NCBI GenBank assembly: GCA_044892505.1
Contig: CM097883.1
Location: 79,174,001-79,238,000, forward strand
Direction of reading: 5' to 3'
DNA from: Schmidtea nova
Taxonomy: Eukaryota
DNA length: 64,000 nt
Shown here: positions 1 to 64,000 of the stretch, piece after piece
Layout of the letters: each line of letters opens with the position of its first letter
Position numbering within the stretch: position 1 is the first letter of the stretch
Notes under the pieces: generated by a model
The model's input: the letters and a program-made list of their open reading frames with translations, nothing else
Database searches by the model: none
Told to the model about the DNA's origin: nothing
Program-made: the position numbers and the translations under genes

Positions 1-2621
1 TTGTTGTTGTGATGTAGTGAAGAATTTGATATAACAACACGAAGTCAAACTGCAGTTTATCTACTGGGTCAACCCACTACTGTGCTTTCTACTCTCAGAC
101 GTGCATCAAATGGTGAAGCATTGGGTTTGTTTTTCCATCACCACCTAACCCATGGTCTGCAGACACGACAGGCATCAGCACATGTGATCGAACAGGTGAC
201 TGGAATTTGGAACAAGGCCCGCATACCGACATGTCGCAAAGACCATGCAATCACCAAGCTGGAGCAACTATTCAAAGATTGGACACAGCTAAAAAAGCAC
301 AAAGATCGCAAGACAGAGCTCCATGTTGCCAGAGAAGATGAGTTTTGCGCCAAAATGAAGAATCTTTTTGACATTGCACATGCCGACGCCCTAACGACTA
401 TGAAGATCGAGGAAGATAGAGAATTTCTGCTGGCACAGCGAGAACCAGGACGACGAGGTTACCTTGGATTAGTTGATAGAGCATTAGCTGAAAAGGAAGA
501 GAGAAAAGCAGTCAGAATAAACTTGGAGAGGAAGAGACGTGAAAGAGCAGAAAGCGAGGCATCCGTTAGCACAATGGTTGCAGGATTTGGCAGCAGTAGT
601 GAAGATGACAATAAACCTGAATCGGACACAGATAAGCCTGCTGAGTTCTCATCACCTCGCCGTAAGAAAAGCAGAGCAGCAACAAATGTGATTACCCCAA
701 AGTTAGCAGCTGCCTTGGATCGTACCAAGTTGAGTGACAGAAAGGCTACGTTTGTCATTGCTGCGGCTGCTCAGAGCCTTGGGCATGATATTGATGAACT
801 CAATATAAATCGGAGTTCTATAAAGCGTCACCGCGAGAAATACAGAGCTGAAATGGCAGCTGCATTAAAGGAAGATTTGTCTAGTGATGTTCCTTTGGTG
901 GTACATTGGGATGGCAAACTAATGGTCGATCTCACTGTGAAGGATCACGTTGATCGCCTCCCTATAATTGTGACCGGCTTTGGGGTGTGTCAGCTATTGA
1001 AGGTGAGCAAGATGTCTGGTGGAACAGGTGAGAACCAGTCATCTGCAGTGGTCCAGGCACTGAATGAGTGGAATGTGCAGGATCGTGTGGTAGGATTGTG
1101 CTTTGATACAACTAGTTCCAACACTGGTATCCATAACGGTGCCTGTGTTCTTATAGAACAGAAGCTAGGCAAGGACTTACTACACTTTGCCTGTCGCCAC
1201 CACATTATGGAACTGTTGGCAGGAGCCGCATTTACAGTAAGTCTTGCACCATCATCTGCTCCTGAAGTCCTTCTGTTCAAGAGATTTCAACAAAAGTGGT
1301 CAATCGTCGACCACAGTAACTACCAGACGGGAGCTAATTTGAATGAAATACCTGACGTGGTGAAGAACGAAGTAATGGAATTTGCACACAGGCAGCTGCT
1401 TCGTGACAACGTCCGAGAAGACTACAGAGAATTCATTGAATTATCTATCATATTTCTTGGTGGCTTACCCCATCGTGGGATTCATTTTATGGCACCTGGT
1501 GCAATGCACCATGCGAGATGGATGTCGAAAGTGATCTACTCACTCAAAGTGTGGATGTTTCGCTCACAATTCAAGCTCACATCGTTCGAGGAGAAAGGAC
1601 TTCTCCACATGTGCATCTTTGCAGTGGTTATATACCTCAAGGCCTGGTTCACTGCACCACTGGCTTCCAGTGCGCCTCGAAATGATCTGCAACTGCTTCA
1701 AGATTTGCACAATTACAAGCGTTACAATGAGAAAATCTCTATCGCAACATCCAAAAAACTTGAGCATCATCTTTGGTATTTGTCGGAAGATTTAGTGGGT
1801 CTTGCCTTCTTCGATCCCGATGTACCGGTCGATACAAAACGTCAAATGGTGAAAGCACTGAATTACTGTAGCAAGGATGCCGTCGACAAAGTACTTCTAC
1901 CAAAAGGTCTGAAACGCATCACAATGTCTGCAAGCAGTGCATGCAACTACAGTTTGGAGGATTTCATAACTGTCAGATCTCAGGAATTCTTTGATAAGCT
2001 CCATATTTCTCAAGACTTCTTGAATTACGATCCTGACACTTGGGAAACTCGACAGGAGTACACAGATGGCATGTTGATCGTGTCTAAGCTACTAGTCACC
2101 AATGATAATGCAGAACGTGGAGTTGCCCTTGTTCAGGAGCTAAACAAGTGTATCACATACGATGAGGACCAGTTTCAGTTTCTGCTGCAAGTTGTGGCAG
2201 ACCATCGTCGTCAGTATGCAACCTGTCAGAAGTCGTTATTACATTGACTTAGTTGCGGAATGCGGAGTGCGGACATCGTCTTTGGTTGGACCGACTGACA
2301 CTGACAGTCTAGAACATTTATTCCTATAAATAAATCTTAACAATAGATTCTGTACATTACGGAGTTTCATATTTCCTAGTCATTTAATAACATAATAAAA
2401 CGTTACCAATTTCAGTTTAGTAATAAAAATACTATACTATGCTCAAGTCAAATTTTTTGGTCATTTTAATAAATTGTGAGCTGTTGGGCGACCTCTAAAC
2501 ATTATCTGATCATTAAAAAAATTTGCACAGTATCTTATGGCATCAAATGGAACATTTTAAAAGGGTGGGAGACATCCAATTGTGAGAAAAAAATATTACC
2601 ATTGGTCTAAGGACCACCCTA
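1..2621 (+). mobile_element. hAT-superfamily DNA transposon, hATm-like; 5' end lies outside the window
   Basis: 3' end GGACCACCCTA (reverse complement TAGGGTGGTCC) at 2611-2621 follows a transposase ORF; TAGGGTG termini are what I recall for hATm, so the subgroup is a best guess. Confidence 0.7.
82..2247 (+). CDS. Intact transposase (hATm-like, 721 aa; frame open from nt 13, true start probably upstream or spliced)
   Basis: Motifs VHWDGKL, FDTTSSNTG, CRHH, PGAMHHARWM, NDNAERG; no internal stops. Confidence 0.85.
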   Translation: MLSTLRRASNGEALGLFFHHHLTHGLQTRQASAHVIEQVTGIWNKARIPTCRKDHAITKLEQLFKDWTQLKKHKDRKTELHVAREDEFCAKMKNLFDIAHADALTTMKIEEDREFLLAQREPGRRGYLGLVDRALAEKEERKAVRINLERKRRERAESEASVSTMVAGFGSSSEDDNKPESDTDKPAEFSSPRRKKSRAATNVITPKLAAALDRTKLSDRKATFVIAAAAQSLGHDIDELNINRSSIKRHREKYRAEMAAALKEDLSSDVPLVVHWDGKLMVDLTVKDHVDRLPIIVTGFGVCQLLKVSKMSGGTGENQSSAVVQALNEWNVQDRVVGLCFDTTSSNTGIHNGACVLIEQKLGKDLLHFACRHHIMELLAGAAFTVSLAPSSAPEVLLFKRFQQKWSIVDHSNYQTGANLNEIPDVVKNEVMEFAHRQLLRDNVREDYREFIELSIIFLGGLPHRGIHFMAPGAMHHARWMSKVIYSLKVWMFRSQFKLTSFEEKGLLHMCIFAVVIYLKAWFTAPLASSAPRNDLQLLQDLHNYKRYNEKISIATSKKLEHHLWYLSEDLVGLAFFDPDVPVDTKRQMVKALNYCSKDAVDKVLLPKGLKRITMSASSACNYSLEDFITVRSQEFFDKLHISQDFLNYDPDTWETRQEYTDGMLIVSKLLVTNDNAERGVALVQELNKCITYDEDQFQFLLQVVADHRRQYATCQKSLLH

Positions 2622-2630
2622 ATATATATA

Positions 2631-2696
2631 TTGTTATTGTTATTGTTATTGTTATTGTTATTGTTATTGTTATTGTTATTGTTATTGTTATTATTA
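2631..2696. repeat. (TTATTG)n microsatellite
   Basis: Direct reading of the sequence. Confidence 0.95.
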
Positions 2697-2989
2697 TGTT
2701 GTGATAATGTGTTTTTTATATTTATTTTAATGTTAATGTAGTAAATGAATATATATTATGTGATAGGATGATGTTGTGTGGGAGAAGCTGTAAAGCCCGA
2801 GAGAGTCTTCCCAAAAACCAAATCTTGTGGGGACACTCGGGGTGCCTGTGTATATGCTTTTATGAGCGTATGTGCGTATGCTTGAATGCGAAATAATTGT
2901 TATAACTGGTTAATAGCAAATTAATAATAATACAAACTAATAATAATAACAAATTTATTCAAGTTAGAAAATTGCAATAAGTCTACTCA

Positions 2990-3305
2990 CTGGGAGAATT
3001 TGAAAAGTGGAAAAATTTGTCCTTGACGATATTTGATATTTAACAACTTTCAGTGAAATAATCGGAATAAAAGTTTGAAATGTATTTGAACCGAATCGTC
3101 TCCAAGAACCACAAGTTAATAACAAAAGTGACTATATTTTGTTTCAATGTCTCTCAGACAATATTTAATATGAAAGAACTGAAAGGGTGGAAGAATTTGT
3201 CTTTGATGATATTTGATATTTAACAACCTTCAATGAAATAATTGGAATAGAAGCTTGAATCGCACTTGAATAGAATTGTCTCCAACAACCTCAGGTTAAT
3301 AACCA
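2990..3305. repeat. Diverged direct duplication, ~135-bp unit, 180-bp period
   Basis: gtggaaaaatttgtccttgacgatatttgatatttaacaac (~3007) recurs as gtggaagaatttgtctttgatgatatttgatatttaacaac (~3187). Confidence 0.85.
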
Positions 3306-3598
3306 ATACAACTTTATTTAATCTTTTAGCTTAAATTTTCTTTCAATAAAAAAATCGATTTGATTTATTTGTCCTAGGAATTTCTATAGTAAATTCATTT
3401 ACTATAGAAATTGTCTCAGATTTTTATTTAAATATTTTCAAATATTTATTATAACTATTTTCTTGTAATAATAAATATAATAAACATAAGGGGAGAACCA
3501 CACATGGGGGAAACCAAAATCAAAGCGGTTTCAAAAATGATGAAAATAATAAATAATAATAAAGAGAATAACAATAATAAAATACGACATTAACATAA

Positions 3599-4110
3599 CT
3601 TCCCCCTTTAAAACCGGAGGTTAAACTATTTACAAAAATTCAAACGTATTATAGACATATTTCAACTTATATGCTGTGTCGTATGTTTTCTGTACTGTGG
3701 ATTAACAACTCTTAACAAAACTATAAAAATATACAAAGATTATATATTTGCATGCTATGTAGGGTTGTGTTGTTTGAGGCATTGGCTGTAAAGCTTTTTG
3801 TACGGAGTGATAATCGCGTTTTTGTAAAATTCTTTTATTTCGTTTTTGTTGTTGAATGTTATGTGTTTTTTCTTTGTTTGGGTTTCGTTGTGTGAATGAT
3901 TGCATGGGGGTTTTGGGTTGTAGTGAAATGCTTTTGTTCTACGTATATTTATTCTTATTTTGTTGTTGTTTTTTATTATTGTGGCCACGTTTTTGTTGAT
4001 TTCCAGTAATTTGAATGGGCCTTCGTATTTATCTTCGGAACCTTTTGTATATGGCTTTTTTATTAGTAAATAATCGGTTGTTAGTATTGTTTTGCCATCG
4101 TTCTCTGAGT
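3599..4110 (-). mobile_element. Gypsy-type integrase C-terminal remnant with downstream polypurine tract
   Basis: Minus frame DYLLIKKPYTKGSEDKYEGPFKLLEINKNVATIIKNNNKIRINIRRTKAF (GPY/F motif) at ~4075-3925; purine tract AAAGGGGGAAG on minus at ~3609-3599 followed by TTA-TGTT. Confidence 0.55.
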
Positions 4111-7100
4111 TTGGTGTCTTTTTAGTATTCCTTTTGATTTGTTTTCAATGTTCTCACTGTTTTTAGTTGTTATTTGTTTATTTATTTCTTCGTTGTTTTT
4201 TATGTTTGCTTTCTTGTCGAAAGTTACTAGTGCGATAATATATATATATATATATATAACAATATTCAATTTTTATAATAAATTCTTTCTATAACGATAT
4301 TCTCGTTATAACTATGCAATTTATCAAGTCTCAAAGAAATCATTATATCAAGATATGACTGTAATTATATTTCTATATCAGCTATTCAAAAATTTCAAGT
4401 CGATAACAGGTAAAATTTTTCTTGATTAAATTTTTTTGTTATTTAGTTAAAATCTTCAAAAGAAATATTTGTAAAGAAATAATTAATTTAAATTGGTCAA
4501 TAGTCAAATCATTATCATCATTTACTAATATTAACATCATATAAATTTGATAAATTAAAATCATTTTATTTTAAATTTTAGTATATTAGTTTTGTTTTTA
4601 TACAATTAATTTTTACTTAATTTTTTTCAAATTTTTTTATATATGTATATTTAATGTTAAAAATCATTACACATTTATTATTATACTATTACAATACAAT
4701 ACAATCCAACAATTTATTAGATAAATTGGAATGTGAATATATATGGAAGCTAAATATGAAACAAAGAAACTAAGCATTCAAAATGAATCTGACATGCTTT
4801 TGACTGGCATTTAGCAACTTAACATCCCAAATATGATGATAGATATTGATTGCCAATGTCAGCTCGAACACTTATATTAGCAATAAATCTAGTGAAATTA
4901 AAGAAATATTATGTTTTGATTTTGCGTTTTACATATTAATTAGGACTGCTTAGACTCTTGTTTGTTAGAGTTCTCACGTACTATGAAAAATTAGTAGAGC
5001 TTAAGGTTTTCAATTTTCTTTGAAATATTTTATCAACATCCATTAATTCTAGAGAATACTATGTCGAATATCTTTAAAAGGGTCGCACAGTGCAAATGAT
5101 CCAAACTAAGAAGCGCGAGACAGTCGGGAACGTTCAAGAATACATTCGAGACTTGTTTAGCTGAAGACAACGTGGTTCTCACCATTTAATTTAAAAGGTC
5201 TGTAGAAACTAAAGTTTTTAGAGCAAGCAAAATTGGCATTAGGAAACTGTAAAGACGCTTTATACTAGATGTGCACAGAAAAAGAATTAATAAAAAATAA
5301 TAATATATTAAATATTATAAAATTTTTAATAACGCTATTATTTTTTAAAAAATATCTCTTAAGAATATTTTTATATTTAACAACAGTATAATTAAAACCC
5401 AAATTCATAATCAATTGACAATGCTCTAAAACTCGAGTAGCATTTGGCACATGACATTTAAAAAATTTAAAAACAAGTATAGAAAAAATCAAAAAATATA
5501 TAAGAATCGTCAACAAAGACATCAGTTAATTTGATTAAATCGGAAATATTGAAGTACACACATGCACTAAAAATCCTCACTCTCATGTTCATAAAAATCA
5601 ATATGATTGAAAACGCTCATTCCCATTAATTGACTATGCTCTGAAACTCGAATACAGAAGACGAATAGTCTTTTCCAAGGTATGTGGCATTTCACCCATG
5701 ACGTTTAAATTTAAAAGATTACGTCACAAAGAGCAATACACAAATTTTAGAATAGTTAACAACCAAATTAATTAATTCATAAACAATAGAATAAAAAGAA
5801 TAATCAGTACAAAATAATCTCATTATCATTATATCGAAATATTGATTTGACAATATACAGCTTAATTATTAAGTCTTAATACATTACTAAAAATAATTTT
5901 ATCGTTTTAAAAGTTTTGATTATCTTATAAAATTTTATATTACTTTTTTTTAAATTACGCTAAATTTATTTAAAATTGATTGTTTTGATTTATATTAGAA
6001 TACTAGACTGAAAAGCAACTGATGAAGAGAAGTTTTTCGAAATATATTGTGCGGAATATAATTTTGGATTGGCGTTTATTTTAATTTTTTCAGTGCAATA
6101 TTTGTTGTATTGTGTATTTAAGTTGTGAATATAAAACTATTTATAAAGGTATTTGATCATTTACGAATTTATACATTATGGAAATGATGAAAAATATTAG
6201 ACAAACGTTACGCTTATTTCGCCATGATGTAGCTAGAATCAAAGCTGAAATCAGGCAACAGAGAAAGGTCTCGTAAATTCATCAAACTCTTCAAAATCAT
6301 GGAAGCTCCTTGGTTCAACGCGAAGAAAATTGTCAAGGCCCAAGAGCAAATACAATCATAAAAAACCCTAATGGAGATCAAGGCGTTGAAAACAATAATC
6401 AAGGACAATAATCAGGAGAACTACCTAATAACAATTGGTGCATCATTAGAGCAATCTCCTCAACTACAGCCTCTAAAAGAATGTAGCTGTTCCCGTCGTC
6501 CATTTATATTCATTAAATAAAGGTAATCGATATCACTCAGATAGATGGAATGAAAAAGAAACAAAGTTCCGTCCGAATCAACTGAGCACCAATGAGCACA
6601 GAACAAAAGGTTCATATTTTATGACAACTAACATTGATCTTACCCAAACGATGATAATATAATACAAGCTAGTTTTTTTCTTGTCTGTTAATTTTTCGAT
6701 TATTCATCAAACTTTTCGAAACAACTCTCTTTAAACTGTCATTTACTCATTGAGCTACATCTCCAATGTTGCTAAGTGACGAGTACTCAATGATATAATC
6801 AAAGTTAGTCGGTAGCCACCGAGAAATTATGATAAATTTTCTACCATTCGTAACCCAGCAGTTGAAAAAGACCATTAGCATAATTAATTCATCGAAATTA
6901 ACAGTGCGTTGTTATGGTTTTGCTGCAACATAAATGATCCAGCTGATTAAAAGGATGATGTCGTGGAATGTGTTTTTGAGTGCACATCTCTAATAACACA
7001 GATAATTTATAATTATTTCCAAAGTCAGAGGGAAATGTAAAAAGTGCACACACACATCCTGCACTAAATTTAATGTCTGAGCAAAATGCAGTAGTTGAAA

Positions 7101-7715
7101 ATACAGTAGAATTATATTCAGGACTTGCTAAGGTAGCGAGCTAAAGAGACAATAGCTTGAAGCTCAATTCAAAAAGAACGCAAAGATATAAAATTCTTTT
7201 TTATATTCTCTTAGACATGACAAGTAAATTTTTTCAGCCTTCCCCATTTATATTACTCATTGACCAAAGCAAAGATCAAAATATCAAAAAAGAAAGAAAT
7301 AATAATAATATTTTTAAAGGCAAATTAAAGATTAATATAATAAGAATATTTTCGATAAAGTGAAATTTATTCGTATTAGATTAAGTCTTTGATTTTGATT
7401 TGCGTAGTGTTGTATAATAATCATAGGGCTTTAATATCGAAGACATTGAATTACAATTTGATTTAATTGAAGATAATTTTATTGGACAATTTTCCTGGTA
7501 AGTAATATTTTTTTTAAATAGCTAATATTAATATACAAATATATATTAATAAATTTCCCTTCTTAAGAATAATGATTAAAGATAGAAACAATCTGGAACC
7601 GAATCAAAAAACAAAGGTTGGCAAGTGACTTGTCAAACCAAAAACAAAAAATGATTTATTAAAAACTTTTAAAACGAGGGCAGATAAAAAATTATCTGAT
7701 GATGCTTCACAACAT

Positions 7716-8273
7716 AATTTAGTTTTAACTGTAAATAACCAATCAGTAGCAGAAGCAGTTGCATACCCGAGTTACTTTTTTAGAAATAAACAAAAACCAA
7801 CTCTTAGATGTCCCAAATCTGAAGTGGAAATTGACGATTTGAGCAAGATGATATTGCCTTCTCTCAAGAGTTTAAGTGAAGAATCCGAACTGTACATTGC
7901 GTATATGGCATATTATATGGACAAAATAGAAGATGTCATAGAAGACGGGGACTGGAGATCTCATGGAATTCTTATAGGAAAAAGGGGAGAGAAGATCACT
8001 CCTTTATCTCTGATGGATGTAGAGCTTTACAACACCGTAATAGGAGGCTCAATAGGCAGAGCGGTTGAAGGAGAAAGGGCCAGATGGGGTCTTTTCTGGG
8101 GGTTGGTAGCGATGTACAGGGCAATGCTTGTAGGTCAGAGTGGCGACCAGCAATATATCGTTAAAGAGTCCGAAGCTACAGCGACGGTATTTAAATCACC
8201 GCCGTTTAATGTTGACATCACAGAATTCATTCAATTTGCTAAACTTAGAACCAGCTTGTCTATCCCTAACTAA
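7716..8273 (+). other. N: Endogenous viral element: N-terminal half of a rhabdovirus nucleoprotein
   Basis: Frame open 7629-8273. LTVNNQSV..YPSYFFRNKQKPTL, DWRSHGILIGKRGEKITPLSL, LFWGLVAMYR, VFKSPPF, SIPN are collinear with rabies N (FKVNNQVV, YPAIKDLKKPCI, DWTSYGILIARKGDKITP, LLLSLYR, IFETAPF, TIPN) as recalled. Confidence 0.85.
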
Positions 8274-8486
8274 ATGACCAGTGTCAGACACGTTTACTGA
8301 TGTTTTAAATGACTATGAAATGGAAGAAGATGTTCTTTTGTCAACTTCAAATATCGATGAAACATCTCAATTGTCAAATTTGGACAATAATCACGATATT
8401 TTGAATAGTAATACAATCATAGAAGATTATTTTAATATAGAACAGTAACTTTATAATATTAATATAATTACCGATATTCTTATTAA

Positions 8487-8683
8487 CCCTAGAAAACATG
8501 GAAGTGATCTGAGTGGTTCAATTTAGTTTTAGATAACAATATCTTCTCTATGGAAATGAGATAATGTCTATTATTTGATTCTAAATTACTAATTAATTAA
8601 AAATAATTTGATTAATGTTATTAGTGACTAATTAGAATATCAATAAAATAAAAATATTAATTTCTAAGCCACGTTTTTTAGGG
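8487..8683. mobile_element. piggyBac-derived MITE (197 bp)
   Basis: TTAA on both sides (8483-86, 8684-87); 15-bp TIR CCCTAGAAAACATGG vs CCCTAAAAAACGTGG. Confidence 0.8.
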
Positions 8684-9258
8684 TTAAAATGTTCCCGTCA
8701 AATTAATTAATTATGCTTTTCCAATGACTATACCATTTGGTCAAAATAGAGAATTCAGTCCAAATCCTTATTATCGTAAGTCAGCAAATGGCAAGAAATA
8801 TCATCGTAATTGGCTTTTATTTTCAAAATCAAGTTGTAAATTATTTTCAAGCAAATTTTTTAACAGATAAATGGTTTACCGAATGGGAAAATGTGAACAA
8901 TCGCTTAAATTAGATAACCATGAAAAAAGAAATTAAAGATAATATTTGAGAAAATTTAAAATTGGCAAAATATTATTTGATTATCCTAGATTCCACACCA
9001 GCTCAATACGAAACCGAACAAATGACCAGTAATTGTGAGCTTTGTGATGATGTTTCCTACTCCTGACAAGCAGGGAAAATATATTAAAATATGCAAACAT
9101 TTTTTGGGTTTGTTAACATTATTAATAGCACTGGAGCCGGATTAATAAAAACAATTCTCGGAATTCAAGACACAGGTCATTCGACTGAATTTAATAATAT
9201 ATTTTAGTTTTCTGTAATTTAATTCAAGTGATAAAAATAAACTTTGCATTAGTTAATC

Positions 9259-10941
9259 ATGGACAAGAATCGGAAAAAATATGAATGGCTACAAAAAACA
9301 ATTCGTTTAAACGAAGACGTATCTGATACTGAATCAGGTGCACATATTACTGAACAATGTAAAAGTGATGAAGTAATTTCGGAAGAAAATAAAGAAATTG
9401 AACTTTCCGATAGTGAAGATGAGAATTTTCGTAATATATGTCGTAGCAGGAAAGGTGTGTGTATTCTTTATTCAGACTCTGAAAGCAATAGTGACATGGA
9501 TACTGCTGATATATCTTATAATGAGAAAAATCTAACCGAAACATCTTCCGATGGGACATTATGGCAAATATTATAAGAATGTGGAGAGAGTGGTAGGCCA
9601 CCAACTTATTCTATATTCAAACATGTCTCTGGTCCCACCACCTATGCTAAAGGAAACATCATGCTTGGCAATGTGAGTAGTGCGTTCCAGCTTATAATAA
9701 ATAATCGGATATTGGATTATATCAAATCTTGCACTGAAACTGAGACATGCAAAGTTTTGAAAAAGGAATGGACTCTTGCAAGCTCTCAATTACGGGCTTT
9801 TTTAGCAATTTGATATGCCCGGGGAGCATATGAAGCAAAATCCTTAAAAGCTTCATATTTATGGTCTAAGAAATGGGGACATGATTTTTTTCACGAAGAA
9901 TGTCAAGGGATAAATTTATGGAAATCCTTAGATTTATACGTTTCGACAAAAAATGAACGAAGTGAACGTCTAAATACAGACAAATTCGCATTGATTTCCA
10001 GTATATGGAATACATTTATTGAAAATAGCCAGAATTGTTACAAACCAAACGCAAACATCACAGTCGATGAACAATTATTTACTACAAAGGCGAGGTGCCG
10101 ATTTCTTCAGTACATGCCAAATAAACCAGATAAATTTGGCATAAAATTCTGGTTAGCATCGGACGTAAAAAGTAAATATCTAATAAAGTTTCCCATATTT
10201 GGGTAAAGATGAAATTGGGTTAACACGTAGTGCTCAAACTTACTGACCCATATTTAGGTTATGGACGAAACATAACTACAGATAATTTTTTTTCCTAGTC
10301 TTTCACTTACGAAAAAATTACTTGCAAAAAAACTACTCTGGTTTGGACTATACGTGGAACAAAAGAGAATTACCAAATATTGCAAAAACTAAAAAAGATT
10401 GCATGATTCGGTTTTCAACAAAACTTTATAAAACAGAAAACTGCGTTCTCACAGTTTACAAAAGCAAACCAAAAAAAAGTATTATTACCAAGTTCAAAGA
10501 ACATATCGGTAAAAATTGAAAACAATGATAAACATATCCCAGAAACAGTTAAATTTTACAATGATACCAAGTATGGAGTGGATGTTGTCGAACAAATGGC
10601 GCGAAAGTATAGTGTGAAAGCAGGGTGTCGTAGATGGCCTCTTCAAGTATTTCATAACATCTTAGATTTAACAGCTATCAATGCATGGATTTTATAAAAG
10701 AGGTCATTGGAGAAAATATATCTAGAAAAAAGTTTATTTTTCAATTGGCTGAAGAACTAGCAAATGACCACAAAGATAAACCTGATACTAGTTCAAGTTC
10801 ACCGTCTATAAATTCCAATATACGGAAGTCTTGCCAAATAGGATTTTGTAAAAAATAGGTCTAATAATATTTGTGATAAGTGTAATAAGTATGTGTGTGG
10901 AAAATGTACATTCAAAATTAATATTATATGTAAGAAATGTT
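9259..10941 (+). pseudogene. piggyBac (PGBD4-like) transposase, frameshifted
   Basis: ITVDEQLF, YMPNKPDKFGIKFW, NITTDNFF, YNDTKYGVDVVEQM and C-terminal Cys-rich CQIGFC..CDKCNKYVCGKC across several frames; termini not found. Confidence 0.9.
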
Positions 10942-11289
10942 AGGAATGAATTTTTCTTAATAAAAATACATTGTTTCAATATAAAATTAACTAGTTTCAT
11001 TACAAAAAACGTAATTTTCATATATCAATCAAAATAACGGGTTTCAGTAAAAATGGTATACATTTAATGTCAGTAAATTTAGTATTAAGTAAACTGTCGC
11101 GACGACTGTGGTATTTGCGTAATTGGTGTCCTCCGTCGGTAATTGGATGACATTGGTTTTCGATACATGTAAATTCATTTGTGTGCCCGCAGTAAAAAAG
11201 CATCAAGATTTCGAATTGACGTCATAGCTTGTGGGTGAATTGCAAACAGCACCAAAGCCGTATTTTTTTTGTTAAACATAATTGTAACA

Positions 11290-11585
11290 TCTGTGTTAAC
11301 CATCACTTGGATTGGATTTTCTCGAGTCATCAAATAAATCGGTTCTAATGCATGTTTTATGATATTGTTTGCTTTGATCCTTTCCTCATTATTTCGACCG
11401 TGCATCATTAGAGAACTTGTTAATCGTCCAACAATTGGAAATTGTGCTTTTCTATATCGTTTTGTTTGATAAGGACCAGCAGACTGGGGAATTATTTTTT
11501 AATATTTTCCACTATAATTGATACAATCTGTTAATGATAGATCGATAGTGTGAACATCATCATTGCTCCATTTAATAATAAGCTT
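11290..11585 (-). pseudogene. RPS5: Processed, truncated 40S ribosomal protein S5 pseudogene
   Basis: [75 protein letters not shown]; intronless, one stop, C-terminus missing. Confidence 0.9.
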
Positions 11586-12956
11586 AAAGTCAGATATATC
11601 AATAGTTTAACTGGATTATATATAAAAAATAAATTCAACAAGAAAAGCATATTTTTTTAAACAAACGTATTTTTTATATACAGTTTTTTAAACAATTTCT
11701 TTTCTTTTTTATTTATATAATAAAATATATATTACAACCATGTATACATTTAATATATACTTAATTTATGTTGGGTTATTATTCTGTAAGATCGGTTTAC
11801 TGACCTGACTCCTCGTGCTCTTTAATTTTCGAAATCAATGAACCCAACACAGAACAATCTTTTTATTCGCGATCAACACAAATTACAATTTTAGTTACAC
11901 ACACGTTTGATTAATTTACGCTTTCTTTCGATTCGGATTTGACTCTTTAATTCACAGGATGCTTTCTTACTTTGTCTGTTTAATCGTTTCAGGATCTTTT
12001 TCTATTCGCTTTCAAAGTCTTTTTAATAATCTCTTTTTGACTGTCCACTCGTCGGCCCCGTCCTCTGTTTTGCGCTGCCTTTTATAGTTCTAGCACCTAG
12101 CAATTAGGTTTTATCGATACCTAAAAGTTAACCAATATCGGGTTTAATTGTTTGGCTAACAAATTATTTTAATTATCCTCGGATGGATTTTCCCTAATTG
12201 CCCCGACTTTGATCTCTCGGGTCTTTTGGCGCTCGGGCTTTCCTCATCGCTCGGGTTTCCCATTGCCTCGGGCTTCCCATTGTCTCGGGTTTCCCATTGA
12301 GCGATTAATTAATTTTAATTAGTTTGTTTTTATTAAATAACTTTCTCTGGGGACCCCTTATTAAATTTCTATTATTAATTTTGGGTTCGTCTTTTGATTT
12401 GGTATTCAACCATACCCATTTCCCCCAGTGAATATTAATTTTACATTTTTGATAAATTTTAATTAATTTTTGCATTTTAATTTATTTCGATATTTCTTGT
12501 TACTTTTGTGATTTTTATACTAACCCCAACATATCTCACCCCTTTATTCAAGATTCGTCCTCGAATCTATTTTTCCATTAATAATAATTTATTATAATAA
12601 TTTCATATTGATTATAATAACAATAATAATTAATTATAATAACTGTAATAATTTTACTTATAACGATAATAATAACAATTGCAATAATGATAGTAATGCT
12701 AATTATTCTAATATTAATGATATAAAAATTCTAATAATTCTAATAATAATGTTATAATAATAATGATAATAATAATAATAGTAATAATAATAATAATAAT
12801 AATAATACTTAGAATTCGAATAATAAATTGTTAACGATAAAGTAACAATAAGAATTTGACAATAATTCGTTTATTTATTTATATTTTTATTTATTTTTTT
12901 TGCAATGGTCATATAATAATAATAATAACAATAAGTTGATAATTAATAGTTAATAC

Positions 12957-13095
12957 NNNNNNNNNNNNNNNNNNNNNNNNNNNNNNNNNNNNNNNNNNNN
13001 NNNNNNNNNNNNNNNNNNNNNNNNNNNNNNNNNNNNNNNNNNNNNNNNNNNNNNNNNNNNNNNNNNNNNNNNNNNNNNNNNNNNNNNNNNNNNNN
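12957..13095. other. Assembly gap (N run)
   Basis: Run of n. Confidence 1.
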
Positions 13096-13600
13096 TAATT
13101 GTTAAATCGGCTTTGCCGATGTTTACTTTAAAATCGGCTTTGCCGATAATTATTTGTGTTACTTGTTTTAAATCGGCTTTGCCGATTATTATTTATTCCC
13201 TTTGATCGGCATAGCCGAAAATAGAGTCAATATTGGGTTGGGTGTTGACTTGATATATATATATATATTTTTTGTTTATTTATTACAAGTTTTAAAAAAT
13301 TTTTTTTGATAATATTTTTGGTAACTTTGACGAAAATGATTTTATGGCAATTCACATATTTCCGGTTGTTGTCTCTGATTTTATTCAATTATGTCGATTA
13401 ATATCGTTTTCTTTATTTATCAAATTCAATTTTCTATAGCAATTTATCTCTCCTTTTCTTTGATTCACTCCTTCACCGACCTTTAGATCACGTCGGTTAT
13501 TATCGTAACAATTTTTCACCGACCTTTCTATCACGTCGGATAATCTCGTAACAATTTTCCAATTATTCAATATTTTCACTATGCTCTCACCGACCTTCGG

Positions 13601-13618
13601 ATCACGTCGGGCTCACCA
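13601..13618 (-). promoter_or_regulatory. Primer-binding site complementary to tRNA-Trp
   Basis: Plus strand ATCACGTCGGGCTCACCA vs vertebrate tRNA-Trp 3' end ATCACGTCGGGGTCACCA (17/18, recalled); 3 nt from the LTR. Confidence 0.85.
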
Positions 13619-16600
13619 AAATGTTGGTTATTATTCTGTAAGATCGGTTTACTGACCTGACTCCTCGTGCTCTTTAATTTTCGAAATCAATGAACCCAAC
13701 ACAGAACAATCTTTTTATTCGCGATCAACACAAATTACAATTTTAGTTACACACACGTTTGATTAATTTATGCTTTCTTTCGATTCGGATTTGACTCTTT
13801 AATTCACAGGATGCTTTCTTACTTTGTCTGTTTAATCGTTTCAGGATCTTTTTCTATTCGCTTTCAAAGTCTTTTTAATAATCTCTTTTTGACTGTCCAC
13901 TCGTCGGCCCGTCCTCTGTTTTGCGCTGCCTTTTATAGTTCTAGCACCTAGCAATTAGGTTTTATCGATACCTAAAAGTTAACCAATATCGGGTTTAATT
14001 GTTTGGCTAACAAATTATTTTAATTATCCTCGGATGGATTTTCCCTAATTGCCCCGACTTTGATCTCTCGGGTCTTTTGGCGCTCGGGCTTTCCTCATCG
14101 CTCGGGTTTCCCATTGCCTCGGGCTTCCCATTGTCTCGGGTTTCCCATTGAGCGATTAATTAATTTTAATTAGTTTGTTTTTATTAAATAACTTTCTCTG
14201 GGGACCCCTTATTAAATTTCTATTATTAATTTTGGGTTCGTCTTTTGATTTGGTATTCAACCATACCCATTTCCCCCAGTGAATATTAATTTTACATTTT
14301 TGATAAATTTTAATTAATTTTTGCATTTTAATTTATTTCGATATTTCTTGTTACTTTTGTGATTTTTATACTAACCCCAACATTTATATTTAATTTATAT
14401 TTAATATAAATATTATATTTATTGTATCAGAACAACTACCAAAAAAACAATTTTAGAAGACAAACTTGTGACTCAAAAATAGTACCAAAAATTTGTGTTG
14501 AATATGAAAAAAATGAAATTGTAATTAAAATCAAAGGTGAAGAAGATTAAAGATTTTAATGATTGACTATTATGTAATTCTAAAAAATTCGTAATTTATT
14601 TATTATTAAATAATTTTATATATAATTACGTTAATTACCTTTCATTCTGTATATAAAATACAATTGCTTATTGTACTTTTGTTGGACAAGAACCCAATAA
14701 AAATTCGATTTTATTTTGTGGCTCCAAAGATTCACAAACATACACTGGGAAGAAGTTAAAATTAATATTCAAGAAAAATAAAATAATTAATCCAAAAAAT
14801 CAAACAAACCAAAATAATAGTTTTTAAAATAATTAAAACACGGCAAAAATATCATAAAAACAATTAAAAAACATAATATAAGATTTAAAACTATGAACAT
14901 CTAAGATAGTGAACGAAATTCATCACGGAGCCTAAAATAGCGAAAATAATTTAAAACAATTAATTTAAAATGGCAAAGACAAATTGAGAAATCCAATAAG
15001 AAAACAGGAAAATAAAGAAAAAAAATTTAATTAATTAAAATAAATGGAAAAAAATTCGAAGACTGATAGGCAGTATTTTTTCTAAAGCGATCCTTTCACC
15101 ATGGTCAGTCCTGGCGCGGGGCAAACACGTGCGATGCAGGTTGGCGGCCGATTTATCAAAATCTCAATTTCCAACAACAATTTAGCCTGGCTAGGAATAC
15201 TGTCTATGTATCTGTGTCCAAGGAGATTTTTAACATGATCTTCATTTAAAATAGGAGTCCAGATTTGTTATCCATGCCGAAATTCTATAGGCTGGCTTAT
15301 ATCATAGTAACTTTTTTCTATATTAAAAATATTGATTTTAGTTTCTATTTTTAGATTATTGGAATCCCATTTTAGTTGCAATTTCAATCCCATTTTTATT
15401 GTTTAGCTTTCTTCAACTTTATAGTCATACTATTCATTATTTAGAAACTCGATTTCTTTTGGGACAGAATTCGAAAAACTCAGTGAAAATCACAATCAAA
15501 TGGCAAAGTATATTATGCTGTCTTTTTTATTTTCCGATTACATTAGTCATTTTGAACGTTAGATTCTACTTGTTGGATAAATGGATAATGTATCTCAAAG
15601 TAAATTTTCCTTTTTCAACTAGATAATTAGGCCGAATAATTTATGAATCAGGATTTGTTACTTAAAAATTGGACAATACATTGCGAAAACAGATGAAATT
15701 TCTCAGGAGGATCCAATTAGCAAAATATTAGTTTATTACGAAATACTAAGTAGATTTATCAGCTTAATTTGGAATTTATGACACTGATTTAACATTTCCA
15801 GAAATGAGTATCGTTATGATAGTATTTCTTGTATTTGTAGCTTTTATGGAAATTTTTCTTTAAAGAATTTTAACTGTTTTATTTTTAATTACTGATTTTT
15901 TTATTATCGAATTTTGTTAATACATTTTTGAGTTAGTTTTTTAATTACTATAATTTCTATCATTAAAATTTTGAATATATCTTGGAGTTTGTTAGTTTTG
16001 GGTTCCCATTAGAGTAAACCCTTGTCTATTTATAAAAAAACCACTGACGCACTAATATAGAAATTTTCGATTTTCTTATAAATTAAACACTCTATCGTAT
16101 TTCGAAAATGCTATTCACTTTCTGCTATAACTCTAAAATCTCTAGACAATGGTAACATTATTATTTCACTAACTTTTTGATGTTGATAAAATACAAAATT
16201 AAAAAAGATTGACTATAAAGATTTTAAATCGCGATGTGAAGATTTCACTATGTTCATGGCTATGATAGCTATGGCTATGTTCGATGATTTTAATTTATGT
16301 TTACAATAATTGTTAAATAATATTTCGACATAGTTTAAGTGGCAGGAGATGCGTGAAAACTTTCTGTCGAATTTTTAAAAAGCACGGTTTTACGATCTAT
16401 TTTATTCGTTTCTACTCTTTGAGTTTGAATAGACATTGTCGTGGAAAACAGGCTGCAAGACGTATGTTGAAGTTCCAAATTCTCAACTTTGGTCACTAAA
16501 TTAAATAAATTAAGATAAGACTGGTAAAACGATTTTTCTTCATCCTCTTTGCTAGCTGAAATTAATATCTCGTTGGACCTGACCTACCAGGTTTATCTCA

Positions 16601-16724
16601 ACGTTATTTCTCTCTTATATATCTGGACCTGACCTTTCCTGGTTCGTCTCAGATTTATTCCTATCTATTAACAATTTGTCTGATCGTGACCCTTATGGAT
16701 TTGCCACAGATATACTTGTCCTAG

Positions 16725-16935
16725 CCCTCATGCCATCTCTGTGGTGGGTTATGACAATACTTGTCACAACACTCATGTCATCTCGGTTGTCGGTTATGAT
16801 AATATTTGTCCTAATCCACATACCATCTCTGTTGTCGTTTAGTATAATTATGCGAAAGCTGATTAAATATTTTACTACTTGTTCTAACCCTCATGCCATC
16901 TCTGTGGTCGGTTAGGATAATTATGCGAGAGCTGA
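16725..16935. repeat. Degenerate ~42-bp tandem repeat
   Basis: Recurrent ccctcatgccatctctgtggt(g/c)ggtta(t/g)gata-like units. Confidence 0.75.
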
Positions 16936-18796
16936 TTACATATCCCAACAATTTTATTTACGTCATTTGATTTATTTTTTCTCTTTATGCTAGCTTATTT
17001 TTAGACGTTTCTTATTTCTGGCTAGTTTTTAGATTCCCCTTATATACTAATTTTATTTTACTTTTTTTAGCGCGCTTTTAACTTCCTTGGGTTTCTTCTA
17101 TTTCTCTCGCAACCAAAAATATATAACACGATCGCGTTAGTCCATCAATGCACGGTATGGTGATCAGTCATACCACAAAGACTTTCTAACATTTGCGATG
17201 GGCCCATCCTATTGGTGGTTTGTTGACCGTCAACATGACCTTGACGTTGTTGTGGCTCACATCAACAACTAAACATACAAAACATTAGCTTAACCATCTT
17301 GTTGCCCGTCACAATGTAACGTTGGTAATGCAACAAATGAGTGGGTATTCGCAATCAGTGAGCGTCGAAAGTTCGAAACTATGATTGACCGAATATCTCC
17401 TGGGTCCAAGGGCTACCGATAGAAGGTTTAATACCAATTTTGTCCCTTCAACAATCTATCTATAAACATTCAATAATATTTTAAATCAGAAAATTTCAAA
17501 ATAACTAATCCACATCAATATAAGTTTATTTTTGCATCAAAAGGAATCATTCCGAGCATCAAAACACCAACAAAACATTAAATTTTGCTTAAATTCATGA
17601 TAATTAGTAGATAAAATATTTTTCAAAAAAACAAAAAACTTAATCTGCGTTTAAAATAAAAAAAACTTTAATTTTTATTTGATAAATAGTAACTCTATTA
17701 TTAAAATAGTGAACCCATTGATTAAAAACAGAATATAATTCAAATAACAATTCAAGGTAAGCTATTTTTATCTAATTAGTTTATCGATTTATTTATTTCA
17801 TTTTCAGAATAGGAACTTCCCAACAAAAATCAATCTTCCTCTAACAAGTGTGAAAAATTGGAAAGAATATAGATATATTTTTCTATCCAGGTTCATAACT
17901 GGTATTTTATTTTTTTAGTAACAAGGTGCATCAGCAGCATCGTTCAACACCCGGTTTCGTCATTTCTCCAAAAACTCTTAAGTTGCTCCGCTAAATACAT
18001 TCCCAATATGTTTTAAAAAATTTAGAGTTTCAAATCAAATACTGCCCTCCTTGTCTCGAACTTTGCCCAAATCTCAAATGGAACTTCATCTCATCTCCAA
18101 CAATTCTCACCTCTGTCAATTTTGTATGTCTATAATAAATTATATACTGGATTTTATATCAAAATTGATTTTCTCTTCTCTATAATTCTACATAATTATG
18201 TATGAATGTTTTCTCTTTTTAACTCGAAATCTGACAAAGTAAATTTATTGGTTTTTTATTGTTAACTGTATTTGTGATGGTAATGAATTATAAGCTTAAC
18301 CCTTTGAACCCTTGCCTCCCTGGCCTAATTTCTCCCATTTCCTGAGCTCCCAGACCCAAAGCAATTGTCACTTATCTGCTTCTAACTATGCCTATAACCT
18401 TTGAACTGCTTGAGATAATCAAGCCAAATTTTGTATCTAGGCTCAGTCTCAAACAACAATTCAGCCAGATTATGAAAATTTTTGTTTTTTTACAATGTAT
18501 GAACATAACAATAAATAACGAACACCTATAATTATTGTTTTGATAGGCCATAGAAGAAATAAATTTACATTTAGTAATTGTTTTTTATTATTGATACCTG
18601 GTCATATTTGTTCATTGCCAGAAGTCCACTTTTGTGTGATAACTTTCAAAACAATTATTGTTGCCGGACCCGATGCAAAGAAAAACTTCGCATGTTTTGC
18701 ACCAGTAAAGTTTTTTTTCGCTTCGGAAATTCTTGGTCCTTGGTCTTGGGATTTGCTCTTTTTTCTCGCTTGTAGATTTATTATTATAATCGAATA

Positions 18797-21330
18797 TAGG
18801 GTTTCCATACTCGGTTATCGAGTACTCGGTTACTCGGTTATTTCTCTGTTTTATAAGTTACTCGGAAACTCGGTTTTTACCATTAATACTCGGTTATTAT
18901 TAGCAATTGCAAGATATTTGGTTAAAATTATTTGCTTAAAATTAATTTACCCTTATGATAAATTTAAATAAAATAGTAAGCTTTGCAAATAAAATAGTTC
19001 TTTTTCATATTTAATTTTGTAAACAATTGCAAGAGCTAAATAAATGAATTGTATATCGAAAATATTTGTTTAAAATTAATTTACACTTATGATAAATTTA
19101 AATAAAATAGTATTGGTTTTTCTTTTTCATATTTAATTTTGAAGATATAGGTTTATTCGACAAATTGATGGTAAGTATTTTGTGAGGTTACTTATAGTGT
19201 AGTTACAATTTAATTTTCTAAAATAGCTATGTCAACCAAGAACTCAAATAAAAAGTCTAAAGTCTGGAATTTTTTTAGTAAAAATAAAAATAATGAAGAC
19301 GCAAAATGATTGAAGTGTGGGAATGTTATCTTCTGTAAAGGGTCATCCACAACCGCATTGATCAACCACTTAAAAAGACATGATATATTTATTAATAAAA
19401 AGCGAAATGGTTCAGAAGAACTTCCGATGATATCCACTGGTTCCGTGTGCGCCAAAAGAACTAAAACTGAACAAGGTAATTTATGGAATTACGTGAATTG
19501 AGACTCGTTGGGGGAAATTTTAGCAAAATGTGCTGCTGTGGATGGATTTTCTATACATGCTATTAAAAATTCTTCAGCTCTTAAGGGATTTGTTCAATAT
19601 CGTGGTTATGAAATGCCAAAAAGTGATACATCCATCATGAATCACATTAAAGATTTTGCTGTACAGAAAAGAACAGAATTGGCCAAATACTTATCGACCT
19701 CGAATTCAAAAAATAATAGACAAAAATTTAGTATTACTGTAGGCGAATGGACAGGCAGAAATGTTAAACGATATTTGAACGTAACCTTACACAGTAAAAA
19801 TAAAGCGCATGTATTAGGTTTGATACCAATTGATGGTTCGTACAATGCAGTTAACTTGAAAAATTTGGTTGATGAAAAATTGCTTTGCTTTGGTCTGAAA
19901 TTTGCGGAAGACATTATCGCTTCCACAAACGATGGAGCTGAAGTCATGCAAAAATATGGAAGGTTAATAGAAGCTATATGCCAACTTTGTTTCAATCATT
20001 CTATTTACCTAGTAGTGATTGATGTTTTTTATAAAAGAAATTGTAAACGAAAACATAATTTTAAGTAAATGTGATGATAATTATGACAGTGATGAAAGCA
20101 GTGTAGAAAATTCCAGTAATTCGGATACAAATGCAAACTTAAATTTTGATGATGTTGAAGAAATAATTACAACTTTTAGACCAGATATTGGTAAAACATT
20201 AGCAGAAACCAGAACCGTTATTAAAAAATTTAAAAATTCACCAGTAAGGAACTCAATTTTGCAAAATTATGTCACAGACCATTAAGGCAAAAATTTGAGT
20301 TTGATGTTGGATTGTAAAACCCGCTGGAATTCTCTGATCCCAATGATTGAATGTTTCTTAAAATTGAAAGAATGTATCAAGAAAGCACTGAATGATATTG
20401 GTTGTTTCGATATTTATAAAGAAGAAAATGAGGTAGTTTTGGAAGAAATTTTAAAAATTATGAAACCAACTGAATTCGCTGTTAAGGAATTAAATAAAGA
20501 AAGTGCTACGTTGTTAACTTCTGAAGGTGTTTTTAAATTTTTGTTTGAAAAGCTTCACGAAATTAATACTAGTTTAAGCAAAGAATTATTAACTGCATTA
20601 AAAACTCGAATGTATTACAGACGAAATGAAACAGTAATAACGTTGTTACTATATCTCCAGTGTGGAAAAATGCCTCGAGCCAATGGTGATTTTACATATT
20701 CGTCAAAAATTGCAGTTTGTGAATTTGCAAATGTTCTTTTAAATAAAATATATCCGGTTTCTGCTATTTCTGAATAAGCTGGCAGTGACAGCGTGTCAAC
20801 AGACGATTGTTTTGAAATAGAAGAAACGGATACAAATGAGCTTAATCAAGAACTGCACAGGGCAATTTCATCCGTTTTGGACATTAATAATAGTTCTAAT
20901 ACTGGAAAAAATATAAGAGACTTGAAATCAGATTTTAAAATATTAGATGGAACCAAAAAGCGTACTGAGAATCTTGAACGATTATACGAGGCCTTATTAA
21001 CTATAAAACCAACATCTACCGCTACAGAAAGGGTTTTCTCAACAGCAGGAAATTTCTTGACCAAAATAAGAAGCCGCTTAAACTTTAAATCATTAGATGC
21101 ACTAATTTTCTTAAAGTATTATTTTTTAAATAAATCTAAATAATTCTAAATTCTACTCATCAATTATATACTCTTTTTTATACTCTATAGTCTATAATAT
21201 ATAATGAATAAATGAATTAAAAATATTTGAATTACAAAAATGTTTTTTTCGGTTGAAATACTCGGTTAATTTTCCTTACAGATACTCGTAAACTCGGTTA
21301 GTTAATTTTGCCGAGTAATTAGAAACCCTA
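18797..21330 (+). mobile_element. hAT DNA transposon nested in giant LTR copy 1
   Basis: TIR TAGGGTTTC, perfect 8-bp TSD ATCGAATA, subterminal ACTCGGTTA repeats. Confidence 0.95.
19229..21143 (+). pseudogene. hAT transposase with BED finger and C-terminal dimerisation motif, several stops/frameshifts
   Basis: KSKVWNFF..KCG..STTALINHLKRH; ASTNDGAEVM; CKTRWNSL; PTSTATERVFS. Confidence 0.9.
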
Positions 21331-23453
21331 ATCGAATAATAATATAAATAAAAATTTGTTGGATTGTGGATGTAGATGTAGATTGTTGGTTACAATGATC
21401 AGGTGGGATTTGTGAATAGGCATGCAGTATTTTATAATGAAATTTTTACATGAGATGTTGTGCTTGTTGTGGTTTGGTGAGGTGAGATGTAGTGATTTCA
21501 AATGTGTGTATATACTATTATAGATTTGTTATGGATTTTCTATTGTGTGATTGTATGTTGGATAAAATGAACAATTCAATGATAAATGAGATTGGGTGAA
21601 TGCCTATGGGAATTTTCTGAATACCATATTGAATTTTAAAAAAACGTAATAGGATTCTGGACGTTAATTATTTTGAACAGACCTTGCGCTTGGCCAATCC
21701 ACTACTCCTCATATAGCCAGGTATGAGATGAAGCGTTTTTGGATGTTTGCGTTCATATCGATGAAAATATGGATCAGAACACTGAAAGGACTCCAGCAAA
21801 CTGATGATTCAACAAAGTGACTAATGACGGTACAACGACTAGGTGACCATCATCAGACATATGGAAATGGTTTTAATTAGAAGAAATATAAATATGTATG
21901 TAAATAAATAAATGAATATCAATATAAGGATGTTAGATTGTGAGAAAATATGATCAAAGTAAAAATAAAACTTGAATAGAAAAAATTATAATAATCATTA
22001 CATATTTTACCATAAGATAACACATTATCAAACTTGAATAAAAATGAAAATCGAATCAGAATACCTACGGCAGGGTAACAAGGCATGATTGCTAGCCCGC
22101 ATAACATAAAATTCATGATCCTTACATAATTGAATAGCTTCCCCGCTTGGTTCGGACGCGATTTCTAGAAATCTTTTGAGGGATTAACCTGAGAATTCTC
22201 TCAAACGATTTTAAGCAAAGTTCTCTTTGCTAAAAAACGTTTCACAATTTTTAGCAACAAAATTCCGGAAATTCTGCAAAATTTTGGCAAATTCTCGAAA
22301 GTTCTTGACAAACTCTGATGAAATCCATTTTGATGGCGGTATATATAGTTGGTCAAATTGTTATTTTCGTTGATGCATTAGAACAAATTGTTCTAGAAGG
22401 AATTTTTCGATTCTTGAAAATTAATTTCAATAATTTTACGCAAAATTGAATTATTATTTTTGTATTAAATTTTAAATAAACTCTTAATAATTTATTTTGG
22501 ATCCAAAATTTCATTTTTAAATCAAAGTTTTTCCTAATTTAATTAGTTTATCATAATTTCTAACTAAAACGATTTTCTTTCGTATTTTTTGAATTTTTAC
22601 ACTAAAATTCGAAAATTTCCTTCCGAAAAGATGTTAATATTTCCTATTGTGTTATTCTATTACACAATTGATGTTCTCACATTGTACATGTATTTTTACG
22701 TGTACACTCAAGGCGCTTTTGTTCGTTTCAAATTTTAAACGTGTTTTAATCAATTATTTCATGTGTTCTGCTGTTACTGGGTTGTACTTGGTGTTTTGGC
22801 ACACAGAATTTTAAATCTACTTGTTGCGCGCTCTCTACATGTTATATTACTGCGACATTTAAACAAAACTCAGTTTTTGCCCAACACTATATTTCCCTGG
22901 TCGGTTTAATCGTCGGTTTTCCCACGTTATTCCTAACTTAATACTCGAAGGTAGCTTAAAAGTAATTTAACATACTACTCACGCGTAGCTCAAAAAGTTA
23001 TATTACGCAAAATGAATAATCCTTTCACATTTATGACTTTCATTACTCGCATATACTCGTTTTCATTCATGATCTTTATCTCAGCAGTGGTACAGATTTC
23101 CAACTTTCAACGTCAGTGGTCAGCTCCCTATTCTTACGTATTTTCGTTTGTTACTTTATTTTATTATTTCCCTTTATTTGGTCATTTCCCCCGTCTCTCA
23201 AATTCGCTCTTATTTGTCTATTATCCAGTTCTAACCCTCTTAATTTATTTACAAGGTGATTTGATTTTTTCGCCACGCTTCCAACTACAAGATATGTACA
23301 TAAATAGTTTGTTGTCAGTCAGTGATAGACAGATCGATCGTCTCGACCGACACTTTACGGAGCTGCCCTAGAAGTCGAGCTTCCTAACGTCACTTTCGAC
23401 GGGCACGAACTCCTTTGCTGGGTCGCCATTTCTTTGGCCGATCGACGGATGGT

Positions 23454-23745
23454 TTAGTGACTAGCCTTTGCGTCGGTGCCACTTCTCCAGTCCTTACTGG
23501 AAACAACTTCAAAGCGGGAAACTCCATCTTGGATTCTGACGTCGATTTTCAATTGGGCAATCTCCGCGTCCCGTTGTTTCACGGTCATTTTTACCGCGCG
23601 CAGTTGGAACGCGTCTTCTGCGGCCTGCTCCTGTAATATTCTATTTTGCTTTCGCATCTTCTCGGTGCCCTCCACATTCGTCCAAGTGGATTCCACTTTC
23701 CGGCACTGAGAGAGAAAGCTTTGGAGCGGATTGAGAGAAGCTTTG
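23454..23745 (-). other. GC-rich coiled-coil-like ORF fragment, right of which lies the L EVE
   Basis: KMRKQNRILQEQAAEDAFQLRAVKMTVKQRDAEIAQLKIDVRIQ; no family recognised. Confidence 0.4.
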
Positions 23746-24805
23746 TCCAGGAACACAAGAACAACCTTTTTAGCTCAAGGAGACAACCAGGGGATTATCA
23801 TCCAATATAAAATGAGTTGGCTGGATCAGGATGAAGATACTTTGAAGGATCGCATGATGGAAATATGGAATAGCAATTCTTTTATTATGAGGGAAATCGA
23901 AGAAGAATCTAGAAAGCTCAATTAACTCTTCAATCACGATGAGGTAGCAACTTCAGCTGATTTCCTCATGTTTTTTTTCTTTTTTTTCCTCTCTTTAGAG
24001 GAATTTATGTCACTGTAGATAACAAGAGGTGGTCTCGAATGTCCGCCGTGACCAACGATCAGATCCCAAGTCTTGCCAACTCAATATCTGCCATGTCGAC
24101 CTCAGTATTAACTGTTAGTCAACATTCGGAAAATCACATTAAGTCTGTAATAAAATATACCATCTGAATCATTCATATTATCGACTATTTTTTATAATAT
24201 TATTCTAGGGAAAAATCCGTTCTCAAAATTCATCAACAAAACAAGCGACAGAACAAGCGACAGAACCCGCCAGAAGAAATTGGCAATCAAGGCTTTGTTC
24301 AAGGATCCTAGTGTAGGAGGAATATGTGGGACTTCTCTGAACAGATTTCTTATTAGAGGATTCCCAGATCCGGTGTCGGAATCATTATCTTGGTGGAAAT
24401 GGATGTATCATAACTCCGACGATAAAGAAGTGAGGGAAATCGCCGTAGGGTGTGAAAAACCTAAATATGGGGAAATCAGTTTGGTTTCATTTTCCAAGTT
24501 ATTGGAAAAACCGACTTTTCTGAACATTCCCAGTTCCATATGTACAGATACCCTGATAAAAGAAGAAATAAAATCAGAGCTGTTCAAAAACAGACGACAT
24601 CAAAAGCACCAGCGTGAGATTCGCCATTCCGCAATCAAGGGACACTACTCCATTGCTTATCAATGCACTGATGAGAATAAAACCTATTTTCCCAAGATTT
24701 TGAGTGTATTTTATGCCAGTTCGTTCATGAAGATTTCAGATGAGATCGTAGGGCTATTCCATAACTCCAAAACCATTAAAAGGGTCTTTTCAAAACACAT
24801 GTCTC
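23731..24805 (+). other. L: Endogenous viral element: rhabdovirus L polymerase RdRp core fragment (stops and frameshifts)
   Basis: FLAQGDNQ (motif C), KLN*LFNHDEVATSADFLMF, PLFRG..KRWSRMSAVTNDQIP, DPSVGGICGTSLNRFLIRGFPDPVSESL, LFHNSKTIKRVF; collinear with VSV L as recalled. Confidence 0.93.
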
Positions 24806-24956
24806 TCAAATTTCTCCATCCGCTTCGTCATCACTCGGAGCTCTACATAGAGGAGCTTCTTTTCCTCTTCCATCTCTGCTACGCGGGCTGTCAGATGCCG
24901 CATGCTCCTGTTCAATCCAGTCAACTGAAGCATCATTTGATCTATCTTGGATTCCA
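24790..24956 (-). other. Coiled-coil-like ORF fragment preceded by a splice acceptor, abutting the right end of the L EVE
   Basis: tgtgttattcag|aaATG then MESKIDQMMLQLTGLNRSMRHLTARVAEMEEEKKLLYVELRVMTKRMEKFE. Confidence 0.4.
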
Positions 24957-26802
24957 TTTCTGAATAACACATACAAATAAATAATAATTTCAGGTCACCT
25001 ACTATCCTCATGCAATTATATTTATCAAGCTTCAACTATTTAATTGGCATCACTACTCAATTCAGGGATCAAGCATTCCTTTAAAAACATATATATTAGG
25101 GGCATTTAATCGCTATTATTTTATCCTATCTAACTATTATTTCCATGATTTTTAATTTCTGGATTTTTATGTTAAAAATTTAATTAAAACTCTATTTATG
25201 TACTAATCTTAATGTCTGTCTTGTATTCTAAATTATTTTTAAAAAATTTGTTAAAATTTTAGCATTTAAATCTTAAATCTTTCGCCGAGGCCTTGACAGC
25301 GGCAACGAGCACTTTTCCCAGAAATTTCGTTGATTTATCCTATATTAAGATTTTAACGGTCGCTATTTTAGTTTTTAAATTTTTTGATATATTTTAAATT
25401 AAGAAATCAAAATTCCGATCGCTTCCCCGTCAAATTTACTCGAGATATTCCGTCAAAAAGGTAAAGCTATATAAATGCAAATGCAAACATCATTAATTTT
25501 GATTAGTGGATTTACAGTATGGAAATTCAATTTCTATATTATAAATATCGATTTGTTTATTTTTAGATTTCAACTGAAATTCCTCAGTACTTCAACAGTT
25601 CGATTAATTTCCAAGAATTTGCCGTAATTTGCTTTATTTTTGTATTTTTGGTAATTTTCATTTGGTTATTTTAGACAACTGAACAGCGTTTTTGGCACCG
25701 AAATAATGAAATTTATTGCGTTTTATGCTCACAATTCTCACTTCAAAACCTTTCGCAAATATTCTGTCTCTCATCAAATCAGTCTCGAGACTCACTGGGA
25801 TCTTTCCATGACTTCTTCCCTAAAATGAAGTGAAATTATTACGGTGATCTTTATGGCCGGTTATCGGTGAAGTACGTGCCAAGGAAATCTCAAATTCAAA
25901 ATATTGCATTGGAAGTTTCACAGCTGTTTCAATCAATTTCATCAGTGCATTTACGTTATTTTTCCCATTCATTTACGGATCTCTGAACAAATATGTTGAT
26001 GGTTTTTCTGTCGAACAATTGTTATGACAAGTTAGCGGTTACATTTTGATAACGCATTTTTGTTTTTGAGTAATTTTATTTTAATACATTTTGATTGTTA
26101 CGACTTTTTGATTTTCGATTAAATCATAATAGGTTAACCCATTGACACACGAAGCCGACGAATCGCCGGTCAACTATATTATGGTATTAAAGCACTAAAC
26201 GCCTGTCTGTCTTTGCATAATCATTTTATGCAATAAAGATCATTGACCACAATTTAATGCAGTAGTAACAGTTCGTTGCATGAGGAAAAATATGCCACCA
26301 ACGTACAGAATAAACGCAAAAAAACCAAAGATTAAAAAAATAGTGGTGGAATGGGTGGAATGGTGGAACCATTGATAATTAGCAAGGTTATTATGAGGAA
26401 AATGCTGTAAATTGGCATTATCTAAAATCTGTGATTGAGATATTAATAGAGTTTATTGTTGGTTTTACTTGTAAATTTTGTAAATGGATTTTATCGATCG
26501 GAATTTAAATAAAATATATTCTATAATTAATATAATTTTATAATGAGACGAATTTTAATTAATACCAATTTTGTACTTTATGCTTGATGAACCAATTTTA
26601 TAGATTGCGAACATAGATGGATAGCTTTTTATGTGGTTACTGTAATCACTATGCGTCTGAGACGAGTGATTAGTTTGCTGGGATCTTAATGAGTGACAGG
26701 TTGAATCCTGTAGGTGATAAAAGTAATCCATATATTATTTTTTATAGTAAATTCATATTAAATTCATAATAAAATTTTTAATTTATAATTTTTCTATACA
26801 TT

Positions 26803-28203
26803 TGCTGGGTTAATGGAGGGGTTAGATCAAAAATGTCTAATAGTGACTAGGGATACCCCGTCCATGATCATGCATAAATATTTTCTATTTCACTCGAGCG
26901 CCCTTGACTATCTCCCTATATAGCCAAGTTGGTGATGCGCAAGGTGATTGAACAATGATGGGCAGGTGAGCTCTATTGCTAGAACTACTCCCCATTTATG
27001 TTCACGGGTTCATGCTGCCGTAGAATGACTTACGCTATTTTATTCATTACAAAAAAACTGAGTGTTCGATTTGTGATCGATTTTGTAGTAAATCTGTTGA
27101 TTAGTAACTAAATCGTTGTATTATGAATACCTAATTCATTTGTCTACCCTGCATTGATGACTGAGCTATTTTCCGATAATTTTTATTTTCGTTCTACTGG
27201 CCAAAAACTTGTTGTGCCCCCTAATAACTATCTTGTGTCGAAAAAATCAACTTGCTCCTCATTAAATGTATCGTGTTAAAATATGAACAGGCCCCCTGAT
27301 AAGTACATGATAAGCCAACTAAAATTTCGGGGTGCCACTTAAGGCTGAGTTATTCTTTCCCTTACGAAGATGTCTTTCGTCTCTAGGTGTTCTGACCCAT
27401 CCTACGTGCAACCGTTTAAAAAATTTCATCAATATTAAATAAATTGTTTTTTAAGATTATCGAAAAATTTATAACTTCATAAATAAAAAGGTCTAACCGC
27501 CGTGTGAAGCCACGACAGCGACTAACTCCCTTGCCGCGTTAGAAGTCGAGGATGCATATCTATAATTATGCATTAAATGAATAAATGGATAACTAAATGA
27601 ACCAATTCGATAAAAAACATGTATTAATTAAAATAATAAAATCATGGGACACATCATACATAAGAATACAAATGAAAAAATTACTGCTGATTTCGAATCA
27701 ATCGATATTGTCGAAAATATGGATCTACAAATTTTAACTTTAGCTCAACTGTTAAATCGTTCAGAGACTAAAAATTCAAAGTAAAATTATTCTTCTAAAT
27801 TTGTGATTTTCAGATCGGTATTTATACTGATCCTGCCGGTTGGATTGACCAATCAGGATCAGGCCGTCCATCAAAGTATGTCGATCATTTTGCTTTATTT
27901 TAAATAATCTTTTGTTTCCGTTTCAGATTTCTCATTGGGTGGTCCTGGTTTTCCGAGTAATTATTTAATAATTTGGACTTTTTTTTATTAATTTATAATT
28001 TTCTGTTTTCAGGCCCCCTCCTGTCGTTCTGTTGTGAAATGCTGATTATTTTCTACTGGTAATTTATCTATTGCCAATTAATTATTTATTTTTTAATCTT
28101 TTTCCGTTATATTTCTTGGTTTTAAGTTATCTATTTAAGTTATTATTTTGTTTTAATTGTTATATTATTTTTTACATTTTAAGGCCATTTGGTGTGTCCA
28201 ACA
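26803..28203 (-). mobile_element. Solo LTR, 1401 bp
   Basis: TGCTGGG..GTCCAACA, 4-bp TSD CATT; homologous to 35008-36477; minus TATAAA at ~27825 beside a CCAAT motif. Confidence 0.85.
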
Positions 28204-28752
28204 CATTTAAATTTAAAAATTTGATAAGATTTATAAAATAATAGAATTATTGATTAGAAAGTTTTCTTTTTTCTATAATATAATTCAATTCTAAAACTTT
28301 TCACATCGTATTATTTTCAATAATAGGTTTTTTAGAAAAATTATATTCCATTCGTATGTGTATTCTCCAAGAGAAGTTCACGAATTTTTCGCGACACTTC
28401 ACTTGAAGGCTTCAAATACCCAAAATTAGGTTTGAATGAAACAATTTTCATGAATAATTTTAGACCAAAATGAGGTTCAATTAGACAAAATCAATTAGCA
28501 TTTATATAATCTAATATGATCTGTACATAACCTGGTTTGGTCATTCTTTAGGGTTGATAAAAGGGTTATTAAGTTGTCGGTCTGGGTTCTCACCATTCCT
28601 ATTAACATCTATCTTTAATTATTGAATCAAAAATTGAGTTAGACATTTTTCATTATTTAGATCCCACAATTAGTTCATTGTCACAGAAGAAATTTACTTG
28701 TGAATTAGCGGTTGTTTTTTTATAGCGCAGATGTAACTTTCGGTGATATTAT

Positions 28753-29926
28753 TGTTGGGAATTTAAAATTAAATTTTTTTCGGAATTTAAGCAGTTAACT
28801 GGGTTTTCCACATCATCATTATCTCCTACTCTACGAAGTCGGCTTAATGGGACTATCACTTTACCATTAAGAAATCAATTAGACAAATCGAATTTACAAC
28901 CTTCTACTTTCGTAATGCATTAATTATTCACTCACTCGCCTCGTCGGGTAATCACACTCGCAAATGAGAGAAACCCATTGGCGTCATTCTTACTCTTTAT
29001 CGTAATTAAATGGGTCTACTAATTGATTTCATTGTGATGAAAAACGCTGGGGAGGTAAATTTACTTGCTTTAGTTCAATGATATTTTCCAATTAGATTTT
29101 TCCTTGAAAATGATTTTTAATGAATGTCATATTTGATAGACGTTCAAATCATCATCTCTACTACTCATGGATTCGTTAGTCTCTAGTGGACGTTGATTGA
29201 AGTTTTACGAGTGAAATAAAGATTGATCCTCAGCGCGCAAAGTTTCTCGGTTTATCTCTGACTAAAGATAACGTGAAAAATTTGATTTCATTAGTGTTAA
29301 TTCTCATAAACCATAAAAAACTCTTTTAAACTGCATGATACTCGACATTCCTCGCTACTGCCACTGCTTTCTATCTCGCCGTACGATAGTCCATCCATCC
29401 ATCCCGCACACGAACTGCGGAATGGAGGGCGAAACTACAGGAGAGTTAGCTTAGGATAGTTACCAAAAATGCTACTAAGTTAGTAAAAAAATATGCTGTG
29501 ACTGTAAAATAATGCTTTAAATGATGATCCTGCTACTGACTTGAGCGCCCCTTATATACAAATTTCGGCGCTTCAGCAGCCAATCAGAATTGATCTAGCC
29601 TTTTTATTGGCTAAATAATTCGATTATCGATATTTTTCTTAGTTTCTTGTTTGCCATTAATTATTTCATTTCTTTTGCTATTGTTGTTTATTTAATTTTA
29701 TTTATTTATTTAATTTCTTATTTTTATTCTTTTTATCTTGCTTCGTAATTTATTTCAGGCTTTCTTGTTTTTATATTTTTTGTTTTAATCTTTTTATTTT
29801 TGTTGTTATTATTCTCTTATATCCTTTGATATTTTGTTTTTATTGTTTCCTTTCTAATTAATTATTTTATTGTTCCTAATTATTATGCTATTTTGTGACT
29901 ATTTCAGTGTTTGTGCTAACCCAACA
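28753..29926 (-). mobile_element. Probable solo LTR, ~1.17 kb
   Basis: TGTTGGGA..CTAACCCAACA, minus TATA-like element at ~29555; flanks (TTAT/ATTT) do not form a TSD. Confidence 0.6.
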
Positions 29927-30649
29927 ATTTTAAGCAAAATTGAATAATTATTTTTGCATAAAATTTTAATAAAACTTTAAATAATTTATTTAAATCTATA
30001 ATTTTACTTTTGAATTAAAGTTTTTCCTAATTTAGTTTAATTAACTAAATTTTTAACTAACAATTTCCTTTCATATTTTTTGAATTTTTAAGATAAAAAT
30101 CGAAATGTTCCTTCTAAAAATATGTGAATTTTTCCTAGTTTGTTATTTTATTACATAATTGATGTTTTTATGTTATGTGTGTTTTTCACGTGTATATTTT
30201 TTGTTCATTTTAATTTTTAAACCTGTTTTAATTAATTATGTGTTTTGTTGTTACTTTGTTTTACTCGGTGATTTAGCTCAGAATTTTAAATATACTTCTT
30301 GCGCGCTCTCTACATGTTGTATTACCGCGTTATTTAAACAAAATTCAGTTTTTGCCCAGCACCCGTAAATACCATTTTGTACTTACGTTAGTACTGCATA
30401 CTTCAGACGAATGCGAATCGGCAGGTGAGCGTCTGCGTTAACGCTACTCCAGATTCAATCATTCTCACGGGTTCCTTAATGGCCGATAGGTCTTCACAAT
30501 TTCCCAACCTAACCCTTTTGCAGGTCACTCTTTCAGGGTACATTTGTCTTACAAGTCAGTCTAAAACTTATCTCAGAGTTGTCGTAATTTTCCTTAGTTA
30601 CTTTTATGAGTGTTAATTTATCGTGGTTTTGGAATAAAACACTAAAACA

Positions 30650-32335
30650 CGACATAATACATATAATTAAACAATATCGAGGTTTGCCATCCTTCACTTT
30701 CAGATTCGTTTGATTTTGTTATTGTTATTTATTATTTTTTTCGTTTCCTTTTTTATTTTACATTTTATTTATATTCCTAATTATTCTATTATTATTTAAT
30801 TATCTGCGTTTTAATACTTATTTTTATAGATTGTGCTAACCCAAAATAAGTAACCTTTATACCACAAGATCGTTAACACGAAATGTTAAAAGTTATTTCT
30901 TCCGTCGACGATTTCTTGATTTTCCCTAGAACTCGGGCCTCATGCCGCCTTCTCCGGAGAGCTTGGACTTCTTTTTCTGGGTTTGAACCGCTTGAGCTTG
31001 GGCAGTACCGCAGTCAGAGAAGATTTTTCTTCCCTCTGTACTGGGAATAGTTCCAGTGAGGAATTGTTCATTTCGGGAGTACGACCGTTATTTATCGGGT
31101 TTCTACCCAAATTCGTATCAGTTCGACATCTCTCTCTTTGATGGCTTATATTATTATTTTGTTTAATTGGTGTTTCTCATGATAGATTTTAAATTCACTT
31201 CTTGCGTGTTCTTTACATGCTATGTTACCGCTTCAACAAAATAAACTCCAGTTTTTGCCCAACAGTATATGTTTATTAGCTATAAGTTTTGATGTCTCAG
31301 CTTTAAGTCGACTTTGATTGCAGTTCATCAGTACTTCGTTCCATAAATGTTGTCTTAGGTGTAAGAATATATGTTCCTGATATTTACTAGAAAAAATAGT
31401 TAGAAAAAATATAAATTTTAAGGAGAAAATAATTAATATAAAATTCCTGCGGATGATTCTCCGGCCATTCTCTCACATCTGCGTAAGTATGAGGCTAGGT
31501 TTGGATGTCACGTCGACAGCATGGAGTTAACCAGTTTGGGAGATTCCACTCTAAACTCATGAACACACTCTGGCGTACCTGCATCGCAACAAGAAGGACA
31601 CTACAGCGAGTTTGCGACTCGGAAGGTCAGGAATAGTAAAAATATTTATGCTATTAATATATGCAATGATTTTGTTCTTAGATCGAGAATGTATTGGATC
31701 TATATTTTCACAATGAATTAGCAGATAATAGGTAACTGGAGCATGTACCGGTACCGAAATAAAATAATCAGGACGAGCAAATCATCAAACTGGCATACCT
31801 TGCATGCACAGAATGATGCCATCTCTNNNNNNNNNNNNNNNNNNNNNNNNNNNNNNNNNNNNNNNNNNNNNNNNNNNNNNNNNNNNNNNNNNNNNNNNNN
31901 NNNNNNNNNNNNNNNNNNNNNNNNNNNNNNNNNNNNNNNNNNNNNNNNNNNNNNNNNNNNNNNNNNNNNNNNNNNNNNNNTTTTATTTTTTACATAAATT
32001 TTAACTACTTTAATTTTAATTTTTGCAATTTACTTTTACATTTTTCACATACTGTCAAGATTAAGATAAATATTTATAACATTTTTTTGAAATTTTATAT
32101 TTACCTAATTTTCAATGAATTTTTGTTAATTTGCTTTGTTTGTGTTTTTTCATGGTTACTTTTTGCAATTGTTTAATTTAAATTTTACAATTGTTTTCAT
32201 TAATTATTCCTGTGTTTTTAATAATTTTTGTTTATTTGGTGTTTGCTCAGATATTTAAGGATACTTCTTGTGCGGTCTCTATATGCTATGTTCGCACTCG
32301 CTTCCAAATTACTTGAATTTAGTTTTCGCCCAACA
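30650..32335 (-). mobile_element. Cluster of truncated LTR ends (terminating ~30846, 31264, 32335)
   Basis: Terminal motif cttcttgcg(c/t)g..ctacatg..gtttt(t/c)gcccaaca at 31264 and 32335 shared with 22886, 30361, 46611; gtgctaacccaaaa at 30846 resembles the 29926 end. Confidence 0.65.
31827..31980. other. Assembly gap (N run)
   Basis: Run of n. Confidence 1.
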
Positions 32336-32625
32336 AATGAATCTGTGTGTTTCAAATGTTACTGCCCAAGCTAGGCTAGGTACTCTACGCTTTTTTTAAT
32401 TTTCTAGTCTTTGAGACTTAGAAACCCAAGATTGATTGGTGATTTTACTGAGAATTCGCTCAGTATTTATATTATTTTGCGTGTTTTTTGCATAGTTAAG
32501 AGTTATTATTACTTGTCAATAATTTTGTTGTTTAATTTTCAAAAGTGCAGCATCTAACACTTACGAGTTTGGGTAATTTTTTTATAAATTGGTTTTTATA
32601 TTTATTTTTTGAATTCTATTAATAT

Positions 32626-32773
32626 NNNNNNNNNNNNNNNNNNNNNNNNNNNNNNNNNNNNNNNNNNNNNNNNNNNNNNNNNNNNNNNNNNNNNNNNNNN
32701 NNNNNNNNNNNNNNNNNNNNNNNNNNNNNNNNNNNNNNNNNNNNNNNNNNNNNNNNNNNNNNNNNNNNNNNNN
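32626..32773. other. Assembly gap (N run)
   Basis: Run of n. Confidence 1.
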
Positions 32774-34620
32774 ATTTATTAATACAACAATAAAATCATC
32801 ACAAAGGATGAAATAAACAGTTGCTGGATGACCAGACAACTAGCGGCTTATTGATTCTGGTATGTTTTTTATAGATGGTGACATAATCATCTCTGATCCC
32901 GATTCTTAGGAAAAGAAGCCTCGGTGGTTTTAATAGGTTTTTAGAGAACCCCGAATGGCTTTGCATATCATTTTGGATCTGATTAACTTGTATTCTGCAA
33001 ATTTGATTCTCATCCTTCTGAGCAGGTCATTGTTTCTGGTGTCCCACGTGCCGAGAGAGCATACAACAAATGTTCCGACAGTGGTATATATTCCGATTGA
33101 TGCTTGTATTTCAGAAGCCAGGTTTCGGTATTTATCGATGTTGTTACTCCTTGCCTGCTCTATTGTTGGGTAATCATCAAATGGACATTTGATATGGTCG
33201 TTCATTCTAACAACAATGTCGGGTCGTAGATTTTCTGATGATTCAGGTGACCTTGTTTCTGTTTCTAGTTTGTAATCCTTTATTTTGAATAGGAGTTCCA
33301 ATAGTTTCTGTATATCGTTGTACTTGGCAGTTCGAAGTCGATTGCCTTGATGGCAGAGATTGAGCACATGAGCCGCTGATTCGTAAGGGAAGTCGCAATG
33401 TCTGCATTTAGTAGACGCAAGACGACCTCCCTGATTAGACTGTTTCATGTTAAGGTCTAACATGTTAGACCTAGTCTTTGTAATGAAGCGCCATTCCAGA
33501 TATTTTAGGTTGCGCTCCATTTTCCATTCTGAATGTTCAGATTGAGGTAAGTTTAATATATACCCTTGGCAACTAGCTGATTTCCATTTTTTAGGTAGGC
33601 TTCCTTGATCATCCAATGTATTGTTTTGGAGAAGTCATTGATGTTCAAGTTGATCAGGATCGATGGTTTTAATTGAGTATCGCATTTGATTAGGCATCCG
33701 ATTTTGTCACCTCTAACGATGAATAATATCTTGATTTGGTGTATTGATTAGATTAGTTTTATTGATTCTTTGATTCTATTCAGCCATGAAGGTTTTGCAA
33801 AACTGTTTCTGATCGTGGGAATTGTATTGTCAAGCCATTTACATGTATGTGACATTTCGGAGATTGTTTGCTCTGATCTGGAGTTGGCGAAGTCTTTGAG
33901 TTCTTCTCGAAGTATATTGACTACCGCTCTGTGGTTGCTATTGATGAGTTTGGTGAATCGATTCACAGTTTGAATTAGGTGTTAGTCTTGTACCTTGGTC
34001 AGTCCAAGTCCGCCGAAGTCTGTGGGAGTAGAATATTGCGTCCATAAATGGATTTGAGTTCGGGAGATCTAGAACATGTTTGATTTTAATAAGTTTTCTA
34101 ATACCTTCGTCAAATTTTTCGAGATGAGTTCGTGTTATATCTTCCCCTTGGATGAAGATGAACTTCGAATGGCAGAAGATATTATAAGCTTCTATTTTTG
34201 ATGACATCAGAGTTTGAATTCGAAAATGTTTTTGACTTTGACAGAGACTTCATCGAAAATTTTACTGAGGTCTACTTTCTTTGTCTGTCCCACTCTCACT
34301 CCAAGATAAGTGTACAGGTTTTCACTGTTGATCATATCATCTATTGTCATATCATTTGTTTGTCGAGTTGTAGTTACATGGTCTACGTAGTATCCGCATT
34401 TCTCAGGTTTAAATTATAGGTTTGTGAGTTTGGCTTGGGCAACAAGGTGCGATGTCTTCGCTTTAAGAGATGGCCTCGACGATATCCTGGGATAAGATGG
34501 GGTCATTAGTTTTCCATTCAGGTTCTGATTGAATCTGGATAGTGAGTGGTTTGTTTATTATGGGTTCCATTCTGGTAAAATGTTGGTCCATACTGGAACT
34601 ACTACCCACTAAGTGATTTT
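32774..34620 (-). mobile_element. 5'-truncated, degenerate non-LTR retrotransposon with restriction-like endonuclease (NeSL/R2-type group)
   Basis: RT tail FKPEKC, YTYLGV (~34420-34300); CRHC..ESAAHVLNLC zinc knuckle, LRPDIVV, IKCPFD, IDKY, VCSLGTW (32930-33616). Confidence 0.85.
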
Positions 34621-35007
34621 TAAAAATATTTTGTTTTTAAGCCATTCTTGTGATTTACTCCTGCTGGTGCTATTTTTGTAGTAAGTTATATATTTTTAAA
34701 ATTTTATTTTTCAAGAATCGTTTTTTGCATCGGTACGTGGAGTATCCGCTGTTTTTACACACACGATGTTGTGTGCGAAGTTGCAGATATAGCGATACCT
34801 ATTCTTCTCATTCCCCAATGCAAGGTTATTTTATTATTATTATTAATTCAAACATTTTTTTTATTTAAGGAATTTAAAATATTTTAAGAATTTTTGATAT
34901 TCAATGTATTAAGAGTTTAAATGTGAGTTTAAAATTTTTTATATTTTTAAAATTTACCTATAAGTTCTTTTTTGTTTTTTAAAATAATAAAATGTTTGGT
35001 TTTATTT

Positions 35008-36477
35008 TGATGGGACTGTGGATGGGTTAAAAAATATATGTATGTAAATTGGTGTTTTCAAGGGATTACCCGCCCACAATCCTGCATAACTTGTAATCGA
35101 CACGCGTATGCCCTTGACTATTTCCTACTAGCCAAGTTGGTACTGCATACGGTGGTGGAAAATGATGGGCAGGTGAGCTCTGTCGTCGGACATTTTTCCC
35201 CGATAGGAAAAAATCGTCCGGATTTGTAGATTGACATTGATTTCGGTTGGGGAAGATGTAGTTTTCTGTAAGCATTCTTTCTCGGCTTCCCGGAGTGGTC
35301 GGATTGCGATATTGAAAACGATTCCAAGTTCCCTGAACGTCGAGGCCGGAATATAACCCCAGTAGATGACAAAAGTCGGAAATCCACGTTCGTCCAACAT
35401 TAGGACAAACCATTCTGCGTGCCATTTCTCAAATTCTTCTCCCGGAATTATGGGCCAGTTGGCACATCCTCGGTACTGTAACTACTCTTTGGTGATGTAT
35501 GACAACAAAAAATGTTTCCTCAAAAACTCCTTCTCATGGCGCATCTCCTGGTTATATCGGTTTCTACTCTTTCAAAAATCAGTGCCCTTTCACACTCAAC
35601 ACTACTCTTAGTAGAAATAATCACCCTGGTTCTTTGTGTCCCATGTGCAACCCTGTAAAATTAATTTCATTTTATCGCTTTCTCTACCGTGTGTGGAGCC
35701 TTTAAGCACCACGACGCGGACTGACACCCTGGGAACCTGTAGCTCCCAGTCGGCGCCCTAAATATCTATAATTTAATTATTCAATATCAACAAGATTCAA
35801 TATTAACAAATCATATAATTAATATGACAAATTCTATAATATCACTACTTTAATATAAACATGGATGACCAAATCATGAGAAAAATATATATAAATAAAA
35901 CCAAAAATACCTAATTCGTCTGGATTTAATTCAGTCGGTTAATTGATCGGCTAGTAGTCAAAGTTCAGGATCGCTAAATTGGTTAAATCGCTTCGGTCAA
36001 TGTTGACAATTTATGCTCAAAAACAATGCTCAAAAAATGCTGATTTGATTTAAAGTCTGATCAGTATTTATACTGATTTGTCGGGTCTAGACTGACCAAT
36101 CAGGTTTGGTTGCTTCCATGGTAGGTCTAATTATTATTTTGTTTATCTAATTAATTTTTATTTTTTAGATTCGATTCTTTCTAGGTGGTCCAGCTTTTCA
36201 AAACAATTATTTAGTAAAAGGTACTTTTATTTTGTTTTAATTATTAATACTTACATTTTATTTGTTTTTTTCTAGGTGCCTCTTATGCCGGTTAATTTTG
36301 AAAATCTCCTCAATTTATCTATTTTTATTTATAATTTACTAGTAATTCATCTATATTTTATTTATATTACCCTTTTCTTTTTAAATTTAATATTCCCCTT
36401 TCTTATCTTACATTTTTCTTTTTGTTTTAATTATTATAGATTTATTTTCCTCTTTTCTCTGTTTAGCTGGCCCAACA
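35008..36477 (-). mobile_element. Solo LTR, 1470 bp
   Basis: TGATGGG..GGCCCAACA, 4-bp TSD ATTT; collinear with 26803-28203. Confidence 0.85.
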
Positions 36478-37139
36478 ATTTTAAACGATTCTTTTAATAC
36501 AAGCAACAATTAATCGCACATATAAACTCAAATAAAATTAATAACAATCACCATATAAGTCATTGTTTGATCTCTTGTGTTCGTATTTATCCTATTTTTA
36601 TTTTCTGCAATATTTTCTGTAATATTTGTTGACTTCAGACATTTCAATCTTTTTATTATCTAACACGTATATCGTCTAACCAATGAGAAAGAGATGATGA
36701 TGGCGCGGTTTGATAGTATAAGTAGTCAATGTCGCTTACTGGAGGTAATTTGGTTTAATGCCAAAAAAATGCACAAGATCCAAAAGTAGGTGCAACTACT
36801 CAAGGAACAAATGGATAAAGATGTAGCTGAGATTCTAGCTCTGTAAATGATCCTCAAAGATCAAGACAAGAAATGAAATATAATCCTGATAGATTTTGGT
36901 ATAGCCAAGTCCATAATTTCATCGACCCCTTATCAACAAAAATAACTATGTCCACCTTGCACAGAACCATCATAAAAAATCGAGAAAAAGTTGATCTCGC
37001 GCGAATGAGGCGACGAAAAGAAGCTTAGATTTTTGATTAATAATATCGAAATACCAAAAACTTTTCACTTCCATCGTAACTTTAAATATTGAACCATTGT
37101 TTCGACCGATGTATGCGCAATTTAGATTTATGTACCTTC

Positions 37140-50095: not shown

Positions 50096-50407
50096 AGATG
50101 ACGGTTTTATTTTAAAAAAAACTTTTGAAAAATTTACTTTTATTGTTTTTTATTTATAATAAATAATTTTTAAAAATGCGCTCAATTATTAATTAATTAT
50201 GATAATAAAAATTAATTTAAGTTTACATTGGAAATCTTGCGGCTCTACAGTGTTTTATCATTTCCAAACATGGCTCCACAAAGGGGAGTCCCCATACATA
50301 AAGCTTTGAGCACTCCTGTTTTACATCATAAATTGCTTATATAAATTCCAAAAATTCAATGAAAAATCTATTTTCAATTTAAAATTCATGCATCTGACAG
50401 CTAGTAA

Positions 50408-53356
50408 ATGGTGAGACTTGTATGGATGTTTAAACTATCATTTCTAATTAGTTTAACAATAACCTGTTATTTTATTTATTTCATTCACATCAACTTGCTC
50501 GTTATTCACAATGAAAATCACGATTTTTCTGAAGATCGAAAACATTTATGCAATAATTTATATTGTTCAAAATTCTATCACAATTACGTCAATGTCCATC
50601 TGGTTCCGATGAGCCATTTAGAAAATTCATGGTTGAAAGAACTGGGAGGTCTTTTCAAGTGTAGCGAAATTCACATGAATAAAGTGAATATAAAAACCCT
50701 ATTTAATTCAGTTTATTTAGCTTTGAAATTGAATTCAAGTAGAAGATTCATAATAACAGAAATCAGTTTCTTTCAGCAATGGTACGATGATTTGGACCCT
50801 AACCAAAAGGCCGTGGTGAAGATATTTTTCGACCGTGGCCAATTGCAATTCGTGTCGGGCGGCATTGTGATAAACGATGAGGCGACAACTCACTATTCGT
50901 CCATAATAAATCAAATTTCATTGGGGTTGAAATTTATTAAAATAAATTTTGGATTATGCGCCCGGCCGCTAGTTGGCTGGCAAATCAATCCTTATGGCCA
51001 TTCAAAAGAAATGGCAAATATAATGAAAAAGATGGACTTCAAAGCGGTTTTTCTTAGCCACATTCCGTCGCAATTGTCGAATTTTGAGATGGATTTCCTT
51101 TGGCAGACAAAAGATACCAACGACAGCAATGTCGGCAATTCAATCTTTACTTCAATTATAACAAGCGGTATCGTGGCCCCAAGAACTTTCTGTTTTCATG
51201 GGCATTGTAAAAATAATTTGAAAAGTGCTTCAGAAAGCTTCATCAACTCCGTAATGGAAAGGATTTCCCTACAAAACAACACCAAGCACATTTTAATTCC
51301 ACTGGGCTGTGATTTTCATTTCCAACAAGCACTGGAAACATTCAAAAACTTCGACAAAATCATTGACATTGTCAATTCGAAACAAAAGATCTTTCGAGTG
51401 TTTTACTCAACTCCCGCTTGCTATTTGGAAGGAGTCGCCAATTCCATTAGAACTCTTCAAATCTACAAGAATGACTTTTTTCCATTTGACAAATCACTGA
51501 AAGAGTTTTGGATAGGATTCTATTCTTCGAGACCTAATTTAAAATTATCCATCCGTTTAGCTGAAAGTTACATTCAAACTTGCAAAATGATAACGGCATT
51601 GAGTGACAAGGAGTTTAATAGGAAGCGAATCAAACTTGTTGATGATCTCACGTACTTGTCTGACTTGATTTCGAAGACCCAACATTATGATTACATAACG
51701 GGAAACAATCCAGCACAAATTGTCCAAATGAAAACCAAAGAGCTAAGCGAGGCAATAAAGATCTGCCACGAATTGTCGGCGGCTGGCGTAGAAAGTATAA
51801 TGAAACTGAAATCTGCCAATCGCAAGTCATTGCTCTTCTATGACTGTCCATATCTTGATTTGAGCTTTTGCTCTTTAACTGACAATATCCAGCTGAATAA
51901 AATGGTGAATTTAATTGTTTTCAATCCATTGCCATATCCGTATACAACTTGGATATATTTGCCGGTGAGTCTTGACATTCATCAAACCTACGAGGTGAAG
52001 GACGTCTGGAATACTTTACTACCGATTGATATTGTTCCAATAAATAAACTGATACTAAATAATAAAGATCGGCCATCTAAAAGCAAAGCAAAATATAATA
52101 TTTATTTCAAAGCCCAACTTCCAGAAGCGGGTTACACAGTGTTTTCAATTAGGCGAAAGCGAAAGAATTTCTGGGACTTCAATAAAATATTAGTCTCAAA
52201 ATCCCTGATTCTCGCCCACAAGGTTCACATATCGAATTCTGTAATAAATGTCTCGTTAAATTTAAAAACAAATAAACTCGTGATCAGGACACGAGGTAAG
52301 AAGGTCTCAATGTTTTTAGGAATAAAATGTTACTGTACAAATTTGGACGGGGTTAATGCGTCGTCGGGAGTGTTTGTGTCAGTACTAAAGGATATGTCGA
52401 AAACCATTCACAGTAAACCAACTTCTTACATTTTGGATGGGTCTTTGGTAAAGGAAATTCGCCGAAAGTACAGCAGTGGTATCGGTTTGACAATTAGACT
52501 CTTTGAGGGTCAAGATAATGTTGAAATAGAATGGGTTATCGGCGGAATTGACGAGAACAGTAACTTCAATCGAGAATATGTGTTATCATACAGATCAGAT
52601 ATAACTACCAATAACCAATTTTTCACAGATTCTAATGGTCGACAACTGATTAAACGATTTCTAAAGAGAAATGTCTCAATTGAATCTAATTTCTATCCCA
52701 TCACATCGCATGTATTAGTGAACAATAGTCGCAATGTCGGTCTATTAATTCATACGGATAGAAGCGTTGCGGTCGGTGGCAGGGTACCTAATTCGGTGGA
52801 ACTGCTGATTAATAGAATAATTCTTTCTTTTGATAAAGGAAGTCTCAATAAGCAATTGAAAGATGTCGGGTCAAACCGAAAGATATTAAGTGTCATTGGG
52901 AGAAATTGGATTGAAATCGGCAGTACGAATCATTTGATAATAAATCGAAGATTAAAGTCCAATGAAATATTTAAGAAGCCCATTCTCATGTTCAAAAAGA
53001 ACAATATCGTTGATTTTTATTTGAAAATATTCACTCACATCAAAACCCAACCGAGACATTTGAACATTTTGACTTTGGAACCGATTTTAGAGCCGAACTC
53101 TAATAATGGAATTATTCTACTAAGACTAGAAAATCTAAAAGACATCAGCAGCAACGAAAACTGGAACCGTTTCAACACCGTTCGGGTTGATCTTAAGCAT
53201 TTTTTTGAAAATTTTAACATTTTAGAAGCAATTGAAATGAATTTAGCAGGAGATAAAGAATTAAAAATACTTGACATAAAATTCGGATTTAAGTTTTCAA
53301 TAAAACCAATGGAAATAGTTACGATAAAAATTAAACTTTCTGAGACTACAGATTAA
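50408..53356 (+). CDS. Intronless GH38 (lysosomal class II alpha-mannosidase-like) protein, 982 aa, N-terminal hydrophobic anchor; catalytic residues substituted
   Basis: VHLVPMSHLENSW, FVSGGIVINDEA, WQINPYGHS, LGCDF, YSTPACY, FWIGFYSSRP, QHYD, FFTDSNGRQ, NFYPITS. Confidence 0.92.
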   Translation: MVRLVWMFKLSFLISLTITCYFIYFIHINLLVIHNENHDFSEDRKHLCNNLYCSKFYHNYVNVHLVPMSHLENSWLKELGGLFKCSEIHMNKVNIKTLFNSVYLALKLNSSRRFIITEISFFQQWYDDLDPNQKAVVKIFFDRGQLQFVSGGIVINDEATTHYSSIINQISLGLKFIKINFGLCARPLVGWQINPYGHSKEMANIMKKMDFKAVFLSHIPSQLSNFEMDFLWQTKDTNDSNVGNSIFTSIITSGIVAPRTFCFHGHCKNNLKSASESFINSVMERISLQNNTKHILIPLGCDFHFQQALETFKNFDKIIDIVNSKQKIFRVFYSTPACYLEGVANSIRTLQIYKNDFFPFDKSLKEFWIGFYSSRPNLKLSIRLAESYIQTCKMITALSDKEFNRKRIKLVDDLTYLSDLISKTQHYDYITGNNPAQIVQMKTKELSEAIKICHELSAAGVESIMKLKSANRKSLLFYDCPYLDLSFCSLTDNIQLNKMVNLIVFNPLPYPYTTWIYLPVSLDIHQTYEVKDVWNTLLPIDIVPINKLILNNKDRPSKSKAKYNIYFKAQLPEAGYTVFSIRRKRKNFWDFNKILVSKSLILAHKVHISNSVINVSLNLKTNKLVIRTRGKKVSMFLGIKCYCTNLDGVNASSGVFVSVLKDMSKTIHSKPTSYILDGSLVKEIRRKYSSGIGLTIRLFEGQDNVEIEWVIGGIDENSNFNREYVLSYRSDITTNNQFFTDSNGRQLIKRFLKRNVSIESNFYPITSHVLVNNSRNVGLLIHTDRSVAVGGRVPNSVELLINRIILSFDKGSLNKQLKDVGSNRKILSVIGRNWIEIGSTNHLIINRRLKSNEIFKKPILMFKKNNIVDFYLKIFTHIKTQPRHLNILTLEPILEPNSNNGIILLRLENLKDISSNENWNRFNTVRVDLKHFFENFNILEAIEMNLAGDKELKILDIKFGFKFSIKPMEIVTIKIKLSETTD

Positions 53357-53699
53357 AGTTCATAAAGTTAAGCGGTTGTTTTTAAACGTCTTTCAAATTA
53401 AATTAACTACAAACCGATTTTAATTAAATGATTCTTTTCTTTTTAAAAGAAATCGGTTTTACAACAGTAATAAACGGTAAATCTCTCCCCTAGGCAAACT
53501 TGTGTGACTTATTAAGGAATGGGAAAAAATGTTAAAAGCGTTTATTAGTAGATAATTCTAGATTCATTTTAATTATTTATCATTTTTAATTAATTATGTT
53601 AGCATTTAAACGTTAGAGCAAAACAGACTTGATATGCCTAGAATGATTCTGGCTGGATATATGGATGTCGCCAAGTTTTATTATCAGACAATTCTTTCA

Positions 53700-54498
53700 A
53701 CAGTTTTGACAAAGTTATTTCATCTTTCAGAGAGAGGTAACTTCCCAATTTTACGGCCAATGCCAACTTTCACAAGCTGGCGAGATAATAAAACATCATT
53801 CAATTTGTTCACATACACATTATGGTCCAAGATCACCAAACCATTACCTTTATCATATTTACAAACGTTAATATCTTTTTAGCCAAATTCTTCAAAATTA
53901 AAAAATCCCTAATATTCGGTTTTTTTATTAGAATAATCAGTCGTACTCACATTCAACAAATTCTTTACATAATTATTATCAATATCCTTATCAAACACAC
54001 ACACATATATTAAAGGACAATCTTTCAATTTTTGTGCATAAGTTAATTTTGTCTTTTCGGCTTTTAATACCATGATTGGGACCATATTTTAAAATAGTTT
54101 CCTTATCATTTATCAACACGATTTTGCTCATATTTAAAAGTGTCATTTACATCAAATTTATTAATATAAAACAATATCCTTAAATTATTCAACTTCTTAA
54201 TATGTGAATCATATTTATGCTTTAATTGCAATTTAGAATTATTTTTACACCATTTGATACAATATTGAAAACGAAAATTACAAATTAACTTGAGCAAAAA
54301 CAGATTCCATTACAGTTAATTCACTATCCGAAAACCGCTTCTTATTCTTCTGTGCTTCCAAAGTTCTATGCAACTTTTTCCATGGAATGAACGAATATCT
54401 TCCTTTAGGAGATACTTACTCCATTTCATTTTAAAAATGAAAGAAGAAATCATATTATTCTCTGGACAAGTTTCTACAAAACTGGTATCTCGTTCCAT
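53700..54498 (-). pseudogene. Penelope-like element ORF N-terminal remnant
   Basis: FVETCPENNMIS.FIFK, ETILKYGPNHGI..KIE, KDINVCKYDKGNGLVILDHNVYVNKLNDVL in expected order across frames. Confidence 0.6.
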
Positions 54499-54558
54499 TT
54501 TTTTTAAATTGGAATAAATTTCCTCAGCATTCGTTTGAACACGGACATTTTGAATGTA

Positions 54559-55854
54559 TTCCGGCCTACCAAAAGTCTCCAGTCAGGCAGTTATTTACAT
54601 ATTGCAGTTTATAATGAACGTCTGCAGTGCAGATATGAACAGCAATCGGAACAAAGGTCACCAACACCTTCAACATGCTGCATGCGCACATGTACACACG
54701 CACAGGCACACAGAATATGACTACTCACACCAGACACACAACAGTGATAACAGTGAGTCATGTTATTGAAGGATTGTCACTTTCTTACAATATGACTACT
54801 CACACCAGACATTATTTACAGATGTTACCTTTGTAGAAAAAGTCAAGATGAAACTGCTGCATTGACTGGCCATCCCAAAGGAACTATTAACGACATCCTG
54901 AAGCAGACACATGTCAAAAAGCAACGTTTTGGCCGCCCTAAGCTTCTCAGCATCCGTACGCAACAGCAGCTAAAACAACTTGTGGTGGCTCACCATCGGT
55001 TTCCTTTGTCCACCATTCGTCGCGAATTACATTTTCATGGTTTCTATGGCAGATACTGCGCAAGGAAACCTTTGATTACAGAAATAATTCGTCGTCGTCA
55101 CTTGAAGTGGTGCCGGGAGAGAAGGAGTTAGACAGCAGAACAATGGCGCTCAGACATTTGGAGTTATGAATCACGTTTCATTTTTTTCAAATCTGATGGA
55201 CAGCAATTCTGCTGGCGTTGTGTAGGAGAACGATTTTATCCTGACTGCATTCAGCCAACTATAAAATATGGAGGAGGCTACATCATGTTTTGCAGTCTTT
55301 TCTCAGCTCGTGGAACTGGCCCTCTAGTAAAGTGCAGCAATCACATGACATCAGTGGAATACTGTGCTATTCTGGAAAATGAGCTTGTTTCGTTTCTCCC
55401 AGAAATTGAGGGGCTCATTTTCGAACAGGATATGGCACCAATCCATACGTACTTCGCACATTATGAAGGAATTATTTCTGCAGCACAGCATCAACGTTTT
55501 GGATTGGGTTCCACAAAGCCCTGGTCTGAATCCTATTGAGTTTCTGTTGGACGTCCTTGGTAGACGATTTTGCAAAAGGATTCTCATTGCCCGTAACGCC
55601 TCCCAACTGGAAACACATCTGCTTGAGAAATGGTCACACATCTCCCTTGATTTCATGGCAAAAGTGGTCGATACATTGCCTAAACGAGAGCGCCTTGTTA
55701 TCCAGATGAAAGGTAAAATAACGAAGTACTAACTCTCTCAGCACCACAGACATTCAGTATTCGTGTGTGTTTGTGGCATTTGTTCCTATTGCTGTACATT
55801 ATAAACTGCAATATGTAAATAACTGCCTGACTGTAGACTTTTGGTAGGCCGGGA
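54559..55854 (+). mobile_element. Tc1-like transposon, decayed DD34E transposase (~54850-55732)
   Basis: TA flanks; long TIR T(T/C)CCGGCCTACCAAAAGTCT.CAGTCAGGCAG..; motifs GRPKLLS, ARKP, KYGGG, FEQDMAPIH, LNPIE. Confidence 0.92.
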
Positions 55855-55989
55855 TATTTAAGTAACTGGGTGTTGCATGTTGTGAATTGTGTTTTTAGTA
55901 TAATTATGTTTGTTTTTGAGAATATTTTTCATTTTTTAAATTTTTATGTTTTTAAAAAAATATTTATAAAAAATAAATTGACGAATCGA

Positions 55990-58900
55990 AGGGTGCCCTA
56001 GGGAAAAGCCGCAAACCCACTTAGCGGCAACTCCCAATTTAATTAATCATTTAACATTTCCATTAAGGCACGACAGGACCGAGCGACAAGGCACTATATA
56101 AACTGAGAGCAATTTGCCGAGAATGCTAGTTGGTCGAAGAAAATTTTAAAGAATTGAGCAAGAATCTGAAAGTTGAAAAGGAAACTGAAACGGTAATTGA
56201 AAGTTATAGAGTATCGATTTATCAATTTCCTGCTTACCAGAAAGTGAGATTTCCCATTGTGTCGTCTACATTAACGCAGAGTGAAGATAACAGTTATAAC
56301 TTTTGTGATTGAATTGGAGAAATAAAAATTATTGTGTTGGTTATAATTTGTTGTTTGAAAGAAATAACACATTTGAAATCCAAAACTCAAGAAATTTATA
56401 ATAGATTTGAAATCCCAAACGCAAGAAATTTATAATAGATTTGAAATCCAAAATGCAAGAAATTTATAAACACAAAAAATAGGAAAACTAAGAAAAGAAA
56501 ATATTTTTAATAAATGTGTATTGAATATTTCTTCTTGTTTAATTTTGTTTTAGAGGTATCTGCAATAAAAGTTGCAACCCCTACAACACATATCAACTTG
56601 CACTCACTACATCCCACATCACTAACTCATAGCAGAGCACAACAACCCATGTAAAAATTTCATTATAAATTACAACATCCCTATTCACAATCTCACCTGA
56701 TCAGTACAATCAACAATCAACATCCATATCTCACCTCACACATGAAAACTCATACATCCATACAATTTACTTTCTCTCATCCATCAATACCACACACACA
56801 GCATACTGCATCCAAAGGTTTTATCCAAAATACTATTCACATACATTCGAAGTTAAACTAGTAGTTTCCCTCAACGACATCCCATAGCTTAACTAATTTG
56901 CAACCTACAATGCCCTACACACAAGTTCATTTTAACTTAAAATAACCGATAACGCAGATTGCTTATATTTTACAACGTCCTAACCTGCTAGCTATCATTA
57001 CTTACACGGGATAACGTCCTAGTAAGTCTGCTTAGGGCAATAATCATCAAACTCAGATCACTTAAACTACCTATAATGTCCAATGCATATCAATTTCACC
57101 ACCATCGACCGTACTCTCATGACAGAACTGTTACTCAGAAAGCAAAACGATCAAATAAATATATTTTATATCATAGAACATAGAAATAAAAGCAAAGATA
57201 ACACCTTCTGAATACCACAAAACATTGTATTTTTAGAATTTGGTGGGAAAGCCAATGATGGCATTTCAAGGTGACACCAGTTTGAGATTACCGTATGCTT
57301 AGGCCAAAGATTTCATGTATGGTTCCTTGGATCCGATGGAGTTGAGTTATGAATGTTGAAACCACCGAGATTGACTGACGTTTGCAAGACATGGTACTTT
57401 AAGGAGACAAAGAAAGAAGAGAAAAAGGAATTTTCCCTTTTATTAAAAATTGTTTACAATCTAAATTGATTTGAATTGCGGCGTACAAAAGTTATCGTAA
57501 AATTTCCAACGAGAAGTTGTTGGACGAGAGATTCAAACTCGAGAGTGAGTTTGATTAAATTCTAATTTTCCTTTCACACTTGTTGGACAAGAGACAATCC
57601 GTCGTATGCTGTTTATAGAGGAAGCTTGAAATTGATCAGTTTGTAGGCGATTGGAGTGGAGAATTGAATTACCATTGTCGACGCATTTATTCAAATTAAT
57701 AGATTCTGTAACTAAAATTCTTTAATATAATTTATTGGATTAATACATAGAAATATAAATACCAAATTTGTTACATTGGTTGAAAACCAGAAATCGATTG
57801 CAGATTTTTTTCGGATTCACTGTCTGAGAGTTACTAAAATCAATAATTTACATTACATAATAATACCGTATTTTAAAACTACCAATCAGGGTGGGTTTAT
57901 TTATAGCCAAATGAAAATCAAAAAAAGCAAGAAATTATTATAATATATATAATGCTATATAGTATTTAACAAGTTTAACAATCCTTTTATTTTTAGGGGG
58001 GTTCAGAAAATAAATTTTAATATAACTAAAGATTTTAAATATATAAATGACTTTTGAATGAATGAATGAAAGATCCAAGGAATTTAAGCTTGTTTAAATT
58101 TGCTACATTACAACCATTGCCGTTGTCAAGGCCTCGGCGATAGTTTAAATTTTTAACGTTAAATTTTGACAAAATTTAAATACAAGTTTTAAAGTAAGAC
58201 AATGGGGTTAGGATATAAATAAAGTTTATTTAAATTTTAAATATTAAAAACACAAAAATTGGAAGCAGTACGAAAATAATAGTAGTTTAGGCTTAAATAA
58301 CGGCGATCATATACCCCGAATATAGGTATTTCTAAAGGAATATTTGATCCTTGAATTGAGTAGCGACCAGATTCTACCTTAGAATGATGTTGTATGGATA
58401 AATACATAAAAATCTTTCTATTCTCTGAAATCAATAACTTTTGCTTGCTTGAAATGAATGTTTTAATAACTACAAATAAAGTAATATCCGTTGTAGAAGT
58501 TGCAAATCGATTGATTTAATACTCGATTCGGAGAAAGGGCTCGTGAGATACAGCAGCGAACAAATTTTACAGGACCCGAAAACTTGGAAACTGCTGTGAC
58601 AAATGATTTTGATAATTTTGCTATGTTTGTTGATTTTTTATGTATATTTTAAATGGGTTCTTGTGTGAATTTGTTAATAATTTGATGTGGGAATTATCTA
58701 TTTGGATGTAAAAATAAATTTTTATCGATATAAATTGTTGATTTAAATCGCTAAGTAGGATCTCAATGAACGTTTATAGATAAATTATGGATGAAGGGAC
58801 GAAATGGGCATTAAACCTTCTATCGGTAGCCCTTGAACCCAGGAGATATTTGGTCAATCATAGTTTCGAGTTTTTCGACGTTCACACATTGCGAATACCC

Positions 58901-59030
58901 ACCCATTTGTTGCATTACCAACGTTAAATTATGACGGACAACAAGATGGTTAAGCTAATGTTTTGTATGTTGAGTTGTTGATGTGAGCCATAGTAACGCC
59001 AAGGTCATATTGACGGTCAACAACCCACCA
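55990..59030 (+). mobile_element. Giant-LTR-family copy 3, opposite orientation, U3 end not found
   Basis: 58793-59030 is the reverse complement of the 17213/42498 block; 56640-56760 matches reverse complement of 21360-21500; plus-strand TATATAAA at ~56094. Confidence 0.65.
56374..56470. repeat. 34-bp tandem repeat x3
   Basis: gaaatcc(a/c)aaa..caagaaatttataatagattt units. Confidence 0.9.
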
Positions 59031-59036
59031 TATATA

Positions 59037-60427
59037 TAGGTTTGGCCGGAAAGTATCTGCAGTTAGAAAAAATAATGGCGTTCAAGTTTCTGCAGTCACA
59101 TTGATCAATGAATCTATATTTAACAAAGACAAATAATTTTATGAAGCAAATTAATCATCCATATCATCGAAGAACTCAAAATAGTTTCCACCATGCTGAG
59201 TGCAACGTTGCCAACGTGCAGTGAGCTTTTTAATGACAGCTGCGAAGAAATTTTCGTTTTTATTCTCTATCCACGACTCTAGCTGCACTTGAACATCTTG
59301 TGCGCAGTTGAATGTCTTGCCATGTTGAGCTGATTTGAGTGGGGAGAAGAGGTAGAAGTCTGATGGGGCTAGATCAGGTGAGTAGGGTGGATGTGGTACG
59401 ACGTTGAGATAAAGTTCAGCTAGCTTCGCCTGAGTTAGATGAGCGGTATGTGGCTTAGCATTGTCATGCTGAAGGTAATGGTATTTATCCAACATTCTTC
59501 TGCGCCATTTATTCAGCAAAGCATCCTTCAAATTGTCAAGCAATGAGCAATAATGGTTGGCATTCATTGTTGCACCGCAAGGCAAAACATCCATTAAAAT
59601 GACCCCCTTGCAGTCCCAAAAAATGTTAACAAATGTTTCTTGCTGGCAAGACTACCTCTCACCTCGGTATGTGGTTCGTCACCAGCTCTTCGCCATGATC
59701 GATGATGTTTGCTCACACTTCCATGCCAGTAGACCCAACTTTCATCAATGGTGATCATACGATGCAGGAAATTGTTTTTTCATACATTTCCAGAAGCATT
59801 CTGCACACATCCACTCTTTTTTCCTTTTGTGCGTCCGTTAAGAACTGTGGAATCCACACTGTTGAAAGATATCGCTTTCCCATCTTTAGTAGATAACTTC
59901 ACACTGTCTCTCTTCCAATTTGTAACTCAAAACCAATTTCTCTAACAGGGGCATGATGATTCTCATCAAGAATTGCTTCAATCTGGTCATCTATGTCACA
60001 GGAAGGTCGTCCACTTCGTGCGTTGTCCTTTACTTCGAAATCTTTCGCCTTGAATTTGGCAACCCATTCAAAGCATGTTCGAATACTCACTGTTCCTTCC
60101 CCTGGTGTGTTGTTGATTTCTTTTTCGATGTCTCTGGTTGATAGGCCTCGTTTCCAGCAGTAGTAAATTAGTTTTCTAACGTCTTTGCGATTAAAATCCA
60201 TGATGTTTTCAATTTAAAGCCAAATTCTACATAAACGGAAAAAGACAATATAAACAAATTAAACAGTTTCATTAAAATGACATTGATATTCTTAGATTTT
60301 TTAAATTAAATTTCGTTTATAACATCAAAAATTATCCTTCTTTGTTTCCACAAAATTTGAAATATATGATATGCAAAGATCTTGAATGGCATTAATTTTT
60401 CTAACTGCAGAAACTTTCCGGTCAAAC

Positions 60428-60430
<3 letters not shown>
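59037..60430 (-). mobile_element. mariner transposon, decayed DD34D transposase (60201-59151)
   Basis: TA flanks; TIR (C/T)AGGTTTG(A/G)CCGGAAAGT.TCTGCAGTTAGAAAAA; WIPQ, TIDESW, HDNAKPH, YSPDLAPSDF. Confidence 0.95.
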
Positions 60431-60465
<35 letters not shown>

Positions 60466-62234
60466 ATTACAATATGATAATGTCAATTTTTCTAATATTC
60501 CATGGAGTCAGTTTTAAAAAATAATTAATTGTAAATTTGCCATGTTCCATGAAAATAATAAAGAACTTATCATTTAAATAGAATAAATGCTGGATAATTC
60601 TAAATGTGAACATTTTGCATTTGTATCACATTGTAAAGCATAGGATCATAAACCACGGCCTGTTAGGAAATCCGACAATAAGTATTTATGATATGCTTTA
60701 ATAACCTTTTTAAATAATGCATATCGCTATTCAAATAACTTTCTAAAACTATTCGATTCTCACTGATATGATCAATATCTTCATATTGATTAAATGCCTT
60801 AATGTCTGTGAAAGAAATGTAGACAAAAAGTCCTGATTTCGGTTTAATTTGAAAATTGAAAATTTTCTCGTTAATAAGAGTTTTTGTTGTCTGAATTTCT
60901 TTTTCATTCATCAGATTTTCTATGAAAATATTTGATGGATGTGATTTTAAAGTTACTGATTGTATTTCATTTCCTTTAAAAACTATGTTTGATAATAAGG
61001 ACGATCACTTTGATCTGGGAAGTACTATAGAGAATTCATCAGAAGTTCTATAACATTTTTCGTTTTCCGAAGTTGATTCAAAATTATCCATTTTCCGAAT
61101 TTCCTGGACAAAGGATTTTGCAATGGTTTGATAAATGAATGTTTGATTAAAATGTATTACTTCCTCGTTTTCCTTGACAAAGAATCGTTTCAGTTAAGCG
61201 TGAATTTCTTTCCAAATAATTCGGTTTCACTTTGACACACTCTGACATGCCAGCCGAACAAAAACCCCACCCCACTGACTATTATTATTTGCTTACGGAT
61301 CAACTTAATTCCGAAAGTGAATAGGAAGAATAAGAAACGGTTTTGAAAATCAAGGTTAGCCAAATCACGCATCCTACGGAGTTTTGAGGCCCAGCTTGAG
61401 AGACTTAACGAGCTGCATCGTGAAAGGACTCTGAGGCTTTTTTTCGATGGAATATCTGTTTAAGTATTCTAGGATTTGTATTGACGATAAGAAAAATTTA
61501 GCAAAAAACCATGCTAACTTCATTGATCTTGTAATGATTAAACAGCCTCCTGAATTTGAATGTAAATTTTTGTTTATGTAAATTTTGTGTTTTATCCTCA
61601 TGGATGTAGTCGTATAATAGCTGTGAAATCTGGTTATGGATGGTGTGTTAGGTTGAAGCGTGAAAAATTGCATGGATCTACTAAAACAGCAATATCTAAT
61701 AACAAATCTAGTAACGATTCGTGAAAGTACAAACACAAATCACCAATCGTCTCTATTAGCGTTATGGCGTGACCGAACTCACTGCCATCAGGGTCCTATA
61801 AACGGTGAAGTACTGCGCCAAGAAGTCTTCAAGAGACCCTCGTTGGGTTGCTGCAGATAAAGGATGTGTGTCCCGGAATAATAAAATTTTATTATTATTA
61901 CTTATACATGAATGTGGCTTAATTTTGTGTCATCAATTTTGTGTAACAATTACAAATACATATGTACAATTAAGGTATGCAGTATATTAGAATTTTTTTA
62001 TTAAAATAAATCACCATTTCTAAAAATTAAAATTATAATAATGTAAAAATTCAAATAATTTAATTTCTTTTATTTAACTTAATTAAAATTTAACTTAATT
62101 AAAATTAAACTTAAAAGCAATACTGCCAGTACAATTTCTAAAATTAATTGTTTAAAATTAACAAATTCAATTGTGTAAAATTGTTTTAATTATATTAATT
62201 CACCGCTCATATTAATTTTTTCAAACAATCAACT

Positions 62235-62882
62235 ATGGGTGATTATTCAGATGCAGATGGCATCTCTTTGAAGAGATTAGAAGAAGAAAGAAAGTCATGG
62301 CGGAAAGATCATCCATTTGTAAATATAGAAATTTGTTTATATTATTAATTTATATATTTAGAGTTTTGTAGCGAAACCATCAAAGAACCCCGATGGAACA
62401 CTGAATCTCATGGTGTGGGATTGTTCAATTCCCGGGAAGAAAGAGGTGAAATTTAATTATAATTCTTAGATTTTCGTTATATAAATTTTTTCATGTAGAC
62501 GCTTTGGGAAGGTGGATTATTTCATTTACGAATGTATTTTAAAGCAGATTATCCTACTACTCCACCTAAATGTAAATTCGAGCCACCACTTTTCCACCCA
62601 AATGTTTTCCCATCTGGTACAGTTTGTTTATCTATTCTAGACGAAGAAAAGGACTGGCGACCCGCTGTAACAATTAAACAAGTAATATTTCTAAATTATG
62701 GTTTTTGTATTTGATTTTTTGATTTTCAGATTCTATTAGGCATTCAAGATTTATTAAACAATCCAAATCCAAAAGACCCAGCTCAATCTGATGCTTATAC
62801 AATGTTTCTACAAAACAAAAAGGAGTACGATGAAAACATAAAGAAACAAGCTGAAAAATTTCGAAATCCAAATTTGTATTAA
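62235..62882 (+). CDS. UBE2I: SUMO-conjugating enzyme UBC9, 167 aa; exons 62235-62318, 62362-62445, 62499-62681, 62730-62882
   Basis: [50 protein letters not shown]; three phase-0 GT-AG introns (43, 53, 48 nt); frame checks out to TAA. Confidence 0.97.
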
Positions 62883-64000
62883 ATTTATTGATTGAAAATA
62901 AATAAATGTTCAAATATTGTGTTTTATCATTTGTGCTGTGTTTTCTCCCTCATTCAAATTTAAGCTACCTGAACTTTTTGTCTCCTAATATGGATAGAAT
63001 TTAATAAGTTTTTTTGATATTTAATATAAATACAATGTGAGATGTTCTCTTTAATCAAGGATTATCTCATTTTGTGATTGTGGGTAATTAACGTCATCAA
63101 TAGGACATTTTTATTTTGGAAATTTAAATCCTTTTAAAGATAATTAACACGTTTTTTCAATAAGAACTGATTTATGAATTTATTTTGAAATTGAATCATT
63201 TTGTTATTTGAGGTACTTTTAATTAATTCGTTAAGTAAAAACTTTTAAAGGATGTAGCATAATTTGTCTATTAACTAGTCATTTGAGTGAGCTGAAACTA
63301 ATTTTAAAAATATACACAAATCAGCTGTTGGTATTTTGTATATTCATAATTAAATTAATAATTTAACCCTGAACTTTATTCTAAAAAATTACTAAGTAGC
63401 AAGAAGGCTTCATTTCTACAACAAACATGCCAGTTCATATTTGATTTTGATAATCCGGAAGGTAGCGAAAAGTTATTATTTATTAAAAAATGAAAATTTC
63501 TGAAATAAAAATATTGAAAAATAAAAGAATTTTTGATCTATTGTCTGAAAAAATTGAAATGAAGTAAAAATTGTTTGTAGATGCCGACAATAGTGCAACA
63601 GGTTACATTGTATTACTGTCAATTTAAATATGGAAATAAATACTAGTCAGAAATATCTTATAAAGTTCACGCAATATCTGTTATGTATTCGCGACATCTT
63701 GGTTAAAAATTACTGATTTATACTATAAAATTGAAAGGTTACTCAAGAATGATGTAACGGAAACAAATTGGGCGAACAATCATATTTTTGATGGCAGTAG
63801 GTGACCCCGGATCAATGGGACTGTCCTTCGAAATAACTACAATATTATTGTTTGATAAATCAGTGAAAGGCTTCAATGTTTATTTTCATATAAAAATTAA
63901 TATGATTACAATTTTATAAGATAAAGTGAATAATCATCTTGTTTAGGATACCCAGATAAAAAATGAAATATTATCACAAATAAATAAAATGATTGGGGGG

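Follow-up and report, generated by a model that had tools for sequence, protein, structure and literature searches.

A frame of more than 200 codons lies open in a repeat-rich stretch of 64,000 nucleotides (the window), and a first-pass annotation had read it as an endogenous viral element (EVE) derived from a rhabdovirus nucleoprotein (N), "either young or maintained". This raises the question of whether the frame is viral at all and, if so, whether it is a gene kept by the host or a fossil that has yet to be broken. In the ORF listing, the frame runs from stop to stop at 7629-8273 (+) and encodes 214 amino acids; as the annotation had stated, there is no internal stop (214 codons plus the stop) and the product ends at SIPN. 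Mononucleotide shuffles of the window produced a frame as long as 214 codons in 0 of 30 cases. The frame matched the Pfam family PF00945 (Rhabdo_ncap) with E=1.7e-15 and 57.3 bits against a curated cut-off of 26, its residues 29-176 being aligned to profile positions 1-144 of 410. All 12 matches of a PDB sequence search were rhabdovirus N, the top one being of lyssavirus type (E=5.9e-8). The structure of 7692-8270 predicted by AlphaFold had a pLDDT of 87.5, exceeding 88 across residues 31-190, and its best PDB match was the rabies N-RNA structure 2gtt (E=9e-10), with VSV N matched as well. Of the 43 matches of a BFVD fold search at E<=0.001, 2 had no name, and the other 41 were nucleoproteins named as rhabdovirus or rhabdo-like. 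The fragment also carries the W, I, P and R residues of the alignment columns with 90% conservation. The comparison with Rhabdoviridae N that the annotation had proposed thus gave significant Pfam, PDB sequence and fold matches which, together with the host flanks, bear out its reading of the origin. We conclude from Pfam, fold and paralogues that positions 7691-8272 (+) are a genuine rhabdovirus N fragment of about 193 codons, comprising the N-terminal arm and the N-terminal lobe.

The viral part does not fill the frame. A host repeat, 73-77% identical to its other copies in repeat alignments, occupies 7108-7690 (+), and its last ~62 bases encode the first ~21 codons; two of the five repeat copies examined align as far as 7690. 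A match of residues 1-21 to L004, a paralogous N copy elsewhere in the genome, was set aside as mostly chance within the host repeat, a few junction bases fitting either side. An ATG at 7651 was also rejected as the N start, being out of frame, followed by a stop after three codons and located within the host repeat. Judged by eye against paralogues L004 and L005, the ~7 first residues of N are absent, the alignment with L005 being gapless from about the eighth residue of the latter. At the other end, the 71% nucleotide similarity to the nearest paralogue is lost around 8272, two short gaps lying right before the stop codon, and the whole C-terminal half of N is absent. The GC content of the viral part is 0.40 versus ~0.29 for the host. 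A functional rhabdovirus N gene has a start codon, both lobes and about 420-470 amino acids; here, the first in-frame ATG is found only at 7848, and on an N profile of 453 positions the fragment covers 19-200. The longest ATG-started frame (7848-8273, +; 141 amino acids) begins inside the N-terminal lobe. The copy is not an intact gene. The earlier description of the frame as roughly the 200 N-terminal residues of N holds for the arm and lobe, but 7629-7690 belong to the host repeat and the start of N is missing; likewise, the frame is uninterrupted, but it is that of a half gene truncated at both its 5' and 3' ends.

We considered the possibility that the fragment was an assembly artefact or a contamination by an infecting virus or a prey animal. 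It sits on a 455.7-Mb contig with repeats on its flanks. In runs X1-X3, one contig each runs through the whole fragment and its two junctions without differing letters and with flat depth, and in run X4 the fragment is covered by two overlapping pieces; the left junction is covered without differences by contigs of four DNA runs. The fragment was identical in 4/4 DNA runs, but these belong to one study, hence are not independent, and the source sample is possibly among them, which is the point in favour of an artefact. Against this, the short-read contigs link the fragment to host repeats at the depth of the flanks, thirteen further degraded N loci are found on three chromosomes, and an RNA virus enters a DNA library only after reverse transcription. 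We regard artefact and contamination as already largely refuted, with almost no probability left to them. The N fragment is embedded in host chromosomal DNA and is an endogenous viral element.

Other copies of the 7108-7690 repeat have CAGGG-like ends, which suggest, as far as sequence can tell, a non-autonomous DNA transposon; its 3' end was not found within the window. The viral part is followed by an AT-rich spacer (8273-8480), for which a genome copy search found no second copy and in which neither N similarity, nor poly(A), nor a duplication of the 5' flank was detected. Next come a multi-copy miniature inverted-repeat element (8481-8690) with TAACCCTA-type ends, ~80% identical to other copies and which we take to be of piggyBac type, and a broken piggyBac-type transposase (PF13843; 9253-10697, +). 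The frame had been contrasted with neighbouring transposable elements (TEs) full of stops; this is true of the adjoining piggyBac, which is broken, but the window also holds an unbroken 744-codon frame, and a broken viral L polymerase fossil described below contains a stop-free stretch of 269 codons. The 744-codon frame (13-2244, +; GC 0.45, no Pfam match) presumably resembles a DNA transposase and is probably a recent insertion. Elsewhere, the window contains a single-frame gene for a 982-amino-acid lysosomal alpha-mannosidase-like protein (50408-53353, +), with ~28-30% identity to its best database matches and 22-33% to all but one of 33, and a ribosomal protein S5/S7-like fragment (11175-11498, -; PF00177) that is probably a processed pseudogene. 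A 765-bp direct repeat (11768-12532 and 13621-14383; 99.6% identity) around an N-masked stretch could be either a young terminal repeat or a local duplication.

The N fragment of the window belongs to a larger set of fossils. At least 14 N loci were recognized in the genome, from 16 PF00945 matches among 24 candidates, along with about 12 regions containing fossils of the L gene, from 26 PF00946 matches among 29 candidates; only part of these L regions were classified, and mononegaviruses other than rhabdoviruses are known from triclads as well (PMC12282299). The chromosome carrying the window represents 36% of the genome and holds 10 of the 14 N loci and 9 of the 12 L regions (binomial p ~0.014 and ~0.013, respectively, for an assumed share of 0.39 and with loci that are not independent). 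Compared with its nearest paralogue, the window copy showed 68% amino acid identity over 93 codons, a pS of 0.80 (saturated) and a pN/pS of 0.22, this low ratio between paralogues reflecting the viral phase; three other N paralogue pairs were 47-49% identical at the amino acid level. Because synonymous sites among the copies are saturated, they represent separate insertions of different viruses. Their divergence took place in the viruses, under purifying selection, and each copy was inserted on its own.

Two paralogues retain traces of their insertion. L010/L017 has the layout LTR, PBS, N, 67 element bases including a purine tract (PPT), LTR, with a 5-bp flanking duplication in which 4/5 bases match; its LTR family is 4 kb long with gag-, protease-, RT- and integrase-like frames (domain labels assigned by eye). 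This layout, a clean example, shows retrotransposon capture of viral RNA between Gypsy LTRs. It is similar to the LTR-mediated retroposition described by Tan et al. 2016 (PMC5131818) in its LTR-insert-LTR chimera and in the A-rich stretch shared at the 3' joint, and differs from it in that the cargo is viral RNA; the window copy is without any such mark. The LTR-flanked N copy of the 4-kb Gypsy family is located at L065:2384-3888 (G000:C2, ~16.89 Mb). Paralogue L004 (L064:3004-4695; G000:C1, ~577.15 Mb) retains nearly all of the N gene, carries an ATAC-rich tail and lies inside a host repeat; its target duplication, at 170 bp, is unusually long, which suggests a second insertion route. Neither LTR, PBS, PPT, poly(A) nor target duplication was found at the locus of the window copy, and since it has no insertion marks of its own, its mechanism has to be borrowed from its paralogues. 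If the window copy arose as they did, viral RNA would have been copied by the reverse transcriptase of a host retrotransposon in a heritable cell of a free-living flatworm, the resulting N copy would have landed in an old repeat of the host, and a deletion, at insertion or later, would have removed the second half of N together with the end of the host repeat. Double-strand-break capture fits the window copy equally well.

We sought to evaluate whether the open frame called for selection. In the 12 other N loci, at least 31 breaks were found in 3018 codons (a hand-counted lower bound excluding L014, with its 7 stops), giving a probability of 0.14-0.17 that 193 codons would be open; by arithmetic, this falls to about 0.10 once L014 is added. 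Unbroken runs of 221 and 223 amino acids are present in paralogues L003 and L006, respectively, L003 being clearly broken elsewhere. In simulations of neutral decay with indels, the frame was open in 21-58% of cases when substitution was 1-2%, in 10-21% when it was 3% and in 1.5-8% when it was 5%. Flanking repeats that were once identical now differ by 3.1% for L004 and 6.2% for L010, or 1.5-3% per copy, and the open frame is compatible with an age of the copy not exceeding that of these paralogues. Such a frame would be surprising if the copy were as old as the flanking repeats, which are 73-80% identical, because the simulated probability at 5% is 0.015-0.08. Co-option would predict a frame longer than neutral decay allows, and this is not what we found: given the probability of 0.14-0.17, which leaves selection possible, and two equally unbroken copies, nothing points to maintenance. 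The alternative posed at the outset was therefore half right, in that a young or slowly decaying copy fits, but maintenance finds no support, given the missing start codon, the missing half of the protein and the same probability. The stop-free frame is likely to reflect ordinary slow decay and not a gene kept by selection. We consider it quite likely that the locus is a start-less, half-length copy of an N gene in a host chromosome, made by the reverse transcriptase of a retrotransposon and decaying without protein function, neutral decay having possibly proceeded to up to roughly 2-3% divergence.

The opposite interpretation is that the N-terminal lobe was co-opted as a host protein, for instance as a dominant-negative poison of nucleocapsid assembly, with translation starting at the ATG at 7848, or after splicing or spliced-leader addition had joined it to an upstream exon. 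There is a precedent in truncated bornavirus N elements, which inhibit virus, and the 193 viral codons free of stop and frameshift, the fact that the fragment stops close to where the N-terminal lobe does, and the good predicted fold (pLDDT >88 for residues 31-190) are in keeping with such a role. However, the start codon is missing and initiation at 7848 would drop the arm and part of the lobe, while the RNA groove of rhabdovirus N is formed by both lobes and requires them. The two short junction gaps that precede the stop look like those of a random break, similarly long open runs are present in broken copies, and the confidence of the structural model is owed to the alignment and not to any selection acting on this copy. 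Either route to a host protein is, in our view, very improbable. A role in which the open frame would be irrelevant is modelled on the non-retroviral integrations of mosquitoes and ticks: the N protein would be dead, and the locus would be kept or used as a template for PIWI-bound piRNAs against a related virus. The host carries PIWI-clade genes, one of which (L047) scored ~270 bits with Piwi/Siwi versus ~90 with AGO proteins; moreover, the fossils are clustered on one chromosome (10/14 N and 9/12 L, the loci not being independent), two of them lie less than 16 kb apart in a TE-rich window, and tick integrations are described as favouring piRNA clusters (PMC6580184). The argument is nevertheless drawn from genome sequence, and relaxed purging in TE-rich regions also yields clustering. 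Furthermore, TE fragments of the window are in both orientations, as judged by eye, and copies that are 47-68% alike at the amino acid level could each match only their own virus. We therefore hold a piRNA function to be unlikely, and return to neutral decay as the preferred reading.

The second fossil of the window bears on the origin of the N fragment. An L polymerase fragment with a GDNQ motif, interrupted by stops and frameshifts, is located at 23733-24852 (+), 15.4 kb downstream of the N fragment, on the same strand and in N-to-L order. Its PDB matches were rabies and VSV L only, with nearly equal scores (101.3 and 100.6 bits). The two fossils could be the remnants of one viral antigenome insertion, later split by transposons and deletions, an origin compatible with neutral decay. 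The shared strand and gene order argue for this, as does the arithmetic of ~26 loci in 1.25 Gb, by which the chance of a neighbour within 16 kb is near 6e-4. Yet no other N or L piece was detected between them, the C-terminal half of N and the N-terminal part of L being untraceable there in searches for N and L; a hot spot accounts for the proximity, given the fossil clusters elsewhere on the chromosome; and the best-preserved paralogues, L004 and L010, look like single-gene copies. A single insertion thus appears possible but doubtful.

We next consider which viruses left these fossils. A library search gave 44 matches, headed by an unnamed protein (36% identity, 80.9 bits) and then by Santa Barbara virus and Obodhiang virus, with Ixodes, Haemaphysalis and Acanthocheilonema genome proteins also present; neither a lyssavirus nor a platrhavirus was found among the 30 of 44 matches looked up by name. 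A tree was built from 13 N copies (L014 was left out as too degraded) and 30 library proteins, with 14 hits under 290 amino acids omitted, no named lyssavirus row included and six EVE rows filling half or fewer of the columns. In this phylogeny, an analysis also proposed by the first-pass annotation, the 13 copies formed one clade (support 100/99), which grouped with two proteins without a name, P0002 and P0006 (100/98), all named viruses of the tree lying outside this group. The fold of P0006 was no nearer to any named virus. The idea that the locus records a rhabdovirus lineage infecting the ancestors of the host is thereby upheld and indeed extended, infection having been repeated (at least 14 N loci, 13 of them in one clade). 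The emphasis placed on lyssaviruses was not: the fragment resembles N of the dimarhabdovirus type broadly and not that of lyssaviruses in particular, lyssavirus N scoring 35.7 bits versus 80.9 for the best library protein and rabies N being one of many fold matches at 16-26% identity. A lyssavirus would be expected to cluster with that genus at high identity in both N and L; the fragment is about 22% identical to rabies N itself, the L fragment scores alike with rabies and VSV, and the fossil is not a lyssavirus. With dimarhabdovirus-type N proteins (Santa Barbara, Obodhiang, soybean thrips rhabdo-like virus 1, rabies, VSV), the fragment has family and fold in common, but identity is <=40% where partial stretches align and 14-26% in fold alignments of nearly full length.

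Platrhaviruses (Alpha-, Beta- and Gammaplatrhavirus) are likewise rhabdoviruses tied to flatworms, but their known members, as described in PMC12451637 and PMC9241645, were found in parasitic Neodermata (cestodes, trematodes) or in animals that carry such parasites. Wenling dimarhabdovirus 1, a betaplatrhavirus according to the ICTV table (PMC12451637), and Fujian dimarhabdovirus, likely another, ranked 28 and 35 in the fold search, with 16% and 18% identity, below insect, tick and rabies N. This comparison of predicted folds gives a weak hint that the N lineage is separate from platrhaviruses, for which the ICTV criterion of membership is clustering in full-length L trees (PMC12451637). Scans of IMG/VR with the N query and of metagenomes with the L core returned no relative, and ESM Atlas gave no usable match to the query. 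Word-index protein searches with the N fragment and with the C-terminal-piece alignment gave no match either, which is weak evidence for this type of search. The IMG/VR scan with the L core recovered one contig, L066, whose 1886-codon L-like frame is 40% identical to an L fossil core. On balance, an unnamed rhabdovirus clade in a free-living flatworm seems fairly likely.

The nature of the host is indicated by its own genes. In COX1, AAA occurs at 2/2 Asn-aligned sites, ATA at Ile of the mouse and human chains, and TGA encodes Trp (table 9), a code also used by echinoderms; the gene is strongly T/G-skewed, as in flatworms. A flatworm is preferred to an echinoderm on account of this skew and of the low identity, 22-33%, of the alpha-mannosidase-like enzyme to all but one of its 33 database matches. 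Two COX1 copies lie 23 kb from each other on a single small contig (G000:C101; L031, L032), likely a doubled mitochondrial assembly, and a decayed nuclear copy was seen at C1:352.4 Mb (L033). Parasitic flatworms (Neodermata) are described as being without PIWI (PMC8191739), and the host is likely a free-living flatworm.

Rhabdovirus-derived EVEs are well known in mosquitoes and ticks (PMC6580184). The present fossils resemble the rhabdovirus integrations of arthropods and nematodes (PMC6580184, PMC5497376) in being fragments of N and L, many per genome, in TE-rich DNA, and also in their association with retrotransposons and a PIWI-bearing host (PMC6580184); they differ in their host, likely a free-living flatworm, and in source viruses that group in a clade of their own. 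As rhabdovirus fossils are common in arthropods, an object of this kind is ordinary; its host is not, and the interest lies in this host and in the unnamed virus clade, the single open frame being least important. In the survey of Dheilly et al. 2022, the only flatworms with Rhabdoviridae were parasitic ones, and the authors proposed fish as the source from which an ancestral parasite acquired them (PMC9241645). No report of rhabdovirus EVEs in free-living flatworms was found in titles and abstract openings, mostly of open-access articles; a supplementary EVE table could list such loci. Because at least 13 diverse, independently inserted copies are present in a PIWI-bearing, likely free-living host, our results suggest that rhabdoviruses also infected free-living flatworms, and the virus lineage may have persisted in this group of hosts for a long period. 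The proposal of acquisition from fish becomes testable with L trees.

One may go further and imagine a deep rhabdovirus clade in free-living flatworms of planarian type, apart from platrhaviruses and not yet sampled as live virus, whose mRNAs, archived by retrotransposons at clustered loci, would feed a PIWI-piRNA memory in heritable stem cells. All of this holding together is distinctly unlikely. This genetically tractable kind of animal would nonetheless be suited to testing EVE-derived piRNA defence beyond arthropods. As a side observation, four long single-frame PIWI genes of 819-845 codons were found at G000:C2:404.98-408.90 Mb (L005, L008, L042, L043, L047-L050), with two N and two L fossil regions among them, all within 4 Mb.

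Follow-up and report, generated by a model that had tools for sequence, protein, structure and literature searches.

A conserved, covarying RNA domain beside the tRNA-Pro primer site of Burro-type giant Gypsy LTRs in Schmidtea nova

A structured block of ~237 nt in the Schmidtea nova genome is the U5 end of a Burro-type LTR, where it lies beside a tRNA-Pro primer-binding site (PBS), and it has a conserved fold that covaries across diverged families. The reading that we favor, with a probability of roughly 0.55, is that the block functions within the genomic (sense) RNA of the element, where it would serve as a leader domain, presenting the primer site and activating the primer from which reverse transcription starts. 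Coordinates below refer to “the window,” i.e., the whole 64-kb stretch of DNA that was analysed.

The block and its host element

A preliminary description of the window reported three copies of the block (17213–17449, 42498–42734, and, in reverse, 58793–59030). All three are found at these positions and align over 237 nt. As had also been claimed, the block is better conserved than the rest of the LTR, with 85–91% identity between copies versus 49–74% in the next three 237-nt intervals. Among 30 other copies (435 pairs), median identity is 94% in the block, a figure inflated by the choice of these copies through an exact 26-mer within it, versus 51–57% beyond it. A model built without the window's family recovers all three copies (E 1e-10 to 3e-7), together with three homologous cores (at 26886, 30347, and 35096) that the preliminary description had missed. 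The copies, cores, and surrounding LTR are as follows:

17213–22886, minus strand (sense): solo LTR (TG...CA) of a Burro-type Gypsy element, carrying a nested hAT-like insertion and flanked by a 4-bp target duplication
17213–17449, minus strand: structured block, copy 1, the last ~237 nt of U5; in 5' LTRs, a 10-nt spacer and then the tRNA-Pro PBS follow
42498–42734, minus strand: block copy 2, found by the model (E 1.6e-9)
58793–59030, plus strand (sense on plus): block copy 3, found by the model (E 3.4e-7)
26886–27029, minus strand: homologous core of another family, LTR end at 26803 (model, 124 bits)
30347–30492, minus strand: homologous core of another family, truncated at the helix-A side (model, 66 bits)
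35096–35235, minus strand: homologous core, partly decayed, within a likely solo LTR at 35008–36477 (model, 59 bits)

The placement of the block at a giant-LTR terminus is borne out by copy 1, which begins a TG...CA solo LTR flanked by a 4-bp target duplication at 17209–17212 and 22887–22890. A broken hAT-like transposase (19502–21143) is nested within this solo LTR. More generally, the outer end of the block is sharp, and homology runs for kilobases to a second conserved end. The TG...CA repeats measure 2.5–8.5 kb, and an exact 4-bp target duplication flanks seven of the eight stretches that have both ends, out of 23 stretches examined. The block adjoins a common internal sequence in 8 of 30 loci selected solely by the 26-mer. 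On the opposite strand, these junctions read the CA of the LTR, then 10 nt, and then an 18-nt site exactly complementary to the 3' end of the genome's tRNA-Pro plus CCA. The two LTRs are 99.85–100% identical in each of five full elements; one full element encodes a 5,006-amino-acid ORF on the PBS strand, and a second ORF, of 5,098 amino acids, was also found. Because the CA is followed by 10 nt and a tRNA-Pro PBS, and because the ORF lies on the PBS strand, the block constitutes the U5 end, and the window's plus strand is antisense to the element. The orientation of the LTRs is thus taken from the PBS and ORF of full-length relatives, and it agrees with the earlier view that the plus strand of the block is antisense to the element's promoter and ORF. 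A SINE, Penelope-type, or Helitron end is ruled out by the far LTR end, the target duplications, the PBS, and gag-pol.

The 5,006-amino-acid ORF includes gag, a zinc knuckle, MATH, a Monjiviricetes-type fusion protein, PR, RT, RNase H, integrase, and ankyrin domains, with the env-like fusion protein positioned between gag and pol. By its ORF layout, the host element matches the published description of Burro (GYPSM1), a group of giant Gypsy-like LTR retrotransposons of planarians (PMC6431247). Like the host element, Burro has a single ORF of ~5,000 amino acids with gag, zinc knuckle, MATH, mononegavirus-like fusion glycoprotein, PR, RT, RNase H, integrase, and ankyrin, in elements of 20–30 kb that are present in thousands of copies (PMC6431247). 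No named Burro/GYPSM1 occurs among the 120 homologs listed, and the likeness is one of protein domains, element size, and copy number. The available part of the Burro text describes the elements by their proteins and size, and includes neither U5 RNA structure, nor the primer, nor the plus-strand origin (PMC6431247). Two other papers mention Burro, with no structure in the portions available (PMC8532177, PMC13238120). We found no description of the block in the open literature searched on Burro structure or PBS, or on planarian LTR covariation or ribozymes.

A covarying fold across diverged families

The exact 26-mer has 7,486 matches genome-wide (control, 0), meaning that the window's family has at least 7,486 copies, and a core motif around hairpin E (see below) has 7,175 (control, 1). 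Clustering 207 motif matches at 80% identity gave 40 clusters, two of which were dropped as non-homologous. The remaining 38 indicate that ~38 diverged families share the block architecture; these families are related, and counts across them are not independent. Some are full Burro relatives that are ~57–60% identical across env-pol, and others are 11–12.5 kb long with gag but no pol match; LTR length across the families measured is 1.4–5.6 kb. Young elements, whose two LTRs are 99.6–100% identical, retain an intact block, and this includes those of 11–12.5 kb that lack a pol match, as would be expected of a signal needed in cis. A PBS pattern has 3,085 matches, and a version of the block adjoins the PBS in all 30 loci read, ten of which come from other LTR families, where the PBS complement is followed by the same motifs. 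As minor observations, the LTR of one family has a 209-codon open frame on the sense strand that stops ~450 nt before the LTR end, and a separate repeat carries the hairpin-E motif pattern yet is unmatched by the model. Outside the S. nova genome, none of the 239 motif matches listed from metagenome and viral contigs has all three flanking motifs; the model gave partial matches to the bait motif only, across 79 metagenome loci, and no env relative was found in the viral contigs searched.

LTRs usually diverge too fast for alignment, and priming and packaging signals are known in structural detail for a few retroviruses and yeast Ty elements. Here, a single genome supplies >14,000 motif matches in ~38 families whose LTR bodies share little and whose U5 domain keeps its fold. 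Natural covariation sets of this kind are rare for an animal Gypsy leader, and this one provides a testable model of the start of reverse transcription in an env-bearing giant element. The block is also a universal marker for locating Burro LTR ends and a candidate new RNA family. Its parts, as numbered in copy 1, are as follows:

17213–17282, minus strand: helix A (17213–17226 with 17262–17275) and a U-rich motif (17274–17282); in 5'-LTR copies, this motif and the PBS spacer are predicted to form a stem similar to U5-IR
17299–17336, minus strand: helix B (17299–17305 with 17330–17336), hairpin C (17307–17321), and a conserved internal loop (17321–17329), with covariation
17343–17398, minus strand: helix D (17343–17357 with 17382–17398), invariant junction motifs (17358–17363 and 17378–17381), and hairpin E (17365–17376)
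17401–17409, minus strand: conserved motif complementary to tRNA-Pro nt 49–57 (T-arm and loop), candidate primer activation signal
17419–17426, minus strand: near-invariant pyrimidine-rich motif (sense)

Covariation was measured in 30 families. Five further rows were removed from the 38 (mis-parsed anchors or indels), leaving a 33-row alignment, and removal of the three representatives of the window's family gave alignments of 30 rows. In helices B, C, D, and E, 23 pairs are paired in 92.2% of 689 cells, compared with 32–45% for slid controls. Double changes number 188, versus 65.2 ± 7.7 in shuffled alignments, with none of 500 shuffles reaching the observed value; kinship of the families inflates these counts, yet columns with four to six pair types are common. 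Sixteen columns are invariant, and one U-G pair is invariant in all 30 families. The covariation reported from three copies therefore persists in the larger alignment, and the conserved, covarying fold is shared by diverged families.

The nested stems named in the preliminary description are present in the block. The exchanges that it had noted between copies are common to the family: among 71 distinct copies, the helix-B pair is G-C in 50, A-T in 19, and G-U in two, and the hairpin-E pair is A-T in 42 and T-A in 27. In the copy-2 arm as quoted there, one base disrupts a pair that 69 of the 71 copies retain. The helices form a chain of hairpins, and a closing helix was not found. There is modest support for a predicted kissing interaction between the loop of hairpin C and that of helix A in most families, weak in the window's own. 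In 31 families (seven of the 38 rows were dropped for this test), loop complementarity scores 13.7 for own partners, versus 12.3 for cross pairings (permutation p 0.0017) and 8.9 for a control window. One apparently covarying kissing pair, from a single-copy family, fits the antisense strand only and was discounted as support.

The block belongs to no Rfam family; an Rfam 15 search, with no match in the window at the gathering score, and the 30-family alignment uphold the view of it as a structured element, conserved and covarying, at the terminus of a giant LTR. With E up to 10, the block and 14 further loci gave chance-level matches only (best E 1.6), with no match to covariance models of the ribozyme, IRES, snRNA, SRP, RNase P/MRP, or group I/II families. 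Compared by eye with features of the hammerhead, HDV-like, twister, and hairpin ribozymes, the HCV-type IRES, RNase P, and group II intron domain I, the block has short motifs at most, mostly antisense, and lacks the defining core of each. A tRNA-derived Pol III promoter, such as a TRIMp3 or SINE head, was also rejected: the B-box is not conserved, with a full B-box-like run in 3 of 33 families (by eye, against the consensus), and bases beyond the tRNA-like core vary.

The preliminary description had named a ribozyme or an IRES-like leader as candidates, and positive evidence was found for neither. A new class of self-cleaving or self-processing ribozyme, trimming the genomic RNA or making a primer, would accord with the absence of an Rfam match and with general features of catalytic RNAs, i.e., 16 invariant columns that include junction bases, an invariant U-G pair, a predicted kissing loop, and a size of ~200 nt. 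Yet a known ribozyme core is recognised on neither strand, the hairpin chain lacks a closing helix, the full 18-nt tRNA PBS removes the need for self-priming, and a cut in U5 would part the template from R; we regard a ribozyme as quite improbable. An IRES-like or translation-control leader is more improbable still. It would suit the inferred position of the block in the 5' leader, with a long stretch between the block and the main ORF, but that ORF starts ~5 kb past the PBS (one element examined), the block is kept in elements with reduced coding capacity, and no Rfam IRES matches it.

The working strand

On the evidence of GNRA loops, folding scores, the series of pairs in a helix that crosses the LTR boundary, and primer complementarity, the sense strand, i.e., the genomic RNA, is probably the one that works. 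The preliminary description had preferred the antisense strand, on the grounds that most single changes give G-U wobbles on the strand starting TGGTGGG. In the larger sample, the overall tally of wobbles is even (134 sense versus 129 antisense; 7:6 in the window's family).

Read on the sense strand, the four-nucleotide loop of hairpin E has a GNRA sequence in 18 of 23 families, spanning 14 different stems and four loop sequences; the window's own family is not among them. On the other strand, a GNRA, UNCG, or CNNG loop is found in none of the 23. Wobbles in hairpin E favor sense by 17:2. The folding z-score is lower on the sense strand for 14 of 15 diverged copies and for 11 of 13 PBS-bearing copies, including four of five from the window's family. 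The RNAalifold scores of the two strands are close (−21.3 versus −18.7).

If the antisense strand worked instead, it could do so as minus-strand strong-stop DNA that folds to aid strand transfer, or as an antisense RNA. Several observations are consistent with this. Copy 1 folds better on the plus strand (z −2.7 versus −0.4), a difference that is not general across copies. Wobbles in helices A and D lean toward antisense (sense:antisense, 23:40 and 19:31), and three one-sided variations (G-C/G-U or U-G/U-A) fit antisense pairs. When DNA parameters are used, the antisense z-scores for five copies of the window's family are −2.6 to −4.9. An invariant motif on the antisense strand also resembles a 5' splice site. 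Against these stand the restriction of GNRA loops to the sense strand and the better folding of sense RNA in most families; moreover, antisense RNA from solo or 3' LTRs would lack the spacer that completes helix A. Intron-less copies, with the splice-site-like motifs joined, were not found: the search gave 38 matches versus 67 in a control, and none of eight loci read was intron-less, a weak test given that antisense RNA need not be copied back. Overall, we consider a function of the antisense strand improbable.

In all families, the invariant junction motif on the antisense strand is a consensus-like 5' splice site, and a pyrimidine-rich stretch and YAG follow 60–70 nt later. The sense strand of the same motif resembles the 5' end of U1 snRNA.

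The primer site and a possible role in reverse transcription

The preliminary description was right that the terminus is conserved and structured, but it overlooked the adjoining tRNA-Pro PBS, which offers an ordinary class of explanation. LTR elements usually have a spacer of few bases between the LTR and the PBS. Here, in the 30 PBS-bearing loci read, the spacer from the CA to the PBS is 6 or 10 nt. With a longer spacer, integrase would have to trim a longer end. Of 32 PBS-bearing rows, 26 have the U-rich motif or one of its variants as the best predicted partner of the LTR end plus spacer, and one pair of this boundary-crossing helix runs U-A, U-G, and C-G across families.

The motif at 17401–17409 complements tRNA-Pro nt 49–55, as a 7-mer in 25 of 33 families and as a 6-mer in 30 of 33, and its common variants retain T-arm pairing via G-U. 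With shuffled tRNAs, 12% of trials do as well at any site (P 0.12) and 1.7% do so within nt 46–58 (P 0.017). The T-arm match, which was noticed after the fact, is of modest significance only. No families with another primer tRNA were found (18 matches only). All of the families found use the same primer; the T-arm step is therefore suggestive only. Other contacts with the tRNA (D-arm, anticodon, and variable loop) show no consistent register. The primer supply is large: tRNA-Pro(TGG) genes form a tandem array (period, 308 bp) near 459.6 Mb, and there are 1,117 pattern matches genome-wide.

These observations are compatible with the following scheme. TATA-like motifs lie ~0.9–1.2 kb upstream of the LTR end in the three families read, suggesting that transcription starts there and that the block lies in the 5' leader. 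Helix A would close across the LTR end onto the 6- to 10-nt spacer, placing the PBS directly after a stem, as in the retroviral U5-IR. With the last 18 nt of tRNA-Pro annealed to the PBS, a strand of the T-arm would be freed, and this strand could then pair with the conserved motif ~200 nt upstream, as with the primer activation signal (PAS) of HIV-1. The kissing loop and the GNRA hairpin would compact the domain, and the invariant junction bases might bind Gag or RT, possibly adding a role in packaging. The two most invariant motifs may serve such Gag or RT binding, or may make tertiary or catalytic contacts.

In its 18-nt PBS and its predicted stem across the LTR end, the block appears to work like the U5-PBS leaders of other retroelements. 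In retroviruses, the end of the LTR pairs with adjacent sequence at the PBS to form the U5-IR stem (PMC3601003), and the PAS of HIV-1 base-pairs with the 5' T-arm of the primer tRNA (PMC11251516). Both a stem across the LTR end and an upstream motif complementary to the 5' T-arm strand of the primer thus have precedents in the parts of these sources available to us (PMC3601003, PMC11251516). The arrangement differs in that the stem here includes the 6- to 10-nt spacer 5' of the PBS, and in that the candidate signal lies far upstream, within a multi-helix domain kept across families that have diverged in env-pol; by comparison, the PAS of HTLV-1 is predicted to lie 10 nt from the PBS (PMC11251516). 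The yeast element Ty1 likewise has a structured, cis-acting 5' leader around its PBS, where T-arm and D-arm contacts with the primer and a pseudoknot are needed for retrotransposition (PMC4974528, PMC3592414). However, as far as these sources were available, the Ty1 contacts lie 3' of a 10-nt PBS, inside GAG, whereas the domain described here lies 5' of an 18-nt PBS, inside U5. Like the block, the Helenus, Ajax, and Cassandra TRIMs have conserved small-RNA-like sequence inside the LTR, but these are miniature, non-autonomous elements with tRNA- or 5S-derived Pol III promoters, in contrast to a giant element with a tRNA-like motif that lacks a conserved B-box (PMC10886601).

Much of the evidence for primer presentation would also suit a packaging or dimerisation signal bound by Gag, with the T-arm match due to chance. 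This alternative shares the sense-strand and covariation evidence. It would also account for retention of the block in elements with no pol match, and it fits the zinc knuckles of the polyprotein and the T-arm P of just 0.12 at any site. Retroviral packaging regions contain GNRA hairpins and kissing loops, which counts in its favor, while packaging signals are usually located 3' of the PBS, which counts against it. Kissing loops are also described in the available part of PMC3592414. The tie that helix A makes between the domain and the PBS spacer argues for primer presentation, and no self-complementary loop was noticed in the block; we judge packaging or dimerisation as the main function to be unlikely, although a real possibility. 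A more radical version of the primer reading is that the ~200 nt form a tertiary U5 RNA machine, built from the kissing loop, the GNRA hairpin, and the invariant core, which grips the primer at several points or is catalytic, and which is combined with a plus-strand origin that lacks a polypurine tract, in a replication cycle unlike that of other Gypsy elements. We offer this as a speculative and rather unlikely proposal.

The 3' LTR and the rest of the window provide further observations. In eight junctions of full elements, the 3' LTR is not preceded by a polypurine tract. All eight 3' junctions share a short hairpin (a 5-bp stem with a three-base loop) and, after it, a G/C near-palindrome whose outer pair covaries, and in the window's family the 3' junction mirrors the U5-spacer-PBS junction over ~26 nt. 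Elsewhere in the window are two rhabdovirus-like endogenous fragments, one of a nucleocapsid (7629–8273; E 1.7e-15) and one of a Mononegavirales polymerase (24154–24963; E 1.8e-27). Finally, an uninterrupted ORF of 982 amino acids at 50408–53356 encodes a family-38 alpha-mannosidase and is surrounded by repeats.

Follow-up and report, generated by a model that had tools for sequence, protein, structure and literature searches.

Multi-kilobase LTR-like units with a predicted antisense intron-containing segment in a 64-kb stretch of AT-rich DNA

Long TG..CA units in the window

The window, by which we mean the whole 64-kb stretch of DNA that was analysed, is AT-rich animal DNA and dense in mobile elements. 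It also holds a mariner, a piggyBac-like DDE fragment, a DNA polymerase B fragment, and rhabdovirus N and L fragments; the lone host-like gene is an intronless alpha-mannosidase of 982 aa, with named relatives 29–30% identical and one metagenomic relative 84% identical. We examined a set of long units with TG..CA termini, of which copies A and B are listed below with their internal features, along with a neighbouring element used for reference.

11769..14382, minus strand: non-autonomous reference element, 2.6 kb, with paired 0.76-kb LTRs, TTTA duplication, primer site and purine tract
17213..22886, minus strand: copy A, LTR-like unit of 5.7 kb including a nested hAT; probably a 3' LTR, possibly solo
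17213..17574, minus strand: conserved U5-like terminal block of A, finishing ...AACCACCA, with AATAAA at 17530
17757..17807, plus strand: intron-like antisense segment in A, roughly level with the first such segment of B
18797..21330, plus strand: hAT transposon nested in A, with 8-bp duplication and broken transposase
21369..21501, plus strand: TG-rich block of A, following an antisense AATAAA (21347) and 81% identical to C at 56730-56598
22250..22886, minus strand: U3-like block of A, beginning TGTTGGGC, with a TATA box at 22347 in a context common to B
22887..22898, minus strand: purine tract, PPT-like, directly 5' of the start of A; its last four bases are the right-hand CTAT
42498..46611, minus strand: copy B, solo unit of 4,114 bp, with TTAT duplication, in register within a 142-bp tandem array
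43085..43414, plus strand: predicted antisense gene in B, 68 codons in two exons
45412..45893, no strand assigned: 46-bp tandem array in B, 10.5 copies, just downstream of the predicted start (TATA at 46002)

Copy B is a genuine solo insertion. Its TG..CA termini are flanked on both sides by TTAT, and when the two flanks were aligned separately to an intact 142-bp unit of the surrounding array, the left flank ended at 42069 and the right flank (from 46613) started at 42067. The overlap of the flanks on the 142-bp unit represents the four duplicated bases, and thus B is a real integrase-type insertion, in agreement with an earlier note on this DNA, which had it splitting a tandem-repeat unit in register; exactly four bases of the unit are duplicated, the same length as in the neighbouring paired-LTR element. 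Copy A, with the hAT removed, is 3,132 bp long, likewise has TG..CA termini, and has CTAT on both sides; CTAT makes up 0.40% and TTAT 1.35% of the 4-mers in the 64-kb window (joint probability 5e-5). The hAT lies at 18797-21330, bounded by its 8-bp duplication.

A and B are collinear in three blocks identified with nhmmer (17213-17922 with 42498-43237; 21667-21857 with 44889-45068; 22250-22884 with 45887-46609), which cover 1,536 of the 3,132 bp of A (49%). The middle block scored 104.5, against 48±9 for 100 shuffles; A–B alignment beyond the three blocks was unconvincing (7, 38 and 130 of 300 shuffles scored as high). Identity climbs toward the left end, to 83–91% over the last 200 alignment columns, 8 flanking bases included. 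About 200 bases were excluded from the block, flank, protein and intron-pattern comparisons. The units were thus correctly described as collinear, ending in TG..CA, and several-fold longer than the nearby LTRs (3,132 and 4,114 bp compared to 763 and 761 bp). The further description of conserved ends with divergent interiors stood in part: half of A is unaligned, but the interiors are not simply different cargo, the order of features (end block, intron-like signals, TG-rich block, TATA, end block) being common to the units.

The unaligned half of A, and inner comparisons in which 38, 130 and 56 of 300 shuffles scored as high, are what would be seen if the units were repeats of unrelated origin, or local duplications now decayed, whose 4-bp matches arose by chance. 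However, in A, B and C the homology is bounded by one and the same TG and CA, the blocks keep their order, and the empty site of B is in register. We regard such an origin as scarcely credible and largely refuted, and the ends, the block order and the in-register duplication of B support a family of multi-kb LTR-like units.

The family extends beyond the four copies that had been counted: additional ends lie at 31264 and 32335, and there is a diverged left-type end at 38152.

25045..30361, minus strand: copy D, composite, with a right-end block (29922-30361) 79% identical to A; within D, 25050-25308 is common to C, 26769-28169 matches 34987-36443, and TATA modules lie at 27826 and 29558
31151..31264, minus strand: E1, short fragment of a U3-like end
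31988..32335, minus strand: E2, U3-like end adjoining an assembly gap
34987..36443, minus strand: F, sister sequence that runs collinearly with the inner part of D and has intron-like segments at corresponding positions
37792..38152, plus strand: G, diverged terminal block finishing AAACCAGCA, 1.1 kb after the third copy of an ORF described below
55990..59030, plus strand: copy C, partial mosaic, with an end block like that of A, an inner block like that of D, and a TG block like that of A

Copies C and D had been taken for partial copies. The end of C at 59030 holds, and C shares with A a 360-bp end block (79–83% identity) and a 134-bp inner block (81%); its left limit at 55990 is without sequence support, no TGTTGGGC-type end being found near it. 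A mariner abuts C on the right, and a Tc1-like element lies to its left. D does carry the right-end block, but is composite rather than a simple partial copy: it is without the left-end block, and 1.4 kb of it match 34987-36443 instead. A and D do not form an LTR pair (79% identity, in one block only). The motif CCCAACA at 29926, 28203 and 36477 was considered as marking separate LTR ends and was rejected, since none has a matching duplication and at 29926 the homology to A continues through the position. G is 56% identical to A (none of 300 shuffles scored as high; nhmmer E 4e-4); in a window-wide control with fixed windows it scored 95, under three unrelated windows. A motif scan elsewhere gave 12 metagenome loci and 1 viral locus, all 13 of which match an 18-20-base motif only and were dismissed as chance. 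Among sequencing runs, four entries from a single study shared 0.33-0.44 of the words of B, with no RNA run listed, and we draw no evidence from them.

Orientation and LTR-like anatomy

The reference element has LTRs of 763 and 761 bp (760/763 identical), and its orientation is fixed as minus by a TGG primer site and a purine tract, both read on that strand; the primer site presumably fits tRNA-Trp, and no tRNA genes were found in the 64-kb window. The sense strand of the A/B family is most likely the minus strand. Read on that strand, A starts with TGTTGGG and B with TGTTAGG, and both end in CCACCA. The starts fit the TGTTRNR of the consensus described for animal Metaviridae LTRs, TGTTRNR...YNYAACA (PMC3601003), and the CCACCA of the U5 end is one base off its AACA. 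The TG..CA termini match at 5/6 inverted bases and form no longer inverted repeat.

The TATA box lies 539 bp into A and 609 bp into B, in a downstream context common to both, and an AATAAA, located about 320 bp short of the CCACCA end, falls in identical alignment columns in all three of A, B and C. With these conserved positions as landmarks, most of the length would fall within R: we infer a U3 of about 570–640 bp, a U5 of about 290 bp, and an R of about 2.3 kb in A and 3.2 kb in B. AATAAA occurs often in this DNA (A and B each have 9 sense copies), and an earlier one may be used instead.

Within the 64-kb window there is no near-identical pair of long LTRs and no gag or pol linked to the A/B family. 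No TGG-type primer site stands beside any end of A, B, C or D, as is expected if those ends belong to solo or 3' LTRs. The conserved end block has no Rfam match to a known RNA family, and an Rfam scan of the window to E 1 returned one unrelated low-complexity match. Retrozymes are ribozyme-bearing non-autonomous LTR elements with a hammerhead ribozyme in the LTR; the units differ from them in that the same scan detected no hammerhead in the window. A conserved RNA fold in the end block was considered and is unsupported (z of -0.6 sense and -1.9 antisense), and among the 3 sequences compared, 3 of 70 pairs had two-sided change, with no favourable covariation term.

The units are most likely LTRs and probably belong to Ty3/gypsy. 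They could instead be non-autonomous elements that carry small intron-containing genes and are moved whole by an integrase-like (Ginger-like) transposase: TG..CA ends, a 4-bp duplication, a size of 3-4 kb and introns are all present in the Ginger1 and Ginger2 elements (PMC2836005), and neither a primer site nor a paired repeat was seen in the window. However, Ginger1 and Ginger2 have inverted repeats of 40-270 bp and 50-180 bp, respectively (PMC2836005), and GingerRoot has inverted repeats of 100-150 bp with a 6-bp duplication (PMC6839031), whereas the terminal inverted match of A and B covers 5/10 of the first bases and 19/60 of the first bases, without any long inverted repeat. The Ginger1 target is CCGG/CCGT. 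No ORF for an integrase-like transposase was found in A–D apart from that of the nested hAT, although non-autonomous copies would be without one too. An LTR is the better fit to the asymmetric arrangement of promoter and poly(A) signals and to the linked ORF upstream, described below, and we give transposition of this kind little credence.

DNA to the right of units A and D

23317..23774, minus strand: ORF3-like, broken, of no known family; ends 431 bp upstream of A
24223..24852, plus strand: rhabdovirus-like (Mononegavirales) polymerase fragment (PF00946, E 1.8e-27), antisense to the ORF3-like region
24790..24960, minus strand: coiled-coil exon behind a splice-acceptor-like signal
30879..31150, minus strand: second ORF3-like copy; ends 515 bp upstream of the D start
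36724..36903, plus strand: third ORF3-like copy, diverged (tblastn E 4.5e-6, 33% over 60 aa)

Aligned over 698 columns, the flanks to the right of A and D are 54% identical, with a score of 178, compared to 107±13 for 100 local shuffles and a best score of 116 among 288 other stretches of the window. When compared as protein in the minus frame they scored 71 (shuffled mean 31, with 0 of 200 as high), and in the plus frame 48 (1 of 200 shuffles as high). Over 34 codons of the A and D ORF, mismatches at codon positions 1, 2 and 3 numbered 14, 12 and 23. The third copy, not significant as DNA (15 of 300 shuffles scored as high), precedes G in the same ORF-then-LTR orientation. Three ORF-then-LTR pairs in one orientation are as expected of 3' LTRs attached to an internal region. 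The right flank of A is consequently not unrelated host DNA, being homologous to the DNA right of D, and looks like the 3' internal region of a retrotransposon with an ORF3-type gene. No continuation of the ORF was found right of 31264, right of 32335, or on the minus strand at 36477.

The ORF3-like protein matches no Pfam family. No relative came out of 201 candidates, 1.84 billion representatives gave 0 matches, and viral contigs gave none; Atlas matches at 0.91-0.93 shared only 103-114 features, with low recognition, and were not accepted. The coiled-coil exon may be the start of the ORF3-like gene. Taken together, the ORF, the rhabdovirus fragment and the coiled-coil exon resemble the spliced ORF3 of bdelloid rotifer LTR elements, which are described as having a family-specific ORF3 between pol and the 3' LTR, some with coiled-coil or TM segments, expressed from spliced messages, and as leaving many solo LTRs (PMC5408684). 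The likeness is one of arrangement; bdelloid ORF3 has no sequence similarity to the ORF here, and there is no pol here to set its position.

These flanks bear on whether A is a solo LTR with an exact target duplication, as the earlier note held. Its exact CTAT repeats and TG..CA ends stand; its solo status is doubtful, since a purine tract opens the 700 bp on its right and this stretch has coding-signal homology to the right flank of D. The tract before A has 12/16 purines, 5 of them G, a pattern found in 2.1% of minus-strand 16-mers; before D there are 10/16 purines (no good tract) and about 100 extra bases at the D end. If A is a 3' LTR, the purine tract itself supplies the right-hand CTAT as its final bases, and the two sides match by chance. 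The probability of such a match is 0.4% by window frequency, and would be higher if the integrase favours NTAT, a preference at which the outer flanks CTAT, TTAT and GTAT hint.

Were A, like B, a solo LTR, the coding sequence next to A, D and G would be part of another element, into which this family had inserted several times close to the purine tract and always in one orientation. The exact CTAT repeat would then be accounted for, at ends that were set independently by homology, as would the absence of any 5' partner of A within the 64-kb window. Furthermore, when A is taken out, the purine tract is followed two bases on by TG and 166 bp on by a TATA box, and the D end lies about 100 bp off the equivalent point. 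The three associations would require strong oriented targeting, however, and a prediction of two solo insertions failed: the 113 bp left of A, which would continue the element right of D, scored 10 against the first 109 bp right of D, and this was matched by 972 of 1,140 control stretches and 283 of 300 shuffles, so that continuation was rejected as no better than controls. The wider left flank of A compared to the interior of D was not significant either (29 of 300 shuffles). We consider two solo insertions unlikely, and a 3' LTR is the more likely identity of A.

An antisense intron-like unit, a proposed mechanism and known systems

The putative R region of the units seems to hold a small intron-containing antisense gene, predicted from splice and poly(A) signals. 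The model in B consists of an intron at 43085-43133, an ATG exon at 43151-43261 (37 codons), a GT-AG intron at 43262-43310 (49 bases), and an exon at 43311-43406 (31 codons plus stop), with AATAAA three bases on at 43409 and then a TG-rich stretch. In A, an antisense AATAAA stands right before the TG-rich block, and the intron-like segment lies within the aligned block. Of 1,250 windows ranked by TG richness, those of C, B and A come 1st, 3rd and 5th. A strict intron pattern, written and tuned after examples had been seen, found 10 antisense acceptors and 1 sense acceptor in the 17,281 bp of units, whereas shuffles gave 2.8±1.7 antisense acceptors (0 of 200 reached 10) and the other 46,077 bp gave 9 on both strands. 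Eight of the 10 antisense matches are in D and F, with 1 in A, 1 in B, and 0 in C. The 68-codon ORF is open in B alone; no protein similarity between copies was detected for it at tblastn E 0.05, and its first exon had no relatives in databases (0 of 2 candidates accepted). The antisense unit may be non-coding, or it may not be transcribed.

With somewhat better than even confidence we read the units as LTRs of a Ty3/gypsy-type lineage, B being solo and A, D and G 3' LTRs, with a long R that includes the antisense unit. Integrase would cut at the TG..CA ends and leave a 4-bp duplication, as shown for B, which would be the solo LTR left by recombination between two LTRs of one element. A, D and G, whose linkage to the ORF3-like copies is observed, would be 3' LTRs still joined to the internal region. 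The end of that region would comprise an accessory ORF3-type gene, 430-515 bp of untranslated sequence and, for A, a polypurine tract. Transcripts would begin some 570-640 bp in from the U3 end and finish at the AATAAA that lies about 320 bp short of the opposite end. R would carry a spliced unit that runs convergently and has an AATAAA and a TG-rich tail of its own; because this unit is antisense to the packaged RNA, its introns would survive the RNA stage. Template switching in the long R between sister subfamilies could give rise to mosaics such as C. One might further speculate that G is a short-LTR relative, with a purine run and then TG near 37612, about 540 bp from its end, in which case the long form arose by gain in R.

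A more extensive proposal, which we put forward as quite doubtful, is that in this animal Ty3/gypsy lineage the acquisition by R of an entire spliced antisense gene lengthened the LTRs from about 0.5 kb to 3-4 kb, that a spliced ORF3 captured antisense rhabdovirus sequence, and that each solo LTR is a self-contained unit, transcribed both ways, by which a gene for a small protein or an antisense RNA is spread. If the length does reside in R with a spliced antisense gene, this would explain both the lengthening of the LTRs and the turnover of interiors with ends kept, and each solo LTR would be a mobile gene cassette.

Ogre/Tat elements have 5-bp duplications and belong to a plant lineage, whereas the duplication here is 4 bp; the comparison is by description only. 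They are similar to the A/B family in having multi-kb LTRs (1.9-6.5 kb in plant Ogre) and extra ORFs of unknown function (PMC6431247). The giant planarian Ty3/gypsy elements Burro/GYPSM1, described as exceeding 30 kb in total with internal regions up to 25 kb (PMC6431247; also mentioned in PMC11410931), are similar in being animal gypsy-like elements with multi-kb LTRs and accessory ORFs. Burro, also compared by description only, encodes a polyprotein of about 5,000 aa with MATH, BIR, BCL2 and env-like domains, and neither such an ORF nor any Burro domain was seen in the window. Antisense transcription units are known from LTR retroelements: antisense ORFs of Grande, RIRE2 and Retand lie mostly between pol and the 3' LTR, and antisense promoters within LTRs are described for HTLV, micropia and IAP (PMC7264820). 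The unit here differs in being spliced and inside the LTR itself, as predicted.

In the literature listings that were searched, we found no description of the A/B family, no spliced antisense gene inside an invertebrate LTR, and no report of a rhabdovirus captured antisense in an LTR element; the family is apparently undescribed. LTR size alone is a known phenomenon (Ogre, Burro); what merits pursuit is the predicted long R and the spliced unit antisense within it. In animals LTRs tend to be short, those of 182 elements of one annelid being given as 103-1,468 bp (PMC8220671), and multi-kb LTRs are a speciality of planarians and plants. A further animal lineage with LTRs of 3-4 kb would be a modest addition. 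The antisense rhabdovirus fragment by the purine tract would offer a testable route for RNA-virus sequence into a source of antisense small RNA.

Promoter-like, intron-like and end features of the long LTR-like copies

Features of two members of the long LTR-like family, the mosaic copy C (55990-59030, +) and the composite copy D (25045-30361, -), are listed here together with those of F (34987-36443, -), a sister sequence collinear with the interior of D.

27826 (D) and 36072 (F), minus strand: CCAAT/TATA modules
27957-28126 (D) and 36121-36275 (F), plus strand: intron-like segments

The identity of D and F is only about 61-70%, yet the positions of the modules and the intron-like segments correspond, the latter lying just upstream of the former in each; a divergent spliced transcript may be encoded here. 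The block common to C and D ends at CCA in both copies (58369 in C, 25045 in D) and in this resembles an LTR end of a second type, but a look for a matching duplication or a primer site found neither.

At copy A (17213-22886, -), a 12-base palindrome (17197-17208) immediately adjoins the left flanking repeat.

Rhabdovirus-like pieces

7629-8270, plus strand: rhabdovirus nucleocapsid fragment (PF00945, E 1.7e-15)
24223-24852, plus strand: Mononegavirales polymerase fragment, antisense within the putative internal region adjoining copy A

The polymerase fragment is flanked by two coiled-coil coding pieces of that region, and the nucleocapsid fragment, 16 kb away, is a second endogenous viral piece.

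Other retrotransposons

3597-4144, minus strand: ORF end with a GPF-like motif, seen by eye
32930-34600, minus strand: broken non-LTR retrotransposon end, inserted left of F

Neither was matched in a Pfam scan. The GPF-like motif was read as a gypsy integrase C-terminus, and the ORF end is followed by a purine tract and then a TGTTA start; together these read as an ordinary gypsy 3' end, separate from the long-LTR family. Zinc-finger and restriction-like endonuclease motifs were recognised by eye in the non-LTR end. The 2.6-kb reference element (11769-14382, -) is young and non-autonomous, with LTRs identical at 760/763 positions; its interior is a TAA-rich tract containing an assembly gap, and part of its primer-site sequence is duplicated by 43-bp repeats (13472-13558).

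Genes and gene fragments

13-2247, plus strand: open 744-aa frame, 45% GC
11175-11498, minus strand: decayed ribosomal protein S7/S5e copy (PF00177)
47793-49956, plus strand: protein-primed DNA polymerase B gene fragments with an endonuclease VII-like piece
50408-53356, plus strand: intronless GH38 alpha-mannosidase, 982 aa

The 744-aa frame, without a match in a Pfam scan, gives the impression of a putative transposase of an unnamed family. The S7/S5e copy is probably a processed pseudogene, and the polymerase B fragments look Polinton- or virus-like. The alpha-mannosidase is intact and surrounded by repeats, and it shares just 29-30% identity with named relatives.

Follow-up and report, generated by a model that had tools for sequence, protein, structure and literature searches.

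N-glycan turnover centres on GH38 alpha-mannosidases such as MAN2B1 and MAN2A1, which are also targets in disease and for drugs. Their zinc ion binds the O2 and O3 hydroxyls of mannose, and the canonical lysosomal enzyme (LAM) has a short cleavable signal. Dead enzymes which survive under selection often prove to be receptors, regulators or decoys. In the GH18 chitinase-like lectins (YKL-40 and the insect IDGFs) the enzyme fold has stayed under selection after the loss of catalytic residues; these are secreted or luminal proteins which act by binding. They have a different fold and belong to a different family, and their sugar groove is largely kept, whereas in the protein which we describe here the sugar/metal subsite is dismantled. 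We have found no description of GH38 pseudoenzymes or inactive paralogues in the full-text literature which was searched. Our protein resembles the engineered nucleophile-dead mutants of Drosophila Golgi mannosidase II (dGMII), for which the laboratory mutants D204A and D341N are on record (e.g. PDB 3bud, 3czn and 3bup). However these mutants have one residue changed, either nucleophile or acid/base, and have sugars bound, while in our protein the metal site is gone too, along with most of the subsite.

The window, i.e. the whole stretch of DNA which we have analysed, has 64,000 nucleotides and comes from contig CM097883.1 of Schmidtea nova. The features of the gene under study are collected in Table 1. 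Its protein has the length, the four-domain architecture, the acid/base Asp and the conserved cysteines of the lysosomal class II enzymes (MAN2B1, PDB 1o7d; jack-bean mannosidase, 6b9o). Among the sequence matches the best is to lysosomal-type alpha-mannosidases (E 9e-76); unlike dGMII, the protein lies nearer in sequence to the lysosomal subgroup than to the Golgi one. Judged by its sequence, the window protein belongs to the lineage of lysosomal-type (class II) GH38 alpha-mannosidases. However it differs from the class II enzymes in many respects: the identity is about 23–30% (only about 29% to any canonical GH38), the nucleophile, the Zn ligands and R220 are changed, as are the equivalents of Y261, Y380, F198 and T452, and the HRR and GGS motifs are lost. 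Instead of the short signal of LAM it has a long N-terminal membrane helix.

Table 1. Features of the GH38 gene in the window (positions in the 64,000-nucleotide stretch; residue numbers of the window protein)
Feature	Position	Strand	Evidence
mRNA, unspliced, polyadenylated, minimum extent	50208..53371	+	contigs of runs X2 and X3
CDS, 982 codons and TAA	50408..53356	+	ATG to TAA, frame unbroken; start context aaATGg
N-terminal hydrophobic segment, residues 4–33	50417..50506	+	hydropathy; AlphaFold helix
GH38 N-terminal catalytic-barrel domain (Glyco_hydro_38N), residues 62–360	50591..51487	+	PF01074, E 3e-46
Glu72 (GAA) for Zn-ligand Asp (bovine Asp74, dGMII Asp92)	50621..50623	+	alignments, codon check
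Asn194 (AAT) for nucleophile and Zn-ligand Asp (bovine Asp196, dGMII Asp204)	50987..50989	+	alignments, codon check
His218 (CAC) for bovine Arg220	51059..51061	+	alignments, codon check
Asp302 (GAT), general acid/base retained (bovine Asp319, dGMII Asp341)	51311..51313	+	alignments; invariant column
Alpha-mann_mid, helical middle domain, residues 366–462	51503..51793	+	PF09261, E 8e-10
Tyr427 (TAT) for Zn-ligand His (bovine His446, dGMII His471)	51686..51688	+	alignments, codon check
GH38 C-terminal domain (Glyco_hydro_38C), residues 670–803	52415..52816	+	Pfam, E 1e-12
GH38 C-terminal beta-sandwich (Glyco_hydro38C2), residues 894–973	53087..53326	+	PF17677, E 2e-6
ATTAAA poly(A) signal, overlapping the stop codon	53352..53357	+	cleavage after 53371

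All four Pfam domains of GH38 are found in canonical order and above the curated cut-offs (158, 39, 49 and 28 bits). The AlphaFold model has a mean pLDDT of 87.3 and a pTM of 0.90, and Foldseek gives it a TM of 0.82–0.86 to jack-bean mannosidase (6b9o/6b9p) and of 0.80 to dGMII. In this model a GH38 fold is predicted with confidence, which answers the call for a structural model in the first-pass annotation of this DNA. All the conserved Cys columns (8/8) are kept. The hydrophobic segment is the sole membrane-like segment of the protein (Kyte-Doolittle maximum 1.89). The model has a helix at residues 2–36 and a linker of low confidence at 34–40, and the segment is largely conserved in P0001, a partial homologue described below. 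The N-terminal anchor that had been noticed from the sequence is thus borne out by the hydropathy and by the modelled helix, which support a putative signal anchor or uncleaved signal. An anchor of type II character is, together with the fold, a likeness to dGMII.

The active site has been placed by HMMER alignments to the jack-bean, bovine lysosomal and Drosophila Golgi mannosidases, all of them with solved structures. The Zn tetrad His, Asp, Asp, His has become His70, Glu72, Asn194 and Tyr427, with three of the four ligands replaced. The motif VPHSHDD or VPHSHND reads VPMSHLE in the window protein; it keeps His70, and Met68 takes the place of the first His of HxH. WQIDPFGHS has changed to WQINPYGHS, FFGRLDY to FLSHIPS and QHHD to QHYD; in the last one Asp428 is kept, and close by Ala has become Tyr429 and Thr has become Asn433. 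GDDF or GSDF reads GCDF, with the acid/base Asp in place. Motifs of the C-terminal domain are also altered, HRR to NRI (802–804) and QGGSS to VAVGG (787–791). The motifs named in the first-pass annotation align where it had placed them, and its assignments (the loss of the nucleophile, changes in QHHD and HxD, an altered FGRI, an acid/base Asp still present) agree with the structure-based alignments.

A list of 12 bovine active-site residues is available (PMC2788387): H72, D74, D196, F198, R220, Y261, D319, Y380, W388, H446, D447 and T452. They correspond to H70, E72, N194, Y196, H218, I255, D302, F360, W368, Y427, D428 and N433 in the window protein. Only four of the 12 are kept, compared with 72 of the 104 remaining columns that are invariant in the family (Fisher p=0.02). 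The bovine change R220H alone leaves 2% of the activity in cattle (PMC2788387). In an alignment of 180 GH38 relatives the nucleophile column has Asp in 173 of its 177 filled cells, and Asn is found solely in the window protein and in P0001; Asn194 is therefore neither an alignment accident nor a common variation.

P0001 is the only close relative found among about 15 billion proteins, with 84% identity over 584 aa and no gaps; it is partial, as its gene model ends at residue 584. The exhaustive search of representative proteins gave no counterpart of the C-terminal 398 residues and no relatives between 35% and 84% identity. No short-fragment relatives were found by a word search with the N-terminal domain alone. 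P0001 is on record without a contig, and two metagenome scans, one per protein, gave no true match. P0001 carries the same dead-site residues; of the columns which are invariant in the family, 23 have a derived state, and all of these states are common to both proteins, with one Leu for Met. The active-site losses predate the split of the two proteins.

The 91 differences between them have a mean BLOSUM62 score of +0.70, versus −0.37 ± 0.18 (maximum 0.11) in 300 neutral simulations, which acquire 5.6 stops on average and of which only 0.7% retain an open frame. The two proteins are 95.5% identical in the quartile of canonical GH38 columns with the strongest conservation and 78% identical in the most variable one (Mann-Whitney p=4e-6). 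Residues near the former pocket have no extra conservation in this comparison, 84% versus 85% for the rest. Conservative substitutions, the lack of indels and stops and the avoidance of conserved columns, taken in place of dN/dS as protein-level proxies from one partial homologue, show purifying selection.

Two sequencing runs from one study (X2 and X3) contain contigs of this gene. They cover 50358–53371 in X2 and 50208–51030 plus 51055–53371 in X3, and they follow the genome colinearly, without a single mismatch or gap. Behind 53371 the contigs of both runs have a loose end of 19 A, where the genome reads GCGGTTG; it is a non-templated poly(A) and leaves a 3' UTR of about 15 nt. DNA-like runs continue through this site without interruption. 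The depth of X2 and X3 is zero at 53628–54021 and 54219–54415, and X3 has a depth of 0.53 at 54022–54218. This coverage and the poly(A) tail suggest that X2 and X3 are RNA, and they support the transcription of the gene into a polyadenylated mRNA. The 5' starts differ, 50208 in X3 and 50358 in X2; the former may be due to an assembly break in AT-rich sequence. The mRNA would be translated; its leader has short upstream ORFs with ATG at 50272, 50360 and 50388. The gene is a single copy, with a depth of about 42 in run X1 versus 1e5 for the flanking repeats. Across four runs the ORF has one variant, 50590 C>A, in a third codon position and synonymous; a selection test from polymorphism has no power because of this single variant.

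The uninterrupted and intronless frame claimed in the first-pass annotation is thus confirmed, and expression, which it had wished to see checked, is found as unspliced poly(A)+ transcript contigs. It had also proposed that the gene is a retrogene. This origin is consistent with the data but unproven: the lack of introns speaks for it, but no A-run which could be a poly(A) remnant is found downstream of the gene, and the candidate target-site duplication (50185–50204 and 53582–53601) matches weakly, at 18/20, a level which 2% of shuffles also reach. As regards introns in other species, a mite LAM gene is also nearly intronless, while a cockroach homologue spans 62.7 kb. The surroundings are rich in repeats: upstream lies a PolB-type element, now decayed, and downstream lie fragments of Tc1/mariner.

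We consider it probable that this gene codes for a selected, expressed and full-length GH38 pseudoenzyme with a non-catalytic function, the loss of activity being deduced from the residues. A pseudoenzyme had been suggested from the sequence; the dead-site residues common to P0001, the constraint, the transcription and the preserved fold and cysteines bear it out. A non-catalytic function is favoured because the losses are older than the split from P0001 and purifying selection has acted since. Retaining hydrolysis would be lost with the change of the nucleophile Asp to Asn and with the replaced Zn ligands and Zn/mannose-subsite residues (eight of 12). The N-terminal membrane helix and the luminal disulphide cysteines would route the protein into the ER and the secretory-endolysosomal system. 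It is probably a type II membrane-anchored protein with its GH38 body luminal or extracellular. A partner or ligand might be bound by the remodelled, tyrosine-rich former pocket or by another surface, rather than any mannoside being cleaved.

It is unlikely that the protein is still a glycosidase, or has acquired a new catalysis, through a metal site rebuilt from His70, Glu72, Tyr427 and Asp428 together with Asp302. Residues which remain are His70, Glu72, Asp302 and Asp428, and a metal could still be bound by Tyr or Glu. Trp368 is also retained, the change of Asp to Glu72 is conservative and the altered residues are themselves conserved in P0001, all of which would suit such a site. However a retaining GH38 enzyme works through a covalent glycosyl-enzyme intermediate, which Asn cannot form, and nearly all relatives have Asp in this column. 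The loss of activity in cattle with R220H alone also speaks against catalysis, as do the lost equivalents of His446, Tyr261, Tyr380 and Thr452 and the lost HRR and GGS motifs of the C-terminal domain.

We give an equally small chance to a lectin or decoy which binds mannose or oligomannose with the old active site, as the first-pass annotation had proposed. The membrane anchor and the secretory-type fold would agree with it, and dGMII D204A nucleophile mutants have been crystallised with oligosaccharide substrates (PDB 3czn, 3cv5 and 3bvu). Those laboratory mutants have a single residue changed, whereas here eight of the 12 subsite residues are replaced, including three of the four Zn ligands; canonical mannose recognition is therefore unlikely and the proposal is weakened. 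The surroundings of the pocket, without extra conservation, also argue against it. A role as scaffold or decoy, also put forward there, would be speculative. The least likely explanation, a young pseudogene or retrocopy which is transcribed but has no function and whose frame has by chance not yet been hit, would suit an intronless gene among repeats, key replacements which are single steps (GAT/GAC to AAT, CAT to TAT, CGC to CAC and GAT/GAC to GAA, three of them raising A+T) and the end of P0001 at residue 584, but it has against it a frame of 982 codons open in DNA with 33% G+C at such a distance from canonical GH38, the rare survival of the frame in neutral simulations, a P0001 without indels whose substitutions are conservative and off the conserved columns, and the disulphide cysteines and confidently predicted fold.

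A pseudoenzyme with a non-catalytic function remains our preferred reading. A wider proposal is tentative and rather doubtful: the window protein may be the first recognised naturally non-catalytic GH38, a membrane-anchored receptor or binding module under selection, and invertebrates may have given rise to such lineages more than once, with an independent case in Lepidoptera besides this one. If this were true, the secretory/endolysosomal system would contain a class of binding proteins, derived from glycosidases, which has gone unrecognised. The significance is moderate, as pseudoenzymes are well known as a phenomenon and this GH38 case has yet to be given a function. Nevertheless a clean natural case, expressed, conserved and well folded, with nucleophile and metal site dismantled, could reveal other uses of the GH38 scaffold.

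In the two trees which we have calculated the window protein and P0001 are unplaced, with a stem of 3.4–4.3 substitutions per site. The first tree joins the pair to a long nematode branch, which is possibly an artefact. An extreme acceleration relative to its own lineage was rejected as unproven, since a flatworm sequence is also on a long branch (2.85).

A clade of lepidopteran proteins called 'lysosomal alpha-mannosidase-like' (P0030, P0108, P0114, P0123 and P0158) has lost the acid/base Asp. An automatic label of this kind, in Lepidoptera as well as here, does not mean that the protein is active. The clade is similar to the window protein in being LAM-like and in having several active-site losses, among them the change of a Zn-ligand Asp to Glu and the loss of the R220 equivalent. 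However it is an independent lineage with other losses: it keeps the nucleophile Asp, has Arg or Gln for the acid/base Asp and reads QDH[NST] for QHHD. Its proteins are longer (1046–1914 aa), and their identity to the window protein is at most about 31%.

The GH38 alpha-mannosidase homologue is encoded by a single long open frame in the window. The G+C content around it is about 33%, and a frame of 982 codons cannot have stayed open there by chance. Its protein contains the four GH38 modules of Pfam in canonical order. Among solved structures, HMMER aligns residues 60–952 with jack-bean alpha-mannosidase (E 9e-76); bovine lysosomal alpha-mannosidase (LAM) and Drosophila Golgi mannosidase II (dGMII) also align. 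All eight family-conserved cysteine columns are retained. AlphaFold2, run on a 77-sequence alignment, predicts the GH38 fold with confidence (mean pLDDT 87.3, pTM 0.90), and Foldseek matches the model to jack-bean mannosidase (TM 0.82–0.86) and to dGMII (TM 0.80). By sequence and fold it is a GH38 protein of the lysosomal/class II subgroup.

The active site is different. The canonical HSHDD/HSHND motif reads MSHLE: His70 is retained, the first His has become Met68 and the Zn-ligand Asp has become Glu72. WQIDPFGHS reads WQINPYGHS, with the nucleophile Asp changed to Asn194 (codon AAT, 50987–50989); FFGRLDY reads FLSHIPS (Arg to His218) and QHHD reads QHYD (His to Tyr427, codon TAT, 51686–51688). 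The acid/base Asp302 is retained (GCDF for GDDF/GSDF). The motif positions and codons of the first-pass annotation are thus borne out, both by the codons and by the alignments to solved structures, LAM and dGMII included. We counted columns in 180 aligned GH38 relatives, collected by a word-indexed search and by running HMMER exhaustively against 1.84 billion cluster representatives. Of the 177 filled cells in the nucleophile column, 173 have Asp; Asn is found only here and in P0001, the one close relative. At the column equivalent to His446, 174 sequences have His and 4 have Tyr. Another relative, the Logan-derived P0107/P0193, carries Glu in place of the nucleophile (WQMEPWGHS), together with the same QHYD.

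The active-site residues listed for LAM are H72, D74, D196, F198, R220, Y261, D319, Y380, W388, H446, D447 and T452; in the bovine enzyme R220H by itself leaves 2% activity (PMC2788387). By chain numbering of the HMMER alignment they correspond to H70, E72, N194, Y196, H218, I255, D302, F360, W368, Y427, D428 and N433. Only 4 of 12 are retained, compared with 72 of 104 other family-invariant columns (Fisher p=0.02), as defined on 17 canonical sequences from mammals, insects, mite, tardigrade and nematode. Invariant motifs of the C-terminal domain are also lost (HRR to NRI, QGGSS to VAVGG). The changes Asp to Asn, His to Tyr and Arg to His each need one G>A or C>T step, which raises A+T; Asp to Glu needs one third-position transversion. 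A competent GH38 enzyme has a nucleophile Asp and a complete Zn tetrad, neither of which is found here. With Asn in place of the nucleophile, the covalent glycosyl-enzyme intermediate of these retaining enzymes cannot be made. To judge from its residues, the protein would be catalytically dead with an intact frame, as first proposed.

It is nevertheless a gene and not a decaying relic, as transcription, conservation, selection and structure indicate. Four public sequencing runs (X1–X4) were mapped onto 48900–54800. X1 and X4 are DNA-like, with thousands of contigs over the flanking repeats (summed depths 1e5). In X1 one contig spans 50291–53705 with zero differences at a depth of about 42, which indicates a single-copy locus. 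The contigs of X2 (50358–53371) and X3 (50208–53371) are colinear with the genome, with no mismatch or gap, and end in 19 non-templated A where the genome has GCGGTTG. Depth in both is zero at 53628–54021 and 54219–54415; X3 has 0.53 at 54022–54218. From this behaviour we infer that X2 and X3, both from one study, are RNA: the gene appears to be expressed as an unspliced, polyadenylated transcript.

Out of about 15 billion proteins only P0001 is closely related: a gene model of 584 residues, with a UniParc record only. It has 84% identity with residues 1–584 and zero gaps; being partial, it leaves the C-terminal 398 residues with no counterpart. The two proteins agree in each of the 23 states that are derived at family-invariant columns, including M68, E72, N194, Y196, H218 and Y427, so that the losses are older than their split. 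The DNA of P0001 was not found and selection was therefore judged at the protein level, with a neutral model of 300 simulations based on the window's own codons and the substitution spectrum of the flanking repeats. The 91 differences have a mean BLOSUM62 of +0.70, compared with -0.37 +/- 0.18 (maximum 0.11) under neutrality; the simulations acquired a mean of 5.6 stop codons and 0.7% of them kept the frame open. The differences shun the columns that canonical GH38 proteins conserve: in the most conserved column quartile the two sequences are 95.5% identical, in the most variable one 78% (Mann-Whitney p=4e-6).

The N-terminal anchor noticed at first is also found: residues 4–33 are the sole membrane-like segment (Kyte-Doolittle 19-residue maximum 1.89), modelled as a helix over residues 2–36 followed by a low-confidence linker, and largely conserved in P0001. 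Its length, about 30 hydrophobic residues, would suit a type II signal anchor better than a signal peptide that is cleaved off. There are seven N-glycosylation sequons, two of them common to P0001.

We consider it likely that this protein is a GH38 pseudoenzyme, a lysosomal-type homologue kept for a non-catalytic role. It would have come into the secretory pathway anchored in the membrane; with nucleophile and metal centre gone, it would since have been retained for a role which is presumably binding. The mannose-binding lectin suggested in the first-pass annotation, if it used the old active site, would have a precedent in the engineered dGMII D204A entries of the PDB, described as catalytic-nucleophile mutants, several of them with intact substrates bound. 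However these mutants differ by one residue only, whereas here the replacements extend to three of the four Zn ligands and most of the residues that contact the sugar. Since the Zn ion of GH38 holds the O2 and O3 hydroxyls of mannose, canonical mannose recognition is unlikely. The surroundings of the former pocket are not specially conserved (84% identity with P0001, 85% in the rest), so that nothing yet marks the pocket as a functional surface.

The full-text literature searched contained no account of a naturally non-catalytic GH38 protein, an absence which is no proof. Other glycosidase families are well known to have given rise to pseudoenzymes, the GH18 chitinase-like lectins being one example. 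A lepidopteran clade (P0030, P0108, P0114, P0123 and P0158, from Epargyreus, Bicyclus, Maniola, Cydia and Pectinophora) is labelled 'lysosomal alpha-mannosidase-like' or, in Bicyclus, 'uncharacterized protein'. Unlike the protein described here, it keeps the nucleophile Asp (WQADTFGHS) and has Arg or Gln for the acid/base Asp; the equivalent of bovine R220 is Pro, the Zn-Asp is Glu and QHHD becomes QDH[NST]. It is a candidate independent pseudoenzyme lineage, which suggests that dead GH38 proteins may arise repeatedly.

In trees the protein and P0001 share a stem of 3.4–4.3 substitutions per site, and their sister group is not resolved. Every canonical tip is shorter than this stem, with the exception of that of the flatworm Echinostoma (2.85), which also provides the best match outside P0001; given this long flatworm branch, we claim no acceleration beyond the host lineage.

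Of the proposed retrogene origin, the lack of introns stands, but no A-rich remnant was found downstream of the gene, and only one direct repeat flanks it, matching at 18/20 positions, a level which 2% of Markov shuffles reach. The repeat could have arisen by duplication of the target site when 3.4 kb were inserted, or its two copies could match by chance, the sequence being AT-rich. The cockroach homologue spans 62.7 kb; that of a mite is nearly intronless. Retroposition or capture is plausible, although unproven.

Features of the gene and of its neighbourhood
Feature	Position	Strand	Remarks
721-aa open frame	82–2247	+	45% G+C island at window start; no Pfam match
Endogenous viral element	24280–24963	+	227-aa open frame; Mononegavirales L polymerase, C-terminal part, PF00946 1.2e-25
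PolB-type coding fragments	47310–49956	+	Decayed, protein-primed (Polinton/Maverick-like); just upstream of gene
Direct repeat, 18/20	50185–50204 / 53582–53601		ATTATTAATTAATTATGATA / ATTTTTAATTAATTATGTTA; brackets gene
Coding ORF	50408–53356	+	982 codons, ATG to TAA
Glyco_hydro_38N	residues 62–360		Pfam
Alpha-mann_mid	residues 366–462		Pfam
Glyco_hydro_38C, then C-terminal beta-sandwich			Pfam
ATTAAA signal			Overlaps stop codon; 14 nt 5' of cleavage site
Tc1-like transposase	54862–55732	+	In pieces
Mos1/mariner-type transposase	59151–60201	-	Split into two ORFs; HTH_48 3.5e-10, weak DDE_3 match

The gene lies between the decayed PolB-type element and the Tc1/mariner fragments. Two of the PolB-type fragments have no Pfam match. 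The summed contig depth of the whole element in the DNA-like runs, about 1e5 compared with about 42 for the gene, indicates a very abundant repeat. A possible 5' leader (50272–50414, + strand) has three upstream ORFs, of 24 codons (ATG at 50272), 7 codons (ATG at 50360) and 8 codons (ATG at 50388); the last of them overlaps the main ATG. Which of them belong to the mRNA depends on the transcription start. A TATATAAA box is present upstream of the coding ORF, at 50338–50345.
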